In this document: piece after piece, positions 1-36,829 of the stretch
Position numbering within the stretch: the stretch's first letter is position 1
How the letters are laid out: each line of letters opens with the position of its first letter
Assembly (NCBI GenBank): GCA_044370205.1
Contig: JBILVW010000002.1
Location: 1-36,829, forward strand
Direction of reading: 5' to 3'
DNA: 36,829 bases
DNA from: Pirellulales bacterium
GTDB lineage: Bacteria; Planctomycetota; Planctomycetia; Pirellulales; UBA1268
Notes under the pieces: generated by a model
What the model was told of the DNA's origin: nothing
Databases searched by the model: none
Seen by the model: the letters and a program-made list of their open reading frames with translations, nothing else
Made by a program: the position numbers and the translations under genes

Positions 1-107
1 AGCCACCGCACCGAGAGGTCGGCAGGCGCGTTCTTCACCGCCTGCGATGCTGCGTCGATGGCGGCCGCGAGATGCCCGGCCCGATAGAGTTCACCGGCGG
101 TGGCCAT
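1..107 (-). CDS. tagJ: T6SS accessory protein TagJ/ImpE, first 35 codons only (gene runs off the left edge)
   Basis: The reverse complement of 1-107 starts with ATG (105-107) and reads MATAGELYRAGHLAAAIDAASQAVKNAPADLSVRW. This fits the N-terminal pattern I recall for ImpE/TagJ proteins (..eLlraGrL..Ai..l...vk..Pad...R). It lies 85 nt downstream of the tssC paralog, and GGAG sits about 10 nt upstream. The fragment is too short to appear in the ORF track. Confidence 0.5.
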   Translation of the reverse strand, partial: MATAGELYRAGHLAAAIDAASQAVKNAPADLSVRW

Positions 108-192
108 GCTCCCGTGCTCCGTTGTGGGGGGTCTCTCCTCTCCGCGAGGAACGGGCGATTATGGCCGGTGCCAGTGGCCGGCGAAAGGGCCG

Positions 193-1833
193 CTATTTTT
201 TTCGGACGGTCGTCGTCAGCCGCACGGCCGCCGCCAGTTCGTCCAGCTGGAAGTGCGGCTGCAGGTGCATCAGTACGCGGTAGCCGCCGGCACTACCGGG
301 CTCGTCGCGAACCTCCACCTGCGCGGCCCGCAGCGGCAGCCGGGCCCGCGTTTCCGCCGACGCCCTGTCGTCGGGCGTGACGTAGTCGTGAATCCACTCG
401 TTGAGCGCGTGCTCGAGTTCGTCGGCCGTCGCCACCGACCCCACCTTGTCGCGGGCCATCACCTTGAGATAGTGGGCGAACCGCGACACGCAGAGCATGT
501 ATTGCAGCATGGCCGAAATCCGCGCGTTCGCCGTCGCCTCCGCCCGGTCGTAACGACGGGCGGCGTGCAGTGACTGGTTGGAATGGAAGACCGCGCGGCC
601 ATCGGCCCCCGCCGCCGCCAGCGGAATGAAACCGGCCGCAGCGAGCCGGCGCTCCGTCGCCTCCGTGACCAGCGTCTCGGTCGGGCCGCGACGAAAGGCG
701 AACGGTTCGCTGGCACCGAACGCCTCGATCGGCAGCCCGGCGACGAGCCCACCGCCGGCCGAGCCTCGCGATCCGCCCCGGATGTCGGAGAACCAGCCCG
801 ACCTGCCGAACTCGGCGACCACCACACCGGCAAATGCCCAGGCGGCGCTCGTCCAGAGCCGACGACCGCCGTCCGGCCCATCAGCCTCTTCGCGATAGCG
901 GAATCCCCGCCTGGCCCACGTGCGTTCCGGCTCGCCGGCCGCATCGACGGCGCCGACCCAGCCGTCATACGGCAGCCGCGCCAGCACGCGCGGCAGGGCG
1001 AGCCCCACGAACCGCGATTCCTCCCGGCCCCGGAGCGACCGCCATTTCGTGTACTCGACGCCGGCGTGCAGCGAGTCGAGTGCCGGCGCCTCCTCGAGAT
1101 CGTGAAGCGAATCGATGCCGAGCAGATCGGGCTGCGGAGCGGCGATGAGCGGCGCGAAGCTGGCGGCCGCGATCTCGGCCAGACCAGCGAGCAGATCGAT
1201 GTCGTCGGGATGCTTGCCAAACGCGTAGTCGGCCACGAGCAGCCCGTACGGCATGCCGCCCGCGGTGCCGAACTCGTCCTCGTAGACCTTTCGCCAGACC
1301 GCAGTCCGGTCGAACTCGACCGCCCCGGCGAGGTCGCGAGCCAGATCCCGCTTGCTCGCCGAGAGAATCCGCACCTGCACCCGAGACTGGCCATCGCCGG
1401 CTGCCTCGGCGCTCGCCGCCTCGTCGGCCCGGTTCACAAGCCAGGCGAGCGACCGCCAGGATGCCTCGAGTTGCTGGAACCGCGGGTGATGGAGGATGGC
1501 GTCGAGCTGCCGCCCGATCGCGGCGTCGAGGCTGGCGATATCCACACCCAGCCGCTCCGCGAGTGAGCCACGGGTGATTCGCTCCCCTGCAGCCACCCGC
1601 GCCGATGCCCAGGCCGCAAGGGCCTCCGCAGGCCCACGGGCCGCAAGCAGCCGATCGGCCGATCGGCTGCCGCCCGCTGCCGCTCCCACGCTGGTTCCCA
1701 GCGCCCACTCGACCGCCGACACAGCCTCGGGCCCCGCCGGCCGCGAAGCCGGAAGGATGGATACGGTCTCGGCCGACCGGCTCCCTGCCGACGACGATAC
1801 CGCGACGAATTCCGGCTGGTCCGGCGGACACAT
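193..1833 (-). CDS. tssC: Second, divergent T6SS sheath large-subunit paralog (TssC/VipB family), 546 aa
   Basis: Collinear with the neighbouring canonical TssC. Shared blocks (this protein vs neighbour):
- LDAILHHPRFQQLEASWRSL vs [20 protein letters not shown]
- SKRDLARDLAGAVEFDRT vs [18 protein letters not shown]
- YEDEFGTAGGMPYGLLVADYAF vs [22 protein letters not shown]
- HPDDIDLL, RFVGLALPRVLARLPY, RYDRAEATANARISAMLQYML
The ATG at 1833 has GAAGG 5 nt upstream. The gene starts 37 nt after the tssC stop. Confidence 0.85.
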   Translation of the reverse strand: MCPPDQPEFVAVSSSAGSRSAETVSILPASRPAGPEAVSAVEWALGTSVGAAAGGSRSADRLLAARGPAEALAAWASARVAAGERITRGSLAERLGVDIASLDAAIGRQLDAILHHPRFQQLEASWRSLAWLVNRADEAASAEAAGDGQSRVQVRILSASKRDLARDLAGAVEFDRTAVWRKVYEDEFGTAGGMPYGLLVADYAFGKHPDDIDLLAGLAEIAAASFAPLIAAPQPDLLGIDSLHDLEEAPALDSLHAGVEYTKWRSLRGREESRFVGLALPRVLARLPYDGWVGAVDAAGEPERTWARRGFRYREEADGPDGGRRLWTSAAWAFAGVVVAEFGRSGWFSDIRGGSRGSAGGGLVAGLPIEAFGASEPFAFRRGPTETLVTEATERRLAAAGFIPLAAAGADGRAVFHSNQSLHAARRYDRAEATANARISAMLQYMLCVSRFAHYLKVMARDKVGSVATADELEHALNEWIHDYVTPDDRASAETRARLPLRAAQVEVRDEPGSAGGYRVLMHLQPHFQLDELAAAVRLTTTVRKK

Positions 1834-1870
1834 CGGCCTTCAGCCCCTCGTCAACGGCCGGTGCCGGGCG

Positions 1871-3373
1871 TCACTTCTTCGCAGATGCCGGAATCTTGGC
1901 CACCATCCGCAGCGAGGTGGTGAGTTCCTCGAGCTGCAGCCACGGCCGCAGATACGCGACGGCGTTGTAGCTGCCCGGCGCCCCGGGCACCTCCTCCACC
2001 TTGATCTCCGCCTCGGCCAGCGGGTAACGGGCCTTGATGTCGGCCGACGGCTTCGGATCGGCCGACACGTAGTTGGCGATCCACCGCTTCAGCCAATCCT
2101 CGCAGTCCTGCCGCTCCATGAACGATCCGATCTTGTCGCGGGCGATGCACTTCAGATAGTGGGCGATCCGCGAGGAGGCCATGATGTACGGCAGCCGGGC
2201 CGAGATCGCGGCGTTGGCCGTCGCCTCGGGGCGGTCGTACTTTTTGGCCTTCTGCGCCGTCTGGGCGCCGAAGAACACGGCGTAGTCGGTGTTCTTGTAG
2301 TGGCACAGTGGCAGGAAGCCGAGCTTCGAGAGCTCCGCCTCGCGCCGGTCGGTGATCGCGATCTCCGTGGGGCACTTCAGATCGGTGTCGCCGTCGTCGT
2401 CGGTGAAGATGTGGGCCGGCAGGCCCTCCACCTTGCCACCGTTCTCGGCGCCGCGGATCGCCGTGCACCAGCCCGTCTGGGCGAAGGCGTTGGTGAGCCG
2501 CGTACCCATCACGTAGGCCGTGTTCATCCAGCAGTAGTTGGAGTGGTCGACCTTCTTGGAGTTGCCCTTCGCGTCGAGCTCGACCTCCTCGTAATTGAAC
2601 TCCTCCACCGGCTTGGTCTGGCTGCCGTAGGGGAGCCGGGCCAGCGTCCGCGGCATCGTGAGCACCGCGAACCGGCTGTCGTCGGACTCGCGGAAGCTCC
2701 GCCACTTCGCATAGCTGACGTCGAGGAAGATCTTCTCGAGGTCGCGCGGCTTCGAAAGCTCCTCGAAGCTCTCCATTCCCAAAAGCTCAGCCCCGGCGGC
2801 CGTGACGAATGGGCAGAAGCCGGCCGCCGAAATCTGCGACATCTTCGACAGCAGGTCGATGTCTTCGGGATGGTTGGTGAACTCGTAGTCGCCGATCAGG
2901 GCCGCATAGGGTTCGCCACCCGGCGACCCGAACTCCGCCTCGTAGATCTTCTTGAAGGCCTGGCTCTGGTCGAACTCGACCGCCTTGTCGAGATCCTTGA
3001 ACAGCTCCCGCTTGGACACGTTGAACGCCCGGATCTTGAGCTGGGCGCCCGTCTCGGAGTTCATCACGAGGTGATGCAGGCCCCGCCACGACCCCTCCAG
3101 CTTCTGGAACGAGTCGTGGTGCATGATCGCCGCGAGCTGCTTCGACATCGCGGCATCGATTGCCGCCATGGCCCGGTTGATCGTCTTCGTCACGTTGCGG
3201 TCGAACTGCACCGTACCTTGCAGCGACTGCTCGACGAGAGCGCGGATCAGTTCGTCGCGCCGCGGCTTCTCGACGGCCCGGGGCATCATGCTCGTGATCT
3301 GGTCGAGCAGGCTCGCGCCGGCATCGGTCGTGGTCGTCGCCGCGGCGGATGCGGCCTTCTTTTCAGCGGTCAT
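1871..3373 (-). CDS. tssC: T6SS contractile sheath large subunit TssC (VipB/EvpB family), 500 aa
   Basis: Full-length ORF with classic TssC blocks: [107 protein letters not shown]. It lies directly downstream of tssB. Confidence 0.95.
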
Positions 3374-3415
3374 GCTGGAGTCCCTTCATATGGACGGAGA
3401 GGAATGTGACGCGGA

Positions 3416-3928
3416 TCACTCGGCGCCGGAATCGGAGAGGCCCATCTCGCCGGCCAGCTTCGCAAGCTGGTCGGTATCCTGCAGGATCTTCTCGAGTTCG
3501 CCTTCGAGCCCGTCGGCCCGATCCACCGCCGACAACAGGTCACGGAGGCGGTTTCGCGTCTCGAGCAGTTTCCGCAACGGCTCCACCTGCTCGACCACGC
3601 GGGACGGCTCGAAGTCTTCCATCGAGGAGAATTTCAGCTTGACCGCCATCTCGCTGCCGTCGCCCGCCAGCGTGTTCTCGGCTCGGAACTCCAGCCCCGG
3701 CGTCATCCGCCGCAACACTTCGTCGAAGTTGTCTCGGTCGATGTTGATGAACTTGCGATCCTTGATCGGCTTGAGCGGCTCCGTCGGATTCCCGGAGAAG
3801 TCGCCCATCACGCCGACGACAAACGGCAGTTCCTTGACGACGGTCGCTCCTTCGGTCTCGACATCGTAGGTGATGTGCACCCGCGGCTTCCGCACGCGGT
3901 TGAGCTTTCCATGAACGGATTCGGGCAT
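3416..3928 (-). CDS. tssB: T6SS contractile sheath small subunit TssB (VipA), 170 aa
   Basis: [46 protein letters not shown]... is the typical TssB N-terminus. I trimmed the track ORF (3416..4009) to the ATG at 3926-3928, which has AAGGGG about 8 nt upstream. Confidence 0.93.
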
Positions 3929-4068
3929 GCTGACGACCCCTTGCGGATGAAAGGACTTGGCGAATGGAAGGCGCCGAGGGCCGACTGGAGGTCGAATACC
4001 CCGATGCACGAGCGGTCACGACACGATGCCTGTGTTCTCCGACCGCGACCGCCGCCGAAGCACGCGGA

Positions 4069-5220
4069 TCAGCCGTCGAACGTCAACCCTGCCATCCGTG
4101 AAAGCGATTGCAGCCCCGACTCTTCCTGGATGAGTTCCCGGTAATAGTCGGCTCGCGGCAGCCGCGCCATCCGAACGACGTTCCTCACTTGAGCCGCTAG
4201 CAGGCTGTGGGGATCGTGACGCTCGAAATAGTCGGCCACGGACTCCAGGGTTCGGAGAACATCATTACGGGATGCCTCCCCCGACACAAGTACCCCCGAC
4301 AGAGGGGATGCGATGGGGGGTCCGCCTGCCGATACCGGCTCCGCCTGAGCCGCGTTCGTCGCCGGGGATTCGGCGGCCAATTCCACCACCGCCGCGGGGG
4401 CGAACGTCCGGAGGGCGTTTTCGCACTCTTCGAACAAATCCCGGAGCGGCAGCGTCGGCAGGATCGCCCGGTCCGCCGAGGCGGTCGCGACTGCATCCGC
4501 AAGCGCCTGCCACGCCCCCTGCGCTGCCTGGATGCCCAGGAATACGTCCTGGAGAAATGCGCGGTCAGTCGTGGCGACACCGGCTTCGAACTGCTGCGGC
4601 GAAGTGCCCCCTCGCTGGAGCGCGGTCTGCAGGCGATCGGGATCGTCCACGCCCCGCAATTCGGTGCTGCTCCGCCAGTGGCACAGCCCGAACCGTTCCC
4701 CGTCACGGCCATCCACCAGCGGCACGTGCAGGATCGCGGGCACGAGCAGCCCCTCCGAGTCTTCTCCCGCCAGTCTCACGAGCGGCAGGGCCCGCTCCAT
4801 GGCGATCGCCCGTTCGTCGGCCGGCCCATCTTCCGGATCGGGAATGGGAAACAGTTCTGACCAGTGGCTCTCGACCATGGCCCGCGCCGCGTCACAGCCT
4901 GCCGCGAGGCCATGAAATCCGCTCGTCCGAGCCAAGGCCTCGATGAACGCCGCGGCCGCACCGAGGTCGTGTGACTGGGTCGTCAGCACGGTCACGCACG
5001 TATCCGCCACCTTCGACCAGACCGGCTCCGCGGCCCAGCGATCTTGGGACGGATCCTTATCGGCATCGCGCTCGATGCGCCGCGCCTCGTCCCGGAGTTC
5101 CCGAATGGAGCCCCACGCCGCGCGGCCCGAATCGTCGACGCGGAGATTCACGCCTGCTGGAGCCGCCTCCGATAGCGGCTGCCGGAGGGCTTCGAGGTCA
5201 ACTGCTTGAACCGCAGGCAT
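4069..5220 (-). CDS. tssA: T6SS protein TssA (ImpA N-terminal domain family), 383 aa
   Basis: The N-terminus LRQPLSEAAPAGVNLRVDDSGRAAWGSIRELRDEARRIER fits the ImpA_N pattern (L..PiS...P.G.dLRyd..f..i.e.r). It sits immediately upstream of tssB-tssC. Confidence 0.8.
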   Translation of the reverse strand: MPAVQAVDLEALRQPLSEAAPAGVNLRVDDSGRAAWGSIRELRDEARRIERDADKDPSQDRWAAEPVWSKVADTCVTVLTTQSHDLGAAAAFIEALARTSGFHGLAAGCDAARAMVESHWSELFPIPDPEDGPADERAIAMERALPLVRLAGEDSEGLLVPAILHVPLVDGRDGERFGLCHWRSSTELRGVDDPDRLQTALQRGGTSPQQFEAGVATTDRAFLQDVFLGIQAAQGAWQALADAVATASADRAILPTLPLRDLFEECENALRTFAPAAVVELAAESPATNAAQAEPVSAGGPPIASPLSGVLVSGEASRNDVLRTLESVADYFERHDPHSLLAAQVRNVVRMARLPRADYYRELIQEESGLQSLSRMAGLTFDG

Positions 5221-5272
5221 GACTGATCACATCCTCGGGACAGCCGAACGATACACCCTTCTCAGGTGGGAA

Positions 5273-5301
5273 AGTCTGCCACCGAAAAGGGACGCCGTCA
5301 A
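5273..5301 (-). promoter_or_regulatory. Candidate sigma-70-like promoter for the tssA-tssB-tssC operon
   Basis: The minus strand reads TTGACG (5301-5296), a 17-nt spacer, then CAGACT (5278-5273). This lies in the 127-bp gap between the sigma-factor stop and the tssA ATG. The -10 element is weak. Confidence 0.2.
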
Positions 5302-5347
5302 AACGAACGTCTCTGCACAAGGCGTCTCGATCCGTACGGCTTCGGGG

Positions 5348-6058
5348 TCAGTCGTGCAGGTCGGCAGCCTGGAGGGCTAAGGCCAGTTGGCCCAACGCCC
5401 GCGAATGGAGCCGGCTGGCCCAGGCCTTGCTGATGCCGACCTCGGCCGCCGCCTCGGTGAGCGTCCGCCCCTCGAAATACGTGATCCGCACCAGCGCCGA
5501 CATGTCCGCTGGCAGGGCCGCCACGAGTTCCCTGAGTCGCACCGCCATCTCCCGCCGCATCACGATCGTATCGGGGGATTCGAGGCCGGCATCGGCGACC
5601 TCGGCCTCCGCCCCCCCTTCGCTCCACGACCCCAGGCAGGCCACCGCCAGCGCGCTCGACACGCCCTTGAGCCACGCCCCCTGCCGGTCGATCTCGGTTG
5701 CCGCATCGCCCACGGGCCCGGCGGAGGCATCGGCATCGGCCAACGCCTCGTGGGCCATCCGCTGATAACGGCCCGCCTCGAAGTCGCCCCGATTGAACCA
5801 TCGCATCCGCGACAGACCATCGAGAATCGCGCCCCGCACGCGGTACCAGGCATAGGTGCTGAACTGCCCGCCACGACCGCTATCGAAGTCGCGGGCGGCC
5901 TCGGCAAGTCCAACTTGGCCGTACGACACGAGATCTTCGAGATCCACGTGCGCCGGCAGCCGCTGGTGGATTTTCCAGGCGATCGACCGCACCAGGCCTT
6001 GGCACGACGTGATCAGTTGCTGCCGCTCGGCGGACGCAGGCTGCCCTGAGAGGCTCAT
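5348..6058 (-). CDS. Sigma-70 family sigma factor, group 3 (FliA/WhiG sigma-28-like), 236 aa
   Basis: Region 2 reads DLVSYGQVGLAEAARDFDSGRGGQFSTYAWYRVRGAILDGLSRM, matching the FliA-type pattern ..G.iGL..A...fd...g..F.tYA..rIrGa.lD.lR. Region 4 HTH reads LVRITYFEGRTLTEAAAEVGISKAWASRLHSRALGQL. I chose the ATG at 6056-6058 because it forms an ATGA overlap with the stop of the upstream ORF. The longer track ORF (to 6334) is Arg/Ala-rich shadow. Confidence 0.85.
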   Translation of the reverse strand: MSLSGQPASAERQQLITSCQGLVRSIAWKIHQRLPAHVDLEDLVSYGQVGLAEAARDFDSGRGGQFSTYAWYRVRGAILDGLSRMRWFNRGDFEAGRYQRMAHEALADADASAGPVGDAATEIDRQGAWLKGVSSALAVACLGSWSEGGAEAEVADAGLESPDTIVMRREMAVRLRELVAALPADMSALVRITYFEGRTLTEAAAEVGISKAWASRLHSRALGQLALALQAADLHD

Positions 6059-6495
6059 GGCGACCCCCCCGGGGATCGGGCTTGTGCGACAAGCGCTTCG
6101 AACAGCGACTGCAACCGCAGTGCCGACTGCGGGTCGTCGAGCAGTGACTGGGCGATCCGCTCGACGAGTCGGCGCTGTGCCGCCGGCCCATCGGCGAGCG
6201 CCGCGAGCGCCCGCGGCAGCACGGCAGCCACGAGATCGGCCGCGGTCGCGAGATCGAGCGCCGCAGGCACCCCGCGCACGCGCACCACCGCGAGCAGCCG
6301 CCCGCGATCCTCCTCCGTCAGTACGGCGTGCCACGGCGTGCCGTCGTCCGCCGACGCAAAGGCATCGACCGTCTCGGCCAGGATGCGGGGCAACGCGGCG
6401 GAATCCGCCGCTCCGCCGGCTCTGCCGCCGATGGACTGTGTTTTTCGCGGATCCGGCCCTCGCGCCCCGCCCTGCGAACCGGTTGATGTCGACAT
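6055..6495 (-). CDS. Hypothetical small protein (146 aa), translationally coupled to the sigma factor. No TM helix and no motif I recognise.
   Basis: The ATG at 6493-6495 is preceded by AGGAG with a 5-nt spacer. The track start at 6513 has no SD. The stop TGA (6057-6055) overlaps the sigma-factor ATG (6058-6056). The protein has a Gly/Ala-rich N-terminal part followed by a predicted helical part (LLAVVRVRG...LVERIAQSLLDDPQSALRLQSLFEAL). Confidence 0.55.
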   Translation of the reverse strand: MSTSTGSQGGARGPDPRKTQSIGGRAGGAADSAALPRILAETVDAFASADDGTPWHAVLTEEDRGRLLAVVRVRGVPAALDLATAADLVAAVLPRALAALADGPAAQRRLVERIAQSLLDDPQSALRLQSLFEALVAQARSPGGSP

Positions 6496-6531
6496 TGTCA
6501 CTCCTTCGGGCATCAGCGGCCCGTCATCCCC

Positions 6532-8112
6532 TCAGCCGCGGATCATCCGCCACACCAATGCCGCCGCCAGCCCCGCCAGAACGACGCCGCTCACGATCCA
6601 TAACGCCCGCGCCGCCCGCCCCAAGGCCCGATCGGCGGCCTCGGCCTGCTCCGTCCATTCGATGTCGCCCTGTGCGTCGAGCACCTTCTCGAATACACCG
6701 CGAACAAATCCCCTGCGGTCTGCCGCCGCGCCGCACGCCGCGAGGTAGCAGCCTGACAACAGCGGCAGCACGTCGGTCGATTCCCCATCCACCGCCGTGA
6801 AGGCTCGCCGCAGGAGCACCGTGAGCCGCCCCGCCCACTCGGACCGCAGTCTTGCGACGAGGCCCACGAGATCACGATTGCCCGACTCGTCCAGCACGGC
6901 CTTCGCCCGGAGGAGCCGGCCGAGAATCAGATCCTCGACCATGCCGCAGGCGCGGCTGGCGACGGTGCCGAGCTGGTCGTAGCTCGGCGCGGCGCCGATG
7001 GGAAACCGCTGGCCGAGGCGCGACTGCCGCTCACTCGCGGGCATTCGCCGAATCAGCTCCGCGAAGCCCTTGTCTTCCTCCATGCCGGCCACGAGCACCG
7101 TGACCGGCGCCCGCAGGCCCATCCCCTGGCGGATGCCGGCGAGATCGTCACCGAGCGCGCGGCCGAGCGCCTGGGCATTGCCCCCGTCGGCCCGCAGCAG
7201 CGGCGCAGGCACCAACGCGAGCACTCCGTTGAGCGGAGCGAGTCCACCCCGCTCCCGCCGCACCAGCTCGCAGACGTATTTCAGGCGTTGGGACATGCCC
7301 TCCCGCTCGGCGGGCGAAAGCACCGGTGCTCGAACGGCCGCGACCACGGCGCCTGCCGCGGCCTCGGGTGCGATGGCGTCGATCTGGATCGTGGCGTTGA
7401 CGTCGTAGCCGCCAGCGGAAGCGGCCGGCGCTGCCGGCGCCGCGACGGCGGCCCGCGGCTCCGGATCGGTTTCGGCCGGCAGGGCGACGGCCACCGTGCC
7501 CCGGACATCGTCGGCGGCCACCACCGCCTGCGGCTGAGGGACGGCCGCCCGCGCGGTGCCGCGGGCACCTCCACGGCGCGCGACATCGCTCGACTGACAC
7601 GCCGTGGCGAGGCAGATGAATACCGCCTCCGGACCGCCGTAGACGTGGAGCGCCGCGGCTCCTGCCGGGGAGGCCTGCACGGGCAGTTCCACCGGCGGAT
7701 CCGCGAACAGCTGCTCTTCCTGTTCGTCGGAGGCCGATCCGACAACGAGAAACAGCGGTACATCCGCCAGCACGATGCCCTGGCGACGCAGTTCCGCCAG
7801 CGCCGCATTCCAGGCGGCAAGAATGTCTGGCCAGCGGCTTGCATCCCGCTCGAGCCAGAGCCGCGCCGCCTGATGGACGAGCGCCGGCGTCAAGAGCAGG
7901 AGCACCGCCAGCATGGCCAGCTTCCCCGGCCGCCACCAGGCCTGAAACACCTGCCGCTCACCTCCTACGAGCAACACACCGATCGCCAACAGCACCACGA
8001 CGACTTGAAACAAGCCGACCAGCGCCGCGATCCGAGCCGCGAGCGACAACGAGGCCACGGTTTGCGGCACCTGGTTGACGAACCGCAGGGGAGCCATCAG
8101 CCACTGCATCAC
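6532..8112 (-). CDS. tssM: TssM/IcmF-like T6SS membrane protein, N-terminal (TM1-TM2, cytoplasmic domain, TM3) part only, 526 aa
   Basis: - Two N-terminal hydrophobic helices (LAARIAALVGLFQVVVVLLAIGVLLVGG and LAMLAVLLLLTPALV).
- A cytoplasmic region with TssM-like blocks: VPLFLVVGSASDEQE at the Walker-A position, APLNGVLALVPAPLL, and APVTVLVAGMEEDKGFAELIRRM (compare vYvlvTK.D.l.GF.eFf).
- A final helix ALWIVSGVVLAGLAAALVW, then a stop 6 residues later.
It follows tssL, as in canonical clusters. The start is GTG 8112 or ATG 8109. Confidence 0.72.
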   Translation of the reverse strand: MMQWLMAPLRFVNQVPQTVASLSLAARIAALVGLFQVVVVLLAIGVLLVGGERQVFQAWWRPGKLAMLAVLLLLTPALVHQAARLWLERDASRWPDILAAWNAALAELRRQGIVLADVPLFLVVGSASDEQEEQLFADPPVELPVQASPAGAAALHVYGGPEAVFICLATACQSSDVARRGGARGTARAAVPQPQAVVAADDVRGTVAVALPAETDPEPRAAVAAPAAPAASAGGYDVNATIQIDAIAPEAAAGAVVAAVRAPVLSPAEREGMSQRLKYVCELVRRERGGLAPLNGVLALVPAPLLRADGGNAQALGRALGDDLAGIRQGMGLRAPVTVLVAGMEEDKGFAELIRRMPASERQSRLGQRFPIGAAPSYDQLGTVASRACGMVEDLILGRLLRAKAVLDESGNRDLVGLVARLRSEWAGRLTVLLRRAFTAVDGESTDVLPLLSGCYLAACGAAADRRGFVRGVFEKVLDAQGDIEWTEQAEAADRALGRAARALWIVSGVVLAGLAAALVWRMIRG

Positions 8113-8151
8113 GTTTCACCTCGCTCGCGAGTCATTCCCTGCCGGCCGCCA

Positions 8152-8766
8152 TCACAACACCGCCAGCCCCCACGCCGCCACCACGATACAGGCGGCCGCG
8201 AAGGCGGCCGCCAGGCTGGCCCACACGAGGCTCAAGCGGCCGCTCAGCGGCGGGGCGCCCGAGAGGTCAACCGCGGCATCGGGAAGCGGCGGACGCCCCT
8301 GCCCCACCTTCACGAGCTGCTCCTGCCGCCGCAGCCACAACTCGAGCGGCTGCGGCTGATCACGAAACATCCCGCGGAAGCCGAGGACGACGGCCGTCAT
8401 GAAGGCCTCCAGGGCATCGCGGCTGGCGAGACCAGCCGCCTGCTCAGCCCGGTCGAAGAATGCGGTGGCTCGTTCGCGGGAGCGAAACAGATCGACCTCA
8501 AGCGCATGGTTCTCCCACCATGACTGCCCGTGCCAGGGCAGCTCGACGATCAGCAGTTCGTCAACGAGCGCGGCGAGTGCATACGAGGCGAGCTCCCAGT
8601 CGCGGCTTCGCGCACCGCTCACCCGGGCCGCCGCCCGATCGAACACGCCGCGGATCCGTGCCCGCTCCTGCTCCGGATCGCCGGCCGTGCCGGCCGCGAC
8701 GCGCTCGACGAGATCGATCACCTCCAGGAGCGCCGGATCGAAGGCTGCCGCAAAATCCGGAGACAT
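8152..8766 (-). CDS. tssL: T6SS membrane protein TssL (DotU family), 204 aa, with a C-terminal TM anchor and no peptidoglycan-binding extension
   Basis: DotU-like core: WELASYALAALVDELLIVELPW...WWENHALEVDLFRSRERATAFFDRAEQ...DALEAFMTAVVLGFRGMF. The C-terminal helix is LVWASLAAAFAAACIVVAAWGLAVL. I trimmed the track ORF (to 9408, which overlaps tssK) to the ATG at 8764-8766. Confidence 0.85.
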   Translation of the reverse strand: MSPDFAAAFDPALLEVIDLVERVAAGTAGDPEQERARIRGVFDRAAARVSGARSRDWELASYALAALVDELLIVELPWHGQSWWENHALEVDLFRSRERATAFFDRAEQAAGLASRDALEAFMTAVVLGFRGMFRDQPQPLELWLRRQEQLVKVGQGRPPLPDAAVDLSGAPPLSGRLSLVWASLAAAFAAACIVVAAWGLAVL

Positions 8767-8789
8767 GGAGACGGGGATTCCTGGAGGCG

Positions 8790-10262
8790 TCAGGTGGTCT
8801 GGGGCACGGCGAACAGGGCGAACTCGAGCACCGCGGGATTCCCCTTGTGCGTGACTTCGATGCGCCGGTTTCCGACAAGGGCATCGCGATTGAGCAAGAG
8901 CGTCTCCCGCAGCCGGATCGCCAGGGATTGCGTGTCGCGCACGTCGTTCCAGGCGACGTTTTCCCGGCCGATCTGGTAGTAGAGCCAGCCGCCTTTGTCG
9001 GGTAGCGCCCGCGGCGGCCGATCGAGGGGCAGCAACTGCAGGCCCGGCACGCCCATGCGGAAGAGATGGTCCACCTGCCGCGCACTGCCGAGCTTCCAAT
9101 CGAGTTGCGTGTTGCCGCTCAGGAGGCTGCGGCAGTCTTCCTCCGGGATCTCGCCCCGCAGCACCCCCACGTACCACCGCCAATCGGACTGGAGCCACTT
9201 CGGCTCGAGGGTCACTCCCAGCGATGCGGGCCCGACGCCGGTGAAGTAGCGTTGCTCGTAGGAGAGCGCCGCGACCCGCGACAGCATCCGCTCGATGCGG
9301 TCCTGCACCTCGCGAAAGATCGGCGCGAGGTCGTCGTGATCGTAGACCGGCAGCTCCGGCATCCGGCGCTCGGGCTCGAAGATCGCCAACTGGCCGGCCA
9401 CCCGGCACAGCTCCGTATAGGCCGTGCGCGGATGCACACCGGCCGCGAAGGCGATCGTCCGCAGCGCGGCGTGCGACTCGAGCACCTTCGACAGCATCAC
9501 GAGCCGGTCGAGATCCCCGGGCTCGCTGCTGGAAAATCCGACCTGTCGGCTCACCGCCTGCTCGGCCAGCACCTCCAGCTTGCGACCGAGCAGATCGTAG
9601 ATTGAACGCACGACGCCCCGGCCCAGCGGCTCCCAGGCATCGACCGCCAACGCGGGAGGAAAATAGTCGGGGTCGATCTCGGGCGCCGCCTCACGATTGC
9701 CGGTGCGGCGGATCTGGGCGATGGGCAGCACTTCGAAGCCGGACAGATCCTGGTTGGAGATGAGCAGCCTGACATTCAGCCGCCGAAACTCGATCTCCTG
9801 GTCGTTGCCCCCGCCCGTCTCGTCCTGCAGACTCTGACGCATCGCGGCGTACCGCACGCGGTCGCCAGCCGCCGGTGGCGCGACGTTGGCGCCGCCCGGA
9901 TCGAGTCGCGGCACCGCCAGATAGACGCGGACGGTATCGTCCACGGCCAGCGCGTCGTCGAGCGCCGCATGCAATTTGGAGAACGTGCCCACGGCACGCT
10001 CGAGACTGACGCGATCGGGCCCCTCCCCCGGCTCGAGCCAGACGATCGTGCCGTCACGGAGGATGGCCCGGCACGCGGAGATCTGAATCTGACGATTGGC
10101 CAGGGCAGTGGGATCGAGTTCCAGCTTCACGATCCCGTAGCCGGACGGGTCGGCGGCCGCCTGCCGCAGCGCGGCCTGTTCGGCCCAGTGACGATCGCTC
10201 GCCTGGAAGTGGTGCGGGCGGAGGAACATGCCCTCCGACCAGTGAACGGGTAGGTATCGCAT
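8790..10262 (-). CDS. tssK: T6SS baseplate protein TssK, 490 aa
   Basis: MRYLPVHWSEGMFLRPHHFQASDRH... is the hallmark TssK N-terminus. I trimmed the track ORF (to 10436) to the ATG at 10260-10262. Confidence 0.92.
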   Translation of the reverse strand: MRYLPVHWSEGMFLRPHHFQASDRHWAEQAALRQAAADPSGYGIVKLELDPTALANRQIQISACRAILRDGTIVWLEPGEGPDRVSLERAVGTFSKLHAALDDALAVDDTVRVYLAVPRLDPGGANVAPPAAGDRVRYAAMRQSLQDETGGGNDQEIEFRRLNVRLLISNQDLSGFEVLPIAQIRRTGNREAAPEIDPDYFPPALAVDAWEPLGRGVVRSIYDLLGRKLEVLAEQAVSRQVGFSSSEPGDLDRLVMLSKVLESHAALRTIAFAAGVHPRTAYTELCRVAGQLAIFEPERRMPELPVYDHDDLAPIFREVQDRIERMLSRVAALSYEQRYFTGVGPASLGVTLEPKWLQSDWRWYVGVLRGEIPEEDCRSLLSGNTQLDWKLGSARQVDHLFRMGVPGLQLLPLDRPPRALPDKGGWLYYQIGRENVAWNDVRDTQSLAIRLRETLLLNRDALVGNRRIEVTHKGNPAVLEFALFAVPQTT

Positions 10263-10351
10263 ACCGTGCGCACCGTGCTGAGCCTGGCGTCGCAACCCGA
10301 CGGCCGAGGAAGTGACGGCCTGAGAGCCGTAGAAATCCAGTTTGCAGGCCC

Positions 10352-10370
10352 CCCACAGTAAACCCACAGT
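10352..10370. promoter_or_regulatory. Tandem direct repeat CCCACAGT-N3-CCCACAGT (11-bp phasing) in the tssK / giant-protein divergent control region
   Basis: Exact 8-mers at 10352-10359 and 10363-10370. They lie about 90-108 bp upstream of the tssK ATG and about 160 bp upstream of the plus-strand ATG at 10528. Confidence 0.3.
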
Positions 10371-10460
10371 CGCCCCCGGTAAAGGGGCCACTGCCGAGGG
10401 TGTGTCTCCCTTGACAGATGCCACGCCCCGTCCCAAAACACGGTTTCTCTCGCTCGTGTC

Positions 10461-10481
10461 GCGTCAGGGGAGTCCTGACGC
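10461..10481 (+). promoter_or_regulatory. Perfect 8-bp stem / 5-nt loop hairpin in the likely 5' leader of the first giant gene
   Basis: GCGTCAGG (10461-10468), loop GGAGT, then CCTGACGC (10474-10481). It ends 47 nt upstream of the ATG at 10528. A perfect TTGACA hexamer lies at 10411-10416, but it has no convincing -10 element. Confidence 0.3.
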
Positions 10482-10527
10482 CGATTCAGCCGGCGGCCCG
10501 ACCGGGAGCCGGCCATGGAGTTCCGGC

Positions 10528-13500
10528 ATGCAGAAGCCTTCCGGTTCCTCGCGCGGTTCTCGCCCCGGGGAACGTCGGACTCGCTGGAAAGCGAACCCGG
10601 CTCCTGTAGCCGGCCCGCGCTCGCGACTTCCAGCGAGGCTTGCCTGGACCGCCGCGAGCATCGGCCTGATCGCGGCCGTGGGGATGCTCGTTGTTCCGCC
10701 GCTGTTCATGTGGCACGCGGCCGTCGTCCAACTCACCATCGACGAGTACGACCTGGGCGTGCTTTCGGCCCTGCCGTTCAGCGACCGCGACACCGACGCC
10801 GTCGCCGCGGCAGTCGCCGGGCGGCTGGCGCCGACGATGAATCGGTCCGCCCTGCGGCTCGAGCGGAGTGATACGGCGGCGGCGCTCCGCGAACAGCTGC
10901 GACCTCTCGTCGGCGCGCTGCCGCTGCGGCCCCGGGATGTGCTCGTGGCCGTCGTGCGTGCCCAGTGCGGGATCGCCGGTGCGGCCGACGGCGCTCCGTT
11001 TGCCGGTGTGTTCGCCAGCGACGCTCGGCCTGCCGACCCACTGCCCGAGGAACTGGTCGCATGTCGCGACCTCTTCGCCGCATTCGCCGCCGCGCCCAGC
11101 CGCACCACGCTCGTCGCCGTCGACTTCGGTGATCTGCGGTGGGATCCCCGGCTGGCAGCCGCCGGCGGCATCGTGCCCGCCTTGCTCGACGTGGAGTGCC
11201 GGCGTCCGCTCGCCGAGGATGCGGCCGGCGGCCGGCGTGACCGCGACTGCTGGGTGCTGGGCTCGCACGACACGCTCGAGTTTTCGGCGGTCAATCTGGC
11301 CGCCCGACGCAGTCTCTTTTCGCGGGCGATCGAACTTGCGCTCGCCGGCGCCGCCGACGACCCCCGGTGGGCCGCGGCGGGCGGCGATGGCGATGGCGTC
11401 GTCGAACTCGACGAACTGGCACGATTCACGGCGGCGTGGACGAGCCGCTGGGCGCGGGAGGAAAGCGCCGGCGAGTGGGATCAGCGCCCCGTGCTGTGGA
11501 AGCTCGGCACGGGCCGCGTGCCGCTCGACCAGGTGCCGCCCGGCATCGCCATCATTCGCACCACCGACCGGCGGCCACCGGTCGTGGCGATCGTCGGCAG
11601 CGAAGGGCAGGCCGAGGCGGACCGCGCGGCCGCCGAACCGGCCGCACAGTCCGCGTCAGGTGAGCCGGCGGCGGCTCCTGCCGAGGCAGCCCCGGCCACG
11701 TCGACTCAGCCCACGCCCCAGCCACAGGTCGTGCAGCCCGATGTGCGCGCGATCATCGCTCGACTCGCCGCCGCATCCGAGTCGGAGCCGAGCCCGCTCG
11801 ATTCCATTCCGCATCTCTGGCGAGACGTCGATTCCCTCTCCGCGGCGGTGTCGGCCACGGTGCCGGATGGATCGACGCTGGCCGAGCGCGCCGCACTCCT
11901 CGACCGTCGGCTCGGGATTGGTCTCGATCGGTTCGTGGCCGGGGCCGCCAGTGCCGGTGATGGCGCGGCCGAGGTCACGAAACAGCTCGTGGCGGCCTCG
12001 CGCGCGGTGAGTGCCGCAGGCTTTTCAGCAGCCTGGCGAAATGCGCCGCCCCCGGTGCGGGCAGCACTCGCCTCCCGCAACCGCGCGGTCGAGCTGGCCT
12101 GGTCGACGGCGACGTGGCTCGGGCAGGCTTCGGGCGGTACGCGGGCCTCGACGCATCTGCGAGGCCTGAACCTGCTGCTCGAACGGATCAGGGCGCTGAA
12201 TGCGGCGCTCGACCGCCTGGCCGACCGCCGCGCGGACGGCGACGACGGCTTCGCGGACCTCGACCGCCAGCGAGTCGCCTTGGGGGCGGCCGTCGGCGAA
12301 CTCGCCGCGGCAGTCGATGCCTCGATCGAGGAGTTGCTCGAACGGTTTGCCCGGCCCGGCCCCCGGCCGGTGGCCGAGTTGCGTTGGCTGGCAGCGTCGC
12401 GACTCCCGTCGGCGGCCCAGTTCTCCCGCATCAGCACCGCCCTCGCGCCGCCGGCTCCTCCCGCAACCGGGTCCACTGGTGGGCCGCAAGCAGTCGACCA
12501 GGCGCTGGAATTGAAGGAGCCGGCGCCCGCCGTGCCCGCGAACCGCCTCATCGACCGACTGGCGTGGCGCAACCTCGCGGATCATGCCGATGCGTTTCGG
12601 CTCATGCTGCAGTCGTTCGGACCGCTCGGCCCACAGTTCGAGACACTCGTCGCCGGCGTCGGCACTGCGATCTCTGGATTGACCGCGGCTGCCGAGGATC
12701 CGCCGCGGGCGGCCGACGCGGCGGCAAGGCTCGGCCTGCGGATGGCCGCAGCGCTGGCTGCAGTGCCGGGCGAGATCGATGTGGTGACTCGGAGCCGGTC
12801 AGGCGCGGCCGGCGACCCGTCCCGCATGATCGATGCCTTGACGCGGCTTGCCGATCCGCGTGACGCCACGCGCATCCGCCCTGATGCCCGCGGCTGGGCT
12901 CCGGCTGTCCGCCCCCAGACCGTGCTCGCGCTCAACGTGACGGCCCGCGAGCTCACACTCGACGGCGACCGCCCGCAACGGGTCGCAGTGGCACTCGCAT
13001 CGGCCGCTCCGTTCCCGCCGGCCGCAGCCCTGCGGCTGGACTTCGATCCTGCGCTCATCCGAGTGGTGGCCGTCGGTGGCGACTCGATCACTCCGGGCAC
13101 GGCGTTCTCCCCCGGGGCCCTGGGCATGCGCGATCGCGGCCTGTTCGACGTCACGGCGCGCGGTCGGGCAGCGGGTGGCGCAGACGGTGGCCCCCCGACG
13201 GCCACGCTCACCTGCACACTCGAGGTCGGCCGACGCCGCGAACGAGCCTCGATCACGTTCGATCTGCCCGTTGTCGAGCGGATAGCGATCGCCGTCCGCG
13301 GACCGGCAGGCACGGTCGAAAAAGGTGTGCCCGATGCGTGGCTGACCATGCCGCTCGATCCGCTGACCACCGGCAGCGCGGAAGGGAACCGCAGCATCTC
13401 GCTTCGTCCGTTCCCGGGGCACACGACGGGCTGGGAGCTTTCGCTCGTGAACCGGACGAAACACGCTCGGCGGGTGAGCATCGAATTGGTTTCCTTCGCC

Positions 13501-15276
13501 CCGGATCCCGCAACTGGAGACCCCGGTTTCGGAGCTGCGGAAGCATGGCCGCGGTGCCGCGAAGCGCTTGCCCAGCGCCGCCGTCTCCCCGCGGAAGCGC
13601 GGGTCGTGGCCGCATGTGCGGCACTCGATTTGCCCGCGTCGGACCGGCATGTCGCCGTGCCGCTGCAGCCGACGACCGCTCCCGCACCGGCGGACGGTGC
13701 CGCGCCGGCGCGGGACACGGCAAAGGAGGCCGGCACGCCGCTCGCTTCGACACTTGCGCTCGTGGTACGGGATCTCGTCGAGCCTCCCGCAGCCGACTCG
13801 CCACCGCCGGCGGCTCCACTCTCTTCGACAACGCCACGCACGTGGGCATGCCGCCTCGACCTCGTGCCCCAGCATCCGCGCCGGTATCTCGACACCGCGG
13901 CGCGATGGTCGAGCGACGACCGCTCGATCGCGATCTCGGTCCGACCTCGCGGCGGCGATACCCGCCTGCTGCCGGCGCTCGGCGCGCGAGCTCAGGCAGC
14001 GCCGCTCGAGGCACGGGTCGCCCGCGACCAGCCGCTCGCGATGCGCAAACTGCAGGCTCTGGTCACTGCCGCACGGCCGGCCGACGAACTGCGGGCCGTC
14101 TGGAACGGCGTGGACGAGGCGTCCGCCTGGCTGGCGGTCGATATCGACGGCTACCCCAGGGCCCGCGTGTTCCGGGTGGAATGCGGTCCGGCAGCCTCGG
14201 GCACCGAGCAGCGGCCCCAGGATGATTGGCGGCATGTCGAACTGCTGAGCCCCCGCCGCGATGACGAAGCGTTTCGGGCGCCTGCGGCCACCATTCCGCT
14301 GGTTCTCGCGGCGGATGGCCCGCCCGATGCGTTCGGCACCGGCGGCGGCAGGATCGAGGTGACCGTGCGGCAGGAAGGGGCGCTCGCGGGAGGCTTGCCC
14401 GACCCGGGCCGAGTGGTCTGGTCGGCGGCCACCGATCGGCAGGCGTCGTACGTTCTCGAACCCGCGGAACCGCCGCTCGCGCTGGCCGTTCGTACGACCG
14501 TCTCCGACTGGAACATCGCACTTACCGACGTGGGCTTCCAGGATGTCGATGTCGTCGTCGAGGCGCGGCTGATGCTGCCTGGGGAGGCGGCCCCGCGATC
14601 CGCCCGACGCACGATCGTGCTCGATGGGTCGCCCCCTCGCCTCATGTCGCCACCACGGGCGGTCGTCCACAAGGGCCGTGAGGCCGAGATCGTTGTCGAG
14701 CCCGAGGACGGCCCCGCGTTCAATTCGCTCGTCGGAGGTCGCCGTGCCGGATCCAGCGGCATCGAGCGGGTCGAGTGGGGCCTCGACGTCAAGGGCAACG
14801 GGGCGCCCGAGAAGTGGGAGGTCGCAACCGGCTTGGGCGGCAGTCGCTTCCGCATCGGAGTGCCCACCGAGGCGCTGTCGCTGGGCCGGCACCGACTTCT
14901 CATGAGGGCCTTCGACCGCGTCGGCTTCGAGAGCCGGGCGGCGAGTTGTGATCTGGAGGTCATCCCACCGCCACCGCCCCCCGCCGAGCCGGAGAAGCCC
15001 AAACCCGAGACGCGGAACGCCATTCATGGCCGTGTCACCCTCGACGGGCAGCCGCAGGGGGGCATCACCGTGGCGATCGAGGGGCCAGGCGCGCCGGGTC
15101 CGACAACCAGCGGTCCGGACGGCAGTTTCTCGTTCTCCGGACTCGATCCGGGCGAGTATCGACTCTCCGTCCGCGAAACGACCGTCCGCAACCGCCTCTA
15201 CTCCGCTGGCCCGGTGTCAGCCGCGGTCACTCCGCCCCCCGCTCAGCCCACGGCGGTCGAACTTCCGCTGAAGTGA
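10528..15276 (+). CDS. Giant (1582 aa) single-pass membrane protein. Architecture: Arg-rich N-tail, TM helix, degenerate caspase-like (Peptidase_C14-like) domain lacking the His/Cys dyad, long Ala-rich helical region, beta-rich region, C-terminal CarboxypepD_reg-like domain.
   Basis: - The ATG at 10528 gives MQKPSGSSRGSRPGERRTRWK... followed by the TM helix AWTAASIGLIAAVGMLVVPPLFMW. The track start at 10342 lies in the control region.
- The post-TM domain aligns by eye with the downstream giant protein and ends in GDGDGVVELDELARF.
- The C-terminus IHGRVTLDGQPQGGITVAIEG...TSGPDGSFSFSGLDPGEYRLSV is a textbook carboxypeptidase-regulatory-like fold motif.
- GC3 is high throughout. Confidence 0.8.
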   Translation: MQKPSGSSRGSRPGERRTRWKANPAPVAGPRSRLPARLAWTAASIGLIAAVGMLVVPPLFMWHAAVVQLTIDEYDLGVLSALPFSDRDTDAVAAAVAGRLAPTMNRSALRLERSDTAAALREQLRPLVGALPLRPRDVLVAVVRAQCGIAGAADGAPFAGVFASDARPADPLPEELVACRDLFAAFAAAPSRTTLVAVDFGDLRWDPRLAAAGGIVPALLDVECRRPLAEDAAGGRRDRDCWVLGSHDTLEFSAVNLAARRSLFSRAIELALAGAADDPRWAAAGGDGDGVVELDELARFTAAWTSRWAREESAGEWDQRPVLWKLGTGRVPLDQVPPGIAIIRTTDRRPPVVAIVGSEGQAEADRAAAEPAAQSASGEPAAAPAEAAPATSTQPTPQPQVVQPDVRAIIARLAAASESEPSPLDSIPHLWRDVDSLSAAVSATVPDGSTLAERAALLDRRLGIGLDRFVAGAASAGDGAAEVTKQLVAASRAVSAAGFSAAWRNAPPPVRAALASRNRAVELAWSTATWLGQASGGTRASTHLRGLNLLLERIRALNAALDRLADRRADGDDGFADLDRQRVALGAAVGELAAAVDASIEELLERFARPGPRPVAELRWLAASRLPSAAQFSRISTALAPPAPPATGSTGGPQAVDQALELKEPAPAVPANRLIDRLAWRNLADHADAFRLMLQSFGPLGPQFETLVAGVGTAISGLTAAAEDPPRAADAAARLGLRMAAALAAVPGEIDVVTRSRSGAAGDPSRMIDALTRLADPRDATRIRPDARGWAPAVRPQTVLALNVTARELTLDGDRPQRVAVALASAAPFPPAAALRLDFDPALIRVVAVGGDSITPGTAFSPGALGMRDRGLFDVTARGRAAGGADGGPPTATLTCTLEVGRRRERASITFDLPVVERIAIAVRGPAGTVEKGVPDAWLTMPLDPLTTGSAEGNRSISLRPFPGHTTGWELSLVNRTKHARRVSIELVSFAPDPATGDPGFGAAEAWPRCREALAQRRRLPAEARVVAACAALDLPASDRHVAVPLQPTTAPAPADGAAPARDTAKEAGTPLASTLALVVRDLVEPPAADSPPPAAPLSSTTPRTWACRLDLVPQHPRRYLDTAARWSSDDRSIAISVRPRGGDTRLLPALGARAQAAPLEARVARDQPLAMRKLQALVTAARPADELRAVWNGVDEASAWLAVDIDGYPRARVFRVECGPAASGTEQRPQDDWRHVELLSPRRDDEAFRAPAATIPLVLAADGPPDAFGTGGGRIEVTVRQEGALAGGLPDPGRVVWSAATDRQASYVLEPAEPPLALAVRTTVSDWNIALTDVGFQDVDVVVEARLMLPGEAAPRSARRTIVLDGSPPRLMSPPRAVVHKGREAEIVVEPEDGPAFNSLVGGRRAGSSGIERVEWGLDVKGNGAPEKWEVATGLGGSRFRIGVPTEALSLGRHRLLMRAFDRVGFESRAASCDLEVIPPPPPPAEPEKPKPETRNAIHGRVTLDGQPQGGITVAIEGPGAPGPTTSGPDGSFSFSGLDPGEYRLSVRETTVRNRLYSAGPVSAAVTPPPAQPTAVELPLK

Positions 15277-15519
15277 CGGCGCAGCAGCCGAAATTCTCCA
15301 GTGGCACGGCAGGCGGGGCGCTCAATCCGCTCCAGCCGCTACACATTCCCCACGACACCCCACGAAAGAGTGGGTTTCTCCCGTAGAATTCCTCAGATTC
15401 CGCGAGGGACGTCGGGAATGGGGGTCGATGACTCTCGCGAGGGGGTCACGGACGTCCCGGCACCCGCTCCGTGTCGTTTCGCAACCACAGGCTTCGTTCC
15501 GCTTACGAGGATCTCGATC

Positions 15520-16791
15520 ATGGACCGTTCTCTCCGCCGCTTTGTGTCAGCGGCGGCCTTCGGCTGTCTCTTACTGCCATCGGCCGCTGCGTTTGCTCAG
15601 GCGCCCGCGGCCCCGCCGCAGACGTTCTGGAACTGGATGGGGGTTCCCAAGAATCCGCTCGCGGGCTGCATCAATCGGGGGGGCAACTTCCCCACCTGCG
15701 AGAAGGTGCCGCCGCTGAAGGCGATCGCCGACCCGGCGAATCTGGCCTCGAAGAACCCCGCCATCAAAAAGGCGGCCGAAATCAAGGCCGAGGAGGATCT
15801 CGCCGCGCAGAAGATCAAGGCGATCAAGTACCTCGCAGAAATCGGCTGCGGCGGCTGCTATCCGGGTGTTGCCGAGGCCCTGGCGGCGGCGCTCGATGAC
15901 TGCACCGAGGCGGTGCGATACGAGGCCGTAAAAGCGATCCTGGCGGCGTCTGCATGCGGCCAGAACGACTGCGTGAAGAAGTGCGTCCGCAAGTCGAAGA
16001 CGTGCAAGGAGGCGATGTGCGATTCATGGATGGGCTGCATGAAGCGGACGTGTGCCACCATGCATCTCATGTGCGGCAAGCCCGGTCCCGATGGCGTGAC
16101 TCTGAAGTCGAAACTTCCCGGCTACGGCTGCGGCGCGGGTGGCTCCTGCCAGCCCGGCCGCTGCGCATGCGGCGACGGCAACTGCTGCACGTCACAAATC
16201 CTCAACAAGCTCTCCACGATGGCCTTCGAGAAGGACGATCGGGGCTGCTGGAAGGAGCCGAGTCCCCGCGTGCGGGCGATGGCCCGGCAGGCGTTGCGGG
16301 CCTGCGGACCGAACGTGCGTCCCTACACGGAGGCGCCGGTTCCCATGCCCGAGGAAGTGCCCGCCACGCCCGATGCGGACACGAAGCCCGAGCCCAAGGA
16401 GCAGGCCCCCGAGCCGAAGCGGGAAACCGCCCCTGAAAACCGTGAGGCAGCTCCCGGTTCGTCCGCCACCTCGGTGCTCCCGCCCGAGACCGAGTCGGCC
16501 GACGTCGCGGTGCCGGAGGCCGTCGCGACGCTGCCCGAGGCCGAATCTGTCGATCCCGTTGTCGCGGATCCGGTGATCGCCGAAGACGTGGTCGCCGACA
16601 CTACCACCACGGAAGCCGCGGCTGCCCCGGTGGCTCCGGCTCCGGAAGATCTGTTCCCGACGCCGACGGTCGCGGCGCCGCAGACGATTCGTCCGGCCGC
16701 TACGAAGCCGGTGCGGCCGCGCATGGCCCGGCGCGGTGTGGTCATCCCGACCGCTGCGTTCTTCTCGGGCGATCGCCCGGCGAGCCGCTGA
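15520..16791 (+). CDS. Secreted Cys-rich protein with a HEAT-like repeat segment and an acidic Pro/Glu/Ala-rich C-terminal tail, 423 aa
   Basis: - The ATG at 15520 has AGGA about 10 nt upstream.
- Signal peptide MDRSLRRFVSAAAFGCLLLPSAAAFA/QAP.
- HEAT-like segment KIKAIKYLAEIGCGGCYPGVAEALAAALDDCTEAVRYEAVKAIL.
- About 21 Cys in roughly 240 residues of the mature part (CGGC, CxxxC and NCC clusters).
- Low-complexity tail PEEVPATPDADTKPEPKEQAPEPKRETAPE... Confidence 0.8.
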   Translation: MDRSLRRFVSAAAFGCLLLPSAAAFAQAPAAPPQTFWNWMGVPKNPLAGCINRGGNFPTCEKVPPLKAIADPANLASKNPAIKKAAEIKAEEDLAAQKIKAIKYLAEIGCGGCYPGVAEALAAALDDCTEAVRYEAVKAILAASACGQNDCVKKCVRKSKTCKEAMCDSWMGCMKRTCATMHLMCGKPGPDGVTLKSKLPGYGCGAGGSCQPGRCACGDGNCCTSQILNKLSTMAFEKDDRGCWKEPSPRVRAMARQALRACGPNVRPYTEAPVPMPEEVPATPDADTKPEPKEQAPEPKRETAPENREAAPGSSATSVLPPETESADVAVPEAVATLPEAESVDPVVADPVIAEDVVADTTTTEAAAAPVAPAPEDLFPTPTVAAPQTIRPAATKPVRPRMARRGVVIPTAAFFSGDRPASR

Positions 16792-16837
16792 AGCCCAATG
16801 CGGAGGGATCGCCCTCTCCGAGGGTGGTCCCTCCGTC

Positions 16838-19800
16838 ATGGGCGGTATACTCCCGCTCATGACTGCATCTGATCGATCCGCTGGCGGCGGCCGGCGGGAT
16901 GCCTGGCGAGGGAAAGGGGGCGGACACCGCCCGTCATCGCCCTCCGTCGTGAACCCGCGGTGGCGTGGCCGCCACCCCTCGGCCAACGACGTCGAGTACG
17001 TGAGCCGACAGCGGCGGCTCGCGGCATGGCGGTTCGGGTTGAGCGCCGCGGCGTTGGCGCTCGTCGTCCTGCTGGTCGCGCTGCTCCTGGGTATGAAGCG
17101 GCAGGTGCCACTGATCGCGGGGGTCGTGTGGTCGTATCGCACGCCCCTCGGCCCGTTGCCGCTGGCCGAAGAGGATCGCCGCCTGGTGAACGGACTGTCG
17201 CGGGCCGGCACACTCGACCCCGGCACGGCCCGCGTCATCGACATCTCGACGAGCCTGCAAGACGCCGATGCCGACCAGTTCGCGGCCGCGTGCTGCCGCC
17301 CTCTCCCGGGCCTCAGGCCCGGTGGGCCGCGGGGCGACATGTTGATCGTCCACCTGACGGCGATCGGGGGCGTCGACCGTGACGGACGCGCCTGTCTCGT
17401 CATGCCAAAGGCGAACGCCGACATCGCCACGGCCGACGAGCGCTGGCTGAGGGTCGATGCCCTGCTCGCACGACTGACTGCTGCGCGGCCGGCAAACACA
17501 GCGCTGCTCGTGGTGCTCGACGCCTGCCGCTCCGCCCACGCCGAGACGCTCGGAGTGCTCGACGGCACATTCGCTGCGGCAGTGGCCGTCGATGTGAAGG
17601 CCGCGAATCACGACCGGCTCTGGGTGCTGACGTCGGCCGGCCCCGGCGAGACGGCCTGCGCCTCCGCGGTTGACGGCGCCTCGCTGTTCGCCGCCGCGTT
17701 CGCCGACGGGATCGAGGGATCAGCGGATGCGGCGCCGTCGGGCGATGATGATGGACGAGTGGAGTTGGCCGAGTTGGCCGCCTACCTGCGCGACGAGGTC
17801 GATCGTCGCGCCCTCGTGCATCACGGCAGACATCAGCGACCACTCATGGTGCCGTCGCCGGCCGAAGCGAACGCCGAAGTCGCGGTCGCTTGGGCGGTGC
17901 GGAAGACGCCCACGGCTCGATCGATCGCGTCGGCAACACTCGCATCGGCAATGTCCGTATGGCTCACGGATCGTTGGGCGGCCGCCGAGTCTTTGCGCGA
18001 CCGGTGCGTGCACGAACAGCCGCTGGCCTGGTCCGGATACGAATCGCTCCTCCTGCGGGCGGAGCGGCTCGCGGCGGCCGGCGCCGCGGCCGAGGCCGAA
18101 CTCAAGGAGACGAGAACGGCCGTCGAGGTGACAGAGCAGTTGCTGCGGCAGCCGCTCGTCGCCGGCGGCAACACGCTGCCTGGCGTGAGACTCGCGCGGC
18201 TCGCCGGCGGCGCAGCTCCGACGGCTGATCCTGCGTGGCTCGTCAAGCTGGAAGACTGGTCGCGAAGCGTTTCGACGCCCGGGGGTGAGACCGGCGATGA
18301 AGCGGCTCCACCGCCGTGCCTCGATGCGGGCCAATGGCGCTGCCGGGCCGCCGCAGCTTGGGAGCGGTTCGTGTCGTTGACGAAGGCCGGGGCCCCGATC
18401 GACCGCAGCGGATGGCAGCGTTGGAACGACCTGCTTGGGCCACCGCCCGCCGGCGTTGGACTCATTCCCGGCGAGGTGCAGGCAGCCCGCTTGCTGGCCT
18501 CGGGTATCGACGAGTCGGCTTGGAGTTCGGCGCCGACGCTGATGGGCCGCGTGGCGGCTCTGGCCGACGAAGCCGCCTTGGCCATGCTGCCTGACGACGT
18601 TCGCGCCGATGCGATCGTCGAGGCGGTGACGCCGACCCGCGACGCCGATGCGGCACGGCGGACCGCATTCGATCTCACGGTCGTGGGCGATGACATCGCG
18701 TTGGCCGGCGCCGCGAAAGCGGCCCAAGCCGCAGGCGACCAATATGGCCAGGCCGCCAACCTGGGAGCTCTGGCATCGGACGCCTGGAGGTTGCTCGATC
18801 AGGTGCGGGCGGAATGGCCATGGCTGGCACTCTGGACTGCCGCCGACACGGCCGCTTCGCTGGAGCGCCCGCCCACGGGCGGCCTGGCGACCCCCGGCGC
18901 AGCCGTCGACTGGAAAAACCTCGCCCCGGCAGTGGCCCGCCTGGAGACCGCCCTGACGGCAAGCGTGGAGCAGCGAGGAGGCCAAGCCACGGTCGCCATG
19001 ATTCGGGAGGCCTTCCGCGAAGCGGACGGCTTGTTCTCGATCATTCGCGGCAACTATGACGACGCGTGCGACACGCTGGCAGAACGCGCCGCCGGCAATG
19101 CCACGACGCTCGCAGCCATTCGGGCGGCGCTCGCGACGCCGCTCGTCGCCGGTGAACGGCGAATGCGGCTCCTGGAACGTGCCGGCCTGCTCGCTGCCGA
19201 ACTGCACGCCCAGCCCGTGCCGACGGCCCGGGACCAGGTTGCGGCGGCCGATGCCCCGCCGATCGGTGCAGCCGGCGCATGGGTGGCGTGGAGCGGCGGC
19301 GCGCATCCCTTCGTCGCCGCGCTCGGTCTGGCGGATGAGCATGCCAGTCGGCCACCGGCGTCGGCGGCCGATCTGGCCGTTGCCGCCGGCAGACAGGGTC
19401 TGGCAATCCGTACCGCGGCAGCGCAGCTGCGGACAGTGTCGCGGGAGACGACGGCCGCCGGCGAGACGACCATCGCCGACAGGACAGCCAACGCGTCCAC
19501 CGCCCGCCGACTGGCGCCGCTTGGCCCGGCATTCGCGGTCGAGGGCCTGGCACTCGAGGCGGAAGCCTCTCCGATCACGCTCCAACTCGGCCATGCCTGG
19601 CATGTGCGGCTCATCCGTGTCGCTTCGACCATTCTCGATGATTTTTTCGGCGGCGCAGGGCCGGATGATCCGCCCTGGTTCGCGCCCGCGGCCGCAGCGT
19701 GCCTCGAGCAGGGGGCGGCATTCGGCTCCGGAGCGGCATTCGATCGCGTCTCGGGCCGCCTGGAGATGCTCCGCCTGGCACCGCAGGAATGGGCCGTGCT

Positions 19801-21919
19801 CGAGACAACCCCGGACCGGATCGGGGCGGCGGGAGACGGTGGCTCAACGGCCGTCCGGTCCACGCTCGTCGTCGATGACCGGATCGCCGCCGCCTTCACT
19901 CCGGGCGACGCCGCCCTGTGGCTCACGGATGGTGTCATTGACGAGCCTCTGTCGCTGCTGGGGGTGGCGACGACGGGCCCCGCCGCGTCGCGGCTTGTCG
20001 TGCCAGCGGCCCGACCGGGGACCGACGGCCGGCCGCAATCCATCGAGTGGCGGGTCGATCGCGCCGCGGCAGCCCGCGTTGCGGCGCGCGAGGGCAGTAC
20101 GATGCCCCTCACGGTCTGGTTCCGCGGCCACCCGATCCTGCGCGATCTGCCGGTCGGCGGGGGCGGTGGTGCGCAGCCAGTCGTCTGGAGGCGGCCGTCG
20201 CCGCTCCCGCCGCGGGTCACCGTCCGTGGCATTCCCCAGCGCCGCGGTTCCGTCTCGTTCATCTTCGATTGCTCGGGCAGCATGGGGGCCGATGCCCCGA
20301 ACGGCCGCCGCCGATTCGATGTCGGCCGTGAATCCCTCTACGACGTGCTGCAGGCCATGGCGAAGGCGGGCACCTGGGATGCGTCGCTCTGGCTCTACGG
20401 CCATCGCACTCGCTGGATCAAGCGGGCCGGCGGAGGATACGAGCCAGGCCTGTCCGACGCCGGCGAACGGGAACGGGCGGCGGCCACGCAGGCGGGGCGG
20501 CCGTTCACGCTCGAGCCCGGAATGGACGTCCAACGCGTGCTGCCGATGCAGCCGATGGGGCCGGCTCAGGCCCGCGAGGTGATCCAGTTGCTCTCGCAGC
20601 TACGGCCGGCTGGCGAGACACCGCTCTATCTCGCTCTCCGCAGCGCGCTGATGGACGACATGCCGGCGATTGCGGGCGAAGCGGCGTGGCGGGTTGTGGT
20701 CGTCACTGACGGCGTCAATGACCAGACCGGCGTCCAGCCGCTCACCATGGCCCGCGACGTCCGCGAGACGCTCGCCGCCGTGAACCGCGGGCGTTCGTCG
20801 CCGGTGCATGTCGACGTCATCGCATTCGACATCCGGGGAGGGGGCCAGGCGAAGCGCGAGCTCGAGTCGCTCGCCCGCGAGTCTGGGGGGCAATTCGTCG
20901 AAGCCGCCGACCCTTCCGCCCTGCTCACCGCCCTGCGGAACTTCCTGTCGCTGGCCCGTTGGGAAGTGCGCGACGACGCACGGGTCGTCGCCGCCGCCGA
21001 ACTCGGGTCGGCCATCGAGCTGCCGATCGTCAACGACAGCGCCGCCGTGTCTTACCGCGTCTCGATCGAGGGCCGGGAGGGTGCGCCGGCCACCGTCTCG
21101 GTGAACGGAAGCGAGGCCCTCGAGTTGTTCGTCGCGACCAACGGCCGTGGACTGGAACACCGCCGCTACGACGGCGGCACCGAGCAGGGTCTCCGCGACC
21201 GACAGGCCGGACTCGCCGACCCGCTCGATCAGCGGACACGCTGGTTCGTCGGAGCACATCTTCCCCGGCGCGAGGGGGCTGCCGTGCGGTTTCCGATCTC
21301 GGTGCAGAACGACGACGAGTCGCTGTTCACGCCGCGGCCGGTCGCGTGGTGGGCGGAAGTCATACCCGAAGGCGTTCCGGGGTCGCGGCCGTTCGTGGTG
21401 TATGACGCCGAATTCCAGCCCCGTCGTCCCGTGCCGGTCATCGATCTGACGGTTCCCGACTGGCCGCGTGAGGCCTCGCAGGCGGCGATTCGCGTCTGGT
21501 TCTCCATGCAGCCGCAGGAGCCGGCCGCCACGATCGCCGTCGATGGTCTGTCAGAAGGCGTCCAACAACGGTTCACGTTTCCGGAGTTGGCCGGCATAGG
21601 AGTAGACGCCGTCTTCGAAAAACGGGGGAGTGATCAGGGCCGGATCACCGTCGTGGAGCGGCATCCAAGCGAAGCGGCCGCCGGGCTGCCACGGCTGGTG
21701 GTGAAGTGCGAGCCTCTCTGCGACCGCGCCTCGCACACCGTCGATGCCGCCGCCGCGGAGGTCCGCCATGAGTTCGACATCAGGCTCGACTCCGGCGGCA
21801 TTCCCAAGGGTACCCGCGTCACTTTCGTGGCGGCCGAACGTCTCAAGGAACAGGCCGTCGGCCCACTCGCCCCTGCCGGAGCCCTACAGCCCCTCCGCGT
21901 GACCATTCCGACCGACTGA
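16838..21919 (+). CDS. Giant (about 1693 aa) single-pass membrane protein. Architecture: Arg-rich N-tail, TM helix, caspase-like (Peptidase_C14-like) domain with His and Cys retained, long Ala-rich helical region, vWA domain with MIDAS motif, beta-rich C-terminal region.
   Basis: - TM helix FGLSAAALALVVLLVALLLG.
- Caspase-like blocks MLIVHLTAIGG (His codon 17351-17353) and ALLVVLDACRSAH (Cys codon 17525-17527), with the domain ending in GDDDGRVELAELAAYLRDEV.
- vWA blocks GSVSFIFDCSGSMG (D-x-S-x-S at 20267-20281) and WRVVVVTDGVND.
- The start is uncertain. The ATG at 16838 is 46 nt after the previous stop, the ATG at 16859 is an alternative, and the track GTG at 16736 overlaps the upstream gene by 56 nt. 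Confidence 0.85.
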   Translation: MGGILPLMTASDRSAGGGRRDAWRGKGGGHRPSSPSVVNPRWRGRHPSANDVEYVSRQRRLAAWRFGLSAAALALVVLLVALLLGMKRQVPLIAGVVWSYRTPLGPLPLAEEDRRLVNGLSRAGTLDPGTARVIDISTSLQDADADQFAAACCRPLPGLRPGGPRGDMLIVHLTAIGGVDRDGRACLVMPKANADIATADERWLRVDALLARLTAARPANTALLVVLDACRSAHAETLGVLDGTFAAAVAVDVKAANHDRLWVLTSAGPGETACASAVDGASLFAAAFADGIEGSADAAPSGDDDGRVELAELAAYLRDEVDRRALVHHGRHQRPLMVPSPAEANAEVAVAWAVRKTPTARSIASATLASAMSVWLTDRWAAAESLRDRCVHEQPLAWSGYESLLLRAERLAAAGAAAEAELKETRTAVEVTEQLLRQPLVAGGNTLPGVRLARLAGGAAPTADPAWLVKLEDWSRSVSTPGGETGDEAAPPPCLDAGQWRCRAAAAWERFVSLTKAGAPIDRSGWQRWNDLLGPPPAGVGLIPGEVQAARLLASGIDESAWSSAPTLMGRVAALADEAALAMLPDDVRADAIVEAVTPTRDADAARRTAFDLTVVGDDIALAGAAKAAQAAGDQYGQAANLGALASDAWRLLDQVRAEWPWLALWTAADTAASLERPPTGGLATPGAAVDWKNLAPAVARLETALTASVEQRGGQATVAMIREAFREADGLFSIIRGNYDDACDTLAERAAGNATTLAAIRAALATPLVAGERRMRLLERAGLLAAELHAQPVPTARDQVAAADAPPIGAAGAWVAWSGGAHPFVAALGLADEHASRPPASAADLAVAAGRQGLAIRTAAAQLRTVSRETTAAGETTIADRTANASTARRLAPLGPAFAVEGLALEAEASPITLQLGHAWHVRLIRVASTILDDFFGGAGPDDPPWFAPAAAACLEQGAAFGSGAAFDRVSGRLEMLRLAPQEWAVLETTPDRIGAAGDGGSTAVRSTLVVDDRIAAAFTPGDAALWLTDGVIDEPLSLLGVATTGPAASRLVVPAARPGTDGRPQSIEWRVDRAAAARVAAREGSTMPLTVWFRGHPILRDLPVGGGGGAQPVVWRRPSPLPPRVTVRGIPQRRGSVSFIFDCSGSMGADAPNGRRRFDVGRESLYDVLQAMAKAGTWDASLWLYGHRTRWIKRAGGGYEPGLSDAGERERAAATQAGRPFTLEPGMDVQRVLPMQPMGPAQAREVIQLLSQLRPAGETPLYLALRSALMDDMPAIAGEAAWRVVVVTDGVNDQTGVQPLTMARDVRETLAAVNRGRSSPVHVDVIAFDIRGGGQAKRELESLARESGGQFVEAADPSALLTALRNFLSLARWEVRDDARVVAAAELGSAIELPIVNDSAAVSYRVSIEGREGAPATVSVNGSEALELFVATNGRGLEHRRYDGGTEQGLRDRQAGLADPLDQRTRWFVGAHLPRREGAAVRFPISVQNDDESLFTPRPVAWWAEVIPEGVPGSRPFVVYDAEFQPRRPVPVIDLTVPDWPREASQAAIRVWFSMQPQEPAATIAVDGLSEGVQQRFTFPELAGIGVDAVFEKRGSDQGRITVVERHPSEAAAGLPRLVVKCEPLCDRASHTVDAAAAEVRHEFDIRLDSGGIPKGTRVTFVAAERLKEQAVGPLAPAGALQPLRVTIPTD

Positions 21920-22134
21920 TGTCCGACGAGATGTCGGCTAGGCCTTGGTTTTCTGACATCCGTTACGATACACCGCTCTCTTTTTGTTCATTCCAAACCG
22001 CTGCCGTAGGAGTGCGAGTGTGGATCGGAAGATCAAGCGGAACGACGAGGCATGCCGGGTTTTCTTCCGCCACCGATGACCTCGGCCAGCGCCGAAGCGA
22101 CGGGCCACACCCCGACGGCGCGGCCGCCCGAGCC

Positions 22135-22412
22135 ATGGCTGCGCGGCACCAAGGCCGCGTGGAGCTCGTGCCGACCGACGAGGGAGAAGGGCGGGGCCGG
22201 TTCCGGGCCGCGGTGCTCGGCCTGCTCGAGGGCCTCGCCGACGACGCCTGGGTCTATTGGTGCATCGACGACAAATACCCGATGTGGCTCGACCACGCCG
22301 CGGCCGAGGACTGCCGGAGGGCTTCGCGATCGGCCGCCAGCGGCTCGTCGTCGGCCGCCGGCCGACGCTCGCCGGCCGGCTTCTCGATGCGATCGCAGGC
22401 TTCGGCGGCTGA
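22135..22412 (+). pseudogene. Possible frame-switched gene remnant or small unknown gene (about 92 codons across two frames)
   Basis: Frame 1 from the ATG at 22135 reads plausibly (GRVELVPTDEGEGRGRFRAAVLGLLEGLADDAWVYWCIDDKYPMWLDHAAAED) with high GC3 up to about 22310. After that the +2 frame reads plausibly (LPEGFAIGRQRLVVGRRPTLAGRLLDAIAGFGG*) and stops at 22410-22412, 3 nt before the convergent sulfotransferase stop. Frame 1 continues as Ser/Ala/Arg-rich text overlapping that gene by 90 nt. Confidence 0.25.
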
Positions 22413-22415
22413 GAC

Positions 22416-23147
22416 TCACGCCGTCCGCAGGGCATCGAGCCCCGCGGTGATCGCTTCCGGGCTCGCACCGCCCCAGAGCCTGTGCCACGCCCGCGCCGCG
22501 AGATAGCTGCCTGAGCGTGTCGAGCGGCTGCGCCGCATCCGCGGATCGCGGCGATCGATGAGCGGCCGGCCCACGAACCGCTCGAGCCGGGCCAGTTCGG
22601 ACGAGTCGTCCATGAGCCTCGCATAGTCGAGCACGAGACATGGCTGCGTCGTGCGGTCGATGGCAGCCAGGATGGCCGAGTTGTGGGCGCACCACTGTGG
22701 AAGGCACCGCCGCACCGCCTTCAGCCGCCGCCGCACCGAGGCCGACCGCCAGTAATGAGCCCACGCCTCCTCCGGCCTCCGGAACACGGCGATCACGCGA
22801 TGGGCCGGCAGTTCCTTCGCCCAGAGGTCGTAGGTGAGGCAGGACCGCGGATCCTTGAAGCCCCAGTCGGCATGCCGCGCGGAGCATGAGGCGATGATGT
22901 CGCGCATCCGCCAGCGCTCGGCATCGCCGCATCGCCGCCGATCACCCTGGGTGTCGAGGCTGAAGGCGCCGGCCGAGCCCAGGATCTCTTGGTTGAGCTC
23001 CCGCGTCGATTCTCGCTCCCACTTGTTGCCGTCGTCGTAGCCACCCTGCGGATCGACCTCATCCACCATGGCGATGCCGGCGTGGTGGAGCAACTCCGAC
23101 ACGAGCGTCGTGCCCGATTTGTGCATCCCGAGCACGACGTGGATCAT
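22416..23147 (-). CDS. Sulfotransferase family protein, 243 aa
   Basis: MIHVVLGMHKSGTTLVSELL carries the PAPS 5'-phosphosulfate-binding loop (G.hKSGTT) at the very N-terminus. WGFKDPRSCLTYDLW fits the second sulfotransferase block. I trimmed the track ORF (to 23579) to the ATG at 23145-23147. Confidence 0.78.
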   Translation of the reverse strand: MIHVVLGMHKSGTTLVSELLHHAGIAMVDEVDPQGGYDDGNKWERESTRELNQEILGSAGAFSLDTQGDRRRCGDAERWRMRDIIASCSARHADWGFKDPRSCLTYDLWAKELPAHRVIAVFRRPEEAWAHYWRSASVRRRLKAVRRCLPQWCAHNSAILAAIDRTTQPCLVLDYARLMDDSSELARLERFVGRPLIDRRDPRMRRSRSTRSGSYLAARAWHRLWGGASPEAITAGLDALRTA

Positions 23148-23331
23148 CGCGGGCCTCTCGACGCATCGGCACATCCTGGCAAGCTGCGAGGAATACCAAA
23201 CCCGGGCAGGTGGCGGCGAGGCCAATCGTCCGGGTTGACCACGAGGCCGGCACAAACCGCGGTTGCCGGGTGAACCAGCGGCCGGTATCGTCCTCAGTTC
23301 CACATGCCTGCGTCCGCTTCGCGGTGAACCC

Positions 23332-24450
23332 GTGCCCACGTCTCTGCACACCGACCGCCCAGACCGTCGTCCGTTCGACGTGATCACGGTGCCCGACTTC
23401 TCGGCCAACGCCGCCGTGTTCGAGGCCCGCACCCTCGTGTTTCTCGCCAGCTGGCTGGAGAACGCCGGCGCGGCCCGGGAGTTTCCCCTCCATCTCGCCT
23501 GCATCGGCACGCCGCCGGCGAGCGTCCGTCGCCTCGCTGCCCGCTGCGGTGCCCGCATCACGATCCACGAGCCGCTCAAGCTCCGCAGCGACCATCATGT
23601 CGGCAACAAGTTCCGTGGACTCGAGATCGAGCCCGAGACCGACCGCTTTCTGCTGCTCGACGTCGATGTCGCGATTCTCTCCGACCCGAGCCGACTGGCC
23701 GACTTCGGAGAGTGCATCGCCGCCTGCCCCGATGATGCCCCCAACGTGGCCGTGGCCGATTGGCAGAACATCTACGCCACCTTCGGACTGCCCCTGCCGC
23801 CGAGGATCCGGCCACTGGTGTGCGAGCTCGACCTGCCCCGCTACCCGCGGCGGATGATGGGCTTCGAGGCCCAAGACGGGCAGGTCGAGGCCATGCTCCC
23901 CTACTACAACGGCGGAGTCGTCTTCGCGCCCTGGGCCTGCAATCTCCGGGAGCGGTGGGAGTCCAACATCCTGCGAATCGCTGCGCTGTACGACGAACGG
24001 CGAGAACCCCGGAAGTGGATCCACACGAGCGACCAGGCCGCCCTTGCCGTCACGATCCAGATGCTCGCCGATGAGGGCTGGGCCTTCCGTCGCCTTCCCG
24101 ACGCGTTCAACGCCCGGTGGCAGCACCTCTACGCCGGCCAGCCCGACCTGCACGACATCGTCGTCATGCACTGCTGCTGGAATTTTCTGAACGCGGTCGG
24201 CGCAGGCCCGGTCACGACCGAGAGTCTCACCGCCGCCCTCGAGCATTTCTTTCTTCACAAGGTGAAGCACCGTGCTCAGAAGCTCGTGTTTGGCGACCTT
24301 CTCCGGCTGCGGTTGTTGCAGGCCTGGCGCCGCTACCGTGGTGGGATGAACCGAGCCGAAAGTCTGTGCCGGGATCTCGACCGCGTGTGCCGCAAGCATC
24401 TCGAGGTCGTGGAGTCCCGGATGTCGGCCACGTTCGAGCACGCTGCCTGA
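23332..24450 (+). CDS. Nucleotide-diphospho-sugar glycosyltransferase, GT8-like (GT-A fold), about 372 aa
   Basis: FDVITVPDF (beta-1), the DxD block RFLLLDVDVAIL and the YYNGGVVFAP block are typical of GT8/LPS-glycosyltransferase-like enzymes. The start is uncertain: the track uses TTG 23263, I list GTG 23332, and there is no in-frame ATG near the 5' end. Confidence 0.65.
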   Translation: MPTSLHTDRPDRRPFDVITVPDFSANAAVFEARTLVFLASWLENAGAAREFPLHLACIGTPPASVRRLAARCGARITIHEPLKLRSDHHVGNKFRGLEIEPETDRFLLLDVDVAILSDPSRLADFGECIAACPDDAPNVAVADWQNIYATFGLPLPPRIRPLVCELDLPRYPRRMMGFEAQDGQVEAMLPYYNGGVVFAPWACNLRERWESNILRIAALYDERREPRKWIHTSDQAALAVTIQMLADEGWAFRRLPDAFNARWQHLYAGQPDLHDIVVMHCCWNFLNAVGAGPVTTESLTAALEHFFLHKVKHRAQKLVFGDLLRLRLLQAWRRYRGGMNRAESLCRDLDRVCRKHLEVVESRMSATFEHAA

Positions 24451-24456
24451 CGGCGG

Positions 24457-25575
24457 TCAACGTCGGGCAGCCCCGACGACACTCCGGTACACCTCCACAT
24501 ACCGCTCGGCGACGCGTGGCCAGTCGTGGTCGGCGACCGACGGCACCGCCGCCGCTCGCAGCCGGCCCACCACCTGCGGCTCATCGAGCAACCGCTGGAT
24601 CGCGGCCGCCAGCGCCGGCGGCGATTCCGGCTGGCAGAGGAGTCCATTCACTTCCGGCCGCACCATCTCCCGGTTGCCGCCGACGTCGGTCGCCACGACC
24701 GGCAGCCCCGAGGCGAGCGCCTCGAGGATCACATTCGCAAACGGCTCGCGGCGGGACGGACAGACGAAAAAATCGGCAGAGCGATAGAGACTCGTCTTGC
24801 GGTCACCCGTGATGGGGCCGAGCAGCCGCACGCGATCGCCCAGCCCACGCCGCTGGATGAGCCCTGCCAGAGCCGACTGTTCACGCCCTTCACCCGCGAT
24901 GAGGAGATCGACGCGCGGATCGCGCAGCCGCGCATAGGCCTCGACCAACAGATCGAAGCCCTTGTGGGGCACGAGGCTGCCGAGGCCAAGAAGGTAAGGC
25001 CGGTGATGCGGGAACGGCTCGGCCGCGGCGAACGCCGCCACGTCCACACCGTTGTTGATGATCGTGATCCGGCCGGGATCGACGCCAAGCTCGGTGATGA
25101 CGTCGCGGAGCGATTCGCCCTGGGCGATGATGGCATCAGCGGCACCGAGCGCCATCCGCATCCGCGATTCGAGCCGCCGCGCCCGCCGGATCGCCTCCCC
25201 CGGCAGCACGTCGGCACCGTGGGGCCGCACCACGAGGGGGATGCCGGTCAACCTCCGCAGCGACTCAGCGACGTACGCCTGCGGATAGGCGGCATGGCAG
25301 TGCACGAGATCGAAGCGGTGGCGGGCGTGCAGGGCGAGGAGCCTGGGCAGGATCGCCCGCACGCCAAACCGCTTCGACCATTGCCGGCGGTGGCGGACGA
25401 CCGGGTAGCCGAGCGAGCGATCGTCAAACGGCTCGCGGGCTGGCGGCGCAACCACGACGGGCCGGTGGCCGAGGCGAACGAGCTGCCGGCACAGCTGGTC
25501 GAGCACGGTCTGCGCCCCGCCGAGTGTCGGCGGGCAGACGTCGGTGAAGAAACAGATCGAGAGCGACATGAGCAT
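24457..25575 (-). CDS. Glycosyltransferase family 4 (GT-B, GT1-type), 372 aa
   Basis: N-terminal SICFFTDVCPPTLGGAQTVLDQLCRQLVRLGH, plus C-terminal FVCPSRREPFANVILEALASGLPVVATDVGGNREMV (E-x7-E region). The track ORF (to 26550) is a fusion with shadow frame antisense to the epimerase, so I trimmed it to the ATG at 25573-25575 (alternative 25569). Confidence 0.9.
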   Translation of the reverse strand: MLMSLSICFFTDVCPPTLGGAQTVLDQLCRQLVRLGHRPVVVAPPAREPFDDRSLGYPVVRHRRQWSKRFGVRAILPRLLALHARHRFDLVHCHAAYPQAYVAESLRRLTGIPLVVRPHGADVLPGEAIRRARRLESRMRMALGAADAIIAQGESLRDVITELGVDPGRITIINNGVDVAAFAAAEPFPHHRPYLLGLGSLVPHKGFDLLVEAYARLRDPRVDLLIAGEGREQSALAGLIQRRGLGDRVRLLGPITGDRKTSLYRSADFFVCPSRREPFANVILEALASGLPVVATDVGGNREMVRPEVNGLLCQPESPPALAAAIQRLLDEPQVVGRLRAAAVPSVADHDWPRVAERYVEVYRSVVGAARR

Positions 25576-25625
25576 GAATCGAGAATAGAGCCCTGCACGG
25601 CAAGCTGCATACGGTGGACCCGTGA

Positions 25626-25760
25626 GGGGCTGCCCATGCCCCGAGAGCCGGCGTATGCTGCCAAGCGCAGCCAAGGATGGCGAAGCGCAGGCAGCATCGA
25701 GCGAGCGGAAGCCAGGATGGCTGAAGCGAGCGTCCGGCGAGATGGGGCGTGGGCAGCCCC
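25626..25760 (+). repeat. Interspersed hairpin-flanked repeat, copy 1 (135 bp)
   Basis: The terminal arms GGGGCTGCCCATGCCCC (25626-25642) and GGGGCGTGGGCAGCCCC (25744-25760) are reverse complements at 16 of 17 positions. The core GAGCCGGCGT..GCTG..AGCGCAGCCAAGGATGGCGAAGCGCAGGCAGCATCGAGCGAGCGGAAGCCAGGATGGCTGAAGCGAGCGTCCGGCGAGA recurs at 31035-31175 (inverted) and 31207-31337. Confidence 0.8.
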
Positions 25761-25863
25761 GAACCATCGCGACCAGGGGAGCGTCTCGCCCGGTGGATGC
25801 TGCCGGCAGTAAGCTGTGGCAGCCGACGCGAATGGCAGCGGCGTGGATCGTGCACGGAGGCGA

Positions 25864-26823
25864 ATGGTGAAGCGGATTCTGGTGACCGGCGCGGCGGGGT
25901 TCATCGGCTCGCACGTGGCCGAGAGGCTGCTCGAGCGGGGCGACGAGGTCGTCGGCCTCGACGAACTGAACGACTACTACCCGGTCGCCTACAAGCGGGA
26001 AAATCTCGAGTTGCTCGCGCGGCATCCGCGGTTCTCGTTCGTGGAAGGCGACATCTGCGACCGGCGGCTCCTCGCCAAGGTGTTCGCGACGCGGCGGTTC
26101 ACCCACCTGGCCCATCTCGCGGCCCGGGCCGGCGTCCGCCCGTCGATCACCGATCCCTTCCTCTATCAGCGGGCCAACTGCGACGGCACGCTCGCGCTGC
26201 TCGCGGCCTGCGTCGGCGCGGGGCTCGAGAACGTGGTCGTGACGAGTTCGTCGTCGGTCTACGGCAACTCGCGGGCGATCCCCTTCCGCGAGGACGACTC
26301 CGCCACCGACCGTCCGATCTCCCCCTACGCCGCCACGAAGAAGGCGACCGAGGTGATGAGCCACACGTTTCATCACCTTCACGGGCTCAATGTCACCGTC
26401 ATCCGGCCCTTCACGGTGTACGGGCCCCGGGGCCGGCCCGACATGGCCCCCTGGCTCTTTGTGGAGTCGGCCCTGCACGGTAAGCCGATCCGCAAGTTCG
26501 GCGACGGCACCACCCGCCGCGACTACACATTCATCGGCGACTTCGCCCAAGGGTTCGTCAATGCGATCGACCGGCCGCTCGGCTACGAGATCGTGAACCT
26601 GGGCAACTCGGCTACCGTCTCGCTCAACGAGGCGCTCGACGTGGTGCGGGAGGTGACCGGCAGGGAGCTGGTGATCGAACAGGCCCCGCCACAGCCGGGC
26701 GACGTGGAGATCACCAACGCCGATATTTCGAAGGCCCGCCGGCTGCTCGAGTACGACCCCGGGACCTCGTTCCGCGAGGGCATGGCCCGGTTCTGCGAGT
26801 GGTACCGCCGGACGCGGCTGTAA
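25864..26823 (+). CDS. NAD-dependent nucleotide-sugar epimerase/dehydratase (UDP-glucuronate 4-epimerase-like SDR), 319 aa
   Basis: MVKRILVTGAAGFIGSHV (Rossmann GxxGxxG), TSSSSVYGN and YAATKKATE (YxxxK). GGAGG lies just upstream of the ATG at 25864. Confidence 0.9.
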   Translation: MVKRILVTGAAGFIGSHVAERLLERGDEVVGLDELNDYYPVAYKRENLELLARHPRFSFVEGDICDRRLLAKVFATRRFTHLAHLAARAGVRPSITDPFLYQRANCDGTLALLAACVGAGLENVVVTSSSSVYGNSRAIPFREDDSATDRPISPYAATKKATEVMSHTFHHLHGLNVTVIRPFTVYGPRGRPDMAPWLFVESALHGKPIRKFGDGTTRRDYTFIGDFAQGFVNAIDRPLGYEIVNLGNSATVSLNEALDVVREVTGRELVIEQAPPQPGDVEITNADISKARRLLEYDPGTSFREGMARFCEWYRRTRL

Positions 26824-26850
26824 CCGGAGTACAAGACCCGGCAGAAAGAA

Positions 26851-26924
26851 TGGGCGATATAGGACTCGAACCTATGACCCCCAGCTTGTCGAGCTGGTGC
26901 TCTAACCAACTGAGCTAATCGCCC
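26851..26924 (-). tRNA. tRNA-Val (anticodon GAC), 74 nt, CCA not encoded
   Basis: The reverse complement folds by hand as a cloverleaf:
- acceptor stem GGGCGAT/ATCGCCC plus discriminator A
- D arm GCTC-AGTTGGTTA-GAGC
- anticodon arm CCAGC-TCGACAA-GCTGG (anticodon GAC)
- variable loop GGGTC
- T arm ATAGG-TTCGAGT-CCTAT. Confidence 0.95.
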
Positions 26925-27126
26925 GCAGAGTCGGCATTGAGAGTCTCGCGCGTGAATCGGGGCCAGTCAAGCGACGCCCCCGCCCCGCCCCGAAACCAGG
27001 CCCGAACCGCCCCTGAAGCCGCGGCGTTCGGCTTGCCCCGGCCGCGCCGCGGCCGCTACGCTCCGGGTGTGCCGGTGTTTCGCCTCGCGTTCGCCCCGAG
27101 TACCCGCATTTTCCGCACAGGCCATC

Positions 27127-29142
27127 ATGACCCACGTCCGCCTCGCCGATGGATCCGTTCGTGAGTTTCCCCCAACGGCCCGTGTGGCCGACGTCGTGGC
27201 CAATGCCGCCGGCGGAAACAAGAAAAAGCAGCCGATCGCGGCCGTGCTCGACGGCAAGACCGTGGGGCTCGACGCGCCGCTGCCCACCGCCGGAGAGGTG
27301 GCCGTCGAGCCGCTCTTCGCCGGTGATCCGCGGGCCCTGCCCGTGATGCGTCACTCCGCGGCCCACGTCATGGCCCGGGCCGTGATGCGACTCTTCGAAG
27401 GGGTCGAACTCGCCTTCGGCCCCACGGTGGGCGAAGGCTTTTATTACGACATGCGGGCCGCCCGCCCGATCACCGACGAGGACCTGCCGGCGATCGAGGC
27501 CGAGATGAAGCGGATCATCGAGGCCGACGAAGCCTTCGAGCGGGTGGAGGTGCCGCGCACGAAGGCCGTCGAGATCGTCCGCGACCTCGACCAGCCGCTG
27601 AAGGTCGAGCACATCGAGACCGGCCTCTCGGAGCATCCCACGCTCTCGTTCTACCGGCAGGGTGAATTCGTCGATCTCTGCCGCGGCCCCCACGTGCCGA
27701 GCCCCGGCTGCATCGGAGCCTTCAAGCTCACGAACATCGCCGGCGCCTACTGGAAGGGGGACGCCAACAACGCCCAGCTCCAGCGGCTCTACGGCACCGC
27801 CTGGTTTTCGCAGGCCGATCTCGATGCCCACCTCGCCGCCCTCGAAGAGGCCCGCCGCCGCGACCATCGCGTGCTCGGCAAGCAGCTCGATCTGTTCACC
27901 ACGAGTCCGCTCGTCGGCTCCGGCCTCGTGCTCTGGATGCCGAAGGGCGCGACGCTGCGAAGCACGCTCGAGAGCTTCGTCCGCGACGAGCTGGCGGCCC
28001 GCGGCTACCAGCCGGTCTACACGCCCCACATCGGCAAGGTCGATCTCTACAAGATATCGGGGCACTATCCCTACTACGCCGACAGCCAGTTCAAGCCGAT
28101 CGTGATGAGCGACGACGAGCAGTATCTGTTGAAACCCATGAACTGCCCGCATCACACGATGATCTACAAGGCCCGGCCCCACAGCTACAAGGATCTGCCG
28201 CTGCGGCTGGCCGAGTTCGGCACGGTCTACCGCTACGAGCAGTCGGGTGAACTCGGCGGCATGACGCGGGTCCGCGGATTCACGCAGGACGACGCCCACA
28301 TCTTCTGCACGCCCGAGCAGGTGGAGCAGGAGGTGGAGGGCTGCATCGACTTCACGCTGAAGGTGCTCGAGAGCCTCGCCTTCGACAACTTCCGCGTGCG
28401 GCTCGGGTTCCGCGATCCGACCAGCGACAAATACGTGGGCCCGCCGGAGCGGTGGGCCGAGGCCGAGGCCGCGATCGAGCGGGTGGCCCGCCGGATGAAC
28501 CTGCCGGGCTGCGAGCCCGAGCCGGGCGAGGCCGCCTTCTACGGGCCGAAGATCGACTTCGTCGTGAATGACTCGCTGGGCCGCGAGTGGCAGCTCGGCA
28601 CCGTGCAGCTCGACTACAACCTGCCGAGCGCCGAGCGGTTCGACTGCGAATACATCGGAGCCGACAACGCCAAGCACCGGCCCGTGATGATCCACCGGGC
28701 GCCGCTCGGCTCGTTGGAACGGTTCGTGGGCGTGCTCATCGAGCACTTCGCCGGGGCGTTTCCACTTTGGCTCGCGCCCGAGCAGGTGCGGGTGATCCCG
28801 GTGAGCGAGAAGAGCGAGGCCTATGCCCAGCAGGTGAAGGCGAAGCTCGAGGCGGCCGGCCTCCGCACCGGCATCGACCTCGCCGCAGAAAAGCTCGGCG
28901 CCAAGATCCGCACGGCGCAGCTGGAACTCATTCCGATGATGGTTGTCTGCGGCCCGCGGGACGAGGCGGCGGGCACGGTGAGCCTCCGCGACCGGGTGGA
29001 TGGCGATCTGGGAGCGATGAGCCTCGACGCGGCGATCGAGCGGCTGCGGGACGAAAACGCCCGCCGCGCGGTCCGCCACAAGCCGAAGCCCTTGGCGCTG
29101 CCGAGCAACTCGGCCGCTGCTGAAGGCGGCGCCGACTATTGA
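27127..29142 (+). CDS. thrS: Threonine--tRNA ligase, 671 aa
   Basis: - TGS-like N-terminus ([14 protein letters not shown]).
- Editing-domain HSAAHVMA.
- Class II core blocks: [70 protein letters not shown].
I trimmed the track ORF to the ATG at 27127. Confidence 0.97.
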
Positions 29143-29150
29143 AGCCAGCG

Positions 29151-29537
29151 ATGCCGCGCTTCGCGATCCTCGAACACACCGGCGCCCCGGACGACCCCGC
29201 CGGGCGGCACTACGACCTCTTGCTGGAGGCGGCCGATGCCTGCCGCACCTGGCGGCTGGCCGAAATTCCAAAACCCGGCGGGCCACCGGTGACCGCCGTC
29301 GAACTCCCGCCGCACCGCCTCGCCTGGCTCGACCACATCGCCGGCGAAGTCTCGGGTGGCCGCGGATTTGCCCGCCGCGTGGACGCCGGGGACTATCGGA
29401 TCGTGACGAGCGACGCAGCCACACTCATGGCGGCAACGCGGTGCACGATCACCGTCACATCCCCGTTTCTTCCGCCGCAAATCGAACTGGAGCGACAGAG
29501 TCAGGATTGGGCCGTATGCGGATCGCCGCGCCGCTGA
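29151..29537 (+). CDS. Small stand-alone LigD_N-like (DNA ligase D 3'-phosphoesterase-like) domain protein, 128 aa
   Basis: [11 protein letters not shown]...GRHYDLLLE...TWRL...[35 protein letters not shown] resembles the LigD phosphoesterase pattern (FViqeH.a..lHYDlRLE...SWAvp...edHpl.Y..FEG.i..g.YG.G.v..wD.G.y). The ATG at 29151 lies 8 nt after the thrS stop. The track start at 29139 is a TTG that overlaps the thrS stop. Confidence 0.55.
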
Positions 29538-29583
29538 TGCCTTCCGCCGGAGGTATCATACGTCTCTCCCAGGAGAGCAATCC

Positions 29584-30996
29584 ATGACGCCCCGTGAAGT
29601 GCTCGCGATGTGCCGCGAGAAGGAAGTGAAGGCGGTCGATCTCAGGTTCACCGATTTTCTCGGGGCCTGGCAGCACTTCACCATCCCCGTCGGCAAGCTC
29701 GAGGAAGACACGTTTTCCGACGGTCTCGGCTTCGACGGCTCGAGCATCCGCGGCTGGCAGGCGGTCAACGAGAGCGACATGCTCCTCGTGCCGGTGCCCG
29801 ACACCGCCGTCGTCGACCCGTTCGCCCAGATCCCCACGCTCGTGATGATCTGCATGGTGCAGGACCCGATCACGCGGGAGGACTACTCCCGCGACCCGCG
29901 GAACATCGCCCGCAAGGCGGTGAACTACCTCAAGAGCACGGGCATCGCCGACACCTGCTTCATCGGCCCCGAGGCCGAGTTCTTCGTGTTCGACGACGTG
30001 CGGTTCGACCAGAACGCCCACGAGGGCTACTTCCATCTCGACTCGATGGAGGCCGAGTGGAACCGCGGTCGGGCCGAGGGACCGAACCTCGGCTACAAAC
30101 TGCGGCACAAGGAGGGCTACTTCCCCTGCGCGCCCTCCGACCAACTCATGGACATCCGCAACGAGATGATGCTGACGATGATCCAGTGCGGCATCGACGT
30201 GGAAGCCCAGCACCATGAGGTGGCCACTGCGGGCCAGTGCGAGATCGACATGCGGTTTCAGGAGCTCGTCCGCATGGCCGACCAGATGTGCCTCTACAAG
30301 TACATCGTGCGAAACGTGGCCCGGCGGCACGGCAAGACCGCCACGTTCATGCCGAAGCCGATCTACGGCGACAACGGCTCGGGGATGCACACCCACATCT
30401 CGCTCTGGAAGGACGGCCACCCGCTCTTCGCCGGCACGGGCTACGCCGGACTCTCCGAGATGGCACTCCACGCGATCGGCGGCATCCTCCGCCACGCGCC
30501 GGCCATCCTCGCCATCTCCAACCCCACCACCAACAGCTATAAGCGGCTCGTGCCCGGCTACGAGGCGCCCGTGAACCTCGCCTACTCGCAGCGAAATCGT
30601 TCCGCAAGCTGCCGCATCCCGATGTACTCGGCGAGCCCGAAGACGAAGCGGGTGGAGTTCCGCTGTCCCGATCCCACCTGCAACCCCTATCTCGCGTTCG
30701 CGGCGATCCTCCTGGCGGCGATCGACGGCATCCAGAACAAACTCCACCCCGGCGATCCGCTCGACCGCGACATCTACGACATGCCGCCCGAGGAGTTGGC
30801 AAACGTTCCGAAGGCCCCCGGCTCGCTCGACGAGGCGCTTGACTCGCTCGAGCAGGATTCAGACTTCCTCCTCCGCGGCGACGTGTTCACCGACGACGTG
30901 ATCGCCACCTGGCTGAAGTGGAAGCGCGAGAAGGAAATCGATCCGATGCGGCTCCGCCCGCATCCGTACGAGTTCTGTCTGTATTACGACGCGTGA
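29584..30996 (+). CDS. glnA: Glutamine synthetase type I, 470 aa
   Basis: Blocks: [84 protein letters not shown] lies 7 nt upstream of the ATG. Confidence 0.97.
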
Positions 30997-31034
30997 CGCA
31001 ACGGCGGTTGACTGAATCTCAACTTGCCCAACCC

Positions 31035-31175
31035 GGCTTCGGACTAGCCAACCCCTCTCGCCGGACGTTCGCTTCAGCCATCCTGGCTTTCGCTCACTCG
31101 ATGCTGCCTGCGCTCCGCCATCCATGGCTGCGCTGGTCAGCAACGCCGGCTCAAGGGAACGGCTAGCCCGAAGCC
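31035..31175 (-). repeat. Interspersed hairpin-flanked repeat, copy 2 (141 bp, inverted relative to copy 1)
   Basis: The arms GGCTTCGGACTAGCC (31035-31049) and GGCTAGCCCGAAGCC (31161-31175) are complementary at 14 of 15 positions. By hand alignment, the reverse-complemented core matches copy 1 at roughly nine in ten positions over about 105 bp. Confidence 0.8.
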
Positions 31176-31206
31176 TCGTCCTCTGCAATTCAATGGAGAG
31201 AGGATC

Positions 31207-31337
31207 GGGGTTGCCCATGCCCTCGAGCGGGCTGTGGGAGCAAGCGAAGCCATGGATGGCGAAGCGCAGCGGACACGCAGAGAGCGGAGGGCTGGAGGCC
31301 CGCAGCGAACGTCCGGCGAGAGGGCATGGGCAATCCC
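31207..31337 (+). repeat. Interspersed hairpin-flanked repeat, copy 3 (131 bp, more diverged)
   Basis: The arms GGGGTTGCCCATGCCCTC (31207-31224) and GAGGGCATGGGCAATCCC (31320-31337) are complementary at 17 of 18 positions. The core shares AGCCATGGATGGCGAAGCGCAG...AGCGAACGTCCGGCGAGA with copies 1 and 2. Confidence 0.75.
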
Positions 31338-31455
31338 GAGCCGGGTTTGGCGTGCCGAGGTAACAGCCTCGAGCCCGTCCTACCAGCAGGGCTGGGGAGA
31401 CACAGCGGGCATGAATGCCTTTCAAGGGTGGGTGGAAAGAAGGACGCCTATCGGC

Positions 31456-32625
31456 TCAGCGGAGCGTCGGGGCCCACGCATGGGTGAGGTGGTGGATGAT
31501 GCCGGCGATCGCGCCCTGCCGCTTGCTCGACTTCGTGGCCACGATCGTGCAATCGGCGAGCGACGCCGTGAGCGTCCGCTGCTTCACCCGCTCGAGTACC
31601 CGGGCAAACCGGTCGGGCGAGCCGGCCAGCATCGCACCGTGCACGAAGAGCGCCGTGGGGTTGAAGATGTTGATCACCGCCGCGATCGCGATGGCGAGGT
31701 ATTCCGTCACCGTCCGCAGCTCGTGCTGGAAATCGCCGGCCCGCGTGTCGAGCAGCACCACGGCCTCGGCAAGGTCGATCCTCCGGCCCAGCTTCTCCCC
31801 CAGCAGCCGCAGCAGGGCGGCGTCGGTGGCGAGCGTCTCCAAGCAGCCACGGTTGCCGCAGCCGCACCGCGCGCCGTCCGGCACGATGGTGATGTGGCCG
31901 ACCTCGCCCGCCATGCCGCTGTGGCCGGCCAAGAGCCGGCCACCGCTCATCACGCCCAGGCCCAGGCCGGTGGCGGCATCGAGCACGGCGAAGTCGTCGA
32001 GGTCGCGGGCGTCGCCATACATCCGCTCGCCGAGCACGAGGGCGTCGCTCTCCTGCACGAGCAGGCAGGGAACTCGGAGCCGGGATTCGAGCTCACGAGC
32101 CGGATTGTGCTTGTCGAGCAGATGCAGGTTCGGTGAAAACACGATCTCCTCGAGCCGCTCGTTGATGAGTCCCGGCACGCTCACGCCGACACCATGCAGC
32201 ATCGACTGCCGCCCGGTCACGAGTTCCTGGCACGCCGCCTCGACCGCATCGAGCAGGGTGGAATGTTTCGCGGGTGTGGCGAACCGCACGGTCCGCTCGT
32301 CCGTCACCGTGCCGTCGAGCCCCGTCGCCGCCACGCAACTTGTTCCCGCATCGATCACGACGCCGAGCACGGCGGCCGAGTCCGCAGCCATCCGCACCAG
32401 CCGCCCCGGCCGGCCGAGCGCCTGCTCGACCGGCTCGAGTTCCTCTACGAGCCCGCGCTTCAGTAGCGAATCGACGGCCTTCGAGACGGTCGGTGCCGTG
32501 AGCCCCGAGACGCGGGTCAGTGCCGCCCGTGACGAGGGACCATGCCGCTGGATCGCCTCGAGCAGCCGCCGTTCGTTGATTCGCCGCAGGAGCGTCGATT
32601 CGACGCGATTGCCGTGGGTGTTCAT
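31456..32625 (-). CDS. ROK family transcriptional regulator (NagC/XylR-like), 389 aa
   Basis: N-terminal winged HTH (RRLLEAIQRHGPSSRAALTRVSGLTAPTVSKAVDSLLKRGLV), the ROK sugar-kinase-like fold, and the zinc motif CGCGNRGCLE. Confidence 0.9.
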   Translation of the reverse strand: MNTHGNRVESTLLRRINERRLLEAIQRHGPSSRAALTRVSGLTAPTVSKAVDSLLKRGLVEELEPVEQALGRPGRLVRMAADSAAVLGVVIDAGTSCVAATGLDGTVTDERTVRFATPAKHSTLLDAVEAACQELVTGRQSMLHGVGVSVPGLINERLEEIVFSPNLHLLDKHNPARELESRLRVPCLLVQESDALVLGERMYGDARDLDDFAVLDAATGLGLGVMSGGRLLAGHSGMAGEVGHITIVPDGARCGCGNRGCLETLATDAALLRLLGEKLGRRIDLAEAVVLLDTRAGDFQHELRTVTEYLAIAIAAVINIFNPTALFVHGAMLAGSPDRFARVLERVKQRTLTASLADCTIVATKSSKRQGAIAGIIHHLTHAWAPTLR

Positions 32626-32638
32626 CGGGGATGGGAAC

Positions 32639-33871
32639 TCACCGCGTGCCGAATCGATGCACCATGGTGTGGCGGTAGGTCTGGCCGGGCTCGAGCCGTA
32701 TGCTCGGCCAGTCGGGATGATGAATGGCGTCGGGATACTTCTGCGTCTCGAGGCAGACCGCCGCCTGCTTGCCGTAGGCCACGCCCCCCTTACCCTTCAC
32801 GCTGCCATCGAGGTAGTTGCCCGTGTAGACCTGGATGCCGGGCTGGTCGCTGAGCACTTCGAGCGTCCGGCCGCTCGCGGGATCGCGGAGCAGGGCGACC
32901 GACCGTAGACTCCCGTCGGGCTTCCAGCCGCGGATCACGAAATTGTGGTCGATGCCCCCCGGGCTCTTGCCGTCGGCGGATGGCCGCAGTCCGGCGATCG
33001 CTGCGGCCAGCCGTGGCCGCGGCTGCCGCTCGGGCCGGAGATCGAACGGCGTGCCGGCGACCTCGGCGAACTCGCCGGTCGGGATGCTGCCCGCGTCCAC
33101 AGGAAGGTAGGTGTCGGCGGCGACGGTGAGCTCGTGGTCTCCGATCGTGCCGGCCGCGTGCCCGGCGAGATTCCAGTAGGAATGGTGCACCATGTTGATG
33201 ATCGTCGGTGCATCGGTCGTCGCCGACATCTCGACCCACAGTTCACCGTCGGGCGTGAGCGTGTAGGTGACCTTCGCCTTCACCCCGCCTGGATAGCCTT
33301 CATCGCCGTCTGGCGACACGACTTCGAAATCGACCGCGGGGCCGCGATCCGAAAGCCGCGGCGTCGCCTTCCAGAGCTTCTTGTCGAACCCGACGACACC
33401 GCCATGCAGATGGTTGTCGCCGTTGTTCCTGGCGAGCGTGTACCGCTTGCCGTCGAGGTCGAACGTGCCGCCGGCAATCCGATTGGAAACCCGGCCACAG
33501 GTCGCGCCGAAGTAGGGATGGCCCGCCACATAGCCGGCGAGCGAATCACACCCGAGGACGACATCGACTGGCTTCGCGTCAGCACCCGCGGCCAGCGGTA
33601 CCTGGAAACTCGTGAGGATGGCACCGTAATCGGTGATCTCGGCCCGCCAGCCGCCCGGAACTTCCAGCGTGTAGAGCGAGACGGCCCTGCCGTCGGGGAG
33701 CGAACCGAACGGGCGAGCAGTGGGCATGTGCAGAGCGGGCGGCATGGGCGAAGCGGCCTCCGAGCGGGTGACGACGAACGCCTCAAGACCGGCCACCGCC
33801 AGCAACGCGACCGCGATGACGCTGATACCTCGACGGTGTTGCAGGAAGGCTGGCGATGGAGACGCAAACAT
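32639..33871 (-). CDS. galM: Aldose 1-epimerase (galactose mutarotase) with an N-terminal signal/anchor, 410 aa
   Basis: Blocks: ITDYGAILTSFQVP, DVVLGCDSLAGYV, YFGATCGRVSNRIAGGTFDLDGKRYTLARNNGDNHLHGG, GFDKKLW, HHSYWNL, LETQKYPDAI. I trimmed the track GTG at 33898 to the ATG at 33869-33871. The gene ends 13 nt upstream of the ROK gene. Confidence 0.88.
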   Translation of the reverse strand: MFASPSPAFLQHRRGISVIAVALLAVAGLEAFVVTRSEAASPMPPALHMPTARPFGSLPDGRAVSLYTLEVPGGWRAEITDYGAILTSFQVPLAAGADAKPVDVVLGCDSLAGYVAGHPYFGATCGRVSNRIAGGTFDLDGKRYTLARNNGDNHLHGGVVGFDKKLWKATPRLSDRGPAVDFEVVSPDGDEGYPGGVKAKVTYTLTPDGELWVEMSATTDAPTIINMVHHSYWNLAGHAAGTIGDHELTVAADTYLPVDAGSIPTGEFAEVAGTPFDLRPERQPRPRLAAAIAGLRPSADGKSPGGIDHNFVIRGWKPDGSLRSVALLRDPASGRTLEVLSDQPGIQVYTGNYLDGSVKGKGGVAYGKQAAVCLETQKYPDAIHHPDWPSIRLEPGQTYRHTMVHRFGTR

Positions 33872-33904
33872 AGTGGGGGTACTTTCCACTGAGAACACAT
33901 AAGT

Positions 33905-33932
33905 TTGACACTTACTTAACGACGTTTAGGAT
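33905..33932 (+). promoter_or_regulatory. Near-consensus sigma-70-like promoter in an AT-rich patch, pointing rightwards
   Basis: TTGACA (33905-33910), a 16-nt spacer, then TAGGAT (33927-33932). It sits inside the only clearly AT-rich stretch of this part of the window (about 33899-33960). Confidence 0.3.
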
Positions 33933-34044
33933 ACAGAAGAATCCGGGTTTCGTGAAGGATCGCCGATGCTTTGCCCTTTCCTGCTCACTTGCTGCTCCGG
34001 TTCACATGCCCTCCCGGCGTTTACATACGTGGTCGGCTTGCTCG

Positions 34045-34293
34045 GCGGAATCTGCCGGTGCCGGCGGCGGCATCAAGGGGGGCGTGAGCGTGGGCGAGAC
34101 CGACGAGCTGGGCTCGGCGGCGATCACGCCGACGCACGACGGCAAGGCCGGCTTCCACGTGAAGAGCCTGCACGCCACGGTGCTCCACCAGCTGGGCCTC
34201 GATCCCAACCGGCTCGCCTACTTCTTCGGCGGCCTTGACCAAAAGCTCGTGGGTGTCGAGCACGTCGATCCGATCCGTGAAATCCTCGCCTAG
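34045..34293 (+). pseudogene. 5'-truncated remnant of a DUF1501-family gene (C-terminal ~80 codons only)
   Basis: GAGGGIKGGVSVGETDELGSAAI...HVKSLHATVLHQLGLDPNRLAYFFGGLDQKLVGVEHVDPIREILA* parallels the C-terminus of the intact DUF1501 gene at the right edge ([45 protein letters not shown]). As I recall, full-length family members are around 400-plus aa. Upstream of about 34045 the frame reads as non-homologous text (MKDRRCFALSCSLAAPVHMPSRRLHTW). Confidence 0.6.
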
Positions 34294-35435
34294 TCACCCC
34301 GCGGACGGAACCGCACGACGAGGGATTCGTACCCGAGTGGCCGGTCATACGCGGCGGTGTGCTCAACGCGGTCGCATTTCGACACGAGTTCGACCCTCTC
34401 CACGCGACGGCAGAGCAGGGCCAGGAGCATCCGCATGACCGTGCGGGCGTGGGCGGCGCCAAGGCAAAGGTGCACGCCGAATCCGAACGACACGTGGGGG
34501 TTCGGCCGGCGGTCGAGCCGCACCTCGTCGGCCGCCTCGAACACCGTGTCGTCGAGGTTGGCCGACGCCCAACAGAGGCTCGCCCGCTCTCCCGACTTCA
34601 CCTGCATGCCGTGCACGTCGGTGTCGACCGGACAGACGCGGCCGATGTGCGTGAGTGGCATGTAGGCCCGGAAAAACTCCTCGCTGGCGAGCACGATCCG
34701 GCTCGGGTCGGCCCTGAGAAACTCGAGTGCTTCGGGCCGCTCCGCCAGATAGCCGATTGCACAGGCCACCGAATGGATCACGGTGTCGCGGCCGCCGGCG
34801 AACATGAGGTTCGCGAAGCCCAGCTGTTCGGCCCGCGTCAGCGGCCGGCCCTGGAACCTGGCCTTCGTGAGCAGCCCGTAGAAGTCGTCGCCGGGGTTGG
34901 CGGCCGCCTCGTCGAACTGCTCGTTGAGATAGCGTTCGAGCTCGGCAGCCTGCCGCACGCCATGCTCGCCGTGGAACACGTGCACGCCCCAGCCGATGAA
35001 CCGTTCGGCCTCCGCCTCGGGAACGTCGAGCAACACGGTGAGCGCCCGCGACTGGAGTGGCAGGGCGAATTCGGCGACTGCTTCGATCGTGTCGCGGCCG
35101 AGCGCCTCGGCAAGCAGCCGGTCCGTGATCGCCTCGACACGGGCGATGAACGCCGGCTGCTTCGCCCGCAGGAAGAACGGCTCGACGAGCTCGCGATACT
35201 CGGCCTGGAGTGGCGGATCCGTCTCGATCGGCAACTGCCGCACGCTCCGCAGGTGCTCCTCTGAGGGGATCGGCACCCGGTGCGGGGCGTCGGAGCTGAA
35301 CGTTTTCCAGTCCTTCGCCGCCTGCCGCACGTCCTCGTGCCGCAGGATCATCGGGATCGTTTCCTTGTCGGTCGGCAGACCGAGCACGCCCGCCGTCCGA
35401 CGGGGCTCGCGAAACGGGTCGGGAATCTCACCCAT
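34290..35435 (-). CDS. Cytochrome P450, 381 aa
   Basis: Heme-binding loop HVSFGFGVHLCLGAAHAR (FxxGxHxCxG), I-helix-like LMFAGGRDTV and an EEFFR (ExxR) block. The track ORF (to 36629) is a fusion with a shadow frame of the next gene, so I trimmed it to the ATG at 35433-35435. Confidence 0.92.
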   Translation of the reverse strand: MGEIPDPFREPRRTAGVLGLPTDKETIPMILRHEDVRQAAKDWKTFSSDAPHRVPIPSEEHLRSVRQLPIETDPPLQAEYRELVEPFFLRAKQPAFIARVEAITDRLLAEALGRDTIEAVAEFALPLQSRALTVLLDVPEAEAERFIGWGVHVFHGEHGVRQAAELERYLNEQFDEAAANPGDDFYGLLTKARFQGRPLTRAEQLGFANLMFAGGRDTVIHSVACAIGYLAERPEALEFLRADPSRIVLASEEFFRAYMPLTHIGRVCPVDTDVHGMQVKSGERASLCWASANLDDTVFEAADEVRLDRRPNPHVSFGFGVHLCLGAAHARTVMRMLLALLCRRVERVELVSKCDRVEHTAAYDRPLGYESLVVRFRPRGD

Positions 35436-35529
35436 GACTGGTCGGGCTCCGAGGTCTTGTGCGGTCAGCCGTAATCTATGTCGCTCGTCAACCGGATGAA
35501 AGTCGCGCTGACTACGCAGAACCGAGACC

Positions 35530-36501
35530 TCATCTCGACAGGATGTTCTGCGGGGGCGGGTGGAGGCCGTCAGCCGGCGGCTGCGCCGTGATCCCGAATC
35601 GTACCCGGACGTCGGGGTGCGTGGTGTAGAGGCGGAACCGCTGGCCGTCGTGCACGAGCGTGGCGCTCGATCGCTTCGGCGCCTCGGGATCGACCGGCAG
35701 GAGCGGGTTGCCCGCGTACTTCGTCCAGCGCACGAGATCGGTGCTCGTGGCGAGGCAGGTCTGCCACGTGGCCCGGTCCTCCCGCGGGCTCGAGTGATAG
35801 TAGGCGTAGTAGCGGCCCGCATGCCGCACGATCTGATCGACGGCGATGGCGTGGAGGTCGTAGGGCTCGGGACCGCACGCCAGGACGGGCTCGTCGGTGA
35901 CGTTGGTGAACACGCGACCGTCCCGTGATGTCGCGAGCCACACGCCGTCGTCCATGCGCTCGTAGAAGAGATGCCAGACGCTCCGCTCGAGCCACACGGC
36001 CGGCGTGCCCCGCGGCCCTTCGGGAATCGGCCCACCCGCGGCCAACCTGATCTCGAGCGGCCCACACTGGTTCCAGCAAATGCGGTCTCGCGACATGAGC
36101 AGGTGGGCGACATCCTGCTCCCCCTCGGCGAACATGAGATACCGGCCGGCATGTCGCACCACGCACACGTCCTCGACCCACGCGTCCCGCACGAGCGGAT
36201 TGCGCCCGCAGCGGTTCCAGTTGAGGCCGTCGGTGCTCGTGGCCAGGCCCATTCGCCGCACCGGTTCGCGGTCGGGGTTCGAGCCGGTGTACCAGAGCGA
36301 CCAGCGGTTCCCCTCCCGCATGATCCAGCCCCGCTCACGGAGATCGCGGTCCCAGGCATCGGCACCGCCCCCGGCGAACAGCGGATGCTGCGACGGCGGA
36401 CCGAACTCCACGAGCTCCGCCGGAAACGGCTCGCCCCCCCGCGCGACCGCGGTGATGAGCAGCAGACCAACGATGCATAAACCAACGAGAGGAAACGGCA
36501 T
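35530..36501 (-). CDS. Secreted glycoside hydrolase-like beta-propeller protein (GH43/GH130-like), 323 aa
   Basis: Signal peptide MPFPLVGLCIVGLLLITAVARG. Repeated blade motifs: WSLWYTG...GLATSTDGLNWNR, VWLATSRDGRVF, CLATSTDLVRWTKYAGNPLL. The family assignment is by motif only. I used the ATG at 36499-36501 in place of the track TTG at 36519. Confidence 0.7.
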   Translation of the reverse strand: MPFPLVGLCIVGLLLITAVARGGEPFPAELVEFGPPSQHPLFAGGGADAWDRDLRERGWIMREGNRWSLWYTGSNPDREPVRRMGLATSTDGLNWNRCGRNPLVRDAWVEDVCVVRHAGRYLMFAEGEQDVAHLLMSRDRICWNQCGPLEIRLAAGGPIPEGPRGTPAVWLERSVWHLFYERMDDGVWLATSRDGRVFTNVTDEPVLACGPEPYDLHAIAVDQIVRHAGRYYAYYHSSPREDRATWQTCLATSTDLVRWTKYAGNPLLPVDPEAPKRSSATLVHDGQRFRLYTTHPDVRVRFGITAQPPADGLHPPPQNILSR

Positions 36502-36671
36502 GCAACTGACAGTACCCAATCCGAGCGCATCCAGTCGAACCGTGACGACCGCATGGCAGGCCGGAGAAGGGTAGGCGAGGGGGTCGGCGTGAGGATGCCG
36601 AGCGTGGCGTGCGGCCGCCAGCGAGGCAACTCATGCCGCCCCCGAGCCGGCGATACCCGCGAAGCCGCGTC

Positions 36672-36829
36672 CTACGCGATCAGGTCGTGGATTACGTGGC
36701 CCCCCACGTCGGTGAGCCGGAAGTTGCGGCCGTTGTGGCGATACGTGAGCTTCTCGTGGTCGATGCCGAGCAGGTGCAGCAGCGTGGCGTGCAGGTCGTT
36801 GACGTGCACCTTGTTTTCCACCGCCTTGT
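36672..36829 (-). CDS. DUF1501 domain protein, C-terminal 51 codons (gene continues beyond the right edge)
   Basis: The reverse complement reads [51 protein letters not shown] with stop TAG at 36674-36672. This is the characteristic C-terminus of the Planctomycetota/Verrucomicrobiota-expanded DUF1501 family. Confidence 0.8.

Follow-up and report, generated by a model that had tools for sequence, protein, structure and literature searches.

A divergent FliA/WhiG-like sigma factor and its small acidic partner in a T6SS cluster of Planctomycetota

Introduction

To our knowledge, almost all that is known of T6SS regulation comes from Proteobacteria, where it works through sigma-54 with VasH/Sfa, through threonine phosphorylation, or through EcfK/PknS. 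EcfK is reportedly encoded within the T6SS cluster of Xanthomonas citri. According to two papers, EcfK is an alternative sigma factor of ECF group 4 that controls the T6SS of this species; phosphorylation by the transmembrane Hanks kinase PknS switches it on, and it acts via the AraC regulator TagK (PMC13147305, PMC13584744). One of them also describes sigma-54 with VasH/Sfa2 enhancer-binding proteins as a cluster-encoded, dedicated control of proteobacterial T6SS (PMC13584744).

Here we analyze a 36,829-nucleotide stretch of DNA from a Pirellulales bacterium (the window), in which a sigma factor gene and a small partner gene lie among T6SS genes. As far as those sources go, EcfK/PknS is the nearest precedent for a T6SS sigma module. 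The window pair differs from it in having a FliA/WhiG-like sigma and a small soluble partner, with no kinase gene seen at most loci. VasH/Sfa2 clusters encode an activator of a global sigma, whereas the window cluster encodes the sigma itself.

Two further groups of systems invite comparison. RsbW and SpoIIAB are kinases of the HATPase fold that work with anti-anti-sigma partners, and in rsbW-sigB and spoIIAB-sigF the anti-sigma gene stands just upstream of a group-3 sigma gene. The window pair is like these in gene order and in the tight coupling of regulator and sigma; unlike them, its partner has no HATPase domain, and no STAS gene was noticed near the pair. FliA, WhiG and SigD are the best full-length sequence relatives of the window sigma and are of like size (about 230-250 aa). 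Each of these factors, the window sigma included, goes with one envelope nanomachine or developmental programme, and each has a small partner protein that is partly disordered or helical (FlgM and RsiG in the known cases). The context in the window is T6SS in place of flagella, motility or sporulation, the partner is unrelated to FlgM, without a detectable match among the solved anti-sigmas, and, in contrast to FliA/FlgM-type systems, the partner gene overlaps the sigma gene.

A preliminary description of this DNA, made from the sequence, had called a dedicated group-3 sigma inside a T6SS core operon unfamiliar. Our literature search found no description of the sigma/partner module, and a 2026 review on accessory factors of the T6SS names no FliA/WhiG-like cluster sigma, but EcfK/PknS does set a precedent for a cluster-encoded sigma as such.

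Results

The sigma protein (236 aa) has Pfam matches to both Sigma70_r2 (PF04542, aa 15-87, 1.8e-12) and Sigma70_r4 (PF04545, aa 180-225, 3.2e-07), which places it in the sigma-70 family with regions 2 and 4 intact, as first described. The AF2 model has sigma2 at aa 8-83 and sigma4 at aa 162-231, mostly at pLDDT 80-97, and two long helices of low confidence at aa 90-145 (pLDDT 55-66). Sigma70_r3 is absent from the Pfam matches of the 236-aa protein, while the FliA model aligns to it continuously over positions 2-223 of 224. With an 85-aa segment between regions 2 and 4, the protein does not fall into ECF group 4. Its best NCBIfam match is TIGR02479, at 102.1 bits against a cut-off of 189.6. 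It also stays under the cut-offs of all the FliA, WhiG and sigma-28 equivalogs listed; FliA/WhiG are the best-scoring specific models, and the cut-off is passed for the generic sigma70-ECF superfamily model alone. Models and structures of FliA and WhiG align to the full length of the sigma with E values of 1e-21 to 1e-35, compared to about 1e-15 for SigA, and the top PDB relatives are WhiG (6pfj, 1e-34) and FliA (9wsf, 6pmi and 1rp3, 1e-31 to 1e-27). The region 4.2 helix that recognizes the -35 box reads GISKAWASRLH where FliA has GVSESRVSQLH (SKAWASRLH in place of SESRVSQLH), and in region 2.3 the sigma family carries an aromatic YY/WY where FliA has GI/IT. Judged by sequence, FliA and WhiG are its closest characterised relatives, and we classify it as a divergent FliA/WhiG-like factor, not a bona fide sigma-28. 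The original assignment to the sigma-28 type, and the profile classification proposed with it, hold for the nearest relatives but not for family membership, given the missed TIGR02479 cut-off and the altered region 4.2.

Coordinates of all features are given in Table 1. The T6SS-i core genes tssA, tssB, tssC, tssK, tssL and tssM (the last in a short form) surround the pair, and in orthologous loci TssE, F, G, ClpV and ImpE come next. The pair does sit between tssM and tssA as had been reported, but that tssM (TssM') is the short form, 526 aa without the periplasmic domain. The gene tssK is probably the first of a tssK-L-M'-partner-sigma transcription unit. The preliminary description had allowed that flagellar genes might flank the locus on a wider view. 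None do at any locus examined, and neither the window nor the related loci with examined genes contain flagellar domains.

Table 1. Positions of genes and sequence elements in the window.
Feature	Positions	Strand	Remarks
Second tssC paralogue	193-1833	-	Pfam VipB with VipB_2
tssC	1871-3373	-	Pfam VipB with VipB_2
tssB	3416-4009	-	Pfam VipA
tssA, first gene after sigma	4069..5220	-	ImpA_N; TIGR03363 176.6 bits, passing the cut-off of 160.85
Promoter-like footprint TTGACG-N17-CAGACT	5273..5301	-	in the 127-nt sigma-tssA spacer
Sigma factor gene	5348..6058	-	236 aa from ATG; by sequence, divergent FliA/WhiG-like group-3 sigma of a T6SS-linked family of Planctomycetota
ATGA stop/start overlap, partner/sigma	6055..6058	-	translational coupling, read from sequence
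Small partner gene	6055..6495	-	146 aa; new family, candidate anti-sigma or sigma-binding protein
Shine-Dalgarno AAGGAG	6501..6506	-	5 nt before partner ATG (6493-6495), read from sequence
Short tssM-like gene	6532..8112	-	526 aa; IcmF-related_N domain alone; C-terminal end a predicted TM helix
tssL (DotU)	8152..8784	-	Pfam DotU; start approximate; L001 orthologue 204 aa
tssK	8790..10436	-	Pfam T6SS_VasE, 8.9e-80
Element CTTTAC-N15-GTTTAC	10358..10384	-	upstream of tssK, in a region shared divergently with a giant ORF

We found more than 1400 sigma homologues. A species-level genome scan with family-specific patterns, such as G[IV]SK[AS]WASR, gave 574 matches confirmed by tblastn; the best 80 of the 574 all have titles of Planctomycetota except one labelled Nealsonbacteria. 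A partner HMM identifies a partner-family homologue directly upstream of the sigma gene in 83 of 85 non-redundant loci, and since this gene order is repeated in so many independent loci, it is not due to chance. The two remaining loci (L077 and L081) have the sigma without a partner. Partner and sigma frames overlap by 4 nt in 56/85 loci (ATGA 45, GTGA 10, TTGA 1), so the coupling proposed for the 146-aa ORF from its ATGA extends well beyond the window. Directly downstream of the sigma come tssA-tssB-tssC in about 70 of the 85 loci; loci flanked by T6SS genes, also about 70, span several orders, and synteny holds down to about 45% sigma identity. The sigma and its partner are inherited as a unit. 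In most genomes sampled, this unit lies within the T6SS cluster, with tssA-tssB-tssC directly downstream. At L010, L015 and L032 the pair is outside the T6SS cluster and the two genes are still together, and in Caulifigura coniformis Pan44, where the partner is Pan44_38520 of CP036271.1, it forms a separate two-gene unit next to the cluster. In the reverse direction, with TssB as the anchor, we found the pair at only 3 of 34 metagenome loci of like T6SS architecture, loci that may not be planctomycetal. Because the other 31 do without it, the T6SS machine does not need the pair.

Some longer proteins resembled fusions. Sigma homologues of 329-342 aa (P0030, P0032-34, P0042) have a tandem duplicated region 2 and not a fused partner, an apparent partner-TssM' fusion in L006 is a frame artefact (a long open frame in high-GC DNA), and P0299 (432 aa), the one long partner-family member among the representatives, is an over-called ORF whose N-terminus is junk. 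No fusion proteins were found among the approximately 800 partner-family clusters.

The small partner gene is preceded by a strong Shine-Dalgarno, as first noted; the frame is open further upstream as well, and an ATG at 6513 would give a version of 152 aa. The AF2 model of the partner (pLDDT 65) has a disordered N-terminal tail of about 33 aa followed by an acidic all-helical domain of about 100 aa. The window protein has no Pfam, NCBIfam or PDB match. A PDB profile search with the partner family gives nothing significant (best E 0.11), and Foldseek with the partner model gives no match at E<1. The preliminary description saw no similarity to FlgM, and this stands for the family: 36 diverse members all fail to match FlgM (PF04316) even at E<=1. 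The zinc-binding anti-sigma domain of RsrA/ChrR (HxxxCxxC) is not present in the window partner, which has 0 Cys, 1 His and no Pfam match, and Pfam finds no HATPase domain of the RsbW/SpoIIAB type in the family. The family, which comprises about 800 clusters at 50% identity, has no TM segment and a mean net charge of -4.4, with 92% of its members acidic. From sequence and model, the partner is a small acidic helical protein of the cytoplasm and belongs to a new family; a soluble sigma-binding protein could have just such traits (no TM, acidic, disordered N-terminus, helical body). It diverges more quickly, with a mean p-distance of 0.70 against 0.51 for the sigma. Partner distances track those of the sigma best (r 0.63, partial 0.31), but sigma distances track TssA more closely (partial r 0.46), so this mirror-tree signal is not specific for the partner.

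In the aligned sigma-tssA spacers of the window, L001, L006 and L007, the sole conserved block is the promoter-like footprint of Table 1, within a wider block TTTTGAC-N11-TCGGTGGCAGACTT. Its pattern, TTGAC-N17-CA(G/C)ACT, has two matches in the window where 0.06 would be expected, and is in the same place in L001, L006 and L007. We read it as a clade-specific, promoter-like footprint upstream of tssA, a putative promoter whose -35 box is a good sigma-70 type, such that the housekeeping sigma could read it. A sigma-54 reading of GGCA(G/C)AC in this footprint was rejected because, by eye, the GG-to-GC spacing is wrong; the -24/-12 spacing of sigma-54 systems is likewise not seen by eye in the conserved footprint. 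Only the window, L001 and L006 share the conserved CTTTAC-N15-GTTTAC element upstream of tssK, with 1 match in the window against 0 expected.

A shared TAAA-N15 motif in T6SS spacers, which the preliminary description had proposed to look for, did not turn up: neither the window nor the T6SS spacers of related loci contain a site resembling TAAA-N15-GCCGATAA, the promoter type of FliA/WhiG systems. TAAA-N13-17-CCGATA has 0 matches in the window and matches in 4/86 loci, all opposite to the strand of the sigma and, by coordinates, 0 in T6SS intergenic spacers. Using k-mer enrichment, a Gibbs sampler, dyad counting and a set of 345 upstream sequences, we found no phylum-wide promoter motif in front of tssA or other T6SS genes; nothing rose above the contribution of closely related loci. 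The heptamer GCAACAC is about 10-fold enriched in sigma-tssA spacers, yet it is present in only 5/70. No Rfam match was found in the spacers at E<=1, and a simple scan of positions 3300-10800 gave no sigma-70-type promoter and terminators at chance level.

Discussion

We lean, by a modest degree, towards the sigma and its partner being one regulatory module across Planctomycetota, in which the sigma would act on T6SS promoters and the partner would bind or gate the sigma. Such a module suggests that the planctomycete T6SS has a transcription switch of its own, one not described before. It would have two components, a divergent group-3 sigma and a small acidic helical protein, co-made from overlapping frames. 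The sigma would direct RNA polymerase to T6SS promoters, of which the likeliest is that of the tssA operon just downstream, with the clade's TTGAC-N17-CA(G/C)ACT element. The partner would bind the sigma and keep it inactive, or gate it in some other way, and a signal linked to the need for the T6SS or to its assembly would then free the sigma. Because the sigma gene itself sits in the T6SS operon, its activation would feed back positively on the T6SS. By analogy, the order of a putative anti-sigma gene followed by a sigma gene has a precedent in rsbW-sigB and spoIIAB-sigF. An anti-sigma or sigma-binding role of the partner is our best guess and is unproven; the label "anti-sigma" comes from context, because similarity to every anti-sigma family is absent.

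That same lack of similarity would suit a partner that is no inhibitor: it could be a co-factor that acts positively, a chaperone, a second subunit of the sigma, or an accessory protein of the T6SS whose only tie to the sigma is the shared operon. Co-production at a fixed ratio from overlapping frames fits an obligate partner equally well, and the closer tracking of TssA by the sigma makes the mirror-tree signal unspecific. We still find a non-inhibitory partner rather unlikely. The sigma needs no complementing subunit, because its regions 2 and 4 are complete, and it occurs alone at the two loci without a partner gene. A purely structural role in the T6SS is disfavoured because the pair is kept together outside T6SS genes.

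A more specific proposal is a checkpoint like that of FlgM, in which a firing T6SS exports the anti-sigma partner, so that secretion activity releases the sigma. The module sits within a secretion cluster, and the partner, at about 13-15 kDa, is soluble with a disordered N-terminus, features compatible with loading into Hcp. Against this, there is no similarity to FlgM in sequence or fold, and the partner showed no link to Hcp, VgrG or PAAR, with 0 fusions in the family clusters. Nothing supports export of the partner through the T6SS, and we regard the checkpoint as improbable. The same low standing goes to the broader version, in which the partner is an anti-sigma lowered by T6SS activity, either by export in Hcp/spike or by capture by assembling TssA/TssM'. 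If true, T6SS firing or assembly would free the sigma and re-induce T6SS genes, and a checkpoint of the FlgM-FliA type would have evolved independently for a contractile injection system.

That the sigma is an ordinary flagellar FliA or a general stress sigma, adjoining T6SS genes without regulating them, is very hard to credit: JGI pipelines do label homologues "sigma factor for flagellar operon FliA", and FliA/WhiG are the closest characterised relatives, but the protein is under the family cut-off with an altered -35 recognition helix, sigma-28 consensus sites were found neither in the window nor in the T6SS spacers of related loci, and the flanking genes are T6SS genes at about 70/85 loci and flagellar at none of the loci examined.

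The sigma belongs to a new FliA/WhiG-derived subfamily, whose members annotation pipelines now call "flagellar FliA", and the partner to a new family whose fold is not matched to any known. Cultured carriers of the module include Caulifigura coniformis Pan44 and Thalassoglobus neptunius KOR42, and because published genetic tools also exist for Planctomycetota, the module is directly testable. Within the PVC superphylum, the window sigma would be the second sigma-28-type factor to serve a non-flagellar programme, after chlamydial sigma-28. The sigma/partner module is a testable candidate for T6SS control across a whole, poorly studied phylum.

A sigma factor and its partner in planctomycetal T6SS clusters

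A conserved module of Planctomycetota consists of two translationally coupled genes, one for a divergent FliA/WhiG-like sigma factor (236 aa) and the other for a small protein that is acidic, helical and of a new family; the module usually lies within a T6SS cluster, just upstream of tssA. In the window (69% G+C), the cluster is on the minus strand in the order tssK, tssL, a short tssM-like gene (tssM'), small ORF, sigma gene, tssA, tssB and two tssC genes, with a spacer of 127 nt separating tssA from the sigma gene. The preliminary description of this arrangement, a small ORF with a strong ribosome-binding site whose stop overlaps the sigma start, is right as written, as the AAGGAG, the ATGA overlap, the spacer and the gene assignments show.

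Features of the window and, in the last row, of the Caulifigura coniformis Pan44 locus (L086)
Feature	Position	Strand	Remark
tssK	8790-10436	minus
tssL/DotU	about 8152-8784	minus
tssM', 526 aa	6532-8112	minus	IcmF-related_N only
AAGGAG	6501-6506	minus	5 nt ahead of the small ORF's ATG; read from sequence
Small ORF, 146 aa	6055-6495	minus
ATGA overlap, small ORF/sigma gene	6055-6058	minus	read from sequence
Sigma gene	5348-6058	minus
tssA	4069-5220	minus
tssB	3416-4009	minus
tssC paralogue 1, 500 aa	1871-3373	minus
tssC paralogue 2, 546 aa	193-1833	minus
Large ORF, 1644 aa	10342-15276	plus	Pfam: C-terminal CarboxypepD_reg only
Large ORF, 496 aa	15301-16791	plus	Pfam: no domain
Large ORF, 1727 aa	16736-21919	plus	Pfam: no domain
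GAAAT(T/C)CACGCAAC-N17-CAGAC(A/C)AT regions, upstream of hcp and tssA	L086 14779-14998 and 18292-18640

The tssM' product ends in a predicted TM helix; with this and its single domain, it lacks the periplasmic part by which TssM ordinarily extends to the outer membrane. The short form precedes the pair in many planctomycetal loci, and one locus (L004) differs in having a 1490-aa TssM plus TagF. The tandem duplication of TssC (VipB) is kept in essentially all related loci, and is present too in metagenome loci without the sigma factor. Elsewhere in the window are three giant ORFs on which Pfam is nearly silent, and housekeeping genes such as those for ThrRS, GlnA, a ROK regulator and an aldose epimerase. 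The 1644-aa ORF may belong to the T6SS locus, since it is conserved, divergent from tssK, in L001, one of the loci nearest to the window.

A word-indexed protein search finds more than 1400 sigma homologues, planctomycetal wherever a taxon is named (Pirellulales, Tepidisphaeraceae, Planctomycetia). In the three relatives whose loci we examined, at 75%, 57% and 52% identity, the small ORF always overlaps the sigma gene by 4 nt, and the pair is followed by tssA, tssB, tssC, a second tssC, impE, tssE, tssF, tssG and clpV. Scanning one genome per species with peptide patterns specific to the family, G[IV]SK[AS]WASR among them, gives 574 matches confirmed by tblastn. Labels among the best 80 are Pirellulales, Planctomycetaceae, Phycisphaerae, Fuerstiella, Kuenenia and other planctomycetal groups; the cultured Thalassoglobus neptunius KOR42 is one of these 80, and so is one MAG labelled Nealsonbacteria. 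We read the neighbourhood of 85 loci by tblastn with the T6SS proteins of the window: the sigma gene is directly upstream of tssA-tssB-tssC in about 70, and tssK-L-M' lies upstream of it in many. In another set (Fuerstiella, some Planctomycetaceae) tssK is divergently transcribed. The complete genome of Caulifigura coniformis Pan44 (CP036271.1) has the pair next to the T6SS cluster as a separate unit of two genes, and in L010, L015 and L032 the pair sits among housekeeping genes.

The small partner protein

Direct search finds just 12 close relatives of the small protein. The syntenic ORFs of distant loci can still be aligned to it and conserve a C-terminal motif, IAxTLxDDPxSxxRLxxLW. With an HMM iterated from this alignment, the ORF immediately upstream of the sigma gene is a match in 83/85 loci, the exceptions being L077 and L081, where the HMM finds no small gene. 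Stop and start overlap by 4 nt in 56 of the 85 (ATGA 45, GTGA 10, TTGA 1) and by 11 nt in eight; in 19 the genes are separated by a short gap or overlap by some other short length. When 1.84 billion representatives are searched exhaustively with a profile, 800 clusters match at E<=1e-3, and 575 of these still do so at E<=1e-10. Among the 150 matches listed, nearly all are 100-150 aa long with the domain reaching the C-terminus; the single long match is an over-called ORF.

Among 36 members of the family, none matches Pfam or NCBIfam even at E<=1; the family profile has no match in the PDB (best E 0.11), and Foldseek finds nothing at E<1 for the AlphaFold model (55 sequences, pLDDT 65), which has residues 1-33 disordered and seven helices in the remainder. 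The conserved domain is acidic (mean net charge -4.4; 92% of members negative) and has no hydrophobic stretch of TM grade. By mean p-distance the small protein (0.70) evolves faster than sigma (0.51), TssB (0.38) or TssC (0.34). Its pairwise distances track those of sigma best (r 0.63, partial r 0.31; positive control TssB-TssC, partial r 0.57), a signal that is weak and not specific, since sigma distances also correlate with TssA (partial r 0.46).

The partner gene precedes the sigma gene in the same order as in rsbW-sigB and spoIIAB-sigF. Together with the strict pairing, coupling, acidity, fast evolution and disordered tail, this suggests that the partner would be a cognate regulator of the sigma factor, most likely an anti-sigma factor. 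The preliminary description had speculated that it is exported in the manner of FlgM, which we consider improbable.

The sigma factor and its recognition regions

Pfam matches regions 2 and 4 of the sigma factor and finds no match to region 3. The best NCBIfam model, TIGR02479 (FliA_WhiG), aligns over positions 2-223 of 224 and scores 102 bits, below its cut-off of 189.6; for every FliA, WhiG and sigma-28 equivalog, too, the score is far under the cut-off. We compared it with solved structures using both the single sequence and a family profile; the profile finds WhiG (6pfj, 1e-34) and FliA (9wsf, 6pmi, 1rp3; 1e-31 to 1e-27), with SigA as the next group (1e-15). In an AlphaFold model built with 23 orthologues, sigma2 (aa 8-83) and sigma4 (aa 162-231) are mostly at pLDDT 80-97, and aa 90-145 form two long helices (pLDDT 55-66) that lead into a disordered linker. 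Five homologues of 329-342 aa (P0030, P0032, P0033, P0034, P0042) have the whole of region 2 tandemly duplicated before a single region 4, an uncommon architecture for a sigma factor.

Two family-invariant segments differ from the flagellar type: the region 4.2 helix is GISKAWASRLH where FliA has GVSESRVSQLH, and region 2.3 is YA(Y/W)YR(I/V)RG in place of the YAGIRIRG or YAITRIRG of FliA and WhiG. These differences suggest a promoter specificity unlike that of sigma-28. The scarcity of TAAA-N13-17-CCGATA agrees with this, with 0 matches in the window and four in 86 loci, all opposite the strand of sigma and outside the T6SS spacers. The gene context, the TIGR02479 score below threshold, the altered recognition helix and this absence of sigma-28 sites make it very unlikely that the protein is an ordinary flagellar FliA. 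Many of the homologues (among P0004-P0115) carry the JGI name "RNA polymerase sigma factor for flagellar operon FliA", probably a systematic mis-annotation of the T6SS-linked sigma factor in public pipelines.

Candidate promoters

The sigma factor would transcribe T6SS genes. When the sigma-tssA spacer of the window is aligned with those of the three closest loci (sigma identity 74-78%), a single block is conserved, TTTTGAC-N11-TCG(G/A)(T/A)G(G/C)CA(G/C)ACTT, readable as TTGACN-N17-CA(G/C)ACT. This form occurs twice in the window (0.06 expected), one copy being that of the sigma-tssA spacer, and L001, L006 and L007 carry it at the same place. Ahead of tssK, CTTTAC-N15-GTTTAC is common to the window, L001 and L006; by eye, several tssK upstream regions resemble the sigma-70 type. 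The tssA and hcp upstream regions of Caulifigura share, by eye, the element listed in the table, whose CAGAC core recalls the CAGACT of the window, and an additional CCAGACAAT is found closer to tssA. No motif common to the phylum emerges from k-mers, a Gibbs sampler, dyads or a 345-sequence upstream set; the footprint ahead of tssA is no more than a candidate target promoter.

The spacers match no Rfam family. That of L041 is full of a long tandem array with an 8-nt unit (CACCTGACA / CACCCGACA), and in that of L035 a 22-nt repeat, GATCGCCGGTCGCGCCAAATCG, is present in about four copies. In L026, L029, L037 and L050 (Fuerstiella and one locus from Planctomycetaceae), a direct repeat of 9-nt period, TGAACA-N3-TGAACA, is present at two places, directly ahead of tssA and in the region from which tssK and the partner gene diverge; another regulator may bind it.

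T6SS clusters without the pair

For the reverse test, we anchored on TssB in metagenome contigs without taxon assignment (L093-L166). Many of these loci share the tssA-B-C1-C2-impE-E-F-G architecture, yet only 3 of the 34 that extend 2.6 kb or more upstream of tssB have the pair; in several, a divergent clpV takes its place upstream of tssA. A T6SS of this type therefore does not need the pair, which looks like a lineage-specific addition.

The full-text literature that we searched on T6SS with Planctomycetes/Planctomycetota, sigma factor, FliA and anti-sigma does not describe the pair. A review from 2026 on T6SS accessory factors names Sfa2/VasH, TagK, VirAG and EcfK-PknS as transcription regulators, and mentions neither FliA nor Planctomycetes (PMC13584744). 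The nearest precedent is EcfK of Xanthomonas citri, a sigma factor of the ECF type activated by the kinase PknS (PMC13147305). The planctomycetal regulatory module is real, conserved and apparently undescribed, and it adds a variation, attached to a T6SS, to the sigma/partner theme.

What the first reader, a model, noticed from the sequence alone, without database searches (positions are those of the whole stretch)
6532..8112. TssM stops immediately after its third TM helix and has a degenerate Walker A; no TssJ in the window
Canonical TssM/IcmF proteins exceed about 1100 aa. After TM3 they carry a roughly 700-aa periplasmic domain that contacts TssJ and forms the trans-envelope channel.

This ORF has TM1, TM2, the cytoplasmic NTPase-like and ImcF-related region and TM3 (ALWIVSGVVLAGLAAALVW), then terminates 6 residues later. 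The next gene, 36 nt downstream, is a small soluble protein rather than a periplasmic domain.

The Walker-A position reads VVGSASDEQE instead of GxxGxGK[ST], so NTP binding is probably lost.

TssL also lacks any peptidoglycan-binding extension. Together this points to a T6SS membrane complex built differently from the TssJLM paradigm.
Basis: partly seen in the sequence, partly recalled or inferred. Interest (0 to 1): 0.78.

Follow-up and report, generated by a model that had tools for sequence, protein, structure and literature searches.

The report
Planctomycete T6SS with half-length TssM
In this planctomycete type VI secretion locus the membrane protein TssM is a conserved short form that stops at the inner membrane, so the part that normally bridges to the outer membrane is missing, and giant neighbouring envelope proteins are the likely substitutes.

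Summary
The ORF at 6532-8109 (-) encodes 525 aa. It is collinear with the first ~480 residues of canonical 1187-1201-aa TssM: TM1, TM2, the cytoplasmic domain and TM3. It ends 5 residues after TM3. The P-loop (GPPGSGKTT) reads GSASDEQEE, and the TKxD motif is also lost.

It is not an artefact. A profile search found 677 clusters (50% identity) at E<=1e-30, and the best 150 are all 451-695 aa and end at the same point. Every member traced to an organism is from Planctomycetota.

TssL is 204 aa and tail-anchored, with no OmpA domain. No TssJ or IcmF periplasmic domain was found in any frame of the window or of 14 of the related loci fetched.

The sheath is ordinary: TssC is 70% identical to Azospirillum TssC, within the Agrobacterium-like clade that has two TssC paralogues and no TssJ.

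TssK-TssL-short TssM is always flanked by two partners. One is a ~1,650-aa single-pass protein with pseudo-caspase, all-alpha, vWA (invariant MIDAS) and beta domains. The other is a secreted Cys-rich ~400-aa protein. Neither resembles the TssM periplasmic domain in sequence. For the giant, AlphaFold models show no fold match either.

Best reading: a non-canonical membrane complex whose periplasmic half comes from these proteins. That last step is inferred, not shown.

The parts
6532..8109 (-). Short TssM (525 aa): TM1-TM2 hairpin, cytoplasmic NTPase-like domain with dead motifs, a ~90-aa Ala/Pro-rich insertion, the IcmF-related_N domain, then TM3 and 5 more residues.
   Evidence: Family alignment A1. 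Collinear alignment with canonical TssM. hhalign against Azospirillum TssM.
8152..8766 (-). Short tail-anchored TssL/DotU (204 aa) with no periplasmic or OmpA extension.
   Evidence: Pfam DotU. NCBIfam IV_VI_DotU. Translation and start codon. Homologues of 204 aa.
8790..10262 (-). TssK baseplate subunit (490 aa).
   Evidence: Pfam T6SS_VasE, E=8.9e-80. Homologues are 490 aa.
10528..15276 (+). Giant single-pass membrane protein 'G1644' (~1,580 aa). It has a short N-terminal tail, one TM helix, a degenerate caspase-like region, a long helical region and a C-terminal CarboxypepD_reg beta domain. It is present only in the locus variant that also carries the sigma factor.
   Evidence: Local similarity to the caspase-like region of G1727. 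Synteny.
15520..16791 (+). Secreted Cys-rich protein 'H496' (~420 aa) with a Sec signal peptide (…AAFA|QA) and a weak HEAT-like repeat. It is conserved next to the giant protein in all lineages.
   Evidence: Signal peptides in nine homologues, one with a lipobox-like LSTIGC. Synteny.
16838..21919 (+). Giant single-pass membrane protein 'G1727' (1,693 aa). Its order is a ~65-aa cytoplasmic tail, a TM helix, a pseudo-caspase domain, a ~600-aa all-alpha domain, a beta domain, a vWA domain with invariant MIDAS, and beta-sandwich domains.
   Evidence: AlphaFold models. Foldseek. Motif columns. Reverse synteny.
6055..6513 (-). Small soluble ORF (152 aa or less) translationally coupled (ATGA overlap) to the sigma factor. 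It is a possible anti-sigma or partner protein.
   Evidence: Conserved in L001, L002, L009-L012, L019, L020 and L022.
5348..6058 (-). FliA/WhiG-like sigma-70 family factor (236 aa) embedded between tssM and tssA.
   Evidence: Pfam Sigma70_r2 and r4. NCBIfam TIGR02479, E=1.1e-28, below its cutoff. Start codon.
4069..5220 (-). TssA.
   Evidence: Pfam ImpA_N. TIGR03363 at 176.6 bits, above its cutoff.
3416..4009 (-). TssB sheath small subunit.
   Evidence: Pfam T6SS_VipA. 65% identical to Azospirillum TssB.
1871..3373 (-). TssC1 sheath large subunit.
   Evidence: Pfam VipB and VipB_2. 70% identical to Azospirillum TssC.
193..1833 (-). TssC2, a second and more divergent TssC paralogue.
   Evidence: Pfam VipB and VipB_2. 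TIGR03355. A tandem TssC pair also occurs in Azospirillum and Agrobacterium (PMC3702570).

Best explanation
This is the normal, conserved form of TssM in a planctomycete lineage of type VI secretion systems. It keeps only the inner-membrane and cytoplasmic half of canonical TssM.

**Proposed inner-membrane base.** Together with the tail-anchored 204-aa TssL, it most likely forms the base that docks TssK and the baseplate. The GTPase-like module is retained as a non-catalytic scaffold.

**Proposed periplasmic part.** The roles normally played by the ~700-aa TssM periplasmic domain, TssJ and the TssL OmpA domain are proposed to be taken over by non-homologous proteins encoded divergently from tssK:
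- a ~1,650-aa bitopic protein whose periplasmic part carries a pseudo-caspase domain, a large all-alpha domain and a vWA/MIDAS adhesion domain;
- a secreted Cys-rich ~400-aa protein;
- in one locus variant, a second giant bitopic protein.

These would tether the inner-membrane base to the wall and outer membrane at sites where a planctomycete's variable periplasm is narrow enough to fire across.

**Shown:** the truncation, its conservation, the motif losses, the absence of a periplasmic TssM or TssJ homologue in the locus, and the strict synteny and domain architecture of the partners.

**Inferred:** that the partners are structural parts of the membrane complex, and how they act.
For: **The short form is real and conserved**
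- All 31 close clusters are 468-566 aa and end right after TM3. About 60 columns are invariant down to 45% identity.
- A profile search of 1.84 billion representatives gives 677 hits at E<=1e-30. The best 150 are all 451-695 aa, and the match runs to the C-terminus.
- Members with an organism label are Planctomycetota, including Rhodopirellula.
- The alignment with canonical TssM is collinear up to TM3.

**The rest of the machine is ordinary**
- Relatives carry TagJ, TssE, TssF, TssG and ClpV.
- The sheath is 65-70% identical to Azospirillum. TssK, TssL and TssM are only ~29% identical or barely alignable, so the membrane-proximal part is the part that was remodelled.

**No replacement by homology**
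- Pfam and NCBIfam scans of all ORFs, and a canonical periplasmic-domain HMM on six frames of the window and 14 loci, find nothing.
- Confident AlphaFold models of the giant protein (pLDDT 84.5 and 81.7) match vWA adhesins and caspases, not TssM.

**Partner genes**
- G1727-like and H496-like genes flank TssK-TssL-short TssM in every lineage with enough flank. This holds down to ~30% TssM identity.
- It also holds in Rhodopirellula, where no sheath genes lie within the ~10 kb fetched on either side.
- In reverse, distant G1727 homologues sit next to TssK.
- G1727 has one TM helix near its N-terminus and an invariant MIDAS motif.
- H496 homologues all have signal peptides.

**Envelope context**
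- The planctomycete periplasm is variable and can be greatly enlarged (PMC5394234).
Against: - No experiment or interaction prediction links the giant proteins or H496 to TssL, TssM or TssK.
- The cytoplasmic tail of G1727 is short and poorly conserved, so a direct contact with the cytoplasmic base is not evident.
- Periplasmic vWA domains also occur in T6SS regulators. PpkA is an example; this rests on my own knowledge and was not tested here. The partners could therefore be sensors rather than structural parts.
- Whole genomes of the carriers could not be scanned, so a distant gene for a periplasmic TssM domain or a TssJ is not excluded.
- Hcp and VgrG were not seen in the fetched flanks, so activity of the system is unproven.
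Confidence: 0.6

Rival explanations
1. The membrane complex is truly minimal. Short TssM and TssL only anchor the baseplate to the inner membrane, and the spike is driven through the wall and outer membrane without any dedicated periplasmic conduit. The neighbouring giant proteins and the secreted protein would then be regulators, sensors, adhesins or otherwise accessory, not structural substitutes.
For: - The giant protein has no fold or sequence similarity to the TssM periplasmic domain or to TssJ.
- Its cytoplasmic tail is short and poorly conserved.
- T6SS-iv works without TssJLM (PMC10433429).
- TssJ is dispensable or absent in several systems (PMC3702570, PMC10564176, bioRxiv 10.1101/2023.12.21.572528).
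Against: - The partner genes show strict synteny with TssK-TssL-TssM across very divergent lineages, including a locus with no sheath genes in the fetched flanks.
- The bitopic topology puts about 1,600 aa in the periplasm.
- An invariant MIDAS site suggests a conserved binding role tied to this module.
Confidence: 0.25
2. This is a simple split gene. The periplasmic domain of TssM, and perhaps a TssJ, are encoded elsewhere in the genome as separate proteins with their own signal or anchor, and they assemble with the short TssM.
For: - Whole genomes could not be scanned.
- The left part of the T6SS locus lies outside the window.
- Two length variants of TssM are known to cooperate in Citrobacter (PMC4256274).
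Against: - No such ORF lies within the window or within about 10 kb on either side in 14 of the related loci fetched, in any frame.
- T6SS membrane-complex genes are normally clustered.
- The truncation point is identical in hundreds of clusters, with no remnant downstream.
Confidence: 0.08
3. The short ORF is an artefact or a pseudogene: a sequencing-derived stop, a frameshift, or a decaying T6SS locus.
For: None beyond the unusual length.
Against: - The same end point occurs in 31 close clusters and in the best 150 of 677 strong representative hits, drawn from many independent assemblies.
- GC3 of 0.83 is typical of coding sequence here.
- The downstream ORFs are a conserved small protein and a sigma factor, not out-of-frame TssM sequence.
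Confidence: 0.02

Closest known systems
Canonical T6SS-i membrane complex TssJ-TssL-TssM (for example EAEC Sci-1; reviewed in PMC10433429, PMC6517824)
   Same: - TssL (DotU) and a TssM homologue lie adjacent to TssK in a locus with TssA, TssB and TssC here, and with TssE, TssF, TssG and ClpV in related loci.
- TssM has the TM1-TM2 hairpin, the cytoplasmic domain with IcmF-related_N, and TM3.
   Different: - The ~700-aa periplasmic domain that forms the channel and binds TssJ is absent.
- No TssJ was found.
- The Walker A and TKxD motifs are lost.
- TssL is tail-anchored and has no periplasmic part.
Agrobacterium/Azospirillum-type T6SS-i (two TssC paralogues TssC41/TssC40, TagJ/ImpE, no TssJ; PMC3702570; Azospirillum argentinense plasmid locus L015)
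   Same: - This is the closest sheath: TssC is 70% and TssB 65% identical.
- Both have tandem TssC paralogues.
- ImpE/TagJ is present in relatives.
- No TssJ is annotated.
   Different: - Azospirillum has a full-length TssM (1187 aa), a TssL of 524 aa with an OmpA domain, and TagF, TagH/Fha, PpkA and PppA.
- The planctomycete locus has none of these. It carries the giant bitopic proteins, the secreted Cys-rich protein and, in one variant, a FliA-like sigma factor.
Acinetobacter non-canonical membrane complex (TsmK, TslA, TagX; PMC10564176)
   Same: It is a T6SS-i in which a missing canonical envelope component (TssJ) is compensated by lineage-specific envelope proteins encoded in the cluster.
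   Different: Acinetobacter TssM keeps its periplasmic domain and even gains a C-terminal extension. Here the whole periplasmic domain is missing, and the candidate substitutes are unrelated giant proteins.
T6SS-iii of Bacteroidota and T6SS-iv of Amoebophilus (PMC10433429)
   Same: These are contractile secretion systems that work without the TssJLM trans-envelope complex. Bacteroidota use lineage-specific membrane proteins instead; that detail rests on my own knowledge.
   Different: Those systems lack TssL and TssM altogether and have divergent sheath and baseplate proteins. Here TssL and the N-terminal half of TssM are retained, and the sheath is typical T6SS-i.
Citrobacter rodentium tssM with a premature stop rescued by transcriptional frameshifting (PMC4256274)
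   Same: A shortened TssM polypeptide is produced.
   Different: In Citrobacter the full-length form is also made and is needed, and the downstream sequence encodes the C-terminal domain. Here no downstream TssM sequence exists, and the short form is the only conserved one.

Membership tests
TssM/IcmF (COG3523; NCBIfam TIGR03348; Pfam PF14331 + PF06761 + PF06744) | N-terminal TM hairpin, cytoplasmic domain, third TM helix | tested here: met
   TM helices at 31-49, 65-83 and 503-521. Collinear alignment with Azospirillum and Rhizobium TssM up to TM3.
TssM/IcmF (COG3523; NCBIfam TIGR03348; Pfam PF14331 + PF06761 + PF06744) | IcmF-related_N cytoplasmic domain (PF14331) | tested here: met
   65.8 bits against a cutoff of 25, E=4.9e-18. 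hhalign against Azospirillum TssM residues 202-303, E=5.6e-5.
TssM/IcmF (COG3523; NCBIfam TIGR03348; Pfam PF14331 + PF06761 + PF06744) | Periplasmic IcmF-related / IcmF_C domains after TM3 (the TssJ-binding, channel-forming part) | tested here: not met
   The protein ends 5 residues after TM3. TIGR03348 scores 21.8 bits against a cutoff of 388. No hit in any neighbouring ORF or frame.
TssM/IcmF (COG3523; NCBIfam TIGR03348; Pfam PF14331 + PF06761 + PF06744) | P-loop NTPase motifs: Walker A GxxxxGK[ST], Walker B hhhhDxxG, (N/T)KxD (PMC3346141) | tested here: not met
   GPPGSGKTT aligns with GSASDEQEE, and TKLD aligns with AGME. Walker B alignment is ambiguous. The same losses are conserved across the family.
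TssM/IcmF (COG3523; NCBIfam TIGR03348; Pfam PF14331 + PF06761 + PF06744) | Encoded next to tssL and tssK in a T6SS cluster | tested here: met
   Order TssK-TssL-TssM in the window and in all related loci.
T6SS-i (canonical core TssA-M) | Sheath, baseplate, TssA and ClpV genes | tested here: met
   TssA, TssB, two TssC paralogues and TssK in the window. TagJ, TssE, TssF, TssG and ClpV in relatives. Hcp and VgrG lie outside the fetched flanks and were not seen.
T6SS-i (canonical core TssA-M) | Outer-membrane lipoprotein TssJ | tested here: not met
   No T6SS_SciN hit in the window ORFs or in the called genes of related loci. Whole genomes were not scanned. TssJ is also absent in the related Agrobacterium system (PMC3702570).
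Evolved TssL (DotU with C-terminal OmpA/peptidoglycan-binding domain) | Periplasmic OmpA-like domain after the TM helix | tested here: not met
   TssL is 204 aa and ends one residue after the TM helix. Azospirillum TssL has an OmpA domain at 409-507.
T6SS-iii (Bacteroidota) | Lacks TssL and TssM and uses lineage-specific membrane proteins (my own knowledge plus PMC10433429) | tested here: not met
   DotU/TssL and a TssM N-terminal homologue are present. The sheath is 70% identical to a proteobacterial T6SS-i.
vWA domain proteins (for the partner G1727) | vWA fold with MIDAS motif DxSxS…T…D | tested here: met
   Foldseek hits to vWA adhesins and domains, E from 7.7e-13 to 1e-5, using a model of pLDDT 84.5. 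DxSGS, T and D are invariant in 21 sequences. The Pfam VWA hit is only weak in the window protein.
Caspase / peptidase C14 (for the partner G1727, N-terminal periplasmic domain) | Caspase fold with a catalytic His-Cys dyad | tested here: not met
   The fold matches MALT1 and metacaspases at E~1e-3, with a weak NCBIfam NF047832 hit. The His position is Ile in the window protein and varies across homologues (I/H/F/Y/V). The Cys is replaced by Ala in four homologues. It is therefore a pseudo-protease in most members.

The most novel reading that the evidence does not exclude
Planctomycetota carry a distinct T6SS subtype. In it the TssM periplasmic domain, TssJ and the TssL anchor were replaced wholesale by a new trans-envelope module. 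That module consists of giant bitopic pseudo-caspase/alpha-solenoid/vWA proteins plus a secreted Cys-rich protein, and it is adapted to an envelope with a variable, sometimes greatly enlarged periplasm. It would be a second, independently evolved solution, alongside Bacteroidota TssN-R, to coupling a contractile tail to a diderm envelope.
Probability: 0.45. Interest if true: 0.8.

Novelty: new variant of a known kind. Interest (0 to 1): 0.68.

Why it matters
The TssM periplasmic domain, with or without TssJ, is treated as the universal trans-envelope channel of T6SS-i (PMC10433429). A 2023 preprint still states that every T6SS except T6SS-iv needs an outer-membrane anchor.

A phylum-wide clade keeps a canonical sheath and baseplate but has no periplasmic TssM, TssJ or TssL domain. 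[quoted passage not shown]

The work also gives concrete candidate genes: the vWA giant protein, the secreted Cys-rich protein and the second giant protein. These can be deleted or imaged in cultivable planctomycetes such as Rhodopirellula.

There is a practical consequence too. TssM models with full-length cutoffs miss these proteins (TIGR03348 scores 21.8 bits against a cutoff of 388). NCBI names them only 'IcmF/TssM N-terminal domain-containing protein', so automated T6SS calls in Planctomycetota may be scored as incomplete.

Tried and rejected
- **Sequencing error or pseudogene.** Rejected because length and sequence are conserved across hundreds of clusters.
- **Periplasmic domain hidden in a neighbouring ORF.**
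  - Pfam at E<=10 and NCBIfam on the giant proteins, H496 and the small ORF gave no IcmF or TssJ hits.
  - An HMM of the Azospirillum and Rhizobium periplasmic domains, run against all six-frame ORFs of the window and 14 loci, gave nothing below E=1.
  - PDB sequence searches with the short-TssM profile and both giant proteins returned no hits.
  - Foldseek of two confident AlphaFold models covering G1727 residues 121-1727 returned vWA and caspase folds only, and no TssM chain.
- **The giant's caspase-like domain descends from the 'caspase family protein' in the Azospirillum T6SS locus.** hhalign probability is 0.7%, and that protein is a cytoplasmic caspase-SH3-MORN protein. Rejected.
- **G1644 and G1727 as close paralogues.** Only an ~80-residue local match in the caspase-like region (E=2e-4), so they are at most distant relatives.
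- **Literature.** Searches for planctomycete T6SS membrane complexes, short or truncated TssM, or vWA T6SS accessory proteins found no description.
- **Not done.** The ORF 21919-22506 looks non-coding and was dropped.
Full report
**What is at the coordinates**

The window has about 70% G+C. Positions 193-21919 hold a type VI secretion locus. On the minus strand lie:
- TssC2 (193-1833)
- TssC1 (1871-3373)
- TssB (3416-4009)
- TssA (4069-5220)
- a FliA/WhiG-like sigma factor (5348-6058)
- a small coupled ORF (6055-6513)
- the ORF in question (6532-8109/8112)
- TssL (8152-8766)
- TssK (8790-10262)

Three genes are transcribed divergently on the plus strand. They encode a ~1,580-aa protein (10528-15276), a ~420-aa protein (15520-16791) and a 1,693-aa protein (16838-21919).

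The ORF in question translates to 525/526 aa. Hydrophobic helices lie at 31-49, 65-83 and 503-521, and the sequence RMIRG-stop follows the last helix. Its only Pfam domain is IcmF-related_N (65.8 bits). The NCBIfam TssM model TIGR03348 matches only model positions 192-363 of 1168, scoring 21.8 bits against a cutoff of 388.

**It is not an artefact**

A word-indexed search found 31 clusters with 46-100% identity. All are 468-566 aa. In the alignment every sequence ends a few residues after TM3, and about 60 columns are invariant.

A full HMMER search with that profile against 1.84 billion representatives found 1,477 hits at E<=1e-3 and 677 at E<=1e-30. The best 150 are all 451-695 aa, and the match reaches the C-terminus.

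Every organism label recovered is Planctomycetota: Pirellulales, Planctomycetaceae, a bin labelled Ca. Kuenenia, and Rhodopirellula. NCBI names members 'type VI secretion protein IcmF/TssM N-terminal domain-containing protein'.

**Relation to canonical TssM**

The sheath protein TssC1 is 70% identical to TssC of an Azospirillum argentinense plasmid T6SS. That locus has a 1187-aa TssM, a 524-aa TssL with an OmpA domain, TagF, TagH, a Ser/Thr kinase and phosphatase pair, and tandem tssC genes. A Rhizobium locus has a 1201-aa TssM.

Aligning the short family with the first ~480-505 residues of these two proteins gives an end-to-end collinear alignment covering TM1, TM2, the cytoplasmic domain and TM3. 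The canonical proteins then continue for about 700 residues, and the short family stops. Three further points emerge from the alignment:
- The P-loop LIGPPGSGKTT aligns with VVGSASDEQEE.
- The guanine-specificity motif TKLD aligns with AGME.
- The short family carries a variable ~90-residue Ala/Pro-rich insertion.

These motifs are the ones shown to matter for ATP binding and hydrolysis in Agrobacterium TssM (PMC3346141). That paper also notes that the requirement for Walker A is disputed in Edwardsiella. Loss of the P-loop is therefore real, but it is the less surprising half of the finding.

Identity to Azospirillum is 65-70% for TssB and TssC. It is only ~29% for TssK, ~29% over 133 residues for TssL, and ~29% over 103 residues for TssM. 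The membrane-proximal part of an otherwise ordinary T6SS-i is the part that has been remodelled.

**Search for the missing periplasmic part**

- No ORF of the window has a TssJ (T6SS_SciN), IcmF-related or IcmF_C hit, even at E<=10 for the candidate proteins.
- Called genes in about 10 kb on each side of the short TssM in related contigs show none either.
- An HMM built from the Azospirillum and Rhizobium periplasmic domains finds nothing in any reading frame of the window or of loci L001-L014.
- PDB sequence searches with the short-TssM profile and the two giant proteins return nothing.

A simple nearby split gene is therefore excluded. A distant gene cannot be excluded with these tools.

**Conserved partners**

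In every lineage with enough flank, the TssK-TssL-short TssM block is preceded by a homologue of the 1,693-aa protein and/or of the ~1,580-aa protein. Wherever the flank reaches far enough, a homologue of the ~420-aa protein is there too. This covers:
- the window
- L001/L009-L011
- L002
- L003/L004/L021
- L005-L008
- L012
- L013/L014
- L019/L020
- L026/L028

This holds at ~30% TssM identity. It also holds in Rhodopirellula, where no sheath genes lie within the ~10 kb fetched on either side of this block.

In reverse, homologues of the 1,693-aa protein sit next to TssK, including one at 31% identity. In one locus where the flank reaches further, they mark the edge of the locus.

The ~1,580-aa protein, the sigma factor and the small ORF occur together in one locus variant. 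They are absent from the other.

**Architecture of the partners**

Both giant proteins have a single hydrophobic helix about 100 residues into the ORF, which is about 40-65 residues from the probable start. Roughly 1,500-1,600 residues therefore lie in the periplasm.

AlphaFold models were built from sub-alignments of the 1,693-aa family. They cover residues 1140-1727 (pLDDT 84.5) and 121-1150 (pLDDT 81.7, pTM 0.83). Foldseek against the PDB gives the following:
- C-terminal part: a vWA domain followed by beta-sandwich domains. Best hits are the pilus-tip adhesins PitA and SpaC and many vWA domains (E down to 7.7e-13).
- N-terminal ~270 residues: a caspase fold (MALT1, metacaspases, CHAT; E~1e-3).
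- The ~600-residue all-alpha domain between them: no match.
- No TssM chain appears in either list.

The MIDAS residues (DxSGS, T, D) are invariant in all 21 sequences. The caspase His position is Ile in the window protein and varies elsewhere, so the domain is a pseudo-protease in most members.

The ~420-aa protein and eight homologues all begin with a Sec signal peptide. The Rhodopirellula one has a lipobox-like LSTIGC. They share a strongly conserved Cys-rich core with a weak HEAT-like match.

**Most likely mechanism**

*Shown:*
- The lineage keeps only the inner-membrane and cytoplasmic half of TssM, and a tail-anchored TssL.
- The NTPase motifs are dead.
- No homologue of the periplasmic TssM domain, TssJ or an OmpA anchor lies in the locus.
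- A module of periplasm-facing proteins is strictly linked to tssK-tssL-tssM.

*Inferred:*
- Short TssM and TssL form the base that docks TssK and the baseplate.
- The bitopic vWA giant protein and the secreted Cys-rich protein, plus the second giant in one variant, provide the connection to the wall and outer membrane that TssM-C, TssJ and TssL-OmpA provide elsewhere.

A plausible rationale comes from planctomycete cell biology. The cytoplasmic membrane invaginates and the periplasm can be greatly enlarged (PMC5394234). A tail anchored on the inner membrane can then reach the outside only where the two membranes are held together. I put about 0.6 on this combined statement. The 'genuine conserved short TssM' part alone is about 0.97.

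**Rivals**

- A minimal anchor with no conduit, with the neighbours acting as regulators or sensors: 0.25. Periplasmic vWA domains occur in T6SS kinases such as PpkA (my own knowledge), and the giant's cytoplasmic tail is short and poorly conserved.
- A distant split gene: 0.08.
- An artefact or pseudogene: 0.02.

**Comparison with what is known**

Absence of TssJ is already documented for Agrobacterium, which also has TssC40 and TssC41 (PMC3702570). It is also documented for Acinetobacter, where TsmK and an extra TssM domain compensate (PMC10564176). T6SS-iii and T6SS-iv lack TssJLM entirely (PMC10433429). Citrobacter makes a truncated TssM in addition to the full-length form (PMC4256274).

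None of these is a T6SS-i that retains TssL and the N-terminal half of TssM while lacking the periplasmic domain.

Ten literature searches found no description of this. That includes a 2026 review of T6SS accessory factors, which has no mention of Planctomycetes, truncation or von Willebrand domains. Boyer et al. 2009 only list Rhodopirellula baltica as having a T6SS cluster. The library excludes most subscription journals, so prior notice cannot be ruled out.

**Verdict**

This is a new variant of a known kind of system, with concrete and testable candidate components.

The main limits are:
- there is no experimental or interaction evidence for the partners;
- whole genomes were not scanned;
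- Hcp and VgrG were not seen in the fetched flanks.

Noticed in passing
window 193-1833 and 1871-3373 (-): There are two tandem TssC sheath paralogues. TssC1 is highly conserved (82-95% among close relatives, 72% in the distant locus L012, 70% to Azospirillum). TssC2 is much more divergent (~38% to TssC1). The same pair occurs in Azospirillum and as TssC41/TssC40 in Agrobacterium, which places this locus in that T6SS-i clade.
   Followed up: partly
window 5348-6058 and 6055-6513 (-): A FliA/WhiG-like sigma factor and a translationally coupled small ORF (ATGA overlap) lie between tssM and tssA. The small ORF has no Pfam hit and may be an anti-sigma or partner protein. The pair is present only in the locus variant that also carries the second giant protein (G1644-like). 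It suggests a dedicated transcriptional switch for the T6SS.
   Followed up: partly
window 6532-8109 (-), protein residues ~180-270: The cytoplasmic domain of short TssM carries a variable Ala/Pro-rich low-complexity insertion of about 90 residues, between the degenerate Walker B region and IcmF-related_N. It is absent from canonical TssM and much shorter in some family members (P0022, P0028, P0030).
   Followed up: no
window 16838-21919 (+), protein residues ~125-390: The periplasmic caspase-fold domain of the giant protein has lost the catalytic His in most homologues (Ile in the window protein). The Cys is mostly kept. A few homologues retain both His and Cys and might still be active proteases.
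   Followed up: partly
L013/L014 (Rhodopirellula, GCA_002901265.1), positions 87-11962: In Rhodopirellula the module of H496-like protein, vWA giant protein, TssK, TssL and short TssM (653 aa) has no sheath genes within the ~10 kb fetched on either side. It lies beside an OEP / RND-adaptor / peptidase M50 cluster. The H496-like protein there has a lipobox-like signal peptide.
   Followed up: partly
L026, positions 433-19542: A distant short-TssM locus (~30% identity) has a vWA giant protein, an 813-aa protein with a caspase-like region, a CarboxypepD_reg protein, and a 1,630-aa protein with two protein-kinase domains next to TssK. This hints at a phosphorylation-based control in that lineage.
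   Followed up: no
L015 (Azospirillum argentinense plasmid p3), positions 18447-19079 and 36465-38561: The closest proteobacterial T6SS locus has no annotated tssJ. It contains a DUF6931 protein next to tagH and a cytoplasmic caspase-SH3-MORN protein. The latter is not detectably related to the planctomycete giant protein (hhalign probability 0.7%).
   Followed up: yes
window 26851-26924 (-): A tRNA-Val (GAC) gene lies between a UDP-sugar epimerase-like gene and threonyl-tRNA synthetase. The right half of the window holds housekeeping genes (ThrRS, glutamine synthetase, a ROK regulator, aldose epimerase) and is not part of the T6SS locus.
   Followed up: no
window 22416-26550: Directly beyond the T6SS locus lie a sulfotransferase-family gene and a 697-aa GT4 glycosyltransferase with a ~330-aa N-terminal extension that has no Pfam match. 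No link to the T6SS was examined.
   Followed up: no

What the first reader, a model, noticed from the sequence alone, without database searches (positions are those of the whole stretch)
10528..21919. Divergent from tssK: a caspase / pseudo-caspase pair of giant membrane-anchored proteins, one with a vWA domain, as a candidate new T6SS-associated envelope module
Three plus-strand genes share a 265-bp control region with the tssK-tssL-tssM operon.

The two giant proteins (about 1582 and 1693 aa) have the same architecture: an Arg-rich cytoplasmic tail, one TM helix, a caspase-like domain ending in D-x-D-G-x-V-E-L-x-E-L, several hundred residues of Ala-rich helix, then beta-rich domains. By hand alignment they are paralogs.

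The TssM of this locus ends right after TM3, and no TssJ is visible in the window. These extracytoplasmic giants are therefore candidates for the missing periplasm-spanning or outer part of the membrane complex. Alternatively they could be a surface sensor: PpkA in Pseudomonas aeruginosa is a precedent for a periplasmic vWA domain controlling a T6SS.

I know of no described T6SS component with this architecture. The functional link rests only on adjacency and divergent arrangement.
Basis: partly seen in the sequence, partly recalled or inferred. Interest (0 to 1): 0.85.

Follow-up and report, generated by a model that had tools for sequence, protein, structure and literature searches.

The report
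Giant pseudo-caspase partners of a T6SS
Two huge inner-membrane-anchored proteins with inactive caspase-like domains, plus a small secreted partner, sit next to a type VI secretion (injection) gene cluster that lacks its usual periplasm-crossing parts in dozens of Planctomycetota genomes, which makes them strong candidates for an undescribed envelope part, or sensor, of that machine.

Summary
The three plus-strand genes are real and lie 265 bp from, and divergent to, tssK-tssL-tssM. Both giants (1582 and 1693 aa) have an Arg-rich N-terminal tail with a conserved W-R motif, one TM helix and a caspase-fold domain (AlphaFold pLDDT 90; all top Foldseek hits are caspases, MALT1 or metacaspases).

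Two corrections:
- They are paralogous only over the first ~300 residues.
- Neither has a complete His-Cys dyad. Giant 1 has Gln/Gly in 24/24 orthologs. Giant 2 has Ile/Cys here, and only 3/23 orthologs keep both.

Giant 2 carries a VWA domain whose MIDAS motif is invariant. Giant 1 continues as a ~380-aa helical region and about eight beta-sandwich domains.

TssM ends 5 residues after TM3, and none of the 37 TssM-like ORFs found exceeds 618 codons. No TssJ or long TssM appears elsewhere in the cluster.

Linkage is strong: 31/37 informative genome loci have tssK directly upstream of giant 1. Distant giant-2 relatives sit in hcp-vgrG-fha-PAAR operons or opposite tssA.

The function is unproven. 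A periplasm-spanning replacement for the TssM periplasmic domain and TssJ is my preferred reading (~0.45). A VWA envelope sensor linked to Ser/Thr kinases is the main rival. I found no published description.

The parts
8790..10262 (-). tssK (490 aa), first gene of the divergent tssK-tssL-tssM operon
   Evidence: Pfam T6SS_VasE, E 5.6e-80. It lies directly upstream of giant 1 in 31/37 informative genome loci.
8152..8790 (-). tssL (DotU, 212 aa), with a C-terminal TM helix at aa 193-211 and no periplasmic domain
   Evidence: Pfam DotU, E 4.6e-24. Hydropathy scan.
6532..8112 (-). Short tssM (526 aa). It has TM1, TM2, the cytoplasmic IcmF-related_N domain and TM3, and ends 5 residues after TM3.
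   Evidence: Pfam IcmF-related_N only. TIGR03348 matches only model positions 192-363 of 1168. TM helices at 31-49, 65-83 and 503-521. None of the 37 TssM-like ORFs in related loci exceeds 618 codons.
10263..10527 (.). 265-bp divergent intergenic region between tssK and giant 1
   Evidence: Gene starts are fixed by orthologs. The gap is about 170-315 bp in related loci. The consensus scan found no sigma-70-type promoter here.
10528..15276 (+). Giant 1 (1582 aa): N-in single-pass membrane protein made of pseudo-caspase, helical region, beta-sandwich array and CarboxypepD_reg domain
   Evidence: 38 homologous clusters (37 more than 900 aa; 20-100% of the query aligned by BLASTP). 56 genome loci. 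AF2 model of aa 400-1582, pLDDT 81.7.
10639..10695 (+). Giant 1 TM helix (aa 38-56), preceded by an Arg-rich tail with a conserved R-W-[KR] motif
   Evidence: Hydropathy scan. Tail alignment: the W-[KR] motif is present in every ortholog that has an N-terminus.
10705..11532 (+). Giant 1 pseudo-caspase domain (aa ~60-335). The catalytic His position is Gln146 and the Cys position is Gly201. It ends in G-D-G-D-G-V-V-E-L-D-E-L.
   Evidence: hhalign to the giant 2 N-domain: probability 99%, E 5.8e-18. Gln and Gly in 24/24 orthologs.
11743..12873 (+). Giant 1 helical region (aa ~406-782)
   Evidence: AF2 secondary structure: helices H7-H383 of the model.
12931..15270 (+). Giant 1 array of about eight beta-sandwich (Ig/MG-like) domains. 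The last is CarboxypepD_reg (aa 1499-1555, nt 15022-15192).
   Evidence: AF2. Foldseek hits are to alpha2-macroglobulin, complement, contactin and GhpA arrays, with TM only ~0.1. Pfam PF13620, E 4.3e-8.
15520..16791 (+). Middle gene (423 aa): Sec signal peptide (AFA|QA), conserved P-x-T-[FL]-W-x-[FW]-[LM]-G-[IV]-P motif, 22 Cys, HEAT-like repeats and a Pro/Glu/Ala-rich tail
   Evidence: Hydropathy scan and sequence. Weak Pfam HEAT. Hits in 43 ORFs from related loci in all three locus types; about 40 distinct sequences were listed, most with ~20 Cys.
16838..21919 (+). Giant 2 (1693 aa): N-in single-pass membrane protein made of pseudo-caspase, long Ala-rich region, VWA(MIDAS) domain and a beta-rich C-terminus
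   Evidence: 35 homologous clusters. A profile of aa 345-1110 finds 782 clusters at 50% identity; most of the 150 listed are 1.5-1.9 kaa with the match at about residues 330-1100.
17033..17089 (+). Giant 2 TM helix (aa 66-84), preceded by an Arg-rich tail with two W-R-G motifs
17099..17872 (+). Giant 2 caspase-fold domain (aa ~88-345). The His position is Ile176 and Cys230 is retained. It ends in G-D-D-D-G-R-V-E-L-A-E-L.
   Evidence: AF2 pLDDT 90.3 plus Foldseek hits to caspases, MALT1 and metacaspases. NCBIfam NF047832, E 8.8e-9. Column counts.
20240..20947 (+). Giant 2 VWA domain (aa ~1135-1370) with MIDAS residues D1144, S1146, S1148, T1261 and D1291
   Evidence: Invariant in 23/23 orthologs. 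Pfam VWA-type models hit 13/23 orthologs, best E 4.4e-10. D-x-S-x-S-M is present in 111/123 full-length distant relatives.

Best explanation

**Proposed mechanism**
- Both giants are anchored in the inner membrane by one N-terminal helix. A short Arg-rich tail with a W-R motif faces the cytoplasm, where TssK, TssL and TssM sit.
- The paralogous, catalytically dead caspase-fold domains lie just outside the membrane. They probably pair with each other, as caspase-fold domains usually do.
- The helical and beta-sandwich parts then extend across the periplasm, which in planctomycetes can be much enlarged.
- The intact MIDAS site of the giant 2 VWA domain makes a metal-dependent contact with a distal partner.
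- Together they would supply the periplasm-spanning, outer-envelope part of the membrane complex. Elsewhere that part comes from the periplasmic domain of TssM and the lipoprotein TssJ, both absent here.

**Shown:** the architecture, the fold, the loss of catalytic residues, MIDAS conservation, the short TssM, and the conserved linkage to T6SS genes.

**Inferred:** heterodimerisation, spanning of the periplasm, contact with TssL/TssM, and any structural role.
For: 1. **Synteny.** The order tssK-L-M(short) <-> giant 1 - middle - giant 2 is identical in three distinct metagenome contigs at about 31-47% identity, with different genes after giant 2 each time. tssK is directly upstream of giant 1 in 31/37 informative genome loci, and 34/37 have some T6SS gene nearby.
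2. **The module persists in other arrangements.** In L088/L089 the tssA-B-C-hcp-impE-tssE-F-G-PAAR-vgrG operon is divergent from a VWA giant. That giant is followed by a second giant with a TM helix, a pseudo-caspase domain and a CarboxypepD_reg domain, with a HEAT-repeat protein like the middle gene about 1.5-1.8 kb further on, after a signal-peptide gene on the opposite strand. In eight L071-type loci the giant-2 relative follows vgrG and fha (hcp and PAAR where present or within the contig).
3. **The canonical periplasmic parts are missing.** TssM ends 5 aa after TM3 and TssL ends at its TM helix. None of 37 TssM-like ORFs exceeds 618 codons. The remainder of the cluster shows no IcmF_C, IcmF-related or TssJ family.
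4. **The architecture fits a spanning scaffold.** The proteins are N-in and single-pass, with about 1500 extracytoplasmic residues. These include a ~380-aa helical region and about eight beta-sandwich domains. Invariant residues cluster at both ends of giant 1.
5. **The caspase domains are non-catalytic family-wide.** Only 3 of the 132 representatives with an aligned N-domain keep both His and Cys. That points to a scaffold or interaction role.
6. **There is a precedent.** The Bacteroidota T6SSiii uses an unrelated membrane complex, TssNQOPR. Its TssR has a vWA-like domain and its TssP has PKD (Ig-like) domains (PMC10781749). The planctomycete periplasm can be greatly enlarged (PMC5394234).
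Against: - I detected no homology to the TssM periplasmic domain or to TssJ. Pfam found nothing. Foldseek with giant 1 aa 400-1582 returned only generic Ig/MG arrays at TM ~0.1. A profile search with giant 2 aa 345-1110 returned (among the 150 hits listed) proteins of giant-2 size and layout; the five scanned carry VWA, none a TssM family.
- One giant-1 clade (P0012-14; L013, L069), 42% identical over the full length, lies next to PSCyt/PSD1-DUF1501 genes with no T6SS gene within 10 kb.
- Some distant giant-2 relatives have no T6SS neighbour (L005, L077).
- Distant relatives are often adjacent to Ser/Thr kinases, FHA proteins or a PP2C phosphatase, which fits signalling as well as structure.
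- I identified no outer-membrane insertion or lipidation feature.
- The absence of a long TssM and of TssJ was checked only within the clusters, not across whole genomes.
- There are no expression, interaction or functional data.
Confidence: 0.45

Rival explanations
1. The module is a trans-envelope sensor or regulator of the T6SS, not a structural part. The extracytoplasmic VWA/MIDAS domain of giant 2, helped by giant 1 and the secreted middle protein, would detect a ligand, envelope damage or cell contact. It would then control assembly or firing through a cytoplasmic partner: Ser/Thr kinase plus FHA in some lineages, and possibly the cluster-encoded FliA-type sigma factor here. This would be analogous to the periplasmic VWA domain of PpkA in the Pseudomonas aeruginosa threonine-phosphorylation pathway.
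For: - A Ser/Thr kinase gene follows the giant-2 relative in L071, L074, L075, L076, L078, L079 and L082 (gaps of 3 to about 185 bp). An FHA gene is seen in the same operon in L071, L074, L078, L079 and L082 (L075 and L076 are cut before that point), and FHA also precedes the giant-2 relative in L080 and L084.
- L073 has a divergent membrane Ser/Thr kinase next to middle-gene-like and giant-2-like genes.
- L077 has a PAS-PP2C (SpoIIE) phosphatase upstream.
- The MIDAS motif is the most conserved 'active' feature of the family.
- FHA is present in a related Pirellulaceae cluster (L011).
- A FliA/WhiG-type sigma factor is embedded in the window's cluster.
- From my own knowledge, the PpkA periplasmic VWA domain is needed for H1-T6SS activation.
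Against: - The giants have no kinase, HAMP, phosphatase or other output domain. Their cytoplasmic tails are only ~37 and ~65 residues.
- No kinase or FHA gene lies in the window or in the 10 kb beyond tssG in close relatives.
- Proteins of ~1600 aa with about eight Ig-like domains are unusually large for a sensor.
- This reading does not explain how a T6SS with a TssM that stops at TM3 and no TssJ crosses the periplasm.
Confidence: 0.3
2. The giants are envelope proteins with a function of their own that merely tend to be inherited with the T6SS island. Examples would be a periplasmic protease trap, a cell-wall or adhesion scaffold, or a surface adhesin that helps hold prey, like the grappling-hook protein GhpA that works alongside a T6SS in Aureispira.
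For: - The beta-sandwich array gives Foldseek hits to alpha2-macroglobulins, complement proteins and GhpA fragments.
- VWA/MIDAS domains are typical adhesion modules.
- One giant-1 clade and some giant-2 relatives lie away from T6SS genes.
Against: - The Foldseek hits are generic (TM ~0.1).
- The alpha2-macroglobulin thioester motif is absent from giant 1. The single CLEQ in giant 2 is not conserved.
- The N-terminal TM anchor holds the proteins in the inner membrane, and no export route to the surface is evident.
- Linkage to T6SS genes survives three different gene orders and sequence divergence down to ~25% identity. Passive hitch-hiking does not explain that.
Confidence: 0.12
3. Giant 2 is an active extracytoplasmic caspase-like protease that processes T6SS components, effectors or giant 1.
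For: - The domain has a caspase fold.
- Cys230 is retained in 20/23 orthologs.
- Three orthologs (P0047, P0048, P0054) keep both His and Cys.
Against: - The catalytic His position is Ile in the window protein, and is a residue other than His in 19/23 orthologs.
- In the wider family, only 3 of the 132 representatives with an aligned N-domain keep both residues. Most have His with Asn, Gly or Ser at the Cys position.
- Giant 1 lacks both residues in 24/24 orthologs.
Confidence: 0.03

Closest known systems
Canonical T6SS(i) membrane complex TssJ-TssL-TssM
   Same: The cluster has the same core genes: tssA, B, C, E, F, G, K, L, M, clpV, vgrG and impE. TssL and the N-terminal two-thirds of TssM (TM1-2, cytoplasmic domain, TM3) are present, so baseplate docking at the inner membrane is probably conventional.
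   Different: TssM stops at TM3 and no TssJ is found in the cluster. The giants show no detectable sequence or fold similarity to the TssM periplasmic domain or to TssJ.
Bacteroidota T6SS(iii) membrane complex TssN-Q-O-P-R (Bongiovanni et al. 2024, PMC10781749)
   Same: It is a precedent for a lineage-specific, non-homologous envelope complex encoded next to tssK. It also uses a vWA-like domain (TssR) and Ig-like PKD domains (TssP) in the periplasm.
   Different: T6SSiii lacks TssL and TssM altogether, whereas TssL and a short TssM are kept here. TssNQOPR proteins are much smaller and have no caspase-fold domain.
PpkA / TagQRST / Fha1 threonine-phosphorylation pathway of the P. aeruginosa H1-T6SS (own knowledge)
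   Same: An extracytoplasmic VWA domain is attached to an inner-membrane protein encoded in a T6SS cluster. Distant giant-2 relatives are encoded next to Ser/Thr kinases and FHA proteins.
   Different: The giants carry no kinase domain. The VWA domain is embedded in a 1.7-kaa protein with pseudo-caspase and helical parts. There is no kinase or FHA gene in this window.
Bacterial pseudo-orthocaspases (Klemencic et al. 2019, PMC6426788) and the eukaryotic caspase-8 / cFLIP pair (own knowledge)
   Same: These are caspase-fold domains that have lost the His-Cys dyad. The cFLIP precedent shows paralogous caspase-fold domains acting through heterodimerisation rather than catalysis.
   Different: The described pseudo-orthocaspases replace His-Cys with Tyr-Ser, going by that paper's abstract. 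From my own knowledge they are small cytoplasmic proteins. Here the substitutions are Gln/Gly and Ile/Cys (His/Asn in distant relatives), the domains are membrane-anchored and extracytoplasmic, and they are fused to >1200 further residues. Heterodimerisation is only inferred.
Bacterial alpha2-macroglobulins (e.g. E. coli ECAM, PDB 4rtd)
   Same: They are inner-membrane-tethered periplasmic giants of ~1600 aa built largely of beta-sandwich (MG) domains. They appear among the Foldseek hits.
   Different: There is no conserved CxEQ thioester motif. The TM-scores are only ~0.1. ECAM has no caspase-fold or VWA domain and no T6SS linkage.

Membership tests
Caspase-hemoglobinase fold / Peptidase_C14 (clan CD) | Caspase-like alpha/beta fold | tested here: met
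   The AF2 model of giant 2 aa 84-350 has pLDDT 90.3. The top 50 Foldseek PDB hits are caspases, MALT1 or metacaspases, plus one uncharacterised bacterial protein, GSU0716 (E down to 1.9e-8, TMq 0.42-0.59), and 101 hits have E <= 0.001. Giant 1 qualifies through homology to giant 2 (hhalign 99%).
Caspase-hemoglobinase fold / Peptidase_C14 (clan CD) | Sequence match to the family model above its curated cut-off | tested here: not met
   Pfam PF00656 gives no hit at E < 0.1 for either window protein. NCBIfam NF047832 scores 35 bits against a cut-off of 140. Distant relative P0210 does pass PF00656 (23.6 bits against 21.4).
Caspase-hemoglobinase fold / Peptidase_C14 (clan CD) | Catalytic His-Cys dyad | tested here: not met
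   Giant 1 has Gln146/Gly201 in 24/24 orthologs. Giant 2 has Ile176/Cys230, and only 3/23 orthologs have both residues. In the wider family 3 of the 132 representatives with an aligned N-domain have both. These are therefore pseudo-caspases.
von Willebrand factor A (VWA) domain | MIDAS motif D-x-S-x-S ... T ... D | tested here: met
   D1144, S1146, S1148, T1261 and D1291 are invariant in 23/23 orthologs. D-x-S-x-S-M is present in 111/123 full-length distant relatives.
von Willebrand factor A (VWA) domain | Pfam VWA model above the gathering score | tested here: inconclusive
   The window protein scores 14.9 bits against 23.8. 13/23 orthologs hit VWA_2 (best E 4.4e-10). Distant relatives pass VWA or VWA_2.
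T6SS membrane complex TssJLM | TssM with a periplasmic domain (IcmF-related, IcmF_C) | tested here: not met
   TssM is 526 aa, matches IcmF-related_N only, and has TM3 at 503-521. None of 37 TssM-like ORFs in related loci exceeds 618 codons.
T6SS membrane complex TssJLM | TssJ outer-membrane lipoprotein in the cluster | tested here: not met
   No such family appears among the window ORFs scanned. None appears among the called genes of L001-L004 and L006-L011, which cover the cluster from giant 2 to clpV/vgrG. Whole genomes were not searched.
T6SS membrane complex TssJLM | The giants are homologous to the TssM periplasmic domain or to TssJ | tested here: not met
   There are no Pfam or NCBIfam hits. 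No PDB sequence hit was found. Foldseek with giant 1 aa 400-1582 shows no TssM or TssJ in the top 50. A profile of giant 2 aa 345-1110 returned (among the 150 hits listed) proteins of giant-2 size and layout. The fold of the giant 2 helical part was not modelled.
T6SS membrane complex (functional sense) | Physical association with TssL/TssM/TssK and requirement for secretion | not testable with these tools
   This needs pull-downs, two-hybrid assays, cryo-tomography and deletion mutants.
PpkA-type T6SS sensor kinase | Ser/Thr kinase domain fused to the periplasmic VWA domain | tested here: not met
   Neither giant has a Pkinase hit. Kinases are separate neighbouring genes, and only in distant loci.
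Bacterial alpha2-macroglobulin | Conserved CxEQ thioester motif | tested here: not met
   Giant 1 has none. The CLEQ at giant 2 aa 955 is not conserved: the Cys is kept in 12/23 and the Gln in 6/23 orthologs, and the Cys is Tyr in most distant relatives.
Known anti-phage defence systems (PADLOC) | Match to any PADLOC model | tested here: not met
   No hits for giant 1, the middle gene, giant 2 or the small 152-aa ORF.

The most novel reading that the evidence does not exclude
Planctomycetota have a third, undescribed kind of T6SS trans-envelope complex. In it, two inner-membrane-anchored giant pseudo-caspase proteins (one with a MIDAS-VWA domain) and a secreted Cys-rich HEAT-like protein replace TssJ and the periplasmic domain of TssM. 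These parts are long enough to bridge the enlarged planctomycete periplasm, and the dead caspase-fold domains act as the membrane-proximal heterodimerisation hub.
Probability: 0.35. Interest if true: 0.85.

Novelty: new variant of a known kind. Interest (0 to 1): 0.72.

Why it matters
The T6SS membrane complex was long thought to be universal (TssJLM). The Bacteroidota system then showed that a whole phylum uses unrelated proteins.

This locus points to another solution. The core T6SS keeps TssL and only the cytoplasmic and membrane part of TssM. It is always accompanied by a conserved trio of uncharacterised envelope proteins. The giant-2 helical-region profile alone matches hundreds of sequence clusters, none annotated beyond 'hypothetical protein', 'carboxypeptidase regulatory-like domain-containing protein' or 'Mg-chelatase subunit ChlD'.

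If the trio is structural, it shows how a contractile injection machine is anchored across an unusually wide periplasm. It would also give bacterial pseudo-caspases a concrete scaffold role. If it is regulatory, it is a new type of VWA-based envelope sensor for T6SS firing.

Either way, it makes an open question directly testable: how does a T6SS that lacks TssJ and the periplasmic part of TssM cross the envelope?

Tried and rejected
**Searches that found nothing**
- Pfam, NCBIfam and PADLOC scans of the giants found no TssM, TssJ or defence family.
- phmmer of both giants, and a profile of the N-domains, against PDB sequences found no caspase or TssM hit. The only results were an insignificant match to a designed protein and EF-hand matches to the D-x-D-G loop.
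- Eight literature searches found no description of this module or of a short TssM in Planctomycetota.

**Uninformative or failed attempts**
- Foldseek with the 1183-residue giant 1 model was swamped by generic Ig/MG arrays, so it says little about the helical part.
- The consensus promoter and terminator scan of 10000-22700 was uninformative.
- A motif conserved between tssK and giant 1 in the ~40%-identity group (ATCGTA-N16-GTAAACT) was not evident in the window's intergenic sequence or in the alignment with its three closest relatives; I did not search for it formally there.
A narrower alignment (A8) worked.

**Ideas considered and rejected**
- Full-length paralogy of the two giants.
- An active protease.
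- An alpha2-macroglobulin thioester.
- The ORF at 21919-22506 belonging to the module. It has no homolog in any related locus.
- The middle protein being a TssJ-like lipoprotein. Most orthologs have an A-x-A|Q signal-peptidase-I site, and only two distant ones (L053, L067) have a lipobox-like G-C.

Full report
**1. What is in the window**

The window is ~70% G+C, so long spurious ORFs are common. The genes below are fixed by Pfam matches and by orthologs.

On the minus strand lies a type VI secretion (T6SS) cluster (Pfam):

| Gene | Coordinates |
|---|---|
| tssC paralog | 193-1833 |
| tssC | 1871-3373 |
| tssB | 3416-4009 |
| tssA | 4069-5220 |
| FliA/WhiG-type sigma factor | 5348-6058 |
| conserved 152-aa gene | 6055-6513 |
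| short tssM | 6532-8112 |
| tssL | 8152-8790 |
| tssK | 8790-10262 |

On the plus strand, 265 bp from tssK, lie giant 1 (10528-15276, 1582 aa), a middle gene (15520-16791, 423 aa) and giant 2 (16838-21919, 1693 aa). Database proteins 99% identical to the giants have exactly these lengths. The window's own contig continues beyond tssC2 with impE, tssE, tssF and tssG (L006).

**2. Checking the described architecture**

Topology:
- Hydropathy gives one TM helix in each giant, at aa 38-56 and 66-84.
- Each helix is preceded by an Arg/Lys-rich tail with 10 and 13 basic residues. This predicts N-in topology, with ~1500 residues outside the cytoplasm.
- The tails carry a conserved W-[RK] motif. Giant 1 has one copy in every ortholog that has an N-terminus, and giant 2 has two copies.

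The domain after the TM helix:
- Pfam Peptidase_C14 does not match it.
- NCBIfam 'caspase, EACC1-associated type' hits giant 2 aa 166-323 at E 8.8e-9, below the curated cut-off.
- An AlphaFold2 model of giant 2 aa 84-350, built on an alignment of both families, has pLDDT 90.3 and pTM 0.91.
- Its top 50 Foldseek PDB matches are all caspases, the MALT1 paracaspase or metacaspases, plus one uncharacterised bacterial protein (GSU0716). The best E is 1.9e-8, TMq is 0.42-0.59 (mostly ~0.55), and 101 hits have E <= 0.001.

So the caspase fold is real.

The rest of the proteins:
- An AF2 model of giant 1 aa 400-1582 (pLDDT 81.7) shows ~380 residues of long helices followed by about eight beta-sandwich domains. 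The last of these is the Pfam CarboxypepD_reg domain.
- Giant 2 has a VWA domain. Pfam is weak for this protein, but 13/23 orthologs hit VWA models, and the MIDAS residues D1144, S1146, S1148, T1261 and D1291 are invariant in 23/23.
- The middle protein has a Sec signal peptide, a conserved P-x-T-[FL]-W-x-[FW]-[LM]-G-[IV]-P motif, 22 cysteines and HEAT-like repeats.

**3.

First, the giants are paralogs only at the N-terminus. Profile-profile comparison aligns aa ~15-326 of giant 1 with aa ~32-337 of giant 2 (probability 99%, E 5.8e-18) and nothing else. BLASTP finds only 59 residues.

Second, this is not a caspase / pseudo-caspase pair.
- At the catalytic His and Cys positions, giant 1 has Gln and Gly in 24/24 orthologs.
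- Giant 2 has Ile and Cys in this window. Cys is kept in 20/23 orthologs, His in 4/23, and both in 3/23.
- Of the 146 distant representatives, 132 had an aligned N-domain, and only 3 of those keep both residues. The commonest state is His with Asn, Gly or Ser at the Cys position.

The family as a whole is non-catalytic.

**4. Is TssM really truncated and TssJ absent?**
- TssM is 526 aa and matches only IcmF-related_N. Against the full TssM model, only positions 192-363 of 1168 are matched.
- Its TM helices lie at 31-49, 65-83 and 503-521, and it ends 5 residues after TM3.
- TssL ends at its TM helix.
- In 37 TssM-like ORFs from related loci, none is longer than 618 codons stop-to-stop.
- Contigs covering the rest of the cluster show impE, tssE, tssF, tssG, clpV, vgrG, PAAR, hcp and FHA. 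They show no long TssM and no TssJ family (L006, L009, L010, L011).

Whole genomes could not be searched.

**5. Is the link to the T6SS more than adjacency in one genome?**

Close and moderately distant relatives:
- Three distinct metagenome contigs carry giant-1 orthologs at about 31-47% identity. All have the same order, tssC2-tssC-tssB-tssA-sigma-short tssM-tssL-tssK <-> giant 1 - middle - giant 2. The genes after giant 2 differ every time, so the conserved block ends at giant 2.
- A scan of one genome per GTDB species found 56 loci. All are Planctomycetota apart from evident mis-binnings.
- Of the 37 loci with at least 1.8 kb upstream, 31 have tssK directly upstream and divergent.
- Three of the other six still have T6SS genes nearby: L064 has tssL-tssM, L055 has tssA-B-C plus sigma, and L053 has a VipA/VipB-like ORF plus vgrG.
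- Only L013, L063 and L066 show no T6SS gene in the flank available.
- Giant 2 follows giant 1 in 17/25 loci that have at least 4 kb downstream.

The wider giant-2 family:
- A profile of giant 2 aa 345-1110, searched against 1.84 billion representatives, found 782 clusters at E <= 0.001 and 140 at E <= 1e-30. Most of the 150 listed are 1.5-1.9 kaa (123 of the 146 new ones are at least 1400 aa), with the match at about residues 330-1100. Two of the five scanned pass or nearly pass Pfam Peptidase_C14, and all five hit VWA models.
- In eight loci of one distant clade, the relative follows vgrG and fha. The fullest form (L071, L074) is hcp-vgrG-fha-PAAR-DUF4384-(WD40 + caspase)-giant 2-like-Ser/Thr kinase; hcp, PAAR, DUF4384, the WD40 + caspase gene or the kinase are missing or cut off in some (L076 is cut before fha). 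A middle-gene homolog lies nearby in six of them.
- In L088/L089, the tssA-B-C-hcp-impE-tssE-F-G-PAAR-vgrG operon is divergent from a VWA giant. That giant is followed by a second giant with a TM helix, a pseudo-caspase domain and a CarboxypepD_reg domain, then a signal-peptide protein on the opposite strand, then a HEAT-repeat protein like the middle gene.

The trio therefore stays with T6SS genes through three different gene orders and down to ~25% identity.

**6. Counter-examples**
- A giant-1 clade (P0012-14; L013, L069), 42% identical over the full length, lies beside PSCyt/PSD1-DUF1501 and glnA. It is followed by a 386-458-aa CarboxypepD_reg protein with a VWA-like part, and no T6SS gene lies within 10 kb.
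- Distant giant-2 relatives L005 and L077 have no T6SS neighbours. L077 has a PAS-PP2C phosphatase upstream.
- L073 has middle-gene-like and giant-2-like genes beside a membrane Ser/Thr kinase, with no T6SS gene on its 17.5-kb contig.

**7. What it most likely does**

Shown:
- A conserved, T6SS-linked trio of envelope proteins.
- Two N-in giants with dead caspase-fold domains next to the membrane.
- An intact MIDAS site.
- A T6SS whose canonical periplasmic parts are missing.

Inferred, as my preferred reading (~0.45):
- The giants pair through their paralogous pseudo-caspase domains. This would resemble the heterodimerising caspase-8 / cFLIP pair (own knowledge).
- They dock by TM helix and W-R tail to TssL/TssM.
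- They extend across the periplasm to provide what the TssM periplasmic domain and TssJ provide elsewhere.

Two papers make this plausible. Bacteroidota use an unrelated complex, TssNQOPR, which includes a vWA-like domain (TssR) and PKD domains (TssP) (PMC10781749). The planctomycete periplasm can be greatly enlarged (PMC5394234), which would favour very long spanning proteins.

Against this reading:
- There is no similarity to TssM or TssJ.
- Detached family members exist.
- No outer-membrane feature is recognisable.

**8. The main rival**

The main rival (~0.3) is a sensor or regulator. The VWA domain outside the membrane recalls PpkA of P. aeruginosa. Distant relatives are repeatedly adjacent to Ser/Thr kinases, FHA proteins or a PP2C phosphatase. 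The window's cluster carries its own sigma factor.

Against it:
- The giants have no output domain and very short cytoplasmic tails.
- There is no kinase or FHA gene in the window or within 10 kb beyond tssG in close relatives.
- It leaves the missing periplasmic complex unexplained.

The two readings are not exclusive.

Less likely readings:
- An independent envelope function that travels with the island (~0.12). The thioester motif of alpha2-macroglobulins is absent or not conserved.
- An active protease (~0.03).

**9. Novelty**

Eight full-text searches found no description of this module, of a short TssM in Planctomycetota, or of caspase-like proteins in T6SS clusters. Rhodopirellula baltica has been known to have T6SS genes since 2009 (PMC2660368). 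Source annotations for family members are 'hypothetical protein', 'carboxypeptidase regulatory-like domain-containing protein' or 'Mg-chelatase subunit ChlD'.

I rate this a new variant of a known kind: a T6SS with a lineage-specific envelope module. It is not yet a categorically new system, because the role of the module is unproven.

Noticed in passing
window 193-1833 and 1871-3373 (minus strand): There are two tandem tssC (VipB) paralogs, about 37% identical to each other. The duplication is conserved in almost all related loci (L001-L004, L006-L010, L017, L021, L022, L038 and others). It suggests a heteromeric or specialised sheath.
   Followed up: partly
window 5348-6058 and 6055-6513 (minus strand): A FliA/WhiG-family sigma factor, and in the closer relatives a small conserved 146-154-aa gene with no family match, are embedded between tssM and tssA. 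The sigma factor is conserved in most related clusters. It could drive both divergent operons.
   Followed up: partly
Intergenic tssK-giant 1 regions of 26 related loci (e.g. L017, L019, L038-L051): A motif, ATCGTA-N16-GTAAACT, is conserved in more than 80% of these loci. Read towards tssK as AGTTTAC-N16-TACGAT, it looks like a -35/-10 pair. It was not evident in the window's own 265-bp region or in the alignment with its three closest relatives, though I did not search for it formally there.
   Followed up: partly
window 21919-22506 (plus strand): A 195-aa ORF starts at the giant 2 stop codon. It has no family match and no homolog in any related locus. It is probably spurious or lineage-specific and is not part of the module.
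   Followed up: yes
L013, L014, L069, L070: One giant-1 clade (42% identical over the full length) is detached from T6SS genes. It sits after a PSCyt/PSD1 + DUF1501 pair and before a 386-458-aa CarboxypepD_reg protein whose middle resembles the giant 2 VWA region. I do not know whether those genomes have a T6SS.
   Followed up: partly
L071, L074, L076, L078, L079, L082 (and shorter forms in L080, L084): A conserved island reads hcp-vgrG-fha-PAAR-DUF4384-(1127-aa WD40 protein with a C-terminal caspase domain related to the giants' N-domain, E 1.8e-9)-giant 2-like-Ser/Thr kinase with TPR. A 700-800-aa middle-gene homolog lies nearby.
   Followed up: partly
L053 (CP043547.1, Planctomycetales bacterium 10988, complete genome) 2618-4192: A single 524-aa ORF carries both VipA (TssB) and VipB (TssC) matches, with the VipB part lacking the gpW/gp25-like domain. 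It lies next to vgrG, a giant-1-like 1821-aa protein and a HEAT-repeat middle-gene homolog. It could be a fused or degenerate sheath gene.
   Followed up: no
L088 19332-20723 and L089 19413-20996 (minus strand): A signal-peptide protein of 463-527 aa lies between the second giant and the HEAT protein. It has a weak match (E 0.003) to the Phenol_MetA_deg outer-membrane-barrel family, so it may be an outer-membrane partner in that locus type.
   Followed up: no
window 22400-36829: The rest of the window is ordinary chromosome, going by the translations (not family-checked). It holds a sulfotransferase-like ORF, a glycosyltransferase, thrS (27067-29142), glnA (29584-30996), a ROK regulator, an aldose 1-epimerase and a cytochrome P450. 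The T6SS island therefore ends at about 22 kb.
   Followed up: no
L019, L023, L027, L032, L035, L040, L045, L048, L050, L068: Several MAG records that carry the module are titled 'Candidatus Kuenenia' or 'Chitinophagaceae'. Their loci are near-identical in organisation to those of Pirellulales/Planctomycetaceae MAGs. The titles probably reflect binning or naming errors.
   Followed up: no
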